Shown: in pieces, positions 1-64,000 of the stretch | Layout: every line of letters starts with the position of its first letter | How positions within the stretch are numbered: the first letter of the stretch is position 1 | Assembly: GCA_030390025.1 (NCBI GenBank) | Contig: CM059431.1 | Coordinates: 123,506,001 to 123,570,000 of the forward strand | Length of the DNA: 64,000 bases | Direction of reading: 5' to 3' | Origin: Squalus acanthias | Taxonomy: Eukaryota | The notes under the pieces: generated by a model | Told to the model about the DNA's origin: nothing | What the model saw: the letters and a program-made list of their open reading frames with translations, nothing else | Databases searched by the model: none | Made by a program: the position numbers and the translations under genes

Positions 1-505
1 ATGAATCAATACTCCTCCATGTTGAACACCACTTGGAAGAAGCAATGAGAGTAGCAAGGGCACAGAATGTACTCTGGGTGGGGGACTTCAATGTCCATCA
101 TCAAGAGTGGCTTGGTAGCACCACTACTGACTGAGCTGGCTGAGTCTTGAAGGACACAGCTGCCAGTCTGGGCCTGTGGCAAGTAGTGAAAGAACCAAGA
201 CAAGGGAAATACCTACTTGAACTCGCCCTCACCAATCTACCTGTCGCAGATGCATCTGTCCATGACAGTATTGGTAGCAGTGACCACCGCACAGTCATTG
301 TGGAGACGAAGTCCCGTCTTCACACTGAGGACACCCTCCATTGTGTTGTGTGGCACTACCACCGTGCAAAATGGGATAGATTCAGAACAGATCTGGCAGC
401 TCAAAACTGGGCATCCATGAGGTGTTGTGGGCCACCAGCTGCACCAGAATTGTATTCCACCACAATCTGTAACCACATGGCCCGGCATATCCCTCACTCT
501 ACCAT

Positions 506-2499
506 TGAAGGGATAATTACAGGTCCTAGCCCTTTCGGACTAGCCCAGATCAGGCGTATTCCCCAGATATTTACCTTCAACTAAAGTTAGCGGTAGCCGG
601 ATCCTATAAGACGCTTAATTGGGTCTAAAGGTCAGACTGCCTCTGCCTAAAGGAAAGAAACGGTTCTGAAGATGTTACCGTCCTCCTGATAGTACTTTTA
701 ATAAGTTTAACTAGACTGTAACCTTCCGGATATTATGAGGGTCTGGAATACCCCCCAGAATTCTGCAGAATGAGAGGGGATCTCATTGAAACTTATACAA
801 TTCTGACAGGACTGGACAGACTAGATGCAGGAAGGATGTTCCCGATGGTCGGGGAGTCCAGAGCCAGGGGTCACAGTCTAAGGGTAAGGGGTAAGCCATT
901 TAGGACAGAAATGAGGAGGAATTTCTTCACCCAGAGAGTGGTGAACCTGTGGAATTCTCTACCACAGAAGGCAGTAGAGGCCAATTCATTAAATATATTC
1001 AAGAAGGAGTTGGATATATTTCTTAAGGCTAAAGGGATCAAGGGATATGGGAGAAAGCAGGGACAGGGTTCTGAATTTGGATGATCAGCCATGATCGCAT
1101 TGAATGGCGGAGCAGGCTAGAGGGGCCGAATGGCCTACTCCTGCTCCTATCTTCTATGTAACTCCTCACTGAAGAGTGTACAGAAATTTGAGTTTGCGAG
1201 ATGATACAGAAATACTCTGAGAAAATTCTAAAAATATATAGATTTATTAAAGAACCGAAATTTATGGCAATCGAAACTTTAACCGTTCAAAATACAAATA
1301 GCTTACATTTCTTATCAGAGATACTTATTCTCAAATCTTAACTTTGTTACATTTCCACACTTCTACTTATTTCTTAATCCAGAATATCCACCAAAATCAA
1401 ATAGCTTGATTACCCGAGACTCAAAAGTTAAAAACTTACAGATCATGTCTGTGAAGTTGAGAAACGCTTGTCTTCCCAGCGACTTCTGACTTTCCATTTG
1501 AAAAGCTCTTATTTTTATATCTTTTTTGCAGTGGTTTATTCTTTGAAGTTTCTGCTGATGTAAGCTAATTGTCTTTATTGATATCTCTGTTGAATGCTTT
1601 CTGTCTTTACTGTCAATTTAGCCATTGCATGCATAATTATGTCTCTACCTTAGATGTTTCAAAAACCATCATAAACACAATGACAGCAATGGTTTCTGTT
1701 TGATACAATTCTTATTGAAGGTCTCCCATTCAATTCTTAATATTGGCTTAACTGGTTATTACCAGACGTCGTGTCTCCTACATGTTCCAAGTTTAACACA
1801 AACAATGTGATTGCTTGATGCATGCATTGATGCCATTTTCAAAGTCTTTCTGTAGGTATATTTTACAACTTGTAAATACTTCATCTAGGGTGTTCCATAC
1901 ATTTCTTATTTACTTCAATTGGTTTTTATCAGACCTCGGGATTCCATATTTCAAGCTTAACATTAAAGCTATTTGTTCAGCAGGCATTTCTTTTACTTAA
2001 TGTCATTTCTTCAAAGCCTTCTGTAGGTATCATATTTACAATATGTAAATTGAAAACACTTTAACTCGGTGTTTACTTGTTTTCTAGCTATCTCAATTGG
2101 TTGCATATTTAATCGTGTTTCCTGTCTTATTTGATGTTATATTATGAAGGCTTATGGTTGTTTAATATTCTAAGTTTCTGTTTGCATCAGTGTTAGCTTT
2201 TAACACTTTAAACTGGGTGATTCCATTGTGTTGGTTCCAATGCTCAGACATAGAGGAACCTTCAATGGTTTGCTTCAATAGGGCATTGTTTCAGTATTTT
2301 TAACTAATTCCCATTTCAAAGCTTGTGGTGTTTTACAACTTTGTTTAACAACTGATCTTATCTCAGAAGCCTGTATTTCTGCCTGCAGCCTTGTCTGCTA
2401 AGGCTTATGTCTTTTAAACCCAGTATGTCATTTATTAATAATTTCAGAAATCTGTTCTTAATATCTTGTATTTTTCTGAATCCTGGCTATTCCTTCACA
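506..2499 (-). mobile_element. Probable solo LTR (about 1.6 kb after removing a nested CR1 fragment)
   Basis: TG...CA termini (TGAAGGGATA / TATTCCTTCACA) with imperfect inverted ends. 4-bp TSD ccat at 502-505 and 2500-2503; the LINE sequence rejoins exactly when compared with 24071-24090. TATA-like TATAAAAA on the minus strand near 1512-1519. Orientation is inferred. Confidence 0.65.
767..1159 (+). mobile_element. CR1 LINE family B, 5'-truncated 3' fragment nested in the solo LTR
   Basis: ORF 770..1084 (RGDLIETY...RGHSL...RRNFFTQRVVNLWNSLP) is the typical CR1 ORF2 C-terminus. The 3' UTR is ...gaatggcctactcctgctcct. Confidence 0.9.
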
Positions 2500-4055
2500 C
2501 CATTACCATCAAGCCAGGGGACCAACACTGGTTCAATAAGGAGTGCAGAAGAACATGCCAGGAGCAGCACTAGGCATACCTAAAAATGAGGTTCCAACCT
2601 GGGGAAGCTGCAACACAGGACTACATGCATGCTAAAAAGTGGAAGCAGCATGCTATAGACAGGGCTAAGCGATCCCACAATCAACGGATCAGATCAAAGC
2701 TCTGCAGTCCTGCCACATCCAGTCGTGAATGGTGGTGGGCCATTAAATAACTAACGGGAGGAGGAGGCTCCATGAAAATTCCCATCCTCAATGATGGTGG
2801 AGCCCAGCACATGAGTGCAAAAGACAAGGCTGAAGCGTTTGCAACCATCTTCATCCAGAAGTGCCGAGTGGATGATCCATATCGGCCTACTCCTGAGGTT
2901 CCCACCATCACAGAAGCCAGTCTTCAGCCAATTCGATTTATTCCATGTGATATCAAGAAACGCCTGAGTGCACTGGATACAGCAAAGGCTATGGGCCCTG
3001 ACAACATCCCGGCTATCGTGCTGAAGACTGGTGCTCCAGAACTAGCCATACCTCTAGCCAAGTTGTTCCAGTACAGCTACAACACTGGCATCTATCCGAC
3101 AATGTGGAAAACTGCCCAGGTAATCCTCTCCACAAAAAGCAGGACAAATCCAATCCGGCCAATTACTGCCGTATCAGTCTACTCTCAATCATCAGCAAAA
3201 TGATGGAAACTGTCATCAACAGTGCTATCTAGCGGCACTTACTCACCAATAACCTGCTCACTGATGCCCAGTTTGGGTCCCGCTGAGACCACTCGGCTCC
3301 CGACCTCATTACAGCCTTGGTCCAAACATGGACAAAGGAGCTGAATCCCAGAGATCAGGTGAGAGTGACTGCCCTTGACATCAAGGCAGCATTTGACCGA
3401 GTGTGGCATCAAGGAGCCCTAGTAAAACTGAAGTCAATGGGAATCGGGGGGGGAAACTCTCCACTGGCTGGAGTCATACCTAGCACAAAAGAAAATGGTT
3501 GTGGTGGTTGAAGGTTAATCATCACAGCCCCAGGAAATCGCTGCAGGCGTTCCTCAGGGCAGTGTCCTAGGCCCAACCATCTTCAGCTACTTCATCAATG
3601 ACCTTCCCTCCAACATAAGGTCAGAAATGGGGATGTTTGCTGATGGCTGCACAGTGTTCAGTTCCATTCATAACTCCTCAGATAATGAAGCAGTCCATGC
3701 CCGCATGAAGCAGGACCTGGACGACATTCAGGCTTGGACTGATAAGTGGCAGATAACATTTGCACCACACAAGTGCCAGGAAATGACTATCTCCAACAAG
3801 CGACAGTCTAACCACTGCCCCTTGACATTCAACGGCATTACCATTGCTGAATCCCCTACCATCAACATCCTGGGGGTCGCCATTGACGAGAAACTTAACT
3901 GGACCAGCCACATAAATACTGTGGCAACAAGAGCAGGTCAGAGGCTAGGTATTCTGCAACGAGTGTCTCACCTCCTGACTCCCAAAAGCCTTTCCACCAT
4001 CTACAAGGCACAAGTAAGGAGTGTGATTGAATACTCTCCACTTGCCTGGATGAGT

Positions 4056-4783
4056 AGTGTAGAGGAAGAAAGGGACCTTGGAGTGCATGTCCACAGATCC
4101 CTGAAGGTAGGAGGCCAAGTAGATAAGGTGGTTAAGAAGGCATACGGAATGCTTGCCTTTATTAGCCGTGGCATAGAATACAAGAGCAGGGGGGTTTTGC
4201 TTCAACTGTATAAAACACTAGTTAGGCCTCAGCTAGAGTACTGCATGCAGTTCTGGTCACCACATTACAGGAAAGATGTGATTGCACTAGAGAGGGTACA
4301 GAGGAGATTTACAAGGATGTTGCCGGGAGTAGAGAATCTTAGCTATGAGGAAAGACTGGATAGGCTGGGTCTGTTTTCCTTGGAACAGAGGAGGCTGAGG
4401 GGAGATCTTATTGAGGTGTATAAAATTATGAGGGGCATAGATAAAGTGGATAGAAAGGATCTATTTCCCTTAGTAGAGGGGTCAAAAACCAGGGGTCACA
4501 GATTTAAAGTAATTGGGGGAAGGTTTAGAGGGGATTTGAGGGGAGGTTTCTTCACCCAGAGGGTTGTGGGGGTCTGGAACTCACTGCCTGAAAGTGTGGT
4601 AGAGGCAGGAACCATAACCACATTTAAAAAGTACTTGGATGTGCACTTGGATGCTCTAACCTGCAGGGCTACGGACCAAGAGCTGGGAAATGGGATTAGG
4701 CTGGATAGCTCTTTGTTGGCCGGTGCGGACACGATGGGCCGAAATGGCCTCCTTCCGTGCTGTAACTTTCTATGATTCTATGA
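4056..4783 (+). mobile_element. CR1 LINE family B, 5'-truncated, nested in the family A LINE
   Basis: Encodes ERDLGVHV...LYKTLVRPQLEYC...FFTQRVVGVWNSLP and ends in the CR1 terminal repeat ttctatgattctatga. Confidence 0.9.
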
Positions 4784-5226
4784 ACAGGACAAAGCAGCCC
4801 GCTTGGTTGGCACCCCATCCACCACCTTAAACATCCACTCCGTCCACCACCAGCGTACCGTGGCTCCAGTGTGTACCATCTACAAGATGCACTGCAGCAA
4901 CTCGCCAAGGCTTCTTCGGTAGCACCTCCCAAACCCGCGACCTCTTCCACCTAGAAGGACAAGGGCAGCAGGCGCATGGGAACACCACCACCTCCAAGTT
5001 CCCCTCCAAGTCACACACCATCCTGACTTGGAAATATATTGCCGATCCTTCATCGTCGCTGGGTCAAACTCCTGGAACTCCCTACCTAACAGCACTGTGG
5101 GAGTACCTTCACCACACGGACTGCAGCGGTTCAAGAAGGCGGCTTCTCAACGGCAGTTAGGGATGGGCAATAAATGCTGGCCTTGCCAGCGATGCCCACA
5201 TCCCATTGACGAATAATTAAAAAAAA

Positions 5227-5490
5227 TATTGGCCAGGACGCTGGGGAGAACCCCCCTGCTCCTCTTCGAAATAGTGCCATGGGACCTCCTTCATCCACCT
5301 GAGAGAGCAGATGGGGCCTTGGTTTAATATCTCATCCAAAAGACAGCACCTCCAACAGTGCATCATTCCCTCAGTACTGCACTGGATTGACAGCCTAGAT
5401 TTTGTGTTCAAATTTCTGGAGTGGGACTTGAACCCACAACCTTCTGACTCAGAGGTGAAGAGTGCTACCCACTGAGCCATGGCTGACACC
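5227..5490 (-). mobile_element. tRNA-derived Deu-domain SINE (SacSINE1/AmnSINE-like), 5' half; cut by the family A LINE
   Basis: Reverse complement has A box TGGCTCAGTGG and B box GGTTCAAGTCC. Matches the copies at 52875-53350 and 44705-45120. Confidence 0.8.
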
Positions 5491-7873
5491 ACCGGCTCCA
5501 ACTCTAACCTGAATCTACCTATGAAACGGGAAATACATCTCGAGGAAACACCAAAGATAGTGTTGCTAGCTGTCAATTAGTTGACCTATGTTCTTGACAT
5601 CTGATACAAGGAAAGGTCTCTAGTTAACCTTGTACCATTGTTTCTGCTGTGACGGCTTTAGATGTGACAAATGGATGTACCTCCACAAAATGTCTATATC
5701 TTAGGATCATCTTCAACTCTTAAAACAATACCAGTAGCAAAATTGCCAAAATGGTATTGTTATTTTTGCCACAACTGAAAAGGTGGACAACAGCCCAGCA
5801 TTTCCCAAAATTCAAACAGCTTAATTGTCCATTAGCATTTCAGGACACATTATACCATGTTGTGTGCTGTAATGAATGCTGCCAGTTCAGCGATTGTTGC
5901 AGGGAATGTTCAAAGAGGGTGTGATGCATTTGCTGAGGGAAATGGTATGATGAGCACTGTGCTTGAGCTGTTCAAACAGAACCATTCATTACAACCACCA
6001 CCCTTTGTGTTTTCTTCTTCCTCTAGCTTCTTTTTGAAAGCTGTGTCATTCTTAGTACTTAAACTCAAATACATACAAATCTGAAACAAAAAATCAAGAA
6101 CTATGACAAAGAAATACTTTTGTATGTGAAGACAAATTCATAATGGTGCTGCTATCAGTTATTTAATCAAACGAACAATACTGAGATGTAGTTCTCACTT
6201 TCTACGAATATACCATAGCTCCGGGATGTATGTAGGGAACTGGGAACGCTTTTGTTGAGGAAGCAGTTTTGTTCTCAGCTCTTAGGTATAGATTCCAAAT
6301 AGCCTCAGTATCTTTACCAGTGCTTCAGGCATTGACTTGGCTCAATTAACAAGTGATTCCCATGTCACGTTTTAAATGCATGAAATTCAGAGATTTTCTT
6401 TTTGCTTCAGCAGTTCCACCAGCAAATAGATTTTACTTGGCTGCTGCCTTCTGAAATAGGCAGACTTTGCTATTGCTACCACTAAGCAGTTCTGGTTAAG
6501 TAATTAAAGATAGTCAGATGTTCCTAAAATGGGCTATGAAATTAGAAATTAGGAATTCATTTGCCTTTGATTAAGTGGATTCCATAAAACCAGGCTCAGG
6601 AAGTGTGAAAAACAAATCTGATCCTCACAAGCCACATCTTGCAATCTTGAAGATATAAAGATAGTTCTTGGTTACAGTGGCTTCTGGAGATGGGTCTTTG
6701 GGATAAATCCACTCAGTGTACATAATCTGTCCAGTCTGATTCAATGCTACAGCAGAATTCTGACCTGCAAACAAGTCTATAGTATTTCTTTCCATTCCCC
6801 GCCCCCCCCCCCCACCTTATTTCTTCTCTTCTACAGGTAATAATGTTGGATATGATTCCATGACATTGACAGTTCTCCAGTACCTTGCTCATATACCTTC
6901 TTCATATGCAAGTCTGGAAAGTGAAAGTCACTGGACCATTCTGCCATTGTGGGCATCAGAGCCAGGCCCCAAATTACCTTCACCCAAAGTACACAGACTT
7001 GCACTTCCAGATACCTTTCATGCGAGGGTTACCTCACAAACTCAAAGACATTGAGACTAATTGAAGTTCTCTCACTGTCCTTCACCCACACAGCTGAAAT
7101 TGGCTAACTGAGCACACAATAGAGATTAACCTTCAAACCATTCTGTTTTATACAGCTGAGTATTGCACCAGATGATGCAATTACTCACTAATCTTTCGCA
7201 CATGCCTGAACAGTCTGTATTTGAATGTGCAATATAATAAATATAGCTGCCATAAAACTTCACAATATCTGTTGCCTTATCTGTTTAAGAATCAGCAAGA
7301 GTTAAATGTTCAAAGTATTTATGCTGGTCAGAAATTGGTAGTAAAGTGCACCAACTCTCAGCATCACCCTGCGATGTAGTTATTAATCTAGGTTTTCACA
7401 ATATTGTATTCTGTGGGGGAGGGGAGGCAATAATATGATTAAATCTAGAAATAGAGAGAACATTATACTTCAATTTCAAACATTTAACAGGCATTGAAAG
7501 GTGTATCTGAATATTGACAAAGATTGCAGAACTAGCTGAATCAAATCCCCAGTTAAAAATGTCATATTTAATTCCAGCACCAATTCCCATGGCTGACGCT
7601 GGCACTCATTCCCAATTTGGTGCCTTTCTTCATCAAGATACAAACAGAAGGCAATCACAGAGCTCCCCGCTGTAAGTGTTGTTTATAGGGATCCTTTTCA
7701 AGTTCAATATCCAACAGTTGAGCAAAAAATGTCTGGTGTTAAAGAATAAATATCAATGAAGATCACCTTAGGTTGATTTTAACTTATGGGCGGCCGACCG
7801 GCGAAGCGAGCCAACCTGTTCCGGGGTGAAGAGAGCGGAGCCATTTGAGGCCCCTAGCCTCATTTAAATGGAA

Positions 7874-9614
7874 TAACAACAGAAAACGCTGGAAAAACTC
7901 AGCAGACCAGGCAGCATCCGTGGAGAGAGAAAGAGAGTTAACGTTTCAGGTTGATGACCTTTCGTCAGAACTGTGAAGAGCCGGAAATCAAATAGATTTA
8001 AGGCCAGAGTAAAGCTGGGAAAAGGGGGAGGGGATAAAAGAACAAAGGGGGAGATGAAGAGACATTAAGAGACATTAAGAGATATGCAAGGCTAGAGGTG
8101 GTGTTAATGTGACAGATTAAGGCTGAAAGAAGTGTGAAATCCACTGGCAGAATGAAGGACAGCTGCCAGCTTCTAGGAGGAAAAAAAAGGGTGGGGGGGG
8201 GGGCAAATAAAAGGGTGGAAAAAATAAAATATAAATGTGATTGGAGCTGAGGTTATGATCTAAAATTGTTGAACTCGATATTGAGTCCAGAGGGCTGTAG
8301 CGTGCCTAAACGAAAGATGAGGTGCTGTTCCTCGAGCTTACGCTGCACTTCCGTGGAACAGTGTAATAGGCCGAGGACGGTGAGGTCAGAGTGGGAGTGA
8401 AGCGGTGAATTAAAGTGACAGGCCACCGGGAGCTCGGGGTCCCCCTTACGGACTGAACGGAGGTGTTCCGCAAAGCGGTCACCCAATCTGCGTTTGGTCT
8501 CCCCAATGTAGAGGAGACCACATCGTGAGCAGCGAATACAGTATACTAAATTGCAGGAAGTACAAGTAAATCGCTGTTTCACCTGGAAGGGGTGTTTGGG
8601 GCCCTGGACAGTGGGAAGAGGGGAGGTGTAAGGGCATGTGTTGCATCTCCTGCGCGTGCACGGGAAGGTGCCGGGCGAAGGGGAAGGGGTGCTGGGGGTG
8701 GTAGAGGAGTGGACTAGGGTGTCGCGGAGGGAGCGGTCCCTGCGGAATGCTGAAAGGGGAGGTGAGGGGAAGATGTGTTTGGTGGTGGGATCACGCTGGA
8801 GGTGGCGGAAATGGCGGAGGATGATCCGTTGAATGTGGAGGCTGGTGGGGTGAAAGGTGAGGACAAGGGGAACCCTATCGTGGTTCCGGGAGGGAGGGGC
8901 AGGGGTGAGGGCAGAAGTGCGGGAGATAGAACGGACACGGTCGAGGGCCGTGTCGACCACGGTAGAGGGGAATCCTCGGTTGAGGAAAAAGGAAGACATG
9001 TCGGAAGCACTGGTGTGGAAGGTGGCATCATCAGAGCAGATGCGGCGGAGACGGAGAAACTGGGAGAATGGAATAGAGTCCTTACAGGAGGCGGGGTGGG
9101 AGGAAGTGTAGTCCAGGTAGCTGTGGGAGTCAGTGGGCTTGTAGTGAATGTTAGTCAATAACCTATCCCCAGAGATGGAGATGGAGAAGTCGAGGAAGGG
9201 AAGGGAAGAGTCGGAGATGGACCATGTGAAGGTGAGGGAAGGGTGGAAATTGGAAGCATAGTGAATGAAATGTTCTAGTTCAGGGCGAGAGCAGGAGACG
9301 GCACCGATACAGTCATCAATGTACTGGAAAAAGAGGTGAGGGAGGGGACCCGAGTAGGACTGGAACAAAGAGTGTTCCACATATCCCACGAAAAGGCAGG
9401 CATAGCTAGGACCCATGCGGGTACCCATAGCAACACCTTTAATTTGGAGGAAATGGGTAGAGTCAAAGGAGAAGTTGTTCAATGTGAGAACAAGTTCAGC
9501 CAGGCGGAGGAGGGTGGTGGTGGATGGGGACTGGTTGGGCCTCTGTTCAAGGAAGAAGCGGAGCGCCCTCAGGCCATCCTGGTGGGGAATGGAGGTGTAG
9601 AGGGATTGTACGTC
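7874..9614 (-). mobile_element. Penelope-like element family 1 (Neptune-like Cys linker), 5'-truncated
   Basis: 13-bp TSD catttaaatggaa at 7861-7873 and 9615-9627. Contains an RT + GIY-YIG ORF and a 3' pLTR region with a hammerhead motif. Confidence 0.92.
7934..7973 (-). ncRNA. Minimal type I hammerhead ribozyme motif in the PLE pLTR
   Basis: Minus strand reads agtt-CTGACGA-a-AGGT-catca-ACCT-GAAA-cg-tt-aact: conserved core, helix II, and palindromic helix III (AACGTT). Confidence 0.75.
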
Positions 9615-9617
9615 CAT
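8253..9617 (-). CDS. PLE reverse transcriptase (C-terminal part) + GIY-YIG endonuclease, 454 aa uninterrupted
   Basis: MDVQSLYTSIP (RT motif A), GVAMGTRMGPSYA, YIDD, YKPTD thumb, CxxxxCxxC linker, VYCIRC..CGLLYIGETKR.L..RF.EH, terminal GLN. Confidence 0.9.
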   Translation of the reverse strand: MDVQSLYTSIPHQDGLRALRFFLEQRPNQSPSTTTLLRLAELVLTLNNFSFDSTHFLQIKGVAMGTRMGPSYACLFVGYVEHSLFQSYSGPLPHLFFQYIDDCIGAVSCSRPELEHFIHYASNFHPSLTFTWSISDSSLPFLDFSISISGDRLLTNIHYKPTDSHSYLDYTSSHPASCKDSIPFSQFLRLRRICSDDATFHTSASDMSSFFLNRGFPSTVVDTALDRVRSISRTSALTPAPPSRNHDRVPLVLTFHPTSLHIQRIILRHFRHLQRDPTTKHIFPSPPLSAFRRDRSLRDTLVHSSTTPSTPSPSPGTFPCTRRRCNTCPYTSPLPTVQGPKHPFQVKQRFTCTSCNLVYCIRCSRCGLLYIGETKRRLGDRFAEHLRSVRKGDPELPVACHFNSPLHSHSDLTVLGLLHCSTEVQRKLEEQHLIFRLGTLQPSGLNIEFNNFRS

Positions 9618-11329
9618 TTAAATGGAACTGGCGAGTTGTGGGCGCCAAAAGGACATTTCAATGTATGGTAACTCTGGGGGGGGATGTCGCGATCACGGAA
9701 GTGGGGAGCCCGGGGTGGCAGTGACCCAGATTCTTGTTGTGGGGCCCAGAGGAGCACTCCTGGATCCACAAACACAATTTAAAACTTACCTTTTCAGGGC
9801 CTCTTCAGGTCTATCCCCAGTGAAACTGGCCAGTGCCTGCACGGTGCACACTCAGACCAGTCCAATGCTAAAATGTCAATCGGCGTCCTATGTATTTCAT
9901 AGGATTACCGCCACAGTATCGCTGATTTCGGCAAGTAGAAATCGACCTTTATGTCTGTTACCAACAAACCACCATACATCTGAATGGATTCAGTGATGTA
10001 ATCCAGATTTTTGAGGTCTCGGAAATACTCTAATTAGTTTGATCAAACATCTTCTTGATCTGTCTGAAAGCACAATACTCAGGACTGACAAGGTAACATC
10101 CCAGTACAGAACATCATACAGATATACCACTACTACGGAGTTGCATACCTCATCAACAATGACTATCAACGACTGGACTCAAACGCCTCGCAGAATTAGG
10201 TGCCCTCTATGAGAAAACCAGCAGATAAATACAGTAGTTTTATCTTTTAACAATATCTCTGTTGCTGTGGCTTCAACTACAGATAGCAACCATTAGTCAC
10301 TAGTTACCTATACAAAAATATACCATGTACACATCTCTCAGCAAATATACGCACCCAATTTTTAAACAAACCGATCACTGGGAAACTGAGTGACCATGAT
10401 GCGGAGATGCCGGTGTTGGACTGGGGTGGACAAAATTGAGAGGTCGCACAACACCAGGTTATAGTCCAACAGTTTTATTTGAAATCACAAGCTTTCGGAG
10501 CTATCGATTTGCTCCTTCCTCAGGTGAAGTAAATTAGATACAGAATCTCCAAAGCATATATAGATGGAAAACAAAGAATGTGTACTTTACAATTGCAGAC
10601 CAATAAATTAAATCATCCTGACTATCTGCCGAGGTGTGATAAAGTTAATTAAGTCAGCCAGGAAGGTACCACATCAAAGACATAGCAAGATACAACTGAG
10701 ACAATGAGGTGTAGTCGCAGGGGCTCTAACGTGTCAAAAGCTGCCGTCTGTATGTAAAACGAAAAGCTTTAACATTTTTTTACTTTTTTACTGGGAAAAT
10801 TTTTACTTTTTTTACTGGAAATCACATCTGTGAACAAGCTAACGACGACTCGAGTCCGGATCACGTCATGTATCGTGACATAAACCCAAGATCCCGATTG
10901 AGACCGTCTTCATGAGTGCGGAACTTGGCTATCAGTTTCTGCTCGATGATTTTGCGTTGTCGTGTGTTTCTAAGGTTGCCTTGGAGAACGCTTACCCGCA
11001 GATCCGAGGCTGAATGTCCTTGACTGCTGAAGTGTTCCCCGACTGGGAGGTAACAATCCTGCCTGGCGATTGTTGCGCGGTGCTCGTTCATACGTTGTCT
11101 CAGTGTCTGCATGGTTTCGCCGATGTACCATGCCGCGGTGCATTCTTTCCTGCAACGTATGAGGTAGACAACGTTGGCCGAGTCACATGAGTATGTACCA
11201 TGTACCTGGTGGGTAGTGTCCTCACGTGTGATGGTGGTATCTGTGTTGATGATCTGGCATGTCTTGCAGAGTTTGCCATGGCAGGGTTGTGTGGTGTCGT
11301 GGTCGCTGTTATCCTGAAAGCTGGGTAAT

Positions 11330-12394
11330 TTGCTGCGTTCAATACTTGCCTTCAATAATACTTGCCTGCAAACAGCCGCCTCGATGACGACAAACACCTC
11401 GCTAAGGCCATCCCCACGCCTCCACTACTTGCCTTCAAACAGCCGCCGAATCTCCATCAAAGACGGACACCTCAGCACTTCACTCTACCGCAAGCCCACG
11501 GACAACCTCACGATGCTCCACTTCTCCAGCTTCCACCCTAACCATGTTAAAGAAGCCATCCCCTATGGACAAGCCCTGCGAATACACAGGATCTGCTCAG
11601 ACGAGGAGGAACGCGATGGACACCTACGGACGCTGAAAAACGCCCTCGTAAGAACGGGATATGACGCCCGACTCATCGATCGACAGTTCCGACGGGCCAC
11701 AGCGAAAAATCGCATAGACCTCCTCAGAAGGCAAACACGGGACACAACCAACAGGGTACCCTACGTCGTCCAGTACTTCCCCGGAGCGGAGAAACTACGC
11801 CATGTTCTTCGCAGCCTTCAACATGTCATCGATGACGACAAACACCTCGCTAAGGCCATCCCCACGCCTCCACTACTTGCCTTCAAACAGCCGCCTAACC
11901 TCAGAAGTACCATCGTTCGCAGCAAATTACCCAGCTTTCAGGATAACAGCGACCACGACACCACACAACCCTGCCATGGCAAACTCTGCAAGACATGCCA
12001 GATCATCAACACAGATACCACCATCACACGTGAGGACACTACCCACCAGGTACATGGTACATACTCATGTGACTCGGCCAACGTTGTCTACCTCATACGT
12101 TGCAGGAAAGAATGCACCGCAGCATGGTACATCGGCGAGACCATGCAGACACTGAGACAACGTATGAACGAGCACCGCGCAACAATCGCCAGGCAGGATT
12201 GTTACCTCCCAGTCGGGGAACACTTCAGCAGTCAAGGACATTCAGCCTCGGATCTGCGGGTAAGCGTTCTCCAAGGCAACCTTAGAAACACACGACAACG
12301 CAAAATCATCGAGCAGAAACTGATAGCCAAGTTCCGCACTCATGAAGACGGTCTCAATCGGGATCTTGGGTTTATGTCACGATACATGACGTGA
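11330..12394 (+). CDS. Truncated PLE ORF: RT thumb + Cys linker + GIY-YIG endonuclease; the N-terminus derives from junction patchwork
   Basis: LYRKPTD, PCHGKLCKTC, NVVYLIRC...WYIGETMQTLRQRMNEH, GLNRD. The same C-terminus recurs on the minus strand at 10861-11397. Confidence 0.85.
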   Translation: MLRSILAFNNTCLQTAASMTTNTSLRPSPRLHYLPSNSRRISIKDGHLSTSLYRKPTDNLTMLHFSSFHPNHVKEAIPYGQALRIHRICSDEEERDGHLRTLKNALVRTGYDARLIDRQFRRATAKNRIDLLRRQTRDTTNRVPYVVQYFPGAEKLRHVLRSLQHVIDDDKHLAKAIPTPPLLAFKQPPNLRSTIVRSKLPSFQDNSDHDTTQPCHGKLCKTCQIINTDTTITREDTTHQVHGTYSCDSANVVYLIRCRKECTAAWYIGETMQTLRQRMNEHRATIARQDCYLPVGEHFSSQGHSASDLRVSVLQGNLRNTRQRKIIEQKLIAKFRTHEDGLNRDLGFMSRYMT

Positions 12395-12727
12395 TCCGGA
12401 CTCGAGTCGTCGTTAGCTTGTTCACAGATGTGATTCCCAGTAAAAAAAGTAAAAATTTTCCCAGTAAAAAAGTAAAAAAATGTTAAAGCTTTTCGTTTTA
12501 CATACAGACGGCAGCTTTTGACACGTTAGAGCCCCTGCGACTACACCTCATTGTCTCAGTTGTATCTTGCTATGTCTTTGATGTGGTACCTTCCTGGCTG
12601 ACTTAATTAACTTTATCACACCTCGGCAGATAGTCAGGATGATTTAATTTATTGGTCTGCAATTGTAAAGTACACATTCTTTGTTTTCCATCTATATATG
12701 CTTTGGAGATTCTGTATCTAATTTACT

Positions 12728-12770
12728 TCACCTGAGGAAGGAGCAAATCGATAGCTCCGAAAGCTTGTGA
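12728..12770 (+). ncRNA. Minimal hammerhead ribozyme motif (mirror copy on the minus strand at 10485-10527)
   Basis: tcac-CTGAGGA-a-GGAGC-aaatcgata-GCTCC-GAAA-gc-tt-gtga; helix I tcac/gtga; palindromic helix III AAGCTT. Confidence 0.8.
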
Positions 12771-15245
12771 TTTCAAATAAAACTGTTGGACTATAACCTG
12801 GTGTTGTGCGACCTCTAAACTGAGGGACGCCATAGATTACCTGTGTTCTCGGTTCAAATCCAATACAAATTAATGGTATAAAAGTCTCGCGGTCCAATGG
12901 TGGTTAAATGTAAGATGAGCTTGCGTGTCGGTTCCTAGTAGCTAATGGCCCACAATGCAACACTAATCATAATTTGCTGCTAAATTAACAAGATCATTCA
13001 GAAGTCAAAACTATCTGCTGCGAGAATTGAAAGATTTCACACTACTATAACATGGGTTGCTCTTCAAAGGTCAGAGTTAATATGTACTGTTGGACAGAGC
13101 AAAGTCAACTTCATTCTGCATATTTCTGTACTATACCTGACCCGTGAATACTTGATGCCGATGAAGAAAAAATGTACCCCATCATTTACAGCACTGACAT
13201 TTCTCATCTTGCTGAGCATAAAAAATCACTAAAAAAATGCCTTGCAAGACCGAAATAATCCCAATTTAGTTAAATAACGGTAAAACCTGCTTTTTCTCTT
13301 TTTTCATAGAATCATAGAATGGTTACAGCACAGAAGGAGGCCATTCGGCCCGTCGAGCCCATGCCGGCTCTTTGCAAGAGCACTTCAGCCAGTCCCACTC
13401 CCCTGCCCTTTCCCCGTAGCCCTGCAAATTTATTTTCTTCAGGTACTTATCTAACTCCCTTTTGAAAGCTGTGACTGAATCTGCCTCCACCACCCTTTCA
13501 GACAGTGCATTCCAGATCCCAACCACTCGCTCAGTAAAAAAGTTTTTCCTCATGTTGCCTTTGGTTCTTGTGCCAATCACCTTAAATCTGTGTCCTCTGG
13601 TTCTCAACCCTTCTGCCAATGGGAACAGTTTCTCTCTATCTACTTTGTCTGGACCCCTCATGATTTTGAACACCTCTATCAAATCTCCTCTCAACCTTTT
13701 CTGCTCTAAGGAGAACAAACCCAGCTTCTCTAATCTATCCGCGTAACTGAAGTCTCTCATCCCTGGAATCATTCTTGTAAATCTTTTCTGCACCCTCTCT
13801 AAGTCCTTCGCATCTTTCCTAAGTTGCAGTGCCCAGAATTGGACACAATACTTCAGTTGAGGCCGAACCAGTGCTTTATAAAGGTTCATCATAACTTCCT
13901 TGCTTTTGTACTCTATGCCTCTATTTATGAAACTCAGGATCCCGTATGCTTTTTTAACTGCTTTCTCAACCTGCCCTGCCACCTTCAATGATTTGTGTGC
14001 ATATACCCCCAGGTCTCTCTGTTCATGCACCCCCTTTAGGATTGTACCCTTTAGTTTATGTTGCCTCTCCTCGTTCTTCCTACCAAAATGTATCACTTCG
14101 CACTTTTCTGCATTAAATTTCATCTGCCACGTGTCCGCCCCGTTCACCAGCCTGTCTATGTCTTCTTAAAGTCTATCACTATCCTCCTCACTGTTCACTA
14201 TACTTCCAAGTTTTGTGTCATTTGCAAATTTTGAAATTGTGCCTTGTACATCCAAGTCCAAGTCATTAATATATATCAAGAAAAGCAGTGGTCCTAGTAC
14301 CGACCCCTGGGGAACACCACCGTATATCTTCCTCCAGTCCGAAAAACAACATTTCACCATTACTCTCTGTTTACTGTCACTTAGCCAATTTCGTATCCAT
14401 GCTGCCACTGTCCCTTTTATTCCATGGGCTTCAACTTTGCTGGCAAGCCTAATATGTGGCACTTTATCAAACGTCTTTTGTAAGTCCATCTATACCACAT
14501 CAACCGCATTGCCCTCATCAACCCTCTCTGTTACCTCATCAAAAAACTCAATCAAGTTAGTTAAACACAATTTGCTTTTAACAAATCCATGCTGTCTTTC
14601 CTTAATTAATCCACACTTGTCCACGTGACTGTTAACTTTGTCCCTGATTATCCTTTCTAAAAGACTTCTCACTACTGAGGTTAAACTGACTGGCCTGTAG
14701 TTGCTGGGTTTAGCCTTACACCCTTTTTTGAACAAGGGTGTAACATTTGCAATTCTCCAGTCCTCTGGCACCACCCCAGTATCTAAGGAGGATTGCAAGA
14801 TTATGGCCAGTACCTCCGCGATTTTATCTTCCCTCAGAATTCTAGGATGCATCCCATCCGGTCCTGGTGACTTATCAACTTTACGTACAGACAGCGTTTC
14901 TAGTACCTCCCTTTATCAATTTTTATCTCATCCAGTATCTCGACAACTTCCTCTTTCACTATGACTTTGGCAGCATCTTCTTCCTTGGTGAAGACAGATG
15001 CAAAGTACTCATTTATTTCCTCTGCCATGCCCTCTGCCTCCATGCATAGGTCTCCATTTTAGTCCCTAATCGGCCCCACCTCTCCTCTTACTGCCCATTT
15101 ACTATGAATATGTCTATAGAAGACTTTTGAATTCCCTTTTATGTTAGCTGCCATTTGTAAAATTTCCAAAATTTGCAGATCCCCCAAAAAATATCTAAAG
15201 GAAAAAAATAAGGACTTTGCATCATACTAGGCTGCACTGAACTAG

Positions 15246-16238
15246 GTGTGCGTACTGTATGGGGCATGGTTGCTAGGCGAGGGCCGGAGTAACCTGGAGG
15301 ATTTAAAGCAAGGTTTAGTCCACTCCTGGATCAGCAACAAGCACCTCGCAGCCCTCCACCCATTTGAGAATTCACTAAGCCCGTGTCAGCTCTGTCTAGC
15401 CTCTGAAGCCTACCCTGTACTAGTAGATTGTGGGTGTTCCAATCACACTATCATGGGGATAGTGGTGAGGATGCCGGTCATGGGTGGGACCGCCCGACCC
15501 GCACTGGTATACAGGGTGCAGAACATTGGAGTCATTCAAGGGGGTGCACACATCCGTTTCACAGCGGTCCCACCTTATGTCATAAAGTGGGAGCATGCTA
15601 TGACAGGTACTGGCGTCTCCGGGTGCCGGAGCCGGGGTTCACACATAATACTGTGTCCCCAGCACTTGAACGCCTATTCTAAACCACAGTGTGGGTTTAA
15701 AGCTGCGGGCGCACGACCTATAAATTGTACCATGGAAGCCATGGCACAAGACCATGTTCCCCCACAGGTAACATATATAGGAGGTGGGACATATTGTGTC
15801 ACCACCAGCGCGCCTCACTACCAGTATGGACAGCATACCTGGTGTCCAGTAAGTGACAGCAGTTTCTGCTTTAAACCCGAGGCAGAAGTTCAAGTGGCCC
15901 AGGAACAGATTGTCCCCATTCCTGAACCCTCCACTGTTCACCTCACTGTAACACAAAATTTCACCAACCTGCAAAAATATGTAGCACATTTTGGCTACGA
16001 AATTCCCCCTCTACCGGAATGCCTTACCAAGTTACTAAAAGCTGTAGAGCTCTCTCAAAAACATTTCTACACTTTAGAACAAAATACACACGAGATAGAG
16101 AGAGAGATTCAAGGTATCACAGTCCCACCCTGGTGGGACATCTTCGAAAACATAGAGGTCCCTTCATGGGTCAGAATGGCTTCCCACCTCCTCGTAGTTT
16201 GCCAACTGGGAATAGTATTGTACCTGTTGTGCACTTAG
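15246..16238 (+). pseudogene. env: Envelope glycoprotein TM-subunit-like ORF (foamy virus Env / F-protein-like), N-terminally truncated
   Basis: 330 open codons immediately upstream of the PPT and 3' LTR. Cys-rich ectodomain, N-glycosylation sequons (NHT, NCT, NFT), heptad-like helix, PPWW membrane-proximal motif and a hydrophobic anchor. Family assignment is from recalled similarity only. Confidence 0.7.
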
Positions 16239-16615
16239 TGCAAGGGAAAGGGCAGAATACTACAGTTCCAAAATGAAAGGACTTGGAAGAAGCATTATGC
16301 TGAGGTGGAGATAGATACACCTGTTTACATTTTTTAATTCTGTGTTCCTGAATAAAGATTGTTGTTTTTTTGTGTTTTGTTCTTTTTAATAAAGATATGT
16401 GTTTTCCCAAGCAGTGCAGGGGTGTTGGACCCTCTCCGTGCTTGGTTGTGAAAGAAAGATTTTCTTGCCTGTATGTACCTAAAACACCACATTTAAAGGG
16501 GAATGTATGTTTGGGTTTTAGTTTAGGTAATACAGGGGAAGGTTGGTTTTCGGGGATCAGGAATTTTGTCCACCCAGGACGATACTGTAGTGAACTGAAG
16601 TATCGCAGGAGGGAC

Positions 16616-17528
16616 TGTAAGATTTCCAAAATTTACAGATCCCCCAAAAAATATCTAAAGGAAAAAAATAAGGACTTTGTAACTTTAAAGGAACATGTCT
16701 GGACATGAACAGCACGTGGATTGTCTGGGACTTCAAAGCCCAGCAAACATTAACATTTGGACAATAGGCCCTGGGAAAAGGCCACCCCGCCCAAAACACA
16801 GAGCCCATAGGAATGCTAGGCCCAGCAAGGAACCCAAAGCATGAGAACAATGCAAGCTTCCATGGAACAACAGCTCAACAGGATGTAAACCATTTGATTT
16901 GGTTTAGCATAGTTGAAAGCCCATCAAAATTTAACAAGACAATGAACAAGCCTCACCTGAAACTCACTGCATTACGAAACCAGTTTTCGTGAGGAGTTTT
17001 GTGGGGGGGGGGGGTGGGGCTGAAAAAGGACTATATCTGCAGCAGGACCCAAGATCTCTTTCTCTTTTGACTCGCCGACCACGCTGGAATGCTCCCTCTC
17101 AGCTCTGCCCAGAAGCCACATGGTAAAGGAAGACATTTGATGACCAGAATCTCCATCGACTTACCTGGCTGGATTTCGTACTGTTAATACCCCTGTTTGG
17201 TGAGCATTATCCCTGATCTCCTGAAACCGAAACCTAGATAGAAGTGGGATTTTTGGGAGGGATAAAGGTTTATTTTCTTGTATACTGTCATTTTCCCTCG
17301 CCTGTAACCGTGTGTTCTCTAAACCTGTTTAAGTGTGAAGTGTGTTTAAGTTTGTTACCTTTTAATTTTAATAAAAGTTACAGTTCTTATCATCGGAACC
17401 TGTTGTCTACTGCATATTTATTCACAACCCCTAAATAAGTCCAAGTTTTGAACCTGGGGCGTGGGAGCGATTTGAACCGCTCACTGAGTCAGGGGAAAGG
17501 CTGACCCCTAAAACAACCACTCCCTACA
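16616..17528 (+). repeat. 3' LTR of the env-bearing element
   Basis: Starts TGTAAGATTTCC after the PPT and ends CCCTACA before the TSD. TATA-like at about 17032; AATAAA at about 17370. Confidence 0.85.
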
Positions 17529-18165
17529 CATTCTATTCTCATACTCTCTTTTGCCCCTCGTATTTTCTTTTTCACTTCCCCTCTGAACTTTCTATATTCA
17601 GCCTGATTCTCACTTGTATTCTCAACCTGACATCTGTCATACGCCCCTGTTTTCTGCTTCATCTTACTCTGTGTCCTTTCATCATCCAGGGAGCTCTGGC
17701 TTTAGTTGCCCTAACTTTCAGCCCCCCCCCCCCGCCCCGTCGGAATGTACCTCGACTGTCCCTGAACCATCTCCTCTTTAAAGGCAGCTCATTGTTTGAT
17801 TAAGTTTTGCCTGCCAATCTTTGACTACAATTTACCCATTCTCAACCCACTGAAATTTGTCTTCCTCCAATTAAGTATTTTTACTCTAGATTGCTCCCTT
17901 TCCTTTCCCATAGCTAATCTAAATCTTATGATACTATGATCATTGTTCTCTAACTGTTCCCCTATTGACACCTGCTCCACTTGACCCACTTCATTCCCCA
18001 GAACCAGATCCAGCAATCCCTCCTTCCTCGTTGGGCCGGAAACGTACTGATCAAGAAAGTTCTCCTGAACACACTTCAGAAATTCTTCCCCCTCTCTGCC
18101 CTTTACACTATTACTGTCCCAGTCTATATTAGGATAATTGAAGTCCCCCATTATCACCACTCTAT

Positions 18166-19060
18166 GGGGGAAAAATTCAGTTGCTTGCGCCTCCTGTTAG
18201 CGCCTTAAGAGGGCGCTAATGGGGCGCAAAGCAACTAGCGCCCGGGCGCGACGATGTTTGCGCTGCTCGCGAAATTAACTATACATTTTGCGGTGGCGCT
18301 AAACACTACCGCCACGATCTCCTGCGCCAGCAGATTGTGACGTCAGTCGAGTGCGCAACGCCCCGGTAGCGCCCCGGAGCGGATATTGAGTGGCGCCCCC
18401 TGCCTTACCGCCTGCCGCTAGGAACGACAGGTTGAGGGGAGCATTTTGCAGTCAGGAAGGGACTGGGGGAGCGCTATTTAAAGGCGACCGCTTCCTGCCT
18501 TTTTTTGTTGGTGACATTTTTGAAGCACGCATTCTGAGAGAGAGAGAGAGAGAGACTTCTCGAGAGATTCAACGCTGTGTGAAGGAGTTTTGGGTACTGA
18601 GCAGCACTTTGCAGTGTCATTTTAATTTGCCCTTCCTTGTATCGATTTAGAAGAGACAGTGGGGGCTGCACTCTGAGCTCTTTCCCTGGTACTCTCCATT
18701 GTTCTTTCCAGCAGATTTGATGTACAAGTCTCTCCAGGCTGAGATTCAAGGCTGCAATGAGCAGGGTGTGGATGGGAAGCAAGATCAACCCACCCCTTTA
18801 AGAACTGGCCCACGCCATTGTGTGTGTGTTCCATTGTTGACTGACATCACATGAGCTTCGCCAGCGCTCTGAGGTAGCACCTCGCTCCTCGGCCTTTGCG
18901 CCTTAAGACAGATGTGTAGCGCCTGATTTAGCGCTCCAATCACCTCCAGGGGCGATAAACGTCAAGTTTACAGTCGGAGGTGATAATTAGCGCCAGGCGC
19001 TAATCTTTGCGCCCGGCCGATAATTGCACCCCAAAGGGGGCAAAACTGAATTTTTCGCCC
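18166..19060. mobile_element. Non-autonomous PIF/Harbinger-type element (MITE)
   Basis: TIR GGGGGAAAAATTCAGTT / AACTGAATTTTTCGCCC (16 of 17 match). 3-bp TSD tat at 18163-18165 and 19061-19063. Confidence 0.85.
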
Positions 19061-20534
19061 TATAGTTCTTGCACCTCTCAGTAATTTCCCTGCAAATTTG
19101 CTCCTCTATATCTTTCCCACAAGTTGGTGGCCTATAGAATACACCTAGTAGTGTAATTGCACCTCTATTATTTCTTAACTCTAACCAACTAGATTCTGTC
19201 CTTGACCCTCCAGGACATCCTGACTCTCCAGCACTGTAACATTCTCCTTAACCAATACTGCCACCCCACCTCCTTTCTTTCCTTCCCTATCTTTCCTGAA
19301 CACCTTATATCCAGGAATATTTAAAACCCAATCCTGTCCTTTTTTGAGCCAGGCCTCCGTTATCGCTAGAACATCATATTCCCATGTGGCTATTAGCACC
19401 TGCAGCTCACCAACCTTATTTACCATGCTTTGTGCATTTACACACATGCACTGTAAACCTATCTTAGACCTTCTTGTATTCTCTCTTAGTCTGACTCCAT
19501 CTAATACCTTACTATTTCTTGTCTCTCCCAAGCATTTGCGCACTTTTTTGTTTCTCCTTTCTAATGCTACATCCTGGTGCCAATCCCCCTGCCAAATTAG
19601 TTTAAACCCTCCCCAACTAGCAAACCCCCGCATGAGGATATTGGTTCCGGCTCTGTTGAGGGGCAACCCGTCCAGCCTGTACAAGTCCCAACTCCCGAGA
19701 ACCGGTCCTAAAGTCCCAGGAATCTAAAGCACTCCCTCCTGCACCATCTCTCCAGCCACATATTCATCTGCTCTATCCTCCTATTTCTGTACTCACTAGC
19801 TCATGACACCGGGAATAATCCAGCGATTACTACTTTTGAGGTCCTGCTTTTTAATTTCTTACCTAGCTCCCTAAAATCTGCCTGCAGGACCTCATCACTC
19901 TTTCTACCTATGTTGTTGGTACCGATATGGACCACGCCTCTGGCTGTTCACCCTCCCCACTCAGAATGTTCTGCAGCCGCTCAGTGACATCCTTGACCCT
20001 GGCACCAGGGAGGCAACATACCATCCTGGAATCATGTCTGCGGCCGCAGAAACACCTGTCTGCTCCCCTAACTATCGAATCCCCTATCACTATTGCTTTC
20101 CCGATCTTCCTCCTCCCCCCGCTGTACAGCTGAGCCACCCGTGGTGCCGTGGACTTGGCTCTGGCTGTACTCCCCAGAGGAACCATCGCACTCACCAGTA
20201 AATACTGGTTGGAGAGTGAGATGCACTCAGGGGACTCCTACACTACCTGCCTGGTCCTCCTTGTCTGTCTGGCGGTCACCCATTTCCTCTCTGCCTACAC
20301 ACCCTTACGCTGTGGGGTGACCACTTCCTGAAGCGTGCTATCCACGTAGCTCTCGGCCTCATGGATGCACCATATTGATGCCAGCTGTTGCTGAAGCTCT
20401 GAAACCTTTCTTCTTTTTTATTTTACCAATGTCTTGTGCATCTGACTCACAAATGTTTACATGCGATAAGACAAAACAAATGAAAAGAGCCACAAGATTT
20501 ATTCGGGTCTGCTGTTTTCAAATTAGAAAGAAAA

Positions 20535-20912
20535 CACTTGCTTTACAGCCAATATTGTCATCACTGTTGTTTCGTAGAGAAATGCAGCAGCCAATTTGTG
20601 CACAGCAAGGTCCCACAAAGAGCAATGTAATAAATGACCAGAAATCTGTTTTAGTGTTATTTTTTAAGGGATAAATATTGGTCAGGACATTGGGAGAACT
20701 CTCCTGCTCCTCTGTGAATAATGCCATGGGATCCTTGACATCCATTTGAGCAGGCCAATAGGGTATTTGTTTAAAAGATAGACAGCTGACAATGCAATAC
20801 TACATCAGTACAGTGCTAAAGTATTAGCCCAGATTACATGCTCAAGTCCTGGAGTGGGGTTTGAACCCAGAACCTGACAACTCAGAGTGCTGTCACTGAG
20901 CCAAGACTGATA
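20535..20912 (-). mobile_element. Deu-domain tRNA SINE, diverged
   Basis: Reverse-complement match to the 52875-53350 copy (gcagccaatttgtgcacagcaag; ggagtggggtttgaaccc). Confidence 0.75.
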
Positions 20913-21231
20913 CTGCTGTAACAGCAGTAGTTATTTCACTATTCCATGGTTGAGCCAATGACAGGGACAAAATGAGTAACATAGAGAGCAGCAGCAGCCT
21001 AGTTAGATGTGGGGGGAAAAGACACCCTAGCGCTTATTAATGGTAGTCATACAACCAGCGATGGAGCCGACACACTGCGTGGATGTGTGAAACAATAATG
21101 GATGTGATACAATTAGTGCGGAAAATGGTGAGCTGCTGGACTTTGCTAATGTCTGGGTGTGCAGGCAATATCAAATGGCAAAAATGATTTTAAATATTTG
21201 ACTAGAAACAAAAAAAAATGATTTGAGTACA

Positions 21232-21372
21232 ACTAGAAAGTACTGGAAATGAATAGCAGGTAAATCAGCATCTGAAACAGAAAGATGTCATTTTGGTTCA
21301 CCATTAGAACTGATGAGATTCTAGCATTTTCTGTTGTTATTTGAGATTTCCAGCATTTATAGCTTTCTTTTT
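21232..21372. mobile_element. Highly decayed PLE family 1 mini-element
   Basis: agaaagtactggaaat...cagcatctg ... gcattttctgtt...gatttccagcat resembles 38840-39071. Confidence 0.45.
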
Positions 21373-22025
21373 ACCTGTGCTCAGTGATGAGCGGGGACTC
21401 TTTTGCCTGTGTGTCAACCACCTTTTCATTTTGATTTTCAAAGCTTGATTAGATAGAAGACATTTACCAACGTTGACAATATTAAGGTTAACAAAAAAAT
21501 TATATAGATCTTTTTCCTACTGCCAGTGTGCTGTGACATCATTTGGGCCAAGCGTTTCCTCCGTACTTGTCCCCAGATACACATGTCATCTGGGCACAAT
21601 CCAATTACGTGGCTTAAAAGATCGTGAGGCCTTGGGTGGTGCAAGTGACTCATTTGCACAAGCAAATAAAATTTTCATGAGTCAGCAGACAGCAGCTGCA
21701 TGAAATCTAAGGCGGTGAAAAATGGGGCATATAAAGTGAATGAAGCTAACAACATACTAGTGTCTACAGGACCCTTACCTTCAGCAATCCAGAAATAACC
21801 CTCCCCATATGTTCAAGTGTGGATTCCCATGTAACACTCCCTTTGTGCATGATGAAAAAGAAGTGTTACCACTAGAAAAGATAAAAAGCATGCATCCAAA
21901 GCCATATTTATGCAAATTGTATAAACTCGCTGCTGCTTTGAAAAGATCAAATGGATGAAATTGAAACAAGCTTGAATAGAAACTGTCAGCTGTGGCTCAG
22001 TTGGCAGCACTCTTGTCTCTGACTT

Positions 22026-22648
22026 AGAGGATTTGAGTATAAGAGTAAAGACGTCTTACTGCAATTATATAGGGCCCTGGTGAGACCACACCTGGAGTAT
22101 TGTGTACCGTTTTGGTCTCCTTACCTAAGGAAGGATATACTTGCCATAGAGGGAGTGCAACAAAGGTTCACCAGACTGATTCCTGGGTTGGGAGGATTGT
22201 CCTATGAGGAGAGATTGAGTAAACTGGGCCTATATTCTCTAGAGTTTAGAAGAATAAGAGGTGATCTCATTGAAACATACAAAATTCTTACAGGGCTTGA
22301 CAGGGTAGATGCAGGGAGGATGTTTCCCCTGGCTGGGGAGTCGAGAACCAGGGGTCACAGTCTCAGAATAAGGGGTCGGCCATTTAGGACTGAGATGAGG
22401 AGAAATTTCTTCACTCAGAGGGTGGTGAATCTTTGGAATTCTCTACCCCAGAGGGCTGTGGAGCTCAGTCATTGAGTATATTCAAGACAGAGTCCAATAG
22501 ATATTTGAATATTAAGGGATATGGGGATAGTTCAGGAAAGTGGAGATGAGATAGAAGATCAGCCATGATCTTATTGAATGGCGGAGCAGGCTCGAAGGGC
22601 CAAATGGCCTACTCCTGCTCCTATTTCTTATGTTCATATGTTATGTTC
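22026..22648 (+). mobile_element. CR1 LINE family B 3' fragment
   Basis: ORF 22080..22475 (RPHLEYC...RRNFFTQRVVNLWNSLP); ends in ttatgttc repeats. Confidence 0.9.
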
Positions 22649-22802
22649 ACAAGGTTGTGGGTTCAAGTCCCACTTCAGAGACTTGAGTGCAAAAATCTAG
22701 GCTGACACTCCAGTGCAGTAGTGAGGGTGCGCTGTACTGTTAGAGGTGTCGTCTTTCAGATGAGACATTAAACTGAGAACCTGCCTGTTTTCTAAGGTCG
22801 AT

Positions 22803-25707
22803 TAGGGAATGGTAGCATAGTGGTAATGTCACTGGGTTAGTAATCCAGTAGGCCTGGACAATGATTCCATGAGACGTGAGTTCAAATCTCACCACGGCCG
22901 CTGGGGAATTTAAATTCAGTTAATTAAATAAATCTGGAATAATTACTAGTATCAGTAATGGTAACCATGAAACTATCGGATTGTCGTAAAAACCCATCTG
23001 GTTCACTATTGTCCTTTAGGGAAGGAAATCTGCTGTCCTTACCTGGTCTAGCCTATATGTGACTCCAGACCCACAGCAATGTGGTTGACTCATAACTGTC
23101 CTCTAAAATGGCCCAGCAACCACTCAGTTGTAACAAACTGCTATGAAAAACAATAATAAGAATGAAACCGGACAGACCACCCAGCATCGACCTCGGCACT
23201 GGCTACGGATATGGCAATGGCACACCCAACCCAATCGAATCTGCAAAGTCCTCCTCACCAACATCTGGGGAATTGTGCCAAAATTGGGTTGCTGTCCCAC
23301 AGACTAATCAAGCAACAGCCTGACATGGTCATATTCATAGAATCATACTTTTCAGCCAATGTCCCAAACTCCTCCATCACCATCCCTGGGTATGTCCTGT
23401 CCCACCAGCAGGACAGACCCACTAGGGGTGGCAGCACAGTGGTATACAGTCGGGAAGGAGTTGTCGTGGGAATCTTCAACATTGACTGAGGACCTCATGA
23501 AGTCTCATGGCTTCAGGTCAAGCATGGGCAAGGAAACCTCCTGTTGATTACCACCTACTGCCTTCCCTCAGCTGATGAATCAGTACTCCTCCATGTTGAA
23601 AACCACTTGGAAGAAGCACTGAGAGTAGCAAGGGCACAGAATGTACTCTGGGTGGGGGACTTCATTGTCCATTACCAAGAGTGGCCCGATAGCACCACTA
23701 CTGACCGAGCTGGCCAAGTCCTTAAGGACATAGTTGCCAGTCTGGGCCTGCGACAGGTGATGAGAGAACCAACACGAGGGAAAAAACTACTTGACCTCAC
23801 CCTCACCAATCTACCTGTCGCAGATGCATCTGTCCATGACAGTATTAGTAGCAGTGACCACCGCACAGTCATTGTGGAGACAAAGTCCCGTCTTCACACT
23901 GAGGACACCTTCCATCGTGTTGTGTGGCACTACCTCCGTGCTAAATGGGATAGATCCAGAACAGATCTAGCAGCTCAAAACTGGGCATCCATGAGGCGCT
24001 GTGGGCCATTAGCAGCAGCAGAATTGTACTTGACCACAATCTGTTACCTCATGGCCCGGCATATCCCTCACTCTACCATTACCATCAAGCAAGGGGACCA
24101 ACCCTGGTTCAATAAGGAGTGTAGAAGAGCATGCCTCAGCAGCACCAGGCGTACCTACAAATGAGGTGCCAACCTGGGGAAGCTGCAACACTACATGCAT
24201 GCTAAAAAGTGGAAGCAGCATGCTATAGACAGGACTAAGCAATTCCACAATCAATGGATCAGATCAAAGCTCTGCAGTCCTGCCACATCCAGTAGTGAGT
24301 GGTGGTGGACCATTAAACAACTAACGGGAGGAGGAGGCTCCATGAATATCCCCATCCTCAATGATGGTGGAGCCCAGCACGTGAGTGCAAAAGACAAGGC
24401 TGAAGCGTTTGCAGCCATCTTCAGCCAGAGTGCCGAGTGGATGATCAATATCGGCCTCCTCCTGCGGTCCCCACCATCACAGAAGCCAGTCTTCAGCCAA
24501 TTCGATTCATTCCATGTGGTATCAAGAAATGGCTGAGCGCACTGGATACAGCAAAGGCTATGGGCCCTGACAACATCCCAGCTATCGGGCAAAAGACTTG
24601 TGCTCCAGAATTAGCTGCGCCTCTAGCCATGCTGATCTAGTACAACTACAACACTGACATCTATCCGACAATGTGGAAAACTGCCCAGGTATGTCCTGTC
24701 TACAAAAAGCAGGACAAATCCAATCCAGCCAATTAACGCCCCATCAATCTACTCTCAATCATCAGCAAAGTGATGGAAGGTGTCATCGACAGTGCAATCA
24801 AGCGGAACTTACTCACCAATAACCTGCTCACTGATGCCCAGTTTGGGTTCCGCTAAGACCACTCAGCTCCCGACCTTATTACAGCCTTGGTCCAAACATG
24901 GACAAAGGAGCTGAATTCCAGAGGTGAGGTGAGAGTGACTGCCCTTGACATCAAGGCAGCATTTGAACGAGTGTGGCATCAAGGAGCCCTAGTTAAACAG
25001 AAGTCAATGTGAATTGGGGGGGAAAACTCTCCACTGGCTGGAGTCATACCTAGCACAAAGGAAGATGGTTGTGGTGATTGAAGATCTATCATCACAAACC
25101 CAGGTCATCGCTGCAGGAGTTCCTCAGGGCAGTGTCCTAGGCCCAACCATCTTCAGCTGCTTCATCAATGACCTTCCCTCCAACATAAGGTCAGAAATGG
25201 GGATGTTCGCTGATGACTGCACAGTGTTCAGTGCCATTCATAACTCCTCTGATAATGAAGCAGTCCATGCCCACATGCTACAAGACCTGGATGACTTTCA
25301 GGCTAGGGCTGATAAGTGGCAAGTAACATTCACGCCACAGAAGTGCCAGGCAATGACTATATCCAACAAACGAGAGTCTAACCACCGGCCCTTGACATTC
25401 AATGGCATTACCATCGCCGAATCCCCCACCATCAACGTCCTGGGGGTCACCATTGACAAGGGCAGCAGGCGCATGGGAATACCACCACCTTCAAGTTCCC
25501 CTCCAAGTCACACACCATCCTGACACGATCCTTCATTGTCGCTGGGTCAAAATCCTGGAACTCCCTACCTAACAGCACTGTGGGAGTACCTTCACCACAC
25601 GGACTGCAGCGGTTGAAGAAGGCCACTCATCAACACCTTCTCAAGGGCAACTAGGGATGGGCAATAAATGCCGGCCTTGCCATTGCCGGAACAATTTTAA
25701 AAAAAAA
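22803..25707 (+). mobile_element. CR1-group LINE family A, 5'-complete with a tRNA-derived head, single APE-RT region (decayed), internal deletion at about 25458
   Basis: A-box-like TAGCATAGTGG and B-box GAGTTCAAATC at 22813-22890. APE coding begins at about 23250 (QPDMVIFIESY, PGY, DRPTRGG). RT motifs GVPQGSVLGP and MFADD. A-rich tail at about 25699-25707. Confidence 0.88.
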
Positions 25708-28039
25708 CCCATGGCATTATTTTGAAGAAGAGCAGGGGAGTTATCCTCGGTGTCCCGGCCAATATTTATCCCTCAATCAACATCACAAAATCAGATTATC
25801 TGGTCACTATTACATTGCTGTTTGTGGGAGCTTGCTGTGTGCAAATTGGCTGTAGCGTTTCCTACATTACAACAGTGACTAGACTTCAAAAAGTATTTCA
25901 TTGGCTGTAAAGCGCTTTGGGCATCCTGAGGTCATGAAAGACGCTATATAAATGCAAATCTTTCTTTTTTTATATAAATGATGTTTGATGCTGATCCCTC
26001 AGACCTGTTGTGCAGTATGCTTATACTGACAGTGCATTGCTGTTCTTATGTGTGCACAGTGGTAGTTCTCAATGTTCTATTATGGTGTGTACTTCCTTAC
26101 AATCCATCTGCTTGCAATTGTATTTAAAAAGCTCTGCAGCACTCAGTTTCATTATATTATCAGCATTGTTGAAATACATTTAAACTGTATAATTACACAA
26201 TGGCTACTGGGAACAGCAGCTTATAGTAATCAGCAGAATAGCTAATTATTCAACTACGCATTGTCCATTCGTGCAATTGATTTGAATCATAGATGGCTGA
26301 AACTGTGACTTATAAACTAGGATTTAGGTGTAGCATTTATAGTGGGTACTTGTTACAGCATTGAAATTCAGAATAACAATGTTTTACTACAGAAGTTTCA
26401 GTTATCAGGATGAACAACGTCCTCATTATCTGTTGCCAGGCTTATTGTTGAAACTACAGTAGATGTATTCATGTGAAAAATGAAAGTGAGAACAACTCCA
26501 GATATGCATTGTTTCATGCCACTGCTAGTAAAGAAATGATATAGAAAAGAACTCAATGCAAATCAGACATAAGTAGTTTTTGTTTAAGTAGCCAGAAGAT
26601 AGATAAGTAAGGGGTTGTCATTTCTATCTTAACTTACAGTTTGTAATGCTATTGTTGAGTCAGGGAATGAAACCAATATGCAGAGGGCCTATTCGGAAAT
26701 GGAACACAACTCTTTTGGAATAACATTTTTGAGATACAGTATATGAGTAATTCGAGACATGACATGTGGTAAGTATAGCATGCTTGGGAGGAACAGGTGA
26801 CTTTGGCACTATGTTTCCTAAAGGTTTCCTCCAGTGGGGTTCTCCTCACCTCACATCTGGGTCTATTGTAGACTGATTGATAGAGATTGATTGCTATGAT
26901 TAGTCAACAACGTCGTTATCATTGTACCTTGGACTATCAGGATGGTAGAAGGTGGACTAGATGGACCTTGGTCTTTTTTCATCCAGCAATTCTTCTGTTC
27001 CTGTATAAATTATTATTACTACAGTAAAGCATCTTGTATACAAATGTGAAAAAGTTGAGAAACAGTATTGCCACAAAGTGCTGCAGTACTGTTACAAGGT
27101 GAAATGTAGATGGAAATATATGTACAACATGGCAGGAGATATTTTGAGACAACTGTTGCATTTTAATTGGATTTGGATTACAAGGCATTTGTCATTATGT
27201 ATAAAAAATAATCTTTTGAAAAAACTTTCCAACATATCTGGTGAAATTCTAATTCAGGCATGACTGGTTTGCTAAGAAATGATTTGCTTTCACAGTAATT
27301 AAAACACGGGAGATAGGCTGTCGTAGCAAGGTCGGCTGTACATGGCTGCTAGGCAATGGAAATAAATTAGGATAATTTTCAATTTTTTTATGAAGTTGAT
27401 TAAAAAATCTCTGTTGGAAACATGAACCCAATGGCAAAACTTTGCAAAGTGTGTTCCTGTGATAAAAAAAACACAACACAGTGGTGAATCCCTGCAGGGA
27501 AAAGGAATGTGGCGAAGTGTGTGAGAAATTAGAGCATTGCAGCAAAGGAAATCACTATAAGAAATGAATCTCACTTCCTTGGGAGAAACAAGGGTATTGC
27601 AAATACTGTAACTAAATGCAAAAACCTCAGCAAAAAAGGACAGCCACACAGTGAATAAACTGCTGGAAAGAGGAATATTTTTGTGTTTGAGTTTCTGTAA
27701 CCAGAAACGACAGGATCACAATAGATTCTTTAAAGGAAACATTGTAAAAAGTTGCTGTGAAACATTGGGAAATACTATATTGTTGAGGCTGCCGTGAAAC
27801 ACGAATTAAGGCTGAATCCATTTGTGTTGAACAAGAGACTTTTTAATCACAGCATGGCACAAAATGGCAGAACCGAAAAACTCCCAGAATTCTCTGGGTA
27901 AAACCTGAGGCCCCGCCCCCTCCTGCCTTAAAGGTAAGGTGCCGTAAAGGGAAGGGGCTGGAAATTTGTCCACAGACGGAAGAGTGGATTATGCTCGTTT
28001 TAGGTGGCGATCCGCCACACAGCTCCCACCAGAATCCGC

Positions 28040-31000
28040 TTAGGTGGTGTGGACGAGACGGTGCGGCGGTCTGATGGGCCGGCCGGAGCGGCTCTTGTAG
28101 GACGCCGGTGGACGTGGAATGGCCGGGCGTGGAGCAGCCGGGTGAACCGGCTTGAGGGCAGGTCGGCCACGTGGAGGTGGACGAGCTACAGGGACCTGCT
28201 CACCGGGCTCCGAGTGTGCTGGCTTGAGTCGGTCAACCAACACTTTTTCGGTCCTGTCGCTCACCTGCAGGGTGAAAAATTTGTCCCCAGCCTGTAGCAC
28301 CTTGTAGGGCCCGTCATACGGGGGTTGAAGGGGTCCGCGGTGGGCGTCGTGCCGGACGAAAACAAACCGTGCCTGGTGCAGGCTTAGTGGGACGTGTGAG
28401 GTGGATTCGCCGTGCCGGGCAATGGGCACCGGGGCGAACTGCAGCGCCGGTGAGGCGAAGTCCTGGCGTTGCTGGTCGGCTGACCAGGGTGTCGTGGCGG
28501 TGGGCAGGAACTCGCCGGGTACGCGCAGCGGCTGACCGTACACGAGATCTGCTGCCGATGCTTGGAGGTCTTCTTTAACCGCAGTGCGCAGGCCGAGGAG
28601 GACCCACGGAAGGCGGTCGGTCCAGGCGCCGTCTTGGAGGCTGGCTCGAAGAGATGCCTTCAAGGATCTATGGAACTGCTCACACAGTCCGTTGGCTTGG
28701 GGGTGGTACGCTGTGGTGCGGTGAATGGTCACCCCGAGATTGCGTGCGACGGCGGTCCAGAGTTCAGAGGTAAATTGCGGACCTCTGTCCGACGTCATGT
28801 CAGAGGGGACACCGAACCGTGCGACCCAGGTGCTGACGAAGGCTCTGGCGATGTCGGCGGTGGTGGTAGAGGTCAGTGGAATTGCCTCAGGCCAGCATGC
28901 GGTGCGGTCAACGATGGTCAGCAAGTGCGTGTGGCCTTGCGACGGCGGCAGGGGCCCAACGATGTCCACGTGGATGTGGTCGAATCTCCGCGAGGGGACG
29001 GTAAACTCCTCGAGGGGTGCTTTCGTGTGTTGCTGTACCTTGGCCCGTTGGCAGGCTAGGCAGGAGTTGGCCCAAGTACGCACATCCTTGCGAAGGCAGT
29101 GCCAGACGAAGCGGTTGGCTACCAATTTGATGGATGCGCGGGCGCCGGGGTGGGAGAGGTTGTGGAGAATGTCGAATACCCGGCGGCGCCAGGACGCTAG
29201 GACGACGGGCCGAGGTTGACATAGGGATATGTCGCACTTGACCGTGACAGCTGTCGGGCCACAGGCGACGTCGGCCAGGCGTAGCCCTGGTAGGTTGGTG
29301 GGTGCGGAGAGCAGATCAGGGTCGGTGATCTGGTCTGCTGCGAGTTGAGTGTAGTCGACTGCTAGGTGTGCCACGTAGATGGCAGGGCGAGAGAGGCAGT
29401 CGGCTACCACATTGTCTCGGCCGGAGACGTGTTGGATGTCCGTGGTGAACTCGGACACTGCCGCGAGCTGGCGCTGCTGCCTGGCGGACCAGGGGTCGGT
29501 TGTCTTTGCCATTGCGAATGTCAGGGGCTTGTGGTCGACAAACGCAGTGAAGGGGTGGCCCTCAAGCAAAAACCGGAAATGGCGGACCGCCAGGAACAGC
29601 GCGAGGAGCTCGCGGTCGAAGGTGCTGTACTTGACCTCCGGGGGGGCGTATTTGGCGGCTGAAGAAGGCAAGTGGTTGCCAGGTGCCGTCGACCCACTGC
29701 TCATACACGGCGCCGACCGCGTGGTCGGAGGCGTCCGTGGTGAGCGCTACCCTGGCATTGGGCCGTGGGTGCGCGATCAGGGTGGTGTTGGCGAGCGCGG
29801 TCTTGGTGGAATCGAAGGCGGCGGACGCGTCTGCCGTCCATTCGACCGCCATCTTGCCGCTCCTGCCCCGGAGGGCTTCATACAGCGGCCTCATGAGGGA
29901 CGCCGCTTTGGGATGAAGCGGTTATAGAAATTCACCATCCCGAGGAACTCCTGGAGGCCTTTGATGGTGGTGGGGCGGGGAAATTGTTGGACGGCCTGCA
30001 CCTTGGTGGGCAGGGGAATGGCCCCAGCATGGGTGATGTGGTGGCCGAGGAAGTCGATCTTGTCCAGGCCGAACTGGCATTTGGCTGGCTGAGGATGAGC
30101 CCGTGGTCGCGGAGGCGCCCGAACAGGATGCGAAGGTGTTCGAGGTGTTCCTGCTTGGAGGAACTGGCTACCAGGATGTCGTCCAGGTAGATGAACAGGA
30201 ACTTCAGGTCCCGAAGGACCGAGTCCATGAGCCGTTGGAATGCCTGGGCCGCGTTTTTGAGGTCGAAGGGCATCCGCAGGAACTCGAACAGGCCGAAGGG
30301 GGTGATTACGGCCGTCTTGAGGACGTCCGCGGGGTGGACGGTGACTTGGTGGTAGCCGCGCACCAAGTCGACCTTGGAAAAGACTGAGTGGCCGGCCAGT
30401 CTAGCCGAGAAGTCCTGAATGTGCGGCACGGGGTACCGATCAGGGGTGGTGGCATCATTGAGGCGGCGGTAATCCCCGCAGGGGCGCCAACCTCCGCCTG
30501 GTTTGGGGGCGATGTGGAGTGGGGAGGCCCAGGGACTGTTGGAGCGGCGGATGATGCCGAGCTGTTCCATGGTGGCAAACTCGGTCCGCGCGATCTCCAG
30601 TTTGGCCGGGTCCAGCCTGCGGGCGTGGGCGTACACTGGGGGGCCTGTGGTGGGGATGAAGTGTTCCACCCCGTGTTTGGCGGCCTCCGCGGAGAAGGTC
30701 GGATTGGTAAGTGCTGGGAATTCGGCCAGGAGTGCCGAGTCGTCATCCGTGGCCCGGGCGTGGCACTGTGACGCCATGTCGGCGGGTTGACGGGGGGCCA
30801 TGGCGCCCAGGATGGGGGACATGGTGTTCATGTCCACGAGGCGGTGACGAGGGATGTCTACCAGTAGGCCGTGGGCGCACAGGAAATCTGCGCCGATGAG
30901 GGGGGAGAGCAACTTGGCAGTCATGAACTCCCATCGGTAGCAGTGACCAGCGAGGTCGAGGGTGACTGTCCGGGTGCCATACGTCCGGATTTCCGAGCCG

Positions 31001-31851
31001 TTAGCAGCAGCCAGCGCCGGTCCTTGTTCGCCCTTTTGGATGTCGAGGGAGGAGGCCGGGATGATGCTGTGCTGAGCCCCAGTGTTGCACAGGAACCGGC
31101 GGCCGGTTTTGTCATCCGTGACGAACAGCAGGGAGCCCACGTGGCCCACGGCCATCGCGGGTGCTGGAACGGGGGCGGACTTGAAAGAGCAGGGAGTTGT
31201 GTACCGTTGTGCCCTGGCGCCGAACCGTGCGTGGTAGTAACAGTGGCCCGGGTTAGTGGGGCGTGAAGGCCCCGTGGGCCTGGTGACAGGCCCTTGTGGC
31301 CGCGTGGTGGCCGGTGAGGGGCGCGCCCAGGCATTGGCTGCCAGGTCCGGAGTGACGTCGCGGCTGGAGTGAGTGGACAGCAGCTTGTCGGCCTCATCGG
31401 CCAGGGCTTCCAGGTTCATGAGGCCGGACGCCACGATCGCTGGGCGGATGCTGAGAGGGAGCTGTCGGATGAACAGCGTGTGGAAGAGGGATCTGGGTGG
31501 GCTCTCGTCGGTGAGGGAGAGCATGTGGGAGAGGAGGTCTGACGGTGAGGCATCACCGAGGCCTGGAAGGTCGAGGAGGTGGCAGTTTCGCTGATATGCC
31601 GAGGCTGTAAATATTTTAAGGAGCGCTGTCCTGAGATGTGCATACTTGCCTTCCTCTGGTGGGTTCTGCAGTGTTGTCCAAACCCTGGAAACTGTGGCGC
31701 TACCGAGTGATGTGACGAGATAGTCGTACTTCGTCCCATCTGCGGTGATATTTTGCAGCCAGAAGCGAGATTCAGCTTGGAGAAACCAGGCTTCGGGCTG
31801 GTTTTCCCAAAACTCCGGCAGTTTCACGGAAACTGCGTTCGTGTCTGCCAT
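28040..31851 (-). pseudogene. gag-pol: gag-pol polyprotein (Gag, protease, RT, RNase H, integrase) broken by frameshifts
   Basis: Gag VKLPEFW...AWF.QAE and a CHCC-like motif CYYHARFG..A.RY..PC; protease FLCNTGA (catalytic D appears as N); RT YLDD; RNase H TDAS and YSTFDRELLA; integrase H..SH/C..CQ, DIVGP, SDRGPQF, YHPQANG and GPY. Split across ORFs 29932..31851, 29562..29894 and 28040..29704. Confidence 0.92.
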
Positions 31852-31876
31852 TGCAGTGCTCGGAATACGTTCTGAG

Positions 31877-31890
31877 CGTCGGGGTCACCA
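31877..31890 (-). promoter_or_regulatory. Primer binding site complementary to tRNA-Trp
   Basis: TGGTGACCCCGACG starts after a 1-nt spacer following the 5' LTR and matches the 3' end of vertebrate tRNA-Trp. Confidence 0.88.
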
Positions 31891-32172
31891 ATGTTGAGGC
31901 TGTGGCGAAACACGAATTAAGGCTGAATCCATTTGTGTTAAACAAGAGACTTTTTAATCACAGCATGGCACAAAATGGCAGAACCGAAAAACTCCCAGAA
32001 TTCTCTGGGTAAAACCTGAGGCCCCGCCCCCTCCTGCCTTAAAGGTAAGGTGCCTTAAAGGGAAGGGGCTGGAAATTTGTCCACAGACGGAAGAGTGGAT
32101 TATGCCCGTTTTAGGTGGCGATCCGCCACAATATCAGGAGCTCAGCAAACCTTTCAGAACTATCAAGAAAAT

Positions 32173-32263
32173 TATCTATCTATCTATCTACCTATCTGTC
32201 TATCTATCTGTCTCTCTGCCTGCCTGTCTGTTTGTCTATCTATCATCTATCTTTTATCTATCT
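32173..32263. repeat. (TATC/TGTC)n microsatellite
   Basis: Directly visible in the sequence. Confidence 0.9.
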
Positions 32264-32340
32264 ACTGTGGAATACTGATCAGGCCACCTGTACTGAACGT
32301 GTTGAAGCAGCTCTTGCTCACTCACAAACTCCATCTTGCA

Positions 32341-35300
32341 ACAACAACAACTTGTATTTATATAGCACCTTTAACATAGTAAAATGTCCCAAGGCGCTTC
32401 ACAGGAGTATTATAAGATAAAACATTTGACACCGAGCCATATAAGGAGAAATTAGGGCAGGTGACCAAAAGCTTGGTCCAGGAGGTAGGTTTTAAGGAGC
32501 ACCTTAAGGGAGGAAAGAGAGGCGGAGAGGTTTAGGCAGGGAATTCCAGAGCTTAGGGCCTAGGCAACAGAAGGCACGGCCACCTATGGTTGAGCGATTA
32601 TAATCAGGGATGCTTAAGAGGGCAGAATTAGAGGAGTGCAGATACCTTGGGGGGTTGTGGGGCTGGAGGAGATTACAGAGATAGGGAGGGGCGAGGCCAT
32701 GGAGGGATTTGAAAACAAGGATGAGAATTTTGAAATCGAGGCTTTGTTTAACTGGGAGCCAATGTAGGTCAGCGAGCACAGGAGTGATGGGTGAATGGGA
32801 CTTAGTGCCAGTTCGGACATGGGCAGCTGAGTTTTGGATCACCTCAAGTTTATGTAGGGTAGAATGTGGGAAGCCAGCCAGGAGTGCGTTGGAATAGTCA
32901 AGTCTAGAGGTAACAAATGCATGGATGAGGGTTTCAGCAGCAGATGAGCTGAGGCAAGGGCGGAGACAGGCGATGTTACGGAGGTGGAAATAGGCAGTCT
33001 TAGTTAAGCCGTGGATATGTGGTCAGAAGCTCATTTCAGGGTCAAATATGACACCAAGGTGGCGAACAGTCTGGTTCAGCCTCAGACAGATGTTAGGGAG
33101 AGGGATGGAGTCAGTGGCTAGGGAAAGGAGTTTTTGGTGAGGACCGAAAACAATGGCTTCGGTCTTCCCAATATTTAATTGGAGAACATTTCTGATCATC
33201 CAGAACGGAATGTCGGACAAGCAGTCTGACAATTTAGAGACCGTGGAGGGGTCGAGAGAAGTGGTAGTGAGGTAGAGCTGGGTGTCGTCAGCGTACATGT
33301 GGAAACTGACACTGTGTTTTCAGATGATGTCGTCAAGGGGCAACATGTAGATGAGAAATAGGAGGAGGCCAAGGATAGATCCTTGAGGGATACCAGAGGT
33401 AACGATGCGGGAGCGGGAAGAGAAGCCATTGCAGGTGATTCTCTGGCTATGATTAGATAGATAAGAATGGAACCAGGCGAGTGAAGTCCCACCCAGCTGG
33501 ACAACGGTGGCGAGGCGTTGGAGAAGGATGGAGTGGTCAACCATGTCAAAGGCTGCAGACAAGTCAAGAAGAACGAGGAGGGATAGCTTGCCTTTGTCAC
33601 AGTCACAAAGGATGTCATTAGTGACTTTAATGAGAGCCGTTTCGGTACTGTGGCAAGGGCGGAAACCTGATTGGAGGGATTCAAACATGGAATTGGGGGA
33701 AAGATGGGCACAGATTTGGGAGGCGACAACACGTTCAAGGACTTTGGAGAGGAAATGGAAGTTGGAGATGGGGCGGTAGTTTGTAAGGACGGAGGGATCA
33801 AGGGTTGGTTTTTTGAGGAGAGGGGTGATGACGGCAGATTTGAGGGAGAGGGGGACAGTACCTGAGGAGAGAGAACCATTAACAATGTCAGCTAACATGG
33901 GAGCCAGAAAAGGAAGTTGGGTGGTCAGCAGTTTGGTGGGAATAGGGTTGAGGGAGCAGGAGGTTGGTCTCATGGACAAGATGAGTGCTGAGAGGTCATC
34001 AGGGGAGATCGGAGAGAAACTGGAGAAAGATGTGAGTTCAGGGCTAGGGCAGGGGGAACCTTAGATGAAGTTTGGCCTGGGCTAGGGGAAGGAAGGGAAG
34101 TGGCAGAAGCAGCTGAATGGATGGTCTCAATCTTAGAGACATAGAAGTCCATGAGCTCCTCACACTTGTTGTCGGAGGTGAGGGTGGAGGAGACAGAGGA
34201 GAAGGGTTTAAGAAGACGGTTAGCAGTGGATAATAGAAGCCAGGCTTTATTTTTTAATTCCAAAATGATTCTGGAATAGTGAGCAATTTTGGCAGACGAG
34301 AGCAGGACGCAATAATGCTTTATGTGCTCCAGCCAGATCTGGCAGTGAATGGCTAATAATCAGTTCTCCGCCATATCCGTTCAAGTCTGCGTCCCTTGGA
34401 CTTAAGGGAGCGAAGATGAGGGCTGTACCAGGGGGAACGGTCAGGGTGAGAGAGTAATTGTTTTAATAGGGACTGGGGCATCAAAGGTGGTGGCAAGGGT
34501 CTGGATGAGCAGATCGGTAGCTGCAGAAATTTCATGGTAAATGGAGAGCCAAAGGCTGAGCATTTGGGATTTCATAAGTGCAGTTGTAAAAGAGTTGGGA
34601 GAGCGTTATTTCCAGGGGCGGACATAGAAGGAAGTAGGGTTGGGCGGGGTGGATGGAAGGGGGCTGTGGGTGAAGAGCGATATGAGGAAGTGGTCAGAGA
34701 TGGCCTTATCTGCGATTGACATGATGGGAGTAGCGAGGCCACGAGAGATGGCAAGATCGAGGGGGTGGCCGTGAATATGGGTTAGGGAGTTTACATGGAG
34801 GGAGAGATTAAGGGAGGATAGGAGGCTAGTGAACTCAGAGGAGAGAGAGGATGATGAATTGAGATGGAGGTTGAAATCACCGAGGATGAGAAGTCATTCG
34901 GTGCAAAGGCTGAGGGAGGAGAGCAGGGAAGATAGCTCGGTAAAATTTTTTTATGGTACTTGGGTGGGTGGTAGAGAATGAGAATTTTAAATGAGAGGTG
35001 AGAGGGTGGAATAAGGTGAGATGCTCAAAGGAGGAGAAAGTGCCGGAGGAGTAAGGGGACAAACCAAGTTGTGATTTGGTGATGAGAGCCACACCGCCAC
35101 CACGGCGGTCTGAGCGGGGCAAGTGGTGGAAGGTATAGCCAGGTGGGGAGGCTTCATTTAAGGGTAAGGTGTCATCACCCCTTAGCCAAGTTTCCATCAG
35201 GGCCATGATGTCAATGCAATCATCCACAATAAGCTCATGGATGGCAAGGGCCTTGTTCGCAAGTGAACGGACATTCTGGAGGGAGATGCGGAGAGGGTCG

Positions 35301-35760
35301 GTGATGGCGGATCCACAGCCAGTATCCACAGGGTCAGTGCTGGAGGGGATGAGTTGGATGGGGCGGATATTGGCAAGATTTGCCCCCAGTGTGCGCGCTG
35401 GGTGGGAAGCTCAGCAAGAGAGTAGGATGGGACAATTGGGGTTGCTGCTCATGAGGAGGCAGCGACGAGTGCCTCGATGGGCCCTTCGTAGGATGCCAAG
35501 AGAGGCACAGAGGGAAGCTGTAGGCTTATCTAAGAGGGAGTCATGGCAACATGTAGGCTTATCTAAGAGGGAGTCATGGCAACATGTAGGCTTATCTAAG
35601 AGGATGGCAACAGGAGAGTAGGAAGGTCGAAGAGTAATGAAGGATTGGGGTAGGGATTTGGGAGGGCAGAGTATCCGAGAGAGGAGAGATGAAAGGAGGC
35701 ATGACGACAGGAGAGAGCAGTCAGGGAGGGATAGAGAGAAAAGAAGAGGGAGAAAAAGTG
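32341..35760 (-). mobile_element. L2-clade LINE, decayed APE-RT
   Basis: APE LQNVRSLANK, ETWL, RRGGGVALI; RT NYRPISN, LLDLSAAFD, GIPQGSILG, MYADDTQLY; C-terminal L2 motif LHWLPV; (TTG)n tail. The 5' boundary is approximate. Confidence 0.9.
35519..35612. repeat. 33-bp tandem repeat, about 2.8 copies
   Basis: Unit tgtaggcttatctaagagggagtcatggcaaca. Confidence 0.9.
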
Positions 35761-36707
35761 CAAAAGTATTGAATGGCTCAGGTCTGTAGTCTGAATCTAC
35801 TCAGTTGCCTAATCACATCATTGATACTGCACTTACTGGTGTTAAGAGAACAGCTAAAAATTGCATTCTCAAACTTATATATCATTAAACAAACCACCTG
35901 GATTTTTTTTTACATTGAAAATAAGTTAGCTTTGGCTTAATAACATAACACACATTTCAATATTGGAACAGATTAATCATAAAAAGGGAATCATATTCTA
36001 TAAACTCTTTTAGACTCCAGGAAGAAGAATCTATGTTTATGCTAAAATATTGTAAATACTAAAAGAACAAATTAATCCGACCTTTGAACATTTGGAAGTG
36101 GCGAGGAGCGTACCTTAACTATAGATTATAATTGAATTTGCAAGCTGTTTACAACATACTTATTGGAAGCTGACAAGAATCAATTTTAATACAAGGTACT
36201 ATTCAAGCGATGTAAAATTTTCAATAATGTTTATGAATGAGTATGTGAAAGTATATAGGATGAATACTTCCTTTGTACGTTGAAGATATTGAACGTGTTA
36301 CAGAATTACCCTGAAGACAAAGTAAGAGGCAGGAAATTGTATCCTTGCATTCACTCACTGACTGTATCTAACCTGGCTCTCTAAAATGTTCAAATGTGAG
36401 CCCCAGTGTATAATGATTGACTAGATAAGCTGATTTTATTTCTATCAGAGTGTAAGAATCCTGAGAAATCTCCATTTCAGATTCCCACTAGCTAGCATGG
36501 ATGAAATGAAATAAGCATTATTAGTTGTAGGTTTAAGTTTGTATTATGTAACTGTTAGTCAATACATGGCGATTCTTGAATAATCATGCTTTTAAACTAG
36601 TGTAATATGCCTTGGGTAGACCCAGTTAGATTTTAAAATAGAAGAAAGAGGTGTTGGGCCTGCTTGACCAAATATTAAAAATGCAGACTTCAATAAGCCT
36701 TGTTAGC

Positions 36708-37493
36708 AAACATTCGCACCACACAAGTGCAAGGCAATGACTACCTCTAACAAGCGAGAGTCTAACCACCGCCCCTTGATATTGAATGGCATTACCATCA
36801 CTGAATCCCCAACCATCAAACATCCTGGGGGGTCAGCATTGACCAGAAACTTAACTGGACCAGCCACATAAATACTGTGGCAACAAGAGCAGGTCAGAGG
36901 CTGGGTAGTCTGTGGCGAGTGTCTCACCTCCAGACTCCCCAAGCCTTTCCACCATCTACAAGGCACAAATAAGGAGTGTGATGGAATACTCTCCACTTGC
37001 CTGGATGAGTGCAGCCCCAACAACACTCAAGAAGCTCGACACTATCCAAGACAAAACAGCCTGCTTGATTGGCAACCCATCCACCACCTTAAACATTCGC
37101 TCCCTCCACCACCGGCGTACCGTGGCTGCAGTGTGTACCATCTACAAGATGCACTGCAGCAACTCACCAAGGCTTCTTCGGCAGCACCTCCCAAACCCGC
37201 GACCTCTACCACCTAGAAGGACAAGGGCAGCAGGCACATGGGAACACCACCACCTCCAAGTTCCCCTCCAAGTCACACACCATCATGTCTTGGAAGTATA
37301 TTGCCGTTCCTTCATCGTCGCTGGGTCAAAATCCTGGAACTCCCTCCCCAACAGCACTGTGGGAGTACCTTCACCACACGGACTGAAGCGGTTCAAGAAG
37401 GCGGCTCACCACCACTTCCTCAAGGGCAATTACAGATGGGCAATAAATGCTGGCATTGACAGCGACGCCTAGATCCATGAACAAATAAAAAGA
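36708..37493 (+). mobile_element. LINE family A 3' fragment
   Basis: IYKAQIRSVMEYSPLAW...LHHRRTVAAVCTIYKMH; colinear with 3755-4055 plus 4785-5220. Confidence 0.9.
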
Positions 37494-37755
37494 AACCTTG
37501 AATCATTTGGAACCAGGGTCCCTCTGGAATCTTATAAGAGTAATATGATTCTGGAAGGATGCTGCCCTAAGTAAAAAAATATCAGCACCACTTATATTTA
37601 TATAGTACCTCTCACATAGCAGAATGCCTCAGGGTGCTTAACAATGGAGAAGAAGAGGACCAAGGAGAGGGAATGGAAGAAATTAATGGGAAGAGACCAA
37701 AGATATTGTACGAAAGACCGATATTTAGAGGTCCTTAGTAGATGGGAATCATATA

Positions 37756-38629
37756 TGTATAAATTGAAGTGTAGCCATTGACCAACTAATCTTACCCATG
37801 ATTCCCTGTGGGTATGGAAAAGTTAGACTGTTCGAATGTTGCCACAAGGACAGTCAAAAGCAGTTTTGACTAAACTCGGATAACAAACAGCCACAGGCTG
37901 CAAGTGAAGGTCAAATTGTTAAATAACATATTATAATGCTAAGTAGGAATTAGAGTTCACCTAACAAAACTAATTGCAAAGATATTTGAATGATAATTAG
38001 TATAAGGAACATAAAATGAGAGAGATCATGAGAGTTAAAGTATCCATCTGGTAGATTAAAGTGAGATAGTCTGGACACCATCAAGACTAGTGAAACAGCG
38101 CTGACATGGGCTGAGCCCTTGGTATAGAAAGACCTTGTACTGCTTGAAGCTAGGAATAAGGGAGATAAGGTAAATTCCAGTGAGGTGAAGAACGTATAAA
38201 CAACATAACGATGAACAGGGTAAAGTTGTAGGAAAAATACTGAGCCGGGAGGAGTCACGATGCTACCCTTAGTCTGAGTGACAATGATATTTTGACTATT
38301 AGAACCAATTAAACAAGGTGATTTTGTTAAAGATCATATATGGGCACTGGCCAAATGAAATTTTGATAAGAAATGGGTTAAAACCTCGATACTCAAAGAG
38401 CAACTTCACACAGACCTACTGCGAGAACAAAGAAACAGACTGAAGACGATGTCATCTGTGTCTGAGAGGTTCTAGAGACCAAGGGTTGCGAGCAACTCGT
38501 TGAACTATCGCCTATTGTTAAGTATATTATGCTGTAAGCTTAATAAATCTTGATCTATTGCTCAAACATACTGGCTGCTGCCTATTGTTGTCTTGTCCAA
38601 GAACTCTGAGAGATCATTAAGATTTTACA
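37756..38629 (+). mobile_element. Possible solo LTR
   Basis: TGTATAAAT...GATTTTACA inverted ends; flanks atata/atatg (4 of 5 match); AATAAA at about 38542, roughly 85 bp from the end. Confidence 0.45.
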
Positions 38630-38839
38630 ATATGGTCAAAGAGATACACCAAAAACACCCACAAGGGCATTACATCGGCAGAAAATGTTAATTTTTGAGC
38701 AGTTTAATTTAGGGTAAAGTTTAATTGAGAAGCTGCTGAGAAAAATAAACATAAAGGCAAAATTCAATATCTCAAATATGATCCTGGCCTGTTCTGGCTT
38801 CTAACTGGGATGATTCCTCCTAACACTTATGTGGATAAT

Positions 38840-39071
38840 ATAAACAGAAAATGCTGGAAATACTCAGCAGGTCAGGCAGCATCTGTGGAGAGAGAAACAG
38901 AGTTAACGTTTCAGGTCTGTGTCTTTTCGTCAGAACTGAAACGTTAGGTCACAGACCTGAAACAGATAGCTCTGTTTCTCTCTCCACAGATGCTGCCTGA
39001 CCTGCTGAGTATTTCCAGCATTTTCTGTTTATATTTCATATTTCCAGCATCTGCAGTATTTTGCCTTTTGT
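38840..39071. mobile_element. Palindromic PLE family 1 mini-element
   Basis: Inverted arms of about 85 bp of pLTR sequence plus a tail. 15-bp TSD acttatgtgg(a/g)taat at 38825-38839 and 39072-39086. Confidence 0.85.
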
Positions 39072-39714
39072 ACTTATGTGGGTAATCCTTTTCAGTTAGC
39101 GTAAGAACAGCATGGGTTCTTTGGTGCTTAAACAGTTTCATTCTCAGCTTTGCATGACATTGTTTGTACATGCTCTGACGTACATATACTACATAAACAC
39201 AGATATGTTTGATCTGTGCTTTATTTTTATACTTATTCAATAATAAGCTCTAAAATACTGGGAGATTGGTGCAAGAAATCGAAGTATATTAAAAATGCCA
39301 AAGAATATAAAAATCCTTATGGAGAATTGAAAATATGTTCAGATATTTATTTGAGAAACAAAAACATGACAAAAGGTATTATATATATATATATGAAATG
39401 GAGAATGCTGGTGAATGGTATCTGAAATGAGCATAGTAGATTAAATTTTTACAGAAATAATAGTGCAAACATCATAGTAAATTGTGGCTCATTAAAGCTA
39501 GTAGATCTTGATGACTTGCGAAAAGGAACTCAAACAGTTATGTTAATTTTAAGAACTGGGGATGTCATAGAAATTTGGTACAAAAAAGACACTGCACTGA
39601 ATCGCTGGCACTGTGGTGAAACCATTGTTACATATTCTGTAATCCACAAGACGGTCTCGGCTGCAAAAAATAAAGGTTTTGAATGTTCTGCAAATCCTTG
39701 TTTGAAAAGATAGT

Positions 39715-40440
39715 GGCCCAAAAATTAGTGCCTCTATGCGAGAGTACGCACTGTGTACTCTCGCGTATTCTGTCTCCAATTGCCGGTTTTCTGCATGCAC
39801 TGCGCATGCGCTGAAAACCGGCACTTGGTGATTTAAAAAGGGGGCGGTTCCTAAGTGAACCGCGTGCGCGCTACAGGCTGCGCGCACGCAGTGCACTTAG
39901 TGCTTTGAACGCGCAGGTAAGCATGGAAGATTTTGCACATAAAGAAAGGAGGCGTAAGGTAAGTAGTTAATTAAGTATTATTTAGAATTTTTTTCAACAG
40001 GTATATCTTTTTTAGAGACTTTAAAGAAAGGTAAGTTTATTTTTATAACTTTTAAAAAGATTTTAAATTTTTTCAAAAATTTAATTTTTTGTTTAAAGTG
40101 GTTAATTTATTTAACTATACTTATTTTATTAATGTGATGGTTTTTAAAAAAAATTAATTGAGGTTTGGCTGTTCTTTTGGGGGGTATAGATTCATAGCTT
40201 TGACAGCCCTTGCTGTGAAAACTATGAATGAAAGATGGTGTGCTGCCATTGGCTCTAACTGAATCACGTGATCCCACAGCTCGCACGAATTAACTGCGTC
40301 TGTGGGATACGGAAGCACTGCACAGCTGCTGTCTAGAACATCAAGTTCGTGCGAGCTGGGAATGAAAAAGCCGGCGCGCAGTGAGATATCGCGGGGAAGC
40401 CTTACCCCCGCACGAAGGCTCCCTCACTAATTTTTGGGCC
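39715..40440. mobile_element. Non-autonomous PIF/Harbinger-type element
   Basis: Perfect 16-bp TIR GGCCCAAAAATTAGTG; 3-bp TSD agt. Confidence 0.85.
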
Positions 40441-41169
40441 AGTATCATTGTGGAAATGTCAAGAGGAATTCACCAAGTCTCAAATAGCACGTCAAATTGT
40501 TATTAAAATAAAACAAGAACCGACAGTCTGGTGGGATTATACATTACTAAAAGATGCCAAAGCGTTAAAAGTCCCTCTGAGGAGCATGTGCATTGAAGCA
40601 AAATTCTGCAAGAAGTGAGATGTCGTGGTTAGCTTGATGAATGTCTACAAGAAACTTAAGTGTCCTAGTGATCTTCAGTAAATTTCTAGGAGAAATTAAA
40701 TTGTTTTATGTCTGTAAGAGAACAAGTTATTACAGTGAATCGCTGCAAGAAGCAGGGTCATTAGGGCAAATCCCTACATTAAATGAAAGCGTGAAGGAAA
40801 TCACTGCACAGAGCCTGAGCATGAGGAAATTACAAGAGGGAAAAAAGAAATGACACGAGGGATACAGCAGCAGAGTGGAAGAGGTAATTGGGAGGAGGCT
40901 CAACGTGTGGAAGATAAACACCGGCATAGACCACTTGGGCCGAATGGCCTGTTTCTGTACTGTGGATTCTATGTAGCATTGCAGTGAATCTGCACCCAGG
41001 AGCACTTTACGCTCTAGCCCTTTTCACGTTTCACGGCAAATTGTTCTGAAAAATAAGAACATCCAACAAATTCTATGTAATTTAATGTACCTCTTCTGTT
41101 CATACTCAAATAAGCAAAAGGAAGAGATAACAGAGGCATTAATATATATATCTATAAAAATTTAAATGT

Positions 41170-42610
41170 AAAAGGAATAGTGCCAGATGACTGGTGGACA
41201 GCTAATGCTATTCCTATATTCAAATAGGAGGAAAGAATAAATCTAGAGAAATAAAGACCAGTATGAAAGACCAGTTAGCTTAACATCAGTGGAAGGAAAG
41301 ATATTGGAATATTTACTCAAAGATGTAATAGAGAAACATCTCGCAATCAAAAATATAATAAAGTGTAGTCAGCACGGATTCCAAAAAGGTCATGTTTGAT
41401 CAACCTTATTGAATTCTTTGAAGAGGTAACAGAAAGAGTAATTCAGTGGATGCATACATGGACATTCAAAAGGCCTTGATAAGGTACCGCATGGTAAACT
41501 CATGACTAAAATCAGAGAATGTGGAGTCAGGGGACAAGTAGCAGAATGGACAGCAAACTGGCTACAAAACAGAAAAGAGAGAGTAGGGATTAAAGGTACT
41601 TATTAAAGGTAAAGACTGTGACAAAGTACAAGAAAAAATGAACAAACTTGCAGAATGGGTGCATAAATGGCAAATTCCTTTCAATATAGAAAAGTGTGAG
41701 GTGGTGAAATTTGGTAGGAAGAATAAGGAAGCTACCTACTCCTTGGAAAATAAGTGGGGAATTTTCTGAGGGGTCAGCAGGCGCATTCGGTGGCGGGTCG
41801 GGTGGGAAAGTGTTTTTTTTTGACAGTGGATCGGGACCCCGCAGAGAATCCGCCGCCATGTGCCTCTCCCAAATGTCGGGTCTGCCAATGCTGAGCAGAC
41901 ATGACACACAGCGGCGGGGGAGGCAATTGAAATAATTAATGGCTTGTTTACAGCCACTTAACAATGCTTTTTTCCTAGCTATTTGATTTTGACAGGTCGC
42001 CCACCGGTTTCCCGCTGTGCCTAGACCTCGTCTGTGAAGCTGAGGTGGGAGGTCACTTGCCATTGTTTCAGCTGATGAGTTGACAGCATCAAATGTCAAG
42101 CCAAAGCTCCCAGCTGATTCAGATATCCTGGGGAGGTCTCTTCCGCTCAATAGAAGGGAAGAGGACCTCCCTGCGTGCTGTTGCTCCCTCCATAAGCATA
42201 TGGAGGGAGACATGGGAGAGCCTGGGTGCAGCCCTGCACCTCTGTGCTTGTCAGTGTTTGCAGCACCTCAATGCTGTAGAACACTGACAGCACAACTGTC
42301 AAAATAAATTTGCGCATGGTCCCTTTAAGGAAACCGGCTGATGACGTGTCATCAAATGACTTCACCAGATCTGCTTCCTTCAATTGGCCGGGAGACGCGC
42401 TGGGCGGGCTTAACAAGCCCAATCAGGGAAAGTCATTGTAAACAGTGGGCTGGAGTCAGCAGTGGGGCCGGGACCCACCACCGACATCGCCCACCATGGA
42501 CCCGCCGAGGTTGGTAAAATCCAGCCCTAAGAGTTTAAATGGTGTAGAAGCACAAAGTGATCTAGGGGTACAGATTCACAAATCTTTAAAAGTAGCAACG
42601 CAGGTTAATT
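41170..42610 (+). mobile_element. Old CR1 RT fragment interrupted by a Harbinger-type element
   Basis: gtgccagatgactgg, agtcagcacggattcc and aaccttattgaattctttgaagaggtaac correspond to CR1 RT (VPDDW, SQHGF, NLIEFFEEV). Confidence 0.7.
41754..42527. mobile_element. Non-autonomous Harbinger-type element related to 54628-55388
   Basis: Right TIR GTAAAATCCAGCCC, degenerate left TIR, taa flanks. Shares internal blocks such as gtcagtgtttg..cagcacctcaatgctgt and gggcgggcttaacaag. Confidence 0.7.
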
Positions 42611-42632
42611 GATTATTCTTCACAAATACTGT

Positions 42633-44680
42633 GGCCTGGAATTTCCTCAATTTGATTCGTGCAGCGGTTGTGTTATATCTACCACCACTAGAGGGAGATA
42701 AACAGATGTTTCCTCAGTCTGCTCATTTGCACACCCATGAGTGCAAGCATTGGTCTGAAATCAGCATGAGATTGGTGTAAGTAACTGAACCAACAGGAAA
42801 CTTCTGTGCAGCTTTTAAATCCACTGTTCAGCTGTGCGATTCAGCAGCACACTGTGCGACAGGAAGGTCAGGCAAGGTACACTGCTTGTTTTTTCATTTC
42901 TCTCAAATTATTTCACTGCATGTCTTACCAATGTTTTTATTACACTTGGGTAGCATTATGAAAACTCAAGTGCCACCTGTGCCCAGTGGACAGCAGAGCA
43001 TGGCACCAAGCCAGAAGAGAACAATGCACAACTTCACTTGTTCAGATATCCAAGCCCTCCTGGGGGGTGGGAGGGGGGCATCGAAGGTAGGATGAACAGA
43101 TTCCTGGGGGTGGGTGACACCAAGTCACCAAGAATTATCACTTGTGCCACCAGGGAGGGAAGTGGCACTGGCACTGATTGTCAACTCCCTCATCCTCAGG
43201 AGTGCAGAATAGTGCTGCAGGAAGTTTCATATCCTCAGCAGGACAGGTAAGGCAACACACTGCACACCTCTCCCTTTTTCTTCCTTGTCATCCTGGGAGC
43301 CAGCACAATCTTCACCCTATAACTAATCCTTCCATAACTAATCCTTCACAATGCTCCCTATTGGCTTCCAACTTCCTATTGTCCACTATAACTGCACAGC
43401 TTCCCTGACACCAATAACTGTCATGCACAAGCTGAAAACCCCTTCCTCTACTTTAACTGCGAGAAGTCGCACAACACCAGGTTATAGTCCAACAGCTTTA
43501 TTTGAAATCACAAGCTTTCGGAGCGCTGCTCCTTCGTCAGGTCACCTGACGAAGGAGCAGCGCTCCAAAAGCTTGTGATTTCAAATAAAGCTGTTGGACT
43601 ATAACCTGGTGTTGTGCGACTTCTCACATTTGTCCACCCCAGTCCAACAACCGGTATCTCCAAATCATGGCTACTTTAACTGCCTCATACCCCCACATCT
43701 CTTATTACACCTTTCCCATGTTACACGACACACATTCCTCAACTACCAGCCTTAACCTTATTAACTCTTTGTATGTAAAATTTGGCACACAATGCTCTCC
43801 AAAGGCAGGCCACCGGAAGGAGATTCCCGACATTTAAACCCCTCACCTACTTTGATGACAAGGCCATGCAGCTGACGGGCAGTTACACAGCTCGTGGGAG
43901 ATGGCGAGGTTGGCGGTATTTTGCCAGTGCCAGGTTACTGACAGAGCATTTGCACTGGCGTCGCTCTGAGGCATCACACAGTCACGACCTTTCACCCCCT
44001 CCTCCGTCTCCTTAACCCTATGGGAAAATGCTCACGCATTCTCGCTTTCTACCCTCCTTACCTGCAGGTCCACCACTGTAATCGGTGCACAGGAGGAGGA
44101 AGATGATAGTGAAGAGGATGAGGAGGACCAAGCCACCCAGGAGTTGCAGCTGAATGATGTTGCTGTGGGGGTGGGGAGGGGGGGGGCGGTGGTTCAAAAA
44201 CATACCAGCGCTCCAGCCTGGTGAGAAACAGTCAGAAACAAGTGCAGGTTTCTGTCAGCAGAATGGGAAAATAACTGCTTATAAATCTGTTTCCTACCCA
44301 CAGAAATCTTTTTTTTAAAGATCTTCAGACTCTTCTCTCTGTCAGCAACTCCTCACTTCAGCTTTTAACAACAGATCCCGACAGCTGCTGTGCCTCGTCG
44401 AGCTGATGTTAACTTGCCCCTGTGGGCAGCAGCTGTGTAAATTCGGGAAACCCGCAGGTCCTTTGCCACGTGCTCCCAATTACATGTATTCAAATGAGGC
44501 CGGTGGCAACTTGGCAAGTAGATCGCTGCACAGCTCCAGGATCAGGAGGAGACTCGGGGAAGCCGTTTAAATTCGCAAGTTGGCCAGAAACACCTTCTAC
44601 CTGACCTTTCATGTCAAAAAAGCCAGTAGCATCATTCCAGTGCCGCTAAAGCATTGCAAACTACAAGGAAAATTAGGCCC
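42633..44680 (+). mobile_element. Decayed Harbinger-type element with Myb/SANT remnants
   Basis: Imperfect TIR GGCCTGGAATTTCCT / AGGAAAATTAGGCCC; tgt flanks. Peptides HNFTCSDIQALLGG and HNALQRQATG echo the Myb/SANT gene at 63034. Confidence 0.55.
43461..43670. mobile_element. Palindromic PLE family 2 mini-element with hammerhead motifs on both strands
   Basis: 82-bp arms at 43461-43542 and 43544-43625, 1-nt spacer, 45-bp tail. 13-bp TSD ctactttaactgc at 43448-43460 and 43671-43683. Confidence 0.92.
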
Positions 44681-44704
44681 TGTGTTCCTTTTTCTCTATT
44701 TCAG

Positions 44705-45086
44705 CAGTCGCTCAGTTGGTAGCATTCTCACTTCTGAGTTTGAAGGTTGTGGGTTCAAGTCCCACTCTAGAGGTTTGAGCACAAAGTCTAGGTTGACACT
44801 TCAGTGCAGTACTGAAGGGTTGCTGCCTTTTTGATGAGATGTTAAACTGTGGTCCTCTCCACCCTCTCATGTACGTAAAAGATATATATCCCTTAACCAA
44901 CATCACTAGAACAGATTATATGATCATTATCTCAAGGCTGTTTGTGGGACCTTGCTGTGTGCAAATTGGCTGTCACATTTCCTATATTACAACAGTGAAC
45001 ACACTTCAAAAAAAACCTTAATTGGCTGTAAAGCGCTTTGGGTACATCCTAAGGTTATGAATGGAGTTATATAATTGCAAGAAAGT

Positions 45087-45118
<32 letters not shown>
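44705..45118 (+). mobile_element. Deu-domain tRNA SINE with a (TTTC)n tail
   Basis: gctcagttggtagc...gggttcaagtcccac; Deu core; ctgtaaagcgctttggg tail. Confidence 0.8.
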
Positions 45119-45119
<1 letters not shown>

Positions 45120-45913
45120 AATTAATTGTGTAACAATATTGAAATACAAGCTGAACATCTTGCCTATCAGATTTACAGTAGTTAGGTTTTCATATACCTT
45201 TGTCCTGCTATTTTAAGAGAAAACAAAGAACTTTAATTATATATGGTTTTATATAAAAAGCAAGAGAGAGCATTACACTGTAGACGATGAATGAGAAAAT
45301 TAATCCAAGAATCAATGGAAAACTTTTCTTCATGAACTGTTTGTCAATGGCAGAGTGATCACTACAGGGATGAAATTGCTCTATGTGTTGGAATTAACAC
45401 ATTCTAAGTGCGCATTAAGGCATCGTAATTCGGTGCATTACCATTAATGGAGCTTTGATATATTTTTTGCTTCCACTCTCTTTTAATGCACATTAATGCA
45501 CAAACTCAGCAATAATGGTTTTTGACTCATCAAGAGAAGTTAAGCATCAATTAAATATAACCATGCAAATTTTCTCATGCTTGCCTTCCACCCTACATCA
45601 CGCTAATGACACATGCTACAAAGGTGGCATTAAGCAGCTGAGAATTGACAGAGTATGAGCATGGAGCAAAGCAGGAGACCTTATAAGGAGTGATGCACCT
45701 GTTTCAGTTCATGCTGCAGCATGAATACATTGGAAAGTCTTACTTTATTGGACCTGTTAATGAATGAGGAGGAAATTGAGCAGCAAAGAAAGGCAAGGCA
45801 GCTCCGAAGCATAGACAGAGGACCTACAGGATCCACGACTAGCACAGGCAGTGTACCTTTGGATGGTGACAGAGTCTTCTTGAGCCCATTGGTCTCATTT
45901 CTGTAAAGTGAAG

Positions 45914-46215
45914 AGGTGACACTTCACTGAAAAAACCATCGATGGATTGTGCTATCTCCTGGAATCAGATCTGCAACCCTGCCACTGTCCTGCCAGTAGC
46001 AATTAAAATGATGATGGCATTCAACTACTTTGCAAAGGGCTCTTTGGATATTTGGCAGGGATCAATTAGTCTGCAATTCATACCTAAAGTTACAGAGGCC
46101 CTGTTTTGACATGCTTGTGACTACATCAGTGCCAACATGTAGCAGTAGGAGAGGATAACAAGGTGCGTTGAAAAGTGTGGCATTCCCAAGGTGCATTCAT
46201 CCATCAACTGCACTA
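45914..46215 (+). pseudogene. Decayed Harbinger (HARBI1-like) transposase fragment
   Basis: Manual translation across stops and frameshifts gives HFTEKTIDGLCYLLESDLQP, TVLPVAIKMMMAFNYFAKGS, KVTEALF and GIPKVHSSINCT, resembling the recalled FP.VQGAIDCTH motif. Confidence 0.7.
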
Positions 46216-46954
46216 ATGATGTGATAGTTGTTAATGACTGCCATGCAAGCCATTCAACCTCTCTTGCCCAGAAAGTGAACAATTCAAAGTTTGCAGTCTC
46301 ATTCTTTCAGGTTGTGAATTGTTGTTGAAGATTTAAAAAAATGTTATACATTTCATTTTGTGTCTCTTTCTCTCTCTCGTAATCCAATCTTTCTTTCCCT
46401 CTCTTTATTTCTCTTTTTGTACCTGATTTCACATTGAATTCACCCACTCTAATTCACCCTCCTTGTCAGTCATTTCCTCTGCTTATTTCTCAATCCTATA
46501 ATCTCATTGGTTAAGGAGATACACTGTTTGTCCTGTTGTTCACCAAGGTCCCAGATGCCTTATTGCCATTGCCTTCCTGCAACTTTGTGGGCAATAAATT
46601 TGAAAGAATAAACGTGGACAAATAAGTCTAACTAACAGGGCACGTTGCGAGATGCCCCGCTCCAGTGAAATTTGGGCCATTGAGTTTATAAACATTAGAT
46701 CTTAACCACCGCTCCCATTTTCTCTCGGACAACAGACACTGGTAATGGAGGATGGCTGCACCAGAGCCACTGGGAGTGGAGAAGGTGTGGGGTGGGGATC
46801 CCCTATTGGCACATGGCTGGCAAGGTGGTCCACAGCCCTGGGGTTTACCTGCCATTCTTCTGCCACATCCCAGGGCTACGGCAACCCCCTCTGCTTTGCC
46901 AGATTTTCCACGCTTCCCTCCCCCTCTGCTATTCTGCTGTAACATTTAAACATC

Positions 46955-47255
46955 CTCTAGACCCATCTTTTGTTTCTTTACTTGTCACATTATCACCTAC
47001 TTTTGCCTTGCACCATCATCACTTTGGTCATTTCATCATTTCTTCCCTCTACATTATTACTGATTTTCCTTTTATTCTTTTCCTGCCCCACTTTTCTTGT
47101 GCTCCGAATTTGCTTAAATCTGTTCATCTGTAACACCTTCCATTGACCTAAAATGTTAACCCTACGTTTCTCTCTCCACAGATGCTGCCTGAGTGTTTCC
47201 AGTTTTTTCAGTTTTATTTCCGATTTCCAGCATCCGCATTATTTTGATTTTTTTT
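46955..47255 (+). mobile_element. PLE family 1-related 3' fragment
   Basis: tttctctctccacagatgctgcctga...gatttccagcatccgca matches the pLTR and tail of 38840-39071. Confidence 0.65.
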
Positions 47256-48591
47256 CTCATTACCATATTGCAGGCCCGACTCTCACCCAAACTAAGTAGG
47301 ACTGACATGAGGCCAGCAGGTGAGAGCGGGACGGGTGAGGCAGGAGACCGCCGTTTGGGTCCTGCAGGAAAGATCGTTGGCAGTCAGGTGAGTGGATCGG
47401 TGCGGCCAGACGTGATCGCGGTCGGGGGAAGGAGGGAAGCTAAGATCAGAAAAGGGCCAAGGTTTCCTTGAGGATCACAAGGAAACCTAAAACTTACCTT
47501 CTTGGCCTTGTTCTCGGCCTGCTGCTCGTTGGCACCTGGTATTCCTGAAGAGTCTGGCTTCGTGCACCAGCACCCACGACACAACGTAAAAATCGCACTG
47601 GGATCTGAAGTATGTCATCAGACATTGACTTTCGCATTATAAAGAGACCATCACTTGCCTGGGGTGTGGGCCTCACATCTCACATACTGGCCAAAATGAG
47701 GCTGTGAAAATGGTGCATTGTGCGAAGTGGACATGGATCTGGTAAGTAGTACACTGCTCTGATTTTAAACCCCTGCCATCCACATTATCATAGGGTGTGA
47801 GGGATTAACATCGAGCCTTACAAATGTCCAAATGGCTACCTTAACGAATCGTGGGAGATATGAGTTACCCATTCAGACCATAGCTCTGACACTGCTACAA
47901 CCCTCCCCCCAGCAAAGAGCATATAACTAAGCACATGTGAGGAGTAGGAAAATCATTGAGAAGACGTTGGCACGCTGAACCAATGGTTTCATTATTTGGA
48001 CTGCATTGCCAGTGTTCCACATTAGGAACTGGAGCCAGTGCTCAGAATGGTAAGGCTGTCCTGTTAACTGCAGAAAATAGCATTTGAAAGAGACATACCT
48101 GCATATGGAAGATGAGCAGCAAAAAGCCGTAGCACAGGAGGAGGCAGAGAAGGCGAAACAGCTTAAAGGGGAAACTTTACAGGCATTGTTTCTCTCAAGA
48201 TTAATGGTTTTCATATAAATAGCATTGTTGTGGATGGTTAAATGCAAATAATGAAGATGTAGTTTTCTAATGAACATGATGTGCCACTATGGTATGTATA
48301 CCAATGCATTACAGTATTTCTACTCTACTACTTACTTGAAGGAGTAAGTATGGAGGCCTCCTGAGAGGTCTGTTGTGGATCTACTTGCAATTTGGCCAAC
48401 TTCTTGCCTCACCGTGTAGCGGAATCAGATGGTCCTACCAGTGTTCTAGGAGTAGTCTGTCCTGTTCTGGATTTGGGCGTTTTCTTGCTTTCATATACTT
48501 CTTCTGTCACTTGTCCAGAGGTAGTTTCAGACAAGCAGTTAGTAATTATTTGAGAGTCACCCAATTATTCTTGTGCTTCTGGAAGCATGCT

Positions 48592-51500
48592 CATAGAATC
48601 ATTGAATGGTTATAGCACAGAAGGAGGCCATTTGGCCCGTCGAGCCCATGAAGGCTCTCTGCAAGAGCGCTTCAGCTAGTTCACTCCTCCACCCTTTCCC
48701 CGTAGCCCTGCAAATATTTTTCCTTCAGGTACTTATCCAATTCCCTTTTGAAAGCCACAATTGAATCTGCATCCACCACCCTTTCAGGCAGTGCATTCCA
48801 GATCCTAACCACTCACTGTGTAAAAAAGATTTTCCTCATGTCGCTTTTCGTTCATCTGCCAATCAGCTTAAATCTGTGTCCTCTGGTTCTCGACCTTTCT
48901 GCCAATGGGTGCAGTTTCTCTCTATCTACTCTGTCTAGACACCTCATGGTTTTGAATACCTCTATCAAATCTCCTCTCAACCTTCTCTGCTCTAACGAGA
49001 ACAATCCCAGCTTCTCCAGTCGATCCACGTAACTGAAGTCCCTCATCCCTGGAACCATTCTTGGAAATCTTTTCTGCACCCTCTCTAAGGCCTTCACATC
49101 CTTCCTGAAGTGTGGTGCCCAGAATTGGACACAATACTCCAGTTGAGGCCGAACCAATGTTTTATAAAGGTTCATCATAACTTCCTTGCTTTTGTACTCT
49201 ATGCCTCTATTTATGAAGCCTTGTATGCTTTGTTAACTGCTTTCTCAATCTGCCCTGCCACCTTCAACGATTTGTGCACATATACCCGCAGGTCTCTCCG
49301 TTCATGCACCACCTTTAGAATTGTATCATTTAGTTTATATTGTCTCTCCTTGTTCTTCCTACCAAATGTATCACTTTGCACTTTTCTACATTAAATTTAA
49401 TCCGTGACATGTCCAACCATTCCACCAGCTTCGCTACATCTTCTTGAAGTCTATCACTATCCTCCTCACTGTTCACTATACTTCCAAGTTTTGTGTCATC
49501 TGCAAATTTTGAAATTGTGCCCTGTACACCCAAGTCCAAATCATTAATATAAAGAAAGAAAAGCAGTGGCCCTAGAACTGACCCCTGGGGAACACCACTG
49601 TGTACCTTCCTCCAGTCTGAAAAACAACTGTTCACCACTACTCTCTGTTTCCTTTCACTTAGTCAATTTAGTATCCATGCTCCCACTGTCCCTTTTTTTC
49701 CATGGGCTTCAACTTTGCTGGCAAGTCTATTATGTGGCACTTTATCAAACGCCTTTTGGAAGTCCAGGTACATCAATCGCATTGCCCTCATCAACCCTCT
49801 CTGTTACCTCATCAAAAAACTCAATCAAGTTAGTTAAACACGATTTGCCTTTAACAGATCCGTGCTGGCTTTCCTTAATTAACCAACACTTGCGCAAGTG
49901 ACTGTTAATTTTGTTCCTGATTAGCATTTCTAAAAATTTGCAATTCTCCAGTCCTCTGGCACCACCCCTGTATTCAAGGAAGATTGGAAGATTACGGCCA
50001 GTACCTCCACAATTTCCACCTTAACTTCCCTCAGCATCCTAGGATGCATCCCATCTGGTCCTGGTGACTTATCTACTTTAATACAGCCAGTCTTTCTAGT
50101 ACCTCCTCTTTATCAAATTTTATCCCATCCAGTTACTCAACTACCTCCTCTTTCACTATAGCTTTGGCAGCATCTTCTTCCTTGGTAAAGACAGATGCAA
50201 ATTATTCATTTAGTACCTCAGCCATGCCCTCTGCCTCGATGCGTAGGTCTCCATTTTGGTCCCTAAACAGTCGCACACCTCCTCTTACTACCGTTTACTA
50301 TTTATATGCCTATAGAAGACTTTTGAATTCCCTTTTATGTTAGCTGCCAATCTATTCTCATACTCTCTCTTTGCCCCTCTTAACTTCTTTTTCACTGCCC
50401 CTCTGAACTTTTAATTATCAGCCTGGTTCTCACTTGTATTCTCAACCTGACATCTGTCATACGCCCCCATTTTCTGCTTCATCTTGCTCTCTATCTCTTT
50501 CCTCATCCAGGGAGCTCTGACTTTGGATGTCCTACCTTTTGCCCTCATGGGAATGTACATCGACTGTACCCGAACCATCTCCTCTTTAAAGGCAGCCCAT
50601 TGTCCGAATACGGTTTTGCCTGCCAATCTTTGATCCCAATTTACCCGGGCGAGATCTGTTCTCAACCCACTGAAATTGGCCTTCCTCCAATTAAGTATTT
50701 TTACTCAAGATTGCTCCCTGTTCTTTTCCGTGGCTAATCTAAACCTTATGTTACTATGATCACTGTTCCCTAAATGTTCCCCTACTTGCTCCACTTGACC
50801 CAGCTCATTCCCCAGAGCCAGATCCAGCAATGCCTCCTTCCTCATTGGGCTAGAAACATACTGATCAAGAAAGTTCTCCTGAACACACTTCAGAAATTCT
50901 TCTCCCTCTCTGCCCTTTACACTATTACTATCCCAGTCTATATTAGGATAGTTGAAGTCCCCCATTAGTCTCCCATTAGGTCCTGCCAAAGATTGCCCTA
51001 TAGTTCTTGCACCTCTGTAATTTCCCAGCAGATTTGCTCCTCAATATCCTTCCCACTAGTTGGTGGCCTATAGAATACACCTAGTAGTGTAATGGCACCT
51101 CTATTGTTTCTTAACTCTAACCAAATAGATTCTGTCCTTGACCCTCCAGGACATCCTCTCTCTCCAGCACTGTAACATTCTCCTTAACCAATACTGCCAC
51201 CCCACCTCCTTTCTTTCCTTCCCTATCTTTCCTGAACACCTTATATCCAGGAATATTTAGTACCCAATCCTGCCCTTTTTTGAGCCAGGTCTCCGTTATC
51301 GCCACAATATCATATTCTCATGTGTCTATTTGCACCTGCAGCTCACCAACCTTATTTACCATGCTTTGTGCGTTTACGCACATACACTGTAAACCTATCT
51401 TAGACATTCTTGTATTCTCTCCTAGTTTGACTCCACCTAATACCATACTATTTCTTACTCTTCCAATCTTTTGTACACTTTGCTTCTCCTTTCCAGTGCT

Positions 51501-52710
51501 ATATCCTGGTGCCCATCATCCTCCCAAATTAGTTTAAATCCTCCCCAACATCACTAGCAAGCCCCCTACGCGAGGATATTGGTCCTGGCTCTGTTGAGGT
51601 GCAACCCGTCCAGCCTGTACAGGTCCCACCTCCCCCAGAGCCGGTCACAATGTCCCAGGAATCTAAAGCCCGCCCTCCTGCACCATCTCTCCAGCCACAT
51701 ATTCATCTGCTCTATCCTCCTATTTCTATACTCACTAGCTTGTGGCACCGGGAGTAATCCAGCGATTACTACTTTTGAGGTCCTGCTTTTTAATCTCTTT
51801 CCTAGCTTCCTAAAATCTGCCTGCAGGACCTCATCCCTCTTTCTACCTATGTCGTTGATACCAATATGCACCACGCCTCTGGCTGTTCACCCTCCCCCCT
51901 CAGAGTGTTCTGCAGCTGATCAGTGACATCATTGACCCTGGCACCAAGGAGGCAACATACCATCCTGGAATCATGTCTGCGGCCGCAGAAACAACTGTCT
52001 GTTCCCCTAACTATTGAACCCCTATCACTATTGCTTTCCCGATCTTCTGTCTCCCCTTCTGTACAGCGGAGTCACCCATTGAGCTGTGGACTTAGCTCTG
52101 ACTGTACTCCCCAGGGGAACCATCACCCTTACCAGTGTGAGATGCACTCAGGGGACTGCTGCACTACCTGCCTGGTCATCCTTGCCTGTATGACGGTCAC
52201 CCATTCCCTCTCTACCTACACACTCTTATGCTGCAGGGTAACCTCCTGAAACATGCTATCTCAGCCTCATGGATGTAATGCAGTGATGCCAGCTGCTGCT
52301 CAAGCTCCGAAACCCAGAGCTTGACCTCCTCCAGCTGACGACGGTTCCTGCACACATGGTTGTCCAGGACACGGGAAGCATCCTGGCGTTCCCATGTGCC
52401 CTGCCATGCCTCTATTTAATAGACTATTAACTAACTTAACAGAAATAAACTTAAGAATAAAAGTCTTAAATGTCAGGCCTACCTTTATCTCTGGCCGTTC
52501 CTCTCACTCTCTTAGTTAAAGTCTTTGTTCGAATGATTATTTAGTTATATTAATTAGTTTTTCTAGTTAAGTTATTAATTTAATAAAGTACGTTATAGTT
52601 TCCCAGCTCTTAGTTTAAACCACTGTCCTAGCTTAGAGCAAAACAAAAGTTAATACTCACCCACCAATCAACTACCTGCTGTCCTGTGATGTCACTCCTT
52701 GTTTTTTTGT
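48592..52710 (-). mobile_element. CR1 LINE family B, near full length and decayed
   Basis: Colinear with 13305-20406 minus its insertions. ORF1 esterase (HIGINDIG, DGLHLN), APE and RT (KFADDTKL). The 5' boundary is approximate. Confidence 0.92.
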
Positions 52711-52874
52711 TGTTGTTTTAGAATTCGTCATGCTGCAAACTGAATCCACTTAATGGGTGCGACTCTGTTTAAGCACAAACTATTGGTCTCTGATTCCTTT
52801 ACTCATGGTTTTCTGCAGTTTGTCCACAACAACAATATAGTCTGCTCTTATTATGGAGCAAAACATCAGTGGCA

Positions 52875-53350
52875 GGCTTGGCTCACCCTCGCCTGAGTCA
52901 GAAGGTTGTGGGTTCAAGTCCCACTCCAGACACTTGAGCACAAAATCTAGGCTGTCACTCCAGTGCAGTACTGAGGGAGTGCAACACTCTCGAAGGTGAT
53001 GTCTTTTGGATGAGACATTAAACCGAGGCCCTGTCTGCCCTCGCAGGTGGACATAAAGATCTCATGGCATTATTTCAGAGAACAGAGGAGTTCTCCCTGG
53101 TGTCCTGGTCAATATTTATCCCTCAACCAACATTACTAAAACAGATTATCTTTTCATTATCGCATTGCTGTTTGTGGGAGCTTGCTGTGCACAAATTGGC
53201 TGCCACATTTCCTACATTACAACAGTGACTGCACTTCAAAAAGTACTTCATTGGCTGTAAAGCACTTTGGGACATCCTGAGATCATGAAAGGCGCTATAT
53301 AAATGCAATTTCTTTTTTTCTTTCTTTTTCTCTTTTTTTCTCTCTTTCTC
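52875..53350 (+). mobile_element. Deu-domain tRNA SINE
   Basis: B box gggttcaagtcc; core atttatccctcaaccaac...gctgtttgtgggagcttgctgtg; tail ggcgctatataaatgcaa followed by T/C repeats. Confidence 0.85.
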
Positions 53351-53734
53351 TCTTTCTTCATCATTCCTGAGAGATGTTGCAACTGTGCTTGCTGCCTGAG
53401 CCCCTGTGGTCTTCCATGCTGATGCCCCTGATGCTGCATTCTGTACAGTAACACTCTGCAGAAATGAGAATCCTTGCAAGCAGGCAACTTACTACTGCAC
53501 CTGGTCATGAATCATCCTGTTTATCATAACATAAATACTAATGAAGTAATGATTCATTTGTAGCAATTTTTTTTATCTCCAGGAGTTTGATTATTTACTT
53601 TGAACAAAAATCAAAACCTTGGCAATACTAACCATTATTTTTGGGCGATATAGATACAATTTTTAAAGTTGGTGCATTAACGATCACCTGTACATGTGAA
53701 TGAGGTAGAACAGGAGAGTATAGTGCTATTCCCA

Positions 53735-54110
53735 ATATCTTTGCATTTTGAGGAAAGACTGGAAAACCAGTCAACTGAGAAGGAGGTAACTGAAAGAGGA
53801 CCTCATGTTGGCTCGTACAATAGAAAATGGTATAGAAAATATAAATCCAGAATACTACTTCAAATCAAACAGTTATAGTCGGACAAAGAGACACAGGTTC
53901 AAACTCGTGGAAGGCAAATTCATGATAACATTAAGAAGCTTTTCACACAAAGTATGATCAACATGATGAATGGACTTCTGGGTAGTGAAGACAAAAACCA
54001 TCGAATTATTTGAGAATTGTCTTAATCCTGTGATAGAGAGAGATTGTAAATTCTCTTAGGATAGATAAGCTAGGATAGGCTGGATGGACTCCCCATTATG
54101 TATGTATCCT
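53735..54110 (+). mobile_element. Highly decayed CR1 3' fragment
   Basis: FEERLEN-like peptide, ggacaaagagacacaggttcaaact and tttcacacaaagt resemble the CR1 C-terminus. Confidence 0.5.
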
Positions 54111-54215
54111 GTGATATCTGTATTCGGGCATAGAATTAGAATTTTGTCAAATAATCAACAACTGAATAACGTTAGGTGATATGTTGAGGAAAACAATCTC
54201 TTAGGAAACCTATGG

Positions 54216-55689
54216 GGGGTAGAGTTTCTGCTTCAGGCGCGAGCAGCGATCCGGGCCCAAAATTGTGCCCATTTTGAGAAGTGTTTTCTTCTCGAGTTTC
54301 CACTCAAACTCATTTGCATATCACCAAACCCAAAATCTGCCATTAGGGCAGCGTTTTAAAATGTAATTTTAAAAAAAAAAATTGTTTTGAAAAATATTCC
54401 TTGATACATTTAAAAGTGGTAACTTGGTGCAGTTTCATTAATTTGGCTGAGATGGGTTTATCAGAAAAAATAAGCATTTTTAATCAAAGTGTCAATACAC
54501 CACTCATGAGTAACCCGATTTTAAATGACTTTAAAAAAATATACAGAACCATTTACTAGTTATGTTGGGGTAGTTTCTTAGCAAATTAAAAATAAATTAT
54601 ATTCAAAAGCTTTTGAAACATGTCTATGGGCTGGATTTTACCAACCTTGAGGAGGCGAGTTTGGAGGCGGGACTGCTGGGAAAATGGGAAAAATTGGGAG
54701 TGGACCTGTCTCCTAGCGGCGGGAAGGGGATTAGAGCCAATTAACTGCCTGTTAACAGATAGTTAACAGGCAGTTAAGAGGCTTTTTTCCATTTTCTGCC
54801 AGGGTCAGCGAGGCGAGCTGTGGCTCTGCTGCAGTGTAAGTGTGCAAATGACAGCTGCAGAGGTAGTGTGATGGGGGCAATGGTGCACAGGTAAGTATGA
54901 CAGGTGAGAGAATGTAGTGAGAAATATTTTTATTCTGTTTATATGTATCTGCAGGTGACAAGATTTGATGTTTCTGTGAAGCCTCATCTGATTGGGAGAA
55001 TTGACAGAAGGCTTCTGCAATCTCACATGCAGCTGCCATCTGTTTTCTCCTAAGGAGAGAGTCATTGGTGGGCCTGTGTGCAAGGGCTCACCTTTGGATA
55101 GTGATTGTCAGTGTTTGCCAGCACCTCAATGCTGTCAAACACTGACAATTCATCTGTCAAAAAATTATGGGGCTTGTCACTTTAACAAAACCGGCAGATG
55201 AAGCGCCATGCACTGACGTCATCTGACACCGGCTTTCCCTTAATTGGCTGGCAAGCCCGCAGGGCGGGCTTAACAAGGTCAATCAGGGGAAAATAGCGTC
55301 AGTACGTCAGACGTCGCTGGGGGCAGGACTAAAACCCGAAAGGCAGCAGTCCCTCCCCCAACGCGTCTCGGTGAGTAAAATCCAGCCCTATGTGTCCTTG
55401 CGCCCTAAAGAACCAGCTTAATTTTTAGAGCCTCCTCGAGGGCCTGCAAGTGAGCGCAATTAGCAGAAATTCCCAATGGTGATTAATTCACCCTGGGGGC
55501 GTGGCCAGTTTTGGGGGCGGGGCCAACTTCTAGCGCGATGCTTTTTAAAATAGTGCAAAAGATTGTGGAAACTCGATTTGCGTTGAACATAACTTTAGCT
55601 TAAAAAGTTGCAATCCTTTGTGCCGCTACGAAGATTTGGGGCGAATTACGCCGAAAAAACCCAGCGCAACTGAGCGGAAACTCTACCCC
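54216..55689. mobile_element. Non-autonomous Harbinger-type element containing a nested one
   Basis: TIR GGGGTAGAGTTTC / GAAACTCTACCCC; flanks tgg/agg. Confidence 0.75.
54628..55388. mobile_element. Non-autonomous Harbinger-type element (nested)
   Basis: Perfect 14-bp TIR GGGCTGGATTTTAC; TSD tat at 54625-54627 and 55389-55391. Confidence 0.85.
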
Positions 55690-58600
55690 AGGATATTTAT
55701 AGCTTTATAATTGGTCCTGATGTTCTTAAAAACCTAATAACAAAAAGTATTTTCAATGATCTTTGTTCAAGGTACCTCAAATAGATTCATTAGACTCTTC
55801 GGCTTCAAGAAGAAATGATCACAAAAAGTTGATGAACGATTTTCAGCATAAAATGGTGGCATGAGCGATCCTTTGTTTGTGACCAGAATGAGTCAGGATT
55901 TTATTTCAGAATATGTTTTGCTTTCTTGCACTTGTAATGCATGGCAAAAGATATTTACACATTTACACTATTTTAGGTTTCCCCAATCTGTATCAGGGAT
56001 TAGAATGTAAGAACTTTTAACAGCAGGAGTACGTCATTAGGCCCAAACAAACCTGTCCTTTTTCCAGAGGTCAACTCCCCCATCCACTTTAACAATGGGC
56101 TGAAATTCCTATTTCCCCCCAAAAATGGGATAAATGATTGCACATGGATGAAATTAATGGGGCACAAGTGAAATTATAGGTATTGAAATGTGAAGGTGAT
56201 TTTGCTGGTGATAATGACTCAATCAGCCCATCATAGTGCACTTGAAATAATGTTCCTTTAATAATTGTCAAGCAGCTAGTAAGCCACTCAATTAATATAA
56301 ATGTCAAAAAGTCTATTCATCCAGCTGTGGAATACTTGACTGCAGTAGAAAATACCTGCGTGCTACTGGAGAGCATTTTGATTTCCCAGTACAGCACTCA
56401 GCCTTATACTGTCCAACCTAACTTTCTCAGTCAGGAATTACTTGAAGTGGAGCACAGATAAAGATGCTAATTTTTGACACTGGTAGCAGTTTCCACAGAA
56501 GAGCCTGATCAAAGTACGGTGATGCCCTATATTATTTTTTGAATTTTAATACTTTAGGTTGCATAATTCATTCTCCAGGAAAATGAAACTACATTCTAAA
56601 ACTTTATTGTGCACCTTATATAAACAGTTGAAGGTAATTTCAGGACACAGTTTTTTTCCACTCACCACCTTACAAGGCCAGTGACTGGGAGGGGACAGAG
56701 CTAGGGCAAGGAGCAGGGACTCTATGCTGGAAATTCCTATTTCTCAGTCCAATTGGGAACCAGCATACGTCTTGAGCCAGGTGTGTCCAATCAGATTAGT
56801 CACAGTGACTTCCTGATGGAAGAAAGTGAATTCCCTTAGTCAGGGAGTCCAGTCCAGAGAAGTGGTCTGAGCACTGGATATGAGGAGCACTTTTTTTTTA
56901 AAGAATTTTTGCATTGGCCTCTTTGATAAAGAGTGGAAAGGGGCCTGGCATCAACGCAGATGGCAGCCAGGCATCGGAATTTCCAGCAGTGTGGGACTGG
57001 CAAGTGCCTCCTGGTGGAATGCAGATCAGGTGCCCTCTCACTAACCAAGCATTCCCTGTGTAACTGCCTCGATCACAGCTCATGGATTTTCAGGCCCAGT
57101 GTCTTTTAGAAAAATTCTCAATTGCTTTTATCATATTGGATAAGTGACTGTTCTTCGCTATTGATTTCACCTTGTCTGCAGCAAACATCCACCACTCTCC
57201 TATTCACGAAGCTATAATGTGGAGATTAGATTTCATATCATTGACTACTTTCAAATTACCAATAACTTTGTGCCTAGAAGAGTTTATATGAGATCAGATT
57301 ATCGTTTGATAGGCTTCCAAAAGTTTGTACCCTTTGTGTAAATAGTTTCCAATATTCATGTCACATTTTTTGAACTGAGTGCAGTACTCAGGTATTGGAT
57401 GAAACCATACTGCAGTTACTTATTGAGTGTACTGCATGCTGCCCCCACAACAGGATTAGACTTATTGGGGTAGATATTTCCCCCTGTGCGGACTTCAGGC
57501 AGCCAGCCAGTGGAGCGCGCCGGCCGATAGCCCTTGGCAGGACGCCCAGTCCATTTTGAAAGCCGGGCCTCATTAGCATTTGGTCAGGAGGCTGCGTGTA
57601 GAAAACAAACGTTTAGTTAAAATTTGTAAATGTGGCCATACATGAACATACATAGGTTTTCTTCATAATATCGTGGACATGTGAACGTGCTCTGCCTAAT
57701 CTTCACTGCCTCTACTGCTCTCTGCGCCTATATCCTGCAATATGAATATGGCCATTCTGGCAATAAATTTATACATAAAATTGTAAAGAAGGTGCAACTC
57801 ATTTATTTATCTGCTATTGTTTAATCTGTAGCGGTAATTTTCTGATTTTGTTTGCCAGCAGAGAGATTCTTTCACTAGAAGCACATATCAGAAATTTGGC
57901 GGGGGGGTGGGGGGGAATTTTTACACTCCCACGACGGGCGTGAGAGGTTAAGGGAGTCTTAAATCAGTAAATATGTGAAGCCCGACTCCAACGCGGTGCG
58001 AACGGGCCAACTTCCGGTTTAAACGCGGCAGGTTCGGGGGCATCTCAGTAACCCACTCTGGAGAGGCGGGTCCATGATTATAATATTTAAATGAGGCTCT
58101 GCAACTTAGAGTTTGGGATCCATTTGAATTTAACAGCTGCGGGCCAGGTTTCGCAGGGCTTGAAAAACCGGATCCAGCAGGTACATGCTTTTTCGATCAC
58201 TGCTCGTGGGCCAGGAGGAGCAGGAGTGCTTCCCCCGGCCCCCCAAGCAAATCTCTGCCGCGATCGTCAGGCCCGCCCACGATCTGCCGACCGCACCCCC
58301 GAAACTCCCTCCATCCCCCACCCACCCTGCAATCATCCTTGCCTCTTCCTACCAGGCCTGAACTGCTAGGCGCCTCTTGTGAATGCAGGGATCAATGTGC
58401 AATATACCCTTTGAAGTGTGAAGCCCGATATCAAGATACCCCCAATCTAATTCCCTAGCCTCTCCAAACCAGAACTGAGAGCCTCCTATCAATGGCAGCC
58501 TAAGATCTGAATAGCTAAAATCATGACATTCAGAAGGAAAAGTGCATCTGCTCTTAAGGCCTTTCCTTCAGATGCCCATGGAGTTGCCACATACTCCAGA

Positions 58601-58983
58601 GAGGATTGCAGGCTTCCCAATCCATCTTGCCTGACTGTATAGGTGTTGGAGCAGCACTTTTGCAGAATTTTCAAGATACCACACAGGGAGCTCAGAACAT
58701 TCTCAAAGGATTGCATGTGTACTTTTGCTCTTTAATGAATTCCTCTCTATATGCAATACCAGTAAGGCACTAATCTTTGAGCTGTGCAACAGAGGAAATC
58801 CTGGGCCCAGCCCTCCTTCACATTGTTGCTGCTCCTCTCTGACACCTCAATTTGCTCCTTCTTCACTAGTGCTGTGTCTTTTGTGAAAGGAATATACTTA
58901 TAAATATTTTACATGTCTCTCAATGTAAAAGAAATCTATGCCAGCTGTACATAAACATCATAAACACCAATATGCCAAGAGTA

Positions 58984-60661
58984 TGTAATGGTTATGTTTA
59001 TAATGTTGGATCCTGAGAGTCTAGCTTTCAGCTATGATCTTAGTTCGGACATCAAGACAATCACACCAGACCACGATGTCTTGTAAAGCGACATTTATTT
59101 ATTTTGTTTCAACAAATTTATTAATCAAAACTCATTTACTCAGTTAGCATGACTATCACAAAAATATTTAACAAGCACTCACAGTCAAGTATTTTGGCCC
59201 AGGACAATAACATCAGAATAGAAAAACAGAATATTGTTCAGAGAGATTTAGGTGTCCTTGTACAGGAAACACAGAAAGTTAGCATGCAGGTACAGCAAGC
59301 AATTAGGAAGGCAAATGGCATGTTGGCCTTTATTGCAAATGGGTTGGAGTACCAGAGCAAGGAAGTCTTATTACAATTGTACAGGGCTTTGGTGAGACCA
59401 CACCTGGAGTACTGTGCATAGTTTTGGTCTCTTTATCTGAGAAAGGACATACATGCCTGAGAGGTGGTGCAACAAAGGTTCACTGGATTGATTCCTGGGA
59501 TGAGAGTGTTGTCCTATGAGGAGAGGTTAAGTAGATTGGGCGTATACTCTCTGGAGTTTGGAAGAATGAGAAGTGATCTCATTGAAACACATAGGATTCT
59601 GAGGGGGATTGACAGGGTAGATGCTGAGAGGTTGTTTCTTCTGGCACGAGAGTCTAGAACTTGGGGCATAGTCTCAGGATAAGGGGTCGGCCATTTAAGA
59701 TTAAGATGAGGAGGAATTTCTTCACTCAGAGGGTTGTGAATCCTTGGAATTCTCTACCCCAAAGGGTTGTGGATGAGTCTTGAGTATATTCAATGCTGAG
59801 ATAGATAGATTTTTGGACTATAGGGGAATCAAGGGATATGGAGATCGGGTGGGAAAGTGGAGTTGAGGTCGAAGATCAGCCATGAACCATATGGCGTCCT
59901 CCTGCTCCTAATCCTTATGTTCTTATCAGTCGGTAACTCTTCTGACAGCAGCGCAGGGGAACCCCCTGGATTAGGAAACACGTTGCCTTTGGTATCCAGC
60001 TGCTAGTACCATTGCAGGACTCCCTGTCTGGAAAGGGTGTGAGTCCCGCTAAAGTTCACAGTCACATAACATGACCAGGACAACATTTTTTTCGGTGTTC
60101 CAGCAGTGAGCATGATCCAGCTGCTAGTGGTAGAGGACACTCTGGCTGGTCAGGAAGTGAATCTCCAAACCACAGTCCCAATGTTACCCTTTTTATAAGT
60201 CACTTTTCCTATGATTTCAGTTAGCTTCACAAACACCTGCAGGATTGACTGCCCTCTCATGTCCCATTATTGATGATAACAATAATCTAACCTAGACAGG
60301 CATTAACTGCGCTTTCTTAGGGAAGATGCCTATGTTCCAATTCTCACACTTCTCAATAATTAAGTATAGTTCAACTCGGAGATTCTGGACTCTGTTTCCC
60401 TGTTAGCTGCTCCATATTTTCTTAATTAAATTTGCAGTGTTTCAGAGTTATTTGCTTCTTTTCCTCCAAGTTTGTTTACGAGAAGAACTTCCTTTCTAGT
60501 TAGAGCTACCAATGGTCCTTGTCTGATATATCTTTTGTTCTCACATTTTCATTGTCCTAGCAGTTGGTAACTCGTTTTAAGTAATATGATTAAGTAAATA
60601 TTGAAAGCAACTACTTTAGATGATATAAAATATATTATAAAATATAAGATGCCATTATACA
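58984..60661 (-). mobile_element. Possible old solo LTR with a nested CR1
   Basis: TGTAATGG...CCATTATACA inverted ends; minus-strand AATAAA near 59094 and TATA-like near 60192. No TSD seen. Confidence 0.3.
59220..59925 (+). mobile_element. CR1 LINE family B 3' fragment
   Basis: QRDLGVLV...LYRALVRPHLEYC; SYEERLSRLG; ends ttatgttcttat. Confidence 0.9.
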
Positions 60662-60668
60662 TCATAAT

Positions 60669-61131
60669 GGAAAGATAGCATAGTGGTTATGCTACTGGAC
60701 TAGTAATCCAGAGGTCATGATTTCACAATCCCACCATGGCAGCTGGGGAATTTAAATTCAGATAATTAAATAAATCTGGAATAAAAATCTAGTATCAGTA
60801 ATGGTGACCATGAAACTACCAGATTGTTGTAAAATCCCATCTGGTTCACTAATGTCCTTTATGGAAGGAAATCTGCCATCCTTACCTGGCCTGGCCTATA
60901 TGAGACTCCAGACTCACAGCAATGTGGTTGACTCTTAACTGCCCTCTGAAATGGCCTAGCAAGTCATTCAGTTGGACCAAACCACAACAAAGAAGTATAC
61001 TTCTATACCACATGGACTGCAGCAGTTCAAGAGAGCGGCTCACCACCACCTCCTCAAGGTCAATTAGGGATGGTCAATAAATGCTGGCCTTGCCAGTGAT
61101 GCCCATATCCCATGAACAAATTTTAAAAAAA
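60669..61131 (+). mobile_element. tRNA-derived SINE composed of the 5' head/body and the 3' tail of LINE family A
   Basis: 60669-60982 aligns with 22805-23138; 61008-61131 aligns with 5112-5226 and 37374-37490. Confidence 0.88.
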
Positions 61132-62657
61132 TCATTCACTATGCACCGCAACAGCAGTACATCAGCTGGTATTCCCTCCTGACCCTGTTTTTCTGATTCC
61201 TCTGACGTGCATGCATCTGAGCTGGTGCCTGTGTGGTCAGGAGTGCTTGATGCGTGTTTGAATGACGTGCCAGCTTTCTGCTTGTCCCCAGTGGCAGCCA
61301 CATCATCCTAGGAGGCCCCTACATGAAGAGAAAAGCAACAGGTGTTAGCATGGAGTGTACTGCAAATGATTCTGCAGACAGTACCAAAGGCAAAACACTG
61401 AGTGCAATGCTGCTGTTGGGCAGACGTGCCTGCATGCTACTGAGTGACAGAGTTTAAAGGGGAGACAAGAAGAAGTTGAAGAGATTATTCGCCTCGTTGG
61501 GATGGGACAATGACACCAAGCTTTCCCTGGCCTCTGGAGACAGCTTCAGTTGTGCTTGTCGTAGATGCTCAAACCATTCTTAAACTCCCTCATCCAGCAA
61601 GATTTGCAAAACACAGACCACAGTTACTGTAACCCCTTTAAACTTTATCTGACTTATATTATACAATATCTAAAAACTGAAACTTTTAATGCAGGGTATA
61701 AAGTCTGAACAGTGAGTCTAACTGTATACAATACTGCAGCTTATCCCCAATTCAGAGCAAACTCCTTCCATAATCACTTCCTGTATTCCTGCACTTCCCT
61801 ACATTTCAGATGGCACAATTTGCCTATTCCAACAACATGCTTTATACACACCAATCACAACACACAAGTACTAATTATATAAAAGGTAGTCTCCCCAGAC
61901 CAGTTCTGACCCATCGCTTTGGTGCCAAATTCTGAAATAGACCAAAACTCCCTCCCTTAAATGTCTCACACCTTTGCCTTTTACCCAATATATAACGAAA
62001 GGTTTGGTGCATGGGGAATAAAGAGTATGGATTGTTTGGGCTTTAGCAAAGAAAAGATTGGCTCACTTGCCTGCGCTCTCCTTCTGTTCACAGTGGCATC
62101 CTATGCAAATGAGCTATTGAGGAGACATTCATCAGAATTCATCAGCTATTAACTGTTGCCCAACTTTGATAATAATATGAAGGGTCAGTAGCCTACCTTT
62201 AATTCACAGACTCTTATTAAATCAATCTGGCAAGAGTACACTCTTAACCATCTGTGAGATATAACTGTTGTGACAGTTGCTCCTTCACACAGCTATATAC
62301 CCCGCAAAGTAAATTTACTATATAACAAGTGCATAAAACATTTATAAATTCACCTTTAAAATTGGTTCCAGCCTTTCCTCCCCTCCATTCACAAGTATTA
62401 CAGTGTACATTGCTGGGTCTCTGGCAATTCAGGGCCTCTTGATACACTGCCCCACTCCCCCCACCTCCCCCCTCCACAACGACCCCCCCAGCCTCACCAA
62501 CAAGCATCTCGGCAAAACTTGTATTACATTTTCTGTTAGCAAACCCAGGACGACAATATCCAGGAGCATGATAGCATCCTTTAGCTGAATTGAACCCAGA
62601 TAAAGGGAGGGGGTGGTGGGGGTACTGTTAGAGAGAGATAGAGAAAGATCCTCTTAT

Positions 62658-62763
62658 GGGAACGGGAACATGGTGGTTATGTTACTGGACTAGTAATCCA
62701 GAGGCCTGGACTAATGATCCAGAGACGTGAGTTAAAATCCCACCACGGCAGCTGGGGAATTTA
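62658..62763 (+). mobile_element. tRNA-derived head of the family A LINE/SINE, cut by a Harbinger insertion
   Basis: Matches 22805-22911; interrupted at ggggaatTTA. Confidence 0.85.
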
Positions 62764-64000
62764 GGCCGCGATTTTATCAATGGAGGCGGGTTGGGTGCGG
62801 GTTTGAGGTTCGGCGGGTTCCGGTCCCGCCTCCGCTTTCAGCCATTCAGAAAAAGTGATTTTGCCTTAAGTGGCCTACTTAATGTGTCCGTGCGCGCTAC
62901 CCGGCCCAATTAGTGGGTTCGGGTCTGCTGCTCGCCTCTGCTGATGTCTGTCAGCCAGCTGTATTTAAGGGGCCCATGCAGCCTTGTTTCAAATCCTTCC
63001 TTTCCTGCTGCTTCTAATTTTGCAATTGTTGCCATGACTGCTGCAAGAGCCAAGGCCTCTCCCCGCTTTGATGATGACTCCCTCCATGCTCTTGTGGATG
63101 GAGTGAGAGGGCGCCAGGAGGTACTCTTCCCCTCATCCGGACGGAGGAAGCCTCCTCAGTAAAGCAAAGCAGCCTGGCTGCAAATTGCTCAGGAGGTGAG
63201 CTCCAGGTCTTTGTGTGGTTGCACCTGGGTTCAGTGCAGGAAAAGGTTCAATGACCTGCTACGCACAGCAAAAGTGAGTATAACATCACACTTACCTTCA
63301 ATTTGCTCCCTATCTCCTCTTATCACCAGCACTCTGCATTGTCAACCTACTCCTGCACATCCCACTTTACCCTTACATCTCTTGCACCCTTAACCATCCC
63401 TCTCTCTCTATGTACAGAATCACTTCACTATTCTACTATGCACCCCTCACACTCGCTATCACTGTTATGCAATGACAACAACTAACAACGCACAGGGAGG
63501 GCCCTTGGTATTGGCACCTCACTCCATCTTTGTCTCCCTCTAAGCATCTATGCTATGGATTCTCTACACTCACTCCAACATTCTCACTCCAACTCCACTT
63601 GTGTCCCTCATTGCAGGAAAAGAGATCCCACAATAAGAGGGAGAGCGCCAGGACAGGAGGAGGACCACCTTCCATTGGCCAGCTGACCACCACTGAGGAG
63701 GCTGATCTGGACATCATCGGAGGTGCTGAGGATCTGGAAGTGGGGGACGGTCAGACGGGCACAGTAGAACAAGCTGGTGACAGAATTGATTTGCAACCCT
63801 CTCATTTACATCGCATGAGTGACTGATATGGCATCTGATACTCATACAGATTGAGTTATGATCATCTGCACAATTCGATGTGCATGATACATTAATATCA
63901 CATGTCTAACTCATGCCTTTACTCCCCCACAGGACCATCGAGAGCCCCACTCCCCACTGTCCAGGAGGAAGAGCCGGAAGACTCCTCAGAGGAAGATGCA
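62764..64000 (+). mobile_element. PIF/Harbinger transposon left portion (continues beyond the window)
   Basis: Begins GGCCGCGATTTT immediately after a TTA target and carries a spliced Myb/SANT gene. Confidence 0.8.
63034..64000 (+). pseudogene. Harbinger Myb/SANT-like DNA-binding protein gene (NAIF1/MSANTD-like); exons 63034-63273, 63617-63776, 63933->64000; in-frame stop at 63160
   Basis: PRFDDDSLHALVDGV...LF...AW.QIAQEV...TWVQCRKRFNDL | EKRSHNKRESARTGGGPP | acidic region. GT-AG introns have consistent phases (0 and 1). Confidence 0.85.

What the first reader, a model, noticed from the sequence alone, without database searches (positions are those of the whole stretch)
15156..17528. Env-only proviral remnant with a foamy-virus/F-like glycoprotein
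Seen: intact termini and TSD, but 64 bp into the 5' LTR a deletion removes gag-pol and joins to a 330-codon open frame with a C-terminal membrane anchor. From memory, the segments YRVQNIGVI, HIRFTAVPPYVI, GCRSRGSHIILCP and PQCG...NC...QVTYIGGGTYCV follow the order and Cys spacing of the foamy virus Env TM ectodomain. No gamma-type ISD/CX6CC motif is visible. Inference: a member of a spuma-related, lokiretrovirus-like or env-bearing Gypsy lineage of cartilaginous fish.
Basis: partly seen in the sequence, partly recalled or inferred. Interest (0 to 1): 0.7.

Follow-up and report, generated by a model that had tools for sequence, protein, structure and literature searches.

The report
Dead shark provirus, half F-type envelope
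This is a broken, silent copy of a multi-copy shark retrovirus that keeps only the back half of an envelope gene folding like measles/RSV-type and foamy-virus fusion proteins; the copy is ordinary, but an intact relative shared by three shark orders may be a captured host gene.

Summary
Observation confirmed: a 2,373-bp LTR element (TGTA…TACA, 4-bp TSD CATT) sits in a CR1-type LINE; its 5' LTR stops after 64 bp and joins env. The 330-codon frame is not a whole env: it is the C-terminal ~45% (end of HRA, domains I/II, HRB, membrane anchor), bounded by in-frame stops, with no signal peptide, fusion peptide or promoter. It is a dead remnant. The fold is F-like: best structural matches are foamy Env 632–851 and RSV F 218–465 (Z about 6, tied); a full-length relative gives Foldseek E 1e-7 to paramyxovirus F. 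Relatives come from sharks, a skate, frogs and coelacanth. Full-length relatives lack the foamy receptor-binding insertion, differ from published lokiretrovirus Env, and lack gamma-type motifs. Lineage stays open because no pol could be linked; foamy-like shark/frog ERVs and the snakehead-retrovirus clade lead. This scan already noted F-like shark envs on other DNA of the same genome. New lead: an intact, gap-free 739–754-aa relative is 85–88% identical across three shark orders, possibly a captured env gene.

The parts
15152..15155 (+). left copy of 4-bp target-site duplication (CATT)
   Evidence: empty paralogous site
15156..15219 (+). 5' LTR remnant: first 64 bp only (start of U3 by position); rest of U3, R, U5, PBS, gag, pol and 5' env deleted
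   Evidence: 62/64 identity to 16616-16679
15219..15245 (+). deletion junction and first env-homologous codons, with two in-frame stops (15228-15230, 15243-15245); overlap with the LTR remnant about 1-2 bp
   Evidence: translation compared with relatives (inference on overlap length; no intact copy at DNA level)
15246..16235 (+). 330-codon open stretch: C-terminal part of an F-like (class Ib) Env transmembrane subunit; first Met at residue 70, no signal peptide
15249..15308 (+). helix at residues 2-21, equivalent to the C-terminal end of HRA
   Evidence: model; aligned range starts at foamy Env 632 and RSV F 218
15504..15941 (+).
16017..16115 (+). long membrane-proximal helix (residues 258-290), HRB equivalent
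   Evidence: aligned to 287-292 in post-fusion F and foamy Env rows
16176..16232 (+). membrane anchor (residues 311-329)
   Evidence: hydropathy 2.07; pLDDT above 90
16236..16337 (+). premature stop (16236-16238), then 32 further codons in frame where relatives have a cytoplasmic tail
   Evidence: relatives P0005-P0007, P0012, P0043
16607..16615 (+). short polypurine tract abutting the LTR (border GGGAC|TG)
16616..17528 (+). complete 3' LTR, 913 bp, TGTA...TACA, one AATAAA at 17370
17529..17532 (+). right copy of target-site duplication (CATT)
13304..15155 (-). host element, 3' part: decayed CR1-type LINE ORF2 (RT region) interrupted by the insertion
   Evidence: RVT_1 E 0.0011; 87-88% to the copy at 48591-50349; the CR1 label is recalled
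17529..18196 (-). host element, 5' part: LINE endonuclease region
   Evidence: Exo_endo_phos_2 E 1e-9; 85% to 50348-50967

Best explanation
A retrovirus of a multi-copy chondrichthyan ERV family integrated into a CR1 LINE with a 4-bp duplication (shown). One deletion with at most about 2 bp of overlap joined base 64 of the 5' LTR to the middle of env, removing promoter, primer site, gag, pol and the front half of env (shown; timing inferred, most simply after integration). The copy can be neither transcribed from its own 5' LTR nor copied again, and has since decayed (stops shown; neutrality inferred). The parent virus used a class Ib, F-type fusion protein: furin cleavage, N-terminal fusion peptide, HRA/HRB refolding into a six-helix bundle (fold shown by models; mechanism from established knowledge of F and foamy Env). 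Its Env had a short F2-like piece like paramyxovirus F and lokiretrovirus Env, no foamy RBD insertion, and an extra N-terminal extension as likely attachment module (inferred). Lineage odds, all inferred: shark/frog foamy-like ERVs about 0.35, snakehead-retrovirus clade about 0.3, lokiretrovirus-related about 0.1, env-bearing Gypsy about 0.1, other (epsilon-like, unnamed) about 0.15.
For: Termini, TSD, empty site. Multi-copy family: contigs of 4 of 4 runs cover 30 of 30 bins, some 98-99% alike over 172-520 bp, others 80-90%; three Pristiophorus copies are 58-70% identical to each other. Fold of the window frame: among 48,161 chains the top three are foamy Env 8rm1 (Z 6.1, 123 aligned, rmsd 15.6) and two RSV F chains (Z 5.5, 5.3); the top 10 Foldseek rows are all F or foamy Env, best E 0.011. 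Full-length relative P0013: 199 PDB matches at E<=0.001, all 42 listed rows paramyxo/pneumovirus F, best E 1.1e-7; VIA top two foamy Env Z 7.4 and NDV F Z 7.3. Furin site 75-84 residues after the first F2-like strand in 6 of 6 relatives measured. Decay: 19 listed env differences from laid contigs fall 7/5/7 on codon positions (p 0.81), 8 of 19 in TG/CA context against 16% background (p 0.007).
Against: Structural scores for the window frame alone are middling (no Foldseek PDB match at E<=0.001, Z under 8, pTM 0.38, high rmsd); the best BFVD match is a chuvirus-type glycoprotein (E 3.6e-4) and the ESM feature search put Baculo_gp64/rhabdovirus-type clusters first at a low recognition score. No Pfam or PDB sequence match. 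No pol was linked to this env, so 'retrovirus' rather than env-bearing Gypsy is inferred. The codon count uses only the 20 env rows among the 40 shown of 390 differences (one dropped), and the runs may be of other species.
Confidence: 0.85

Rival explanations
1. The deletion arose before integration, by an aberrant strand transfer during reverse transcription: DNA synthesis jumped between env and the nascent U3 end, giving a short DNA with two correct attachment ends that integrase inserted normally.
For: Both TG/CA ends and a clean 4-bp TSD are intact, and the junction has only about 1-2 bp of overlap; such jumps use microhomology (established knowledge, recalled).
Against: An internal deletion after integration gives the same picture with fewer steps. 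Nothing here separates the two.
Confidence: 0.2
2. The element is a bona fide endogenous foamy virus (Spumaretrovirinae).
For: Foamy Env ranks first in both wide structure searches; 4-bp TSD and long LTR fit (PMC5210030 passages); one frog relative has an N-terminal hydrophobic stretch and two furin sites as in foamy processing (P0020).
Against: Z is tied with F; no room for the 327-residue RBD insertion in 6 of 6 relatives measured; PPT/LTR border is GGGAC|TG, not GGGTG; no foamy Env among 28 hits of the 1.84-billion-protein search, judged by the source names of the 24 looked up or named.
Confidence: 0.12
3. The element is a lokiretrovirus, the first from cartilaginous fish.
For: Lokiretrovirus Env is F-like with a short F2 piece (PMC7947760); frogs and coelacanth host both lineages.
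Against: 0 hits for 5 family motifs in the held supplement text (23 Env headers; file cut at 799,488 characters); the 8 Env entries shown lack the three-Cys domain II pattern and the N-terminal extension, by eye; Scyliorhinus torazame, Chiloscyllium punctatum and C. plagiosum were screened negative for lokiretrovirus RT yet carry this env family.
Confidence: 0.1
4. The element is an env-bearing Ty3/Gypsy retrotransposon with an F-type env.
For: F-type env is widespread in invertebrate errantiviruses (bioRxiv 10.1101/2023.10.26.564294, abstract and section 6); one chimeric relative has a weak Baculo_F score (E 0.0011, below cut-off); 4-bp TSD fits.
Against: All named relatives are from jawed vertebrates; the 913-bp LTR is long; earlier scan notes place similar shark envs on retroviral elements (unchecked).
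Confidence: 0.1
5. The open frame is kept by selection as a host gene or exon.
For: 330 codons without a stop; gene models in other sharks splice similar pieces into host transcripts (P0010, P0021, P0039).
Against: Stops on both sides inside env-homologous sequence, no start or signal peptide, promoter deleted, differences even across codon positions; only 1-3% divergence is needed to explain an open stretch of this length.
Confidence: 0.03

Closest known systems
Foamy virus Env gp130 (PDB 8RM0, 8RM1, 8OZH; PMC11468914, passages and section 9 read)
   Same: Class Ib F-like fold; the window frame aligns to residues 632-851; 4-bp TSD; long LTR.
   Different: Relatives have no RBD insertion between HRC and the furin site; no GGGTG border; no detectable sequence similarity (10% in the structural alignment).
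Paramyxovirus and pneumovirus F (PF00523; PDB 1ZTM, 3MAW, 9HVW, 4MMQ)
   Same: Same fold and order of parts; short F2-like piece before the cleavage site.
   Different: Encoded in an LTR element; about 180-240 extra N-terminal residues in full-length relatives; 9-13% identity; no PF00523 hit.
Lokiretrovirus Env (Wang and Han, PMC7947760; parts 1-3 of 4 and supplement passages read)
   Same: F-like env in an LTR element of aquatic vertebrates; short F2; similar spacing of the first four domain I cysteines (by eye).
   Different: Lacks the domain II Cys motifs and the N-terminal extension; reported absent from the chondrichthyan genomes looked up in its screen.
Shark and frog foamy-like ERVs CmiFLERV and XtrFLERV (PMC5512871, passages read)
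   Same: Host pattern: a shark-plus-frog clade, for which the authors found only pol and no env.
   Different: Linkage of this env to their pol is untested; match is by host range only.
Snakehead retrovirus clade (clade Huo, PMC6001957 passages; CmiERV lineage I, PMC4422223 part 1 of 2)
   Same: Present in cartilaginous fish; earlier scan notes place F-like-env shark ERVs here (unchecked).
   Different: No SnRV Env comparison could be made; SnRV Env is not named among the 50 BFVD rows listed.

Membership tests
Integrated LTR retroelement | TG...CA termini, paired LTR sequence, short TSD, PPT | tested here: met
Class Ib (F-like) fusion proteins | Domain I/II/III fold with HRA and HRB | tested here: met
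   window frame, middling scores; full-length relative, E 1.1e-7
Class Ib (F-like) fusion proteins | Furin site followed by a fusion peptide and heptad repeat | tested here: met
   Present in relatives P0002, P0009, P0012, P0013, P0015, P0020, P0035; deleted from the window copy
Spumaretrovirinae (foamy viruses) | RBD inserted between HRC and the furin site | tested here: not met
   75-84 residues from first F2-like strand to furin site in 6 of 6 relatives against RBD 217-543 in foamy Env
Spumaretrovirinae (foamy viruses) | GGGTG at the PPT/3' LTR border | tested here: not met
   GGGAC|TG in this one copy; motif from PMC5210030
Spumaretrovirinae (foamy viruses) | 4-bp TSD | tested here: met
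   not unique to foamy viruses
Spumaretrovirinae (foamy viruses) | Accessory genes between env and 3' LTR | tested here: inconclusive
   Only 377 bp lie between the env stop and the LTR; one 118-codon stop-to-stop frame (16352-16708) crosses it and was not searched
Spumaretrovirinae or foamy-like ERVs | RT/Pol phylogeny | not testable with these tools
   No host genome held; no related loci in viral or metagenome contigs; no pol-env gene model
Lokiretroviruses | F-like Env | tested here: met
Lokiretroviruses | Env sequence type of the published members | tested here: not met
   0 hits for 5 motifs; 8 of 23 Env entries viewed; no profile score could be computed
Lokiretroviruses | RT sister to known retroviruses; tether plus RNase H | not testable with these tools
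   pol deleted; no linked copy found
Gamma-type Env (class I ERV) | CKS17/ISD motif and CX6CC | tested here: not met
   0 of 20 proteins for either (pattern from PMC12813294 section 14)
ERV3 / ERV4 | 5-bp TSD (typical, not strict) | tested here: not met
   4 bp here; table in PMC4299795
Snakehead retrovirus clade | RT phylogeny and Env similarity to SnRV | not testable with these tools
Env-bearing Ty3/Gypsy (errantivirus-like) | Metaviridae RT with F-type env | not testable with these tools
   No pol; Baculo_F below cut-off in 1 of 28 proteins scanned

The most novel reading that the evidence does not exclude
This remnant belongs to an undescribed F-type Env family of sharks, skates, frogs and coelacanth that is built like paramyxovirus F with an added N-terminal attachment arm rather than the foamy RBD insertion. 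It may be the missing env of the shark/frog foamy-like ERVs, and one member was captured as a host gene before horn sharks, carpet sharks and catsharks split, making it an old, non-gamma-type captured envelope in egg-laying sharks.
Probability: 0.45. Interest if true: 0.72.

Novelty: new variant of a known kind. Interest (0 to 1): 0.38.

Why it matters
The locus itself does nothing: a deleted, decayed provirus. Its value is as a marker of a third layout of F-type retroviral Env, beside foamy Env (RBD inserted) and lokiretrovirus Env (bare F). Placing the linked RT would test whether F-type Env is ancestral in retroviruses, a question left open in PMC7947760. Surveys that use gamma-type queries, such as the 40-chondrichthyan screen in PMC12813294, would not retrieve this family. 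The intact, conserved shark relative is a directly testable candidate for a captured fusogen of a type unlike the syncytins.

Tried and rejected
Pfam and PDB sequence searches: nothing for the window frame or the family profile beyond coiled coils. Host genome not held, so copy number, recurrence of the deletion and pol linkage were not tested. Scans for related loci found none: viral contigs, metagenome contigs. Search for longer pol-env gene models returned 2 proteins, neither with pol. No RNA holder listed; no evidence on expression either way. No listed contig piece bridges the 15219/15220 junction, but most rows were hidden, so this says nothing. Rfam: 0 matches in 15000-17700. ESM Atlas: weak leads only. 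Dating from the 64-bp LTR pair is nearly uninformative: 3.1% (95% interval 0.4-10.8%), 7 to 71 million years as point values for rates 2.2e-9 to 2.2e-10. Two hits (P0028, P0032) were dropped as repetitive bacterial-type false matches; the chimeric gene models P0010, P0012, P0021 were left out of alignments A3, A4 and the tree. An Ig fold for the N-terminal extension was not established here: pLDDT under 50 for residues 1-180, no Pfam Ig hit, only a source name for P0013 and one Ig-like motif in P0012. Ten paper searches listed no paper describing this env family or a captured F-type env in sharks; the library lacks most subscription papers, and the paper on cartilaginous-fish endogenous foamy virus (PMC9972966, title seen only in a reference list) was not held and may bear on novelty. 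The PMC7947760 supplement was cut when stored; the PMC12813294 supplement lists coordinates, so its lack of motif hits is no evidence.
Full report
Observation. The element runs from 15156 to 17528 on the + strand, begins TGTA, ends TACA and is flanked by CATT on both sides. It interrupts a LINE on the - strand (RT and endonuclease Pfam hits; the CR1 label is recalled). A second copy of that LINE in the window aligns to the left flank up to 50349 and to the right flank from 50348, and contig loose ends at 15155 run straight into the right flank, so the duplication is 4 bp. The only internal repeat is 64 bp, 62 of 64 identical to the start of the 913-bp 3' LTR. The 330-codon frame and every quoted segment are there.

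What the frame is. Homology searches gave 8 proteins and 28 representatives, 2 of which I dropped as repetitive false matches. Named ones come from Pristiophorus, Scyliorhinus, Chiloscyllium, Heterodontus, Heptranchias, Mustelus, Rhincodon, Rhinoraja, Pelodytes, Xenopus and Latimeria. The closest are 59-81% identical. Full-length relatives have 720-754 residues with a furin site, a fusion-peptide-like stretch and a heptad region upstream of where the window frame starts. The frame starts at about residue 372 of the 739-aa P0013. Env homology begins at the junction itself, with stops at 15228-15230 and 15243-15245; another stop at 16236-16238 falls just after the anchor, where relatives continue into a tail. 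The first Met is residue 70, with no signal peptide. So the copy holds less than half an env, and no promoter.

Fold. The model of the window frame (26 sequences, pLDDT 74.7, pTM 0.38) has no PDB match at E<=0.001, but its top 10 Foldseek rows are all pneumo/paramyxovirus F or foamy Env. Among 48,161 chains the top three are foamy Env 8rm1 (Z 6.1, residues 632-851) and RSV F (Z 5.5, 5.3; residues 218-465); a second look ties RSV F (6.2) with foamy Env (6.1). These are middling scores with high rmsd. The full-length relative P0013 settles the fold: 199 matches at E<=0.001, best 1.1e-7 to hPIV3 F; VIA ranks foamy Env (7.4) and NDV F (7.3) first. Against this, BFVD ranked chuvirus-type glycoproteins first and the ESM search gave mixed weak leads. 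Foamy Env and F share this fold (PMC11468914, passages and section 9).

Lineage. In 6 of 6 relatives measured, 75-84 residues separate the first F2-like strand from the furin site, leaving no room for the foamy RBD (residues 217-543); instead they carry an N-terminal extension. The PPT/LTR border is GGGAC|TG, whereas foamy viruses and teleost foamy-like ERVs share GGGTG (PMC5210030 passages). Published lokiretrovirus Envs share the short F2 but none of 5 family motifs was found in the held supplement, and that study marked four chondrichthyan genomes as negative, three of them species that carry this env (PMC7947760). Gamma-type motifs are absent from 20 of 20 proteins. A 4-bp TSD is typical of ERV1 and foamy viruses, 5 bp of ERV3/ERV4 (PMC4299795 passages). 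The shark-plus-frog host range recalls CmiFLERV and XtrFLERV, which group together and for which only pol was found (PMC5512871 passages). Earlier notes of this scan on the same genome describe F-like envs with an Ig-like head and place their viruses variously near snakehead retrovirus or foamy viruses; sequence look-ups did not tie those notes to this element. No pol could be linked, so the lineage is open. An unrooted tree of 21 proteins puts the window frame in a well-supported group (100/99) with three Pristiophorus and three unnamed proteins, apart from other shark groups and from a branch (100/100) holding the frog, coelacanth and intact shark proteins (long branches noted by the tool).

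State of the copy. Contigs from 4 of 4 runs (three organism labels) cover all 30 bins, from 80% to 99% alike, which fits a multi-copy family; depth is no copy number. Of the 40 differences shown (390 in all), 20 lie in the env frame; leaving out the stop site, 19 fall 7/5/7 on codon positions and 8 lie in TG/CA context against 16% expected (p 0.007). This fits neutral, methylation-driven decay, with the caveat that the rows are a selected subset. Without U3 promoter, R, U5 and primer site the copy cannot be transcribed from its 5' LTR or reverse-transcribed (established knowledge), so the same junction should not recur at independent sites. Whether the deletion came after integration or during reverse transcription cannot be told.

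Side lead. Three intact relatives, from Scyliorhinus torazame (754 aa), Heterodontus francisci (754 aa) and Chiloscyllium punctatum (739 aa), align without a gap at 85-88% identity, whereas three copies within Pristiophorus are 58-70% identical. These are three shark orders, all egg-laying, that split well over 100 million years ago (recalled). That pattern suggests a captured gene; recent cross-species infection is the rival. Synteny and dN/dS were not testable. It is 32% identical to the window frame and is not this locus.

Verdict. The locus is an ordinary dead remnant of a family whose Env layout I found in none of ten paper searches, though this scan has met similar envs before. Other papers seen: PMC4422223 (part 1 of 2), bioRxiv 10.1101/2023.10.26.564294 (abstract, first part of section 6), PMC12440569, PMC10699275, PMC6001957 (passages), PMC12813294 (passages, section 14, supplement search).

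Noticed in passing
proteins P0035, P0040, P0013 (not in the window): Intact, gap-free F-like env of 739-754 aa, 85-88% identical across Scyliorhinus, Heterodontus and Chiloscyllium: candidate captured envelope gene of sharks.
   Followed up: partly
proteins P0020 (Pelodytes, 723 aa) and P0034 (Xenopus tropicalis, 519 aa): Long open frog members of the same env family; P0020 has an N-terminal hydrophobic stretch and two furin sites, as in three-part foamy processing.
   Followed up: partly
proteins P0010, P0021, P0039: Shark gene models in which env pieces are joined to cadherin-related, FBXO15 and Niban-like host exons; exonisation or annotation error.
   Followed up: no
window 27781-32130 (-): Near-complete Gypsy-type element: LTRs 97.5% identical, ATAT duplication, long gag-RT and RNase H-integrase frames.
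   Followed up: partly
window 10436-12819: A 902-bp inverted repeat at 99.6% identity (10436-11337 and 11918-12819) overlapping GIY-YIG frames of Penelope type; another such frame at 8256-9617 (-) (the Penelope label is recalled).
   Followed up: no
window 17159-17167: A perfect splice-donor-like site on the - strand inside the 3' LTR, the strand of the host LINE; possibly chance.
   Followed up: no
window 38837-39035 and 43455-43631: Two palindromic stretches of 177-202 bp (90% and 96%), with partial copies elsewhere in the window; likely miniature inverted-repeat elements.
   Followed up: no
BFVD rows 6 and 27: Walleye epsilonretrovirus Env polyproteins appear as weak structural matches (E 0.011, 0.22), a hint that F-like Env may reach into epsilonretroviruses.
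   Followed up: no

Follow-up and report, generated by a model that had tools for sequence, protein, structure and literature searches.

The window analysed here, 64,000 nt of the Squalus acanthias genome (contig CM059431.1, positions 123,506,001 to 123,570,000), contains on its plus strand, from position 22805 to about 25707, a worn copy of a LINE family of ~3.3 kb that is inserted into a SINE. The parts of this copy, its host SINE and the related copies in the window are as follows.

22805..22895, plus strand: tRNA-derived head, the 5′ end of the full-length element (RF00005 match, 28.2 bits; 5′ ends of the copies)
22813..22823, plus strand: Pol III A box TAGCATAGTGG (from its sequence and its states across copies)
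22878..22888, plus strand: Pol III B box GAGTTCAAATC (from its sequence; identical over 12 nt in 32 of 39 copies)
22896..23139, plus strand: conserved leader, or 'body' (common to the short forms; compared by eye with published consensuses)
23103..23127, plus strand: hairpin with a 7-nt anticodon-like loop at 23113-23119 and a central AGC (AGC kept in 41 of 43 copies)
23140..23142, plus strand: GCT in the APE-RT frame, putative PKI-like codon partner for the AGC loop and start of the AUG-less coding arm
23140..25654, plus strand: decayed single ORF with a basic 40-aa arm, APE, RT and a C-terminal domain; its length in the family consensus is 971 codons
23162..23323, plus strand: out-of-frame, AUG-started short ORF overlapping the start of the main ORF (48 codons in the consensus)
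25454..25455, plus strand: position where 380 internal nt are deleted in the window copy only
25655..25707, plus strand: short 3′ UTR and A tail
22647..22804, plus strand: 5′ half of the host SINE, interrupted by the insertion (aligns to the intact copies at 52898-53037 and 5447-5287)
25702..25971, plus strand: 3′ half of the host SINE (aligns to 53055-53319)
1..5225, plus strand: further copy of this LINE, interrupted and in three pieces (1-506, 2499-4055 and 4785-5225)
36709..37488, plus strand: 5′-truncated copy of the same LINE
60669..61131, plus strand: short non-coding form, derived from the LINE by internal deletion and retaining head, leader and the final ~100 nt

An earlier note on this DNA had placed the start of the element at 22803, which is corrected here to 22805. 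The tRNA-like head that it described is real: both boxes can be located, and the Rfam tRNA model RF00005 matches positions 22812-22893 with 28.2 bits, just below its gathering score of 29 (E 0.097 over the whole window). ARAGORN calls no tRNA gene at the head, as is expected for a head of the SINE type. Head and body run straight into the APE-RT coding sequence, as claimed, with the first APE motif at 23248 and no space for an ORF1, and Pfam searches with pieces of the copy return Exo_endo_phos_2 and RVT_1 (PF14529/PF03372, PF00078). The note was also right in placing the unit between the halves of one SINE, since these form a contiguous alignment with intact copies found elsewhere in the window (52898-53319 and 5224-5454). 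The label Deu that the note gives this SINE is putative; PMC5499810 describes SacSINE1 as the shark Deu SINE. The copy has a single A tail, and the locus represents, as proposed, one insertion of a real, once-autonomous family. The window copy itself is dead, with five in-frame stops and five frame-shifting indels in the coding region, deletions of 380 nt and 14 nt, and a 1-nt deletion that damages the 3′ stem strand of the leader hairpin. It is 94% identical to the family consensus, compared with 95-98% for the other 15 copies used to build it. No clear target-site duplication is seen in the window copy, and loose candidates, counted without a control, occur in 11 of 16 copies.

The junction between head and APE is not unique to this locus, so that one of the two findings that would have counted against the note's reading does not apply. 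A 698-nt query spanning head to APE was used to score 40 loci among 11,660 candidates; the junction is present at all 39 other scored loci, which match at 89-91% and each start within the first 37 nt of the query. Twenty of these 39 loci were taken at 6 kb; each of them starts no later than nt 9 of the query, and their flanks are unrelated. A head-blind sample was obtained with an APE-only query (40 scored of 5,759, all 39 other matches examined). All 39 continue upstream along the leader until their ends, which lie at scattered positions, with eight reaching nt 1-7; family members with a different 5′ UTR and an ORF1, which the note had named as evidence against its reading, number 0 among these 39. 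An apparent alternative 5′ UTR common to two of the loci (L062 and L216) proved to be a ~750-nt MITE insertion beyond which the leader resumes. Likewise, 5 of 29 truncated copies appear to end at consensus nt 348-353 (P=0.04), but a hot spot of 5′ truncation there was discarded, since in two of these copies a MITE has inserted and the leader continues upstream of it. The 3′ ends of the copies are A-rich, that is, a poly-A tail. The anticodon-type loop of the head reads AGT in the family consensus, which makes the head Thr-like; this isotype is our own reading of the loop.

A consensus was built from 16 copies, namely the window copy and 15 of the 20 long loci, picked because they are free of large insertions. 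It has a single intact ORF, the point that the note had proposed to test: one stop-free frame of 973 codons carries APE and RT together with their catalytic motifs, and none of the 20 long loci is an intact copy. Among non-CpG variants in 52 aligned pieces, those shared by at least three copies are synonymous in 32 of 76 cases, as opposed to 312 of 1156 private variants (Fisher p=0.008). This enrichment of synonymous changes among shared variants indicates that the source elements were under selection for the protein, and on these grounds the family is judged to have been autonomous once, with a master whose single APE-RT ORF was under purifying selection. The synonymous excess is of moderate size (42% versus 27%).

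The match to a published family identifies the element as elasmobranch Zenon in a dead copy; this LINE of the CR1 group, which lacks ORF1, was catalogued by Stuart et al. 2026 (PMC13343379). Their SquAca_Zenon-1 agrees by eye with our family consensus nearly base for base over its first 400 nt. Zenon elements in elasmobranchs, coelacanth and hagfish all lack an ORF1 and end in a poly-A tail (PMC13343379). The absence of ORF1 that the earlier note stressed is thus a genuine feature, but one common to all Zenon elements surveyed in that paper, and hence not a consequence of the head. The note's question about other chondrichthyans is answered by the published Zenon-1 consensuses of five elasmobranchs, whose elements are more than 84% identical (PMC13343379). 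In the published rows (SquAca_, CarCar_, RhiTyp_, ScyCan_ and HypSab_), which are 3244-3314 nt long, all five begin with an A and a B box. Going by the species codes, we take one of the five species to be a ray and four to be sharks. By eye, no head with A and B boxes is found in the first 400 nt of the hagfish and coelacanth Zenon rows. Intact ORF2s are few in Table S3 of PMC13343379 (3 of 612, 1 of 1419 and 1 of 294). The main text of that paper contains no occurrence of 'tRNA', 'Pol III' or 'polymerase III', and the passages of it that we consulted do not address the head, the depletion of T runs or the missing AUG. No report of a tRNA head, T-run depletion or AUG-less start was found in a literature search whose coverage stops short of subscription journals and Repbase Reports. 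The family is thus already known, and its unusual promoter architecture, conserved across sharks and rays, is apparently unreported.

The RT phylogeny suggested in the note was computed with FastTree on 175 RT segments, leaving out one chimeric protein and segments shorter than 230 aa, and it places the shark sequence in the Zenon clade, apart from the CR1-like RTs of the window. The shark sequence and a lepidopteran protein fall in a clade of 40 members (support 0.98) from which the window's three CR1-like RTs are absent; within this clade, the shark sequence groups with an invertebrate Zenon locus (L071) and with P0001 and P0002 (support 0.76). The name Zenon for this clade rests on the match to the published SquAca_Zenon-1 and not on labelled references in the tree. 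Scans for further Zenon loci yielded none in viral contigs and none in the first genome-contig scan, and of the loci from the second genome-contig scan only L113-L115 and L143 fall in the clade. Membership of the RTEX clade, which has an RTE-group RT, was also considered and was ruled out by the match to published Zenon and the grouping with CR1-group RTs.

Runs of four or more T residues end Pol III transcription in vertebrates. The consensus has no TTTT in 3270 nt, which answers the note's question about sense-strand terminators; 3.9 runs of this length or longer are expected from composition (P=0.014), and runs of at least three T residues number 7 against 19 expected. Genomic copies carry 0.13 runs of four or more per kb (61.9 kb), versus 2.3 and 3.8 per kb in CR1-like coding sequence of the same genome, for which one comparison set was taken from the window (16 such runs versus 19 expected) and one from the flanks. 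The invertebrate Zenon L071 has 7 runs versus 6.6 expected and no Rfam tRNA match upstream, and 36 related metagenome and MAG loci have 1.6-11.9 runs per kb. Phenylalanine is encoded by 3 TTT and 15 TTC codons in the shark family, compared with 13 and 16 in the invertebrate relative. For the ORF alone, the absence of T4 runs has a P of 0.05-0.32 under stricter nulls, while its T3 runs (5 versus 11.3) give P=0.004 by synonymous permutation and P=0.14 under a first-order Markov model. The T content of the sense strand is 19-20%. The second base of the B box in this genome is not the canonical one. Overall, the T-run depletion fits transcription by Pol III, and we infer the use of this polymerase from the sequence. 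To our knowledge, a natural Pol III mRNA of 3.3 kb would lie far beyond what is known for Pol III.

The coding frame opens just 3′ of the leader, and the first in-frame ATG of the consensus stands at codon 285 counted from the GCT, 3′ of the APE domain; the window copy does show one in frame, but owes it to a changed CpG. Eight AUGs are found upstream in the leader. A further ATG at consensus nt 358 (window position 23162) is present in 37 of 41 copies, and its out-of-frame spacing is kept in 36 of 41. The leader ends in a hairpin with the loop CTAGCAA, followed by 12 nt and then the GCT, which lies in the APE-RT frame in genomic copies and, by eye, in the published rows of four other species. 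Within the first 400 nt of the five elasmobranch consensuses, the 3′ 160 nt of the leader are nearly invariant by eye. One leader helix runs through an A-U, G-U, G-C series across species in the same by-eye comparison, so that we regard the leader as probably structured whichever model of the start discussed below holds. Its folding z-scores in the shark are unremarkable (-0.02 to 0.4). The 'body' of the earlier note appears to be a conserved leader of the LINE, and possibly its translation signal.

The pattern of hairpin and GCT was defined on the shark first, and L071 is the sole locus of the shark subclade with upstream DNA. At 41% protein identity, L071 has a 12-bp stem, the loop CCAGCTA and an in-frame GCT, a combination reproduced by 2-4 of 4000 shuffles (P about 0.001). 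The arm from the GCT to the APE motif measures 40 aa in the shark and 34 aa in L071, and P0002 has M-A-T-K and an arm of 37; the Arg-rich N-terminus of the shark main frame resembles that of P0002. Indels near the GCT that keep the frame are weak evidence, since they lie in an AAT repeat.

The best explanation of these features is, in our judgement, an autonomous Zenon LINE driven by Pol III, which we consider quite probable. Masters of 3.3 kb encoding one APE-RT protein would be transcribed end to end by Pol III from the A and B boxes of the head, the internal promoter would be copied along with each full-length insertion, and selection would have purged sense-strand T runs, which would stop Pol III. 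Transcripts made by Pol III lack an m7G cap, and no usable AUG opens the frame, so that translation would have to begin in a non-canonical way; the preferred candidate is the structured leader, ending in an AGC-loop/GCU mimic that would set the frame. The RT would then copy its own RNA by target-primed reverse transcription and give rise to full-length, 5′-truncated and internally deleted, SINE-like copies. Within this explanation, the family and its anatomy, the intact single ORF of the consensus and the selection on it, the depletion of T runs and the lack of an AUG are established from the sequences; Pol III transcription, the uncapped RNA and the mode of initiation are the parts that we infer. 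Alternatively, the head could be a passenger, acquired when a Zenon element fused with the 5′ end of a tRNA or SINE and transcribed as before by Pol II from a leader promoter or by read-through, the low T content being a strand bias of LINEs. LINEs are indeed expected to use Pol II (PMC5786205), the sense strand is low in T, and a Markov null accounts for the missing T4 runs of the ORF. However, A and B boxes persist in sharks and the ray, full-length copies begin exactly at the tRNA 5′ end, and neither CR1-like sequence of the same genome nor the related Zenon is depleted of T runs against its own composition, which leaves the passenger head rather improbable. A tRNA-headed 3.3-kb form that is non-autonomous, in effect an outsized SINE mobilised by a different Zenon that has an AUG, would account for the lack of an AUG and of intact copies (0 of 20), but it sits poorly with a consensus frame that is open over 973 codons with catalytic motifs, with the synonymous enrichment among shared variants, with the absence of any other 5′ end among the 39 APE-selected copies, and with the high identity (>84%) between the elements of five species (PMC13343379); we rate it as very improbable.

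How the protein of a Pol III-driven Zenon would start is a matter of two further readings. As a refinement of the preferred explanation, the leader could act as a factor-independent IRES of the IGR type, in which the AGC loop paired with GCU mimics a tRNA and the following ACA or ACG is decoded first; we hold this tentatively, at a little short of an even chance. All five published consensuses retain, by eye, the hairpin, a linker of 11-12 nt and GCTA, with variation in the linker sequence; once defined on the shark, the pattern could be recognised in L071 and in none of 35 other loci, and arm lengths are similar in shark, L071 and P0002. The GCCA variant of the stem has a predicted pairing probability of 0.77-0.82, but 22 of 43 local copies carry GTCA, for which the prediction is 0.03, and the AGC:GCU pairing comprises only 3-4 bp. 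There is no match to an Rfam IRES, and helix enumeration yielded no convincing model of PKII/PKIII, L1.1 or SLIV/SLV. The independent support comes down to one locus, L071, which also has an in-frame AUG six codons 5′ of the APE motif and whose leader does not align significantly with that of the shark (P=0.098); a Zenon of another subclade (L113) has an AUG and lacks the hairpin motif. Generic anticodon/codon patterns are seen in 9 of 35 control loci, and the published row for SquAca_Zenon-1 lacks 1 nt downstream of the GCT and would thereby be out of frame, unlike the genomic copies. The second reading is that translation begins at the out-of-frame AUG at 23162 and shifts by -1 before the first APE motif, or that ribosomes scan to the near-cognate ACG after the GCT. 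The AUG is shared not only by most local copies but also by all five published Zenon-1 consensuses, several cross-species changes are by eye synonymous in its frame, and the ACG is in frame with the main ORF. Against this, most of these changes are silent or conservative in the Arg-rich main frame too, no canonical slippery heptamer is visible by eye in the overlap, the ACG is replaced by ACA or AAA in the published rows of other species, and scanning would need a cap and would have to pass the eight upstream AUGs. A start of the frameshift or near-cognate kind appears unlikely and is ranked below the IGR-type start. The most far-reaching reading combines the parts: an autonomous retrotransposon would bypass the host mRNA pathway twice, by a coding Pol III transcript and by an IGR-like IRES free of cap and AUG, would have been kept since sharks and rays split, and would yield SINEs by internal deletion. 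This combination is to be taken with more reserve than the IGR-type start on its own and strikes us as somewhat doubtful.

LINEs are usually distinguished from SINEs in that they are transcribed by Pol II and coding, whereas SINEs are transcribed by Pol III and non-coding. This division does not hold for a vertebrate LINE that is conserved, present in many copies and equipped with a tRNA promoter, and the element may be transcribed and translated in a manner undescribed for LINEs. If driven by Pol III, it would be a natural Pol III messenger of several kilobases. It also bears on how LINEs with a single ORF begin translation without an AUG. If the AGC:GCU mimic is true, it would be an IGR-type initiation signal outside viruses, relevant to the origin of such IRESs and possibly a tool for protein expression from uncapped RNA.

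Among known systems, the IGR (type 6) IRES of dicistroviruses is the closest parallel to the proposed start: its PKI imitates the pairing of anticodon and codon and fixes a start without AUG (PMC12221177, bioRxiv 2024.04.17.590008), with an anticodon-like loop and a complementary triplet directly before an AUG-less frame, as in the shark. Unlike these IRESs, the shark leader has no identified PKII/PKIII or conserved loop motifs and no Rfam match. IGR-type IRESs in non-LTR elements have been raised as hypothetical only, by Luke et al. 2013 (PMC3894237). The non-LTR elements R2 and L1Tc have uncapped RNA thought to be translated via an IRES-like 5′ structure (PMC6765202), but their RNAs are cut by a ribozyme from Pol I or polycistronic transcripts, whereas the shark element has A and B boxes of its own; at the shark 5′ end, no HDV-like ribozyme, the nested double pseudoknot that heads R2, L1Tc and RTE elements, is matched by Rfam or by a simple scan for the P3/L3/P1 motif.

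The short forms bear on the origin of SINE bodies, since head, body and tail can come from one deletion in a LINE. The form at 60669-61131 has at least 39 look-alikes in the genome. In 21 short forms (20 of the 39 and that of the window) the left breaks fall at consensus nt 338-359 and the right breaks at 3167-3198, and the junction sequences vary by copy. Because they differ from copy to copy, the short forms are read as independent internal deletions of the LINE and not as one SINE that donated its head. The note's proposal that a LINE had captured a SINE head as its promoter is thus upheld in part: the full-length master does begin with a tRNA-derived head, but capture of a SINE's head and body is not supported, the short forms being LINE deletions. 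Of the features that define SINE2 elements, the LINE has the head with A and B boxes, and only the deletion forms of ~470 nt are short and non-coding.

The closest relative described is the elasmobranch Zenon of PMC13343379, which is the same family (3.2-3.3 kb, no ORF1, poly-A tail). The lepidopteran pair of Zenon and Persaeus (PMC6740152) is likewise a single-ORF CR1-group LINE with short, internally deleted copies. Persaeus, whose 5′ end is derived from Zenon, has no tRNA homology and no Pol III promoter according to that paper; in contrast, the short forms of the shark inherit a Pol III-type promoter, and since this is of the tRNA type they are SINEs by anatomy. Bov-tA and CoeSINE4, SINEs based on bipartite LINEs of the RTE/Vingi kind, also join a tRNA head to LINE 5′ and 3′ sequence (PMC5786205). 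There, however, the head was added to a non-coding, deleted LINE, while in the shark a full coding LINE bears it, so that the order set out by Kojima 2018 (PMC5786205), who states that SINEs cannot encode protein, would be reversed, with the head on the full LINE preceding the deletion. Searched supplement files of PMC7245038 and PMC4824008 gave no short-motif match between the leader and known SINE body domains. Bivalve SINEs are known to use CR1-Zenon tails (PMC11481361). In contigs from other organisms, comparable skips lie at several additional positions; since certain of their joints are shared by several contigs, there may be fixed SINE families besides the independent deletions.

The anticodon-type loop of the tRNA-derived head of the Zenon element, the ORF1-less LINE copy (window 22833-22850), reads CTAGTAA in the family consensus and differs by a single base from the CTAGCAA loop of the 3' hairpin of the leader (window 23109-23122), the conserved stretch between the head and the APE-RT frame. 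The leader 3' hairpin loop may be derived from a tRNA arm. In addition, in the consensus the last part of the head (window 22894-22900) could pair over 7 bp with another leader loop, at about 23030-23036; by eye, a shifted version of this pairing is also possible in the first 400 nt of the published consensuses of other elasmobranch species (PMC13343379).

The dinucleotide AC lies immediately 5' of the head in six of 20 full-length Zenon copies (L033, L038, L040, L041, L044 and L046), where it is frequently extended to AAC or GAC, a pattern as if the first bases had been duplicated or added during 5' joining.

Other mobile elements were annotated in the window and in two further Zenon loci of the same genome, L230 and L231:

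Window 10436-12819: inverted-repeat element, repeats flanking a frame
Window 13304-20406, 22023-22633, 48591-52314 and 59206-59926: CR1-like LINE copies
Window 27781-32130, minus strand: GC-rich LTR element with terminal repeats and long frames
Near window 39710-40470: related MITE copy
L230 150-904 and L231 1700-2441: MITE of ~750 nt with short terminal inverted repeats

The MITE occupies an identical insertion point (consensus 350-353) in these two separate Zenon copies, reflecting either target preference or duplication of one insertion.

The CR1-like copies served solely as the T-run control. The LTR element resembles a young retrotransposon of the Gypsy type: its 239-nt terminal repeats share 97.5% identity, and its long frames have matches to DUF7041, RT, RNase H and integrase. 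The inverted-repeat element carries 902 nt at 99.6% identity on both sides of a frame that matches GIY-YIG weakly, as well as a direct repeat of 74 nt. It resembles a young Penelope-like element whose 5' part is inverted.

Near-complete animal-type LINE ORFs also occur on many prokaryotic MAG contigs (L113-L190), most likely through contamination of the bins by host DNA.
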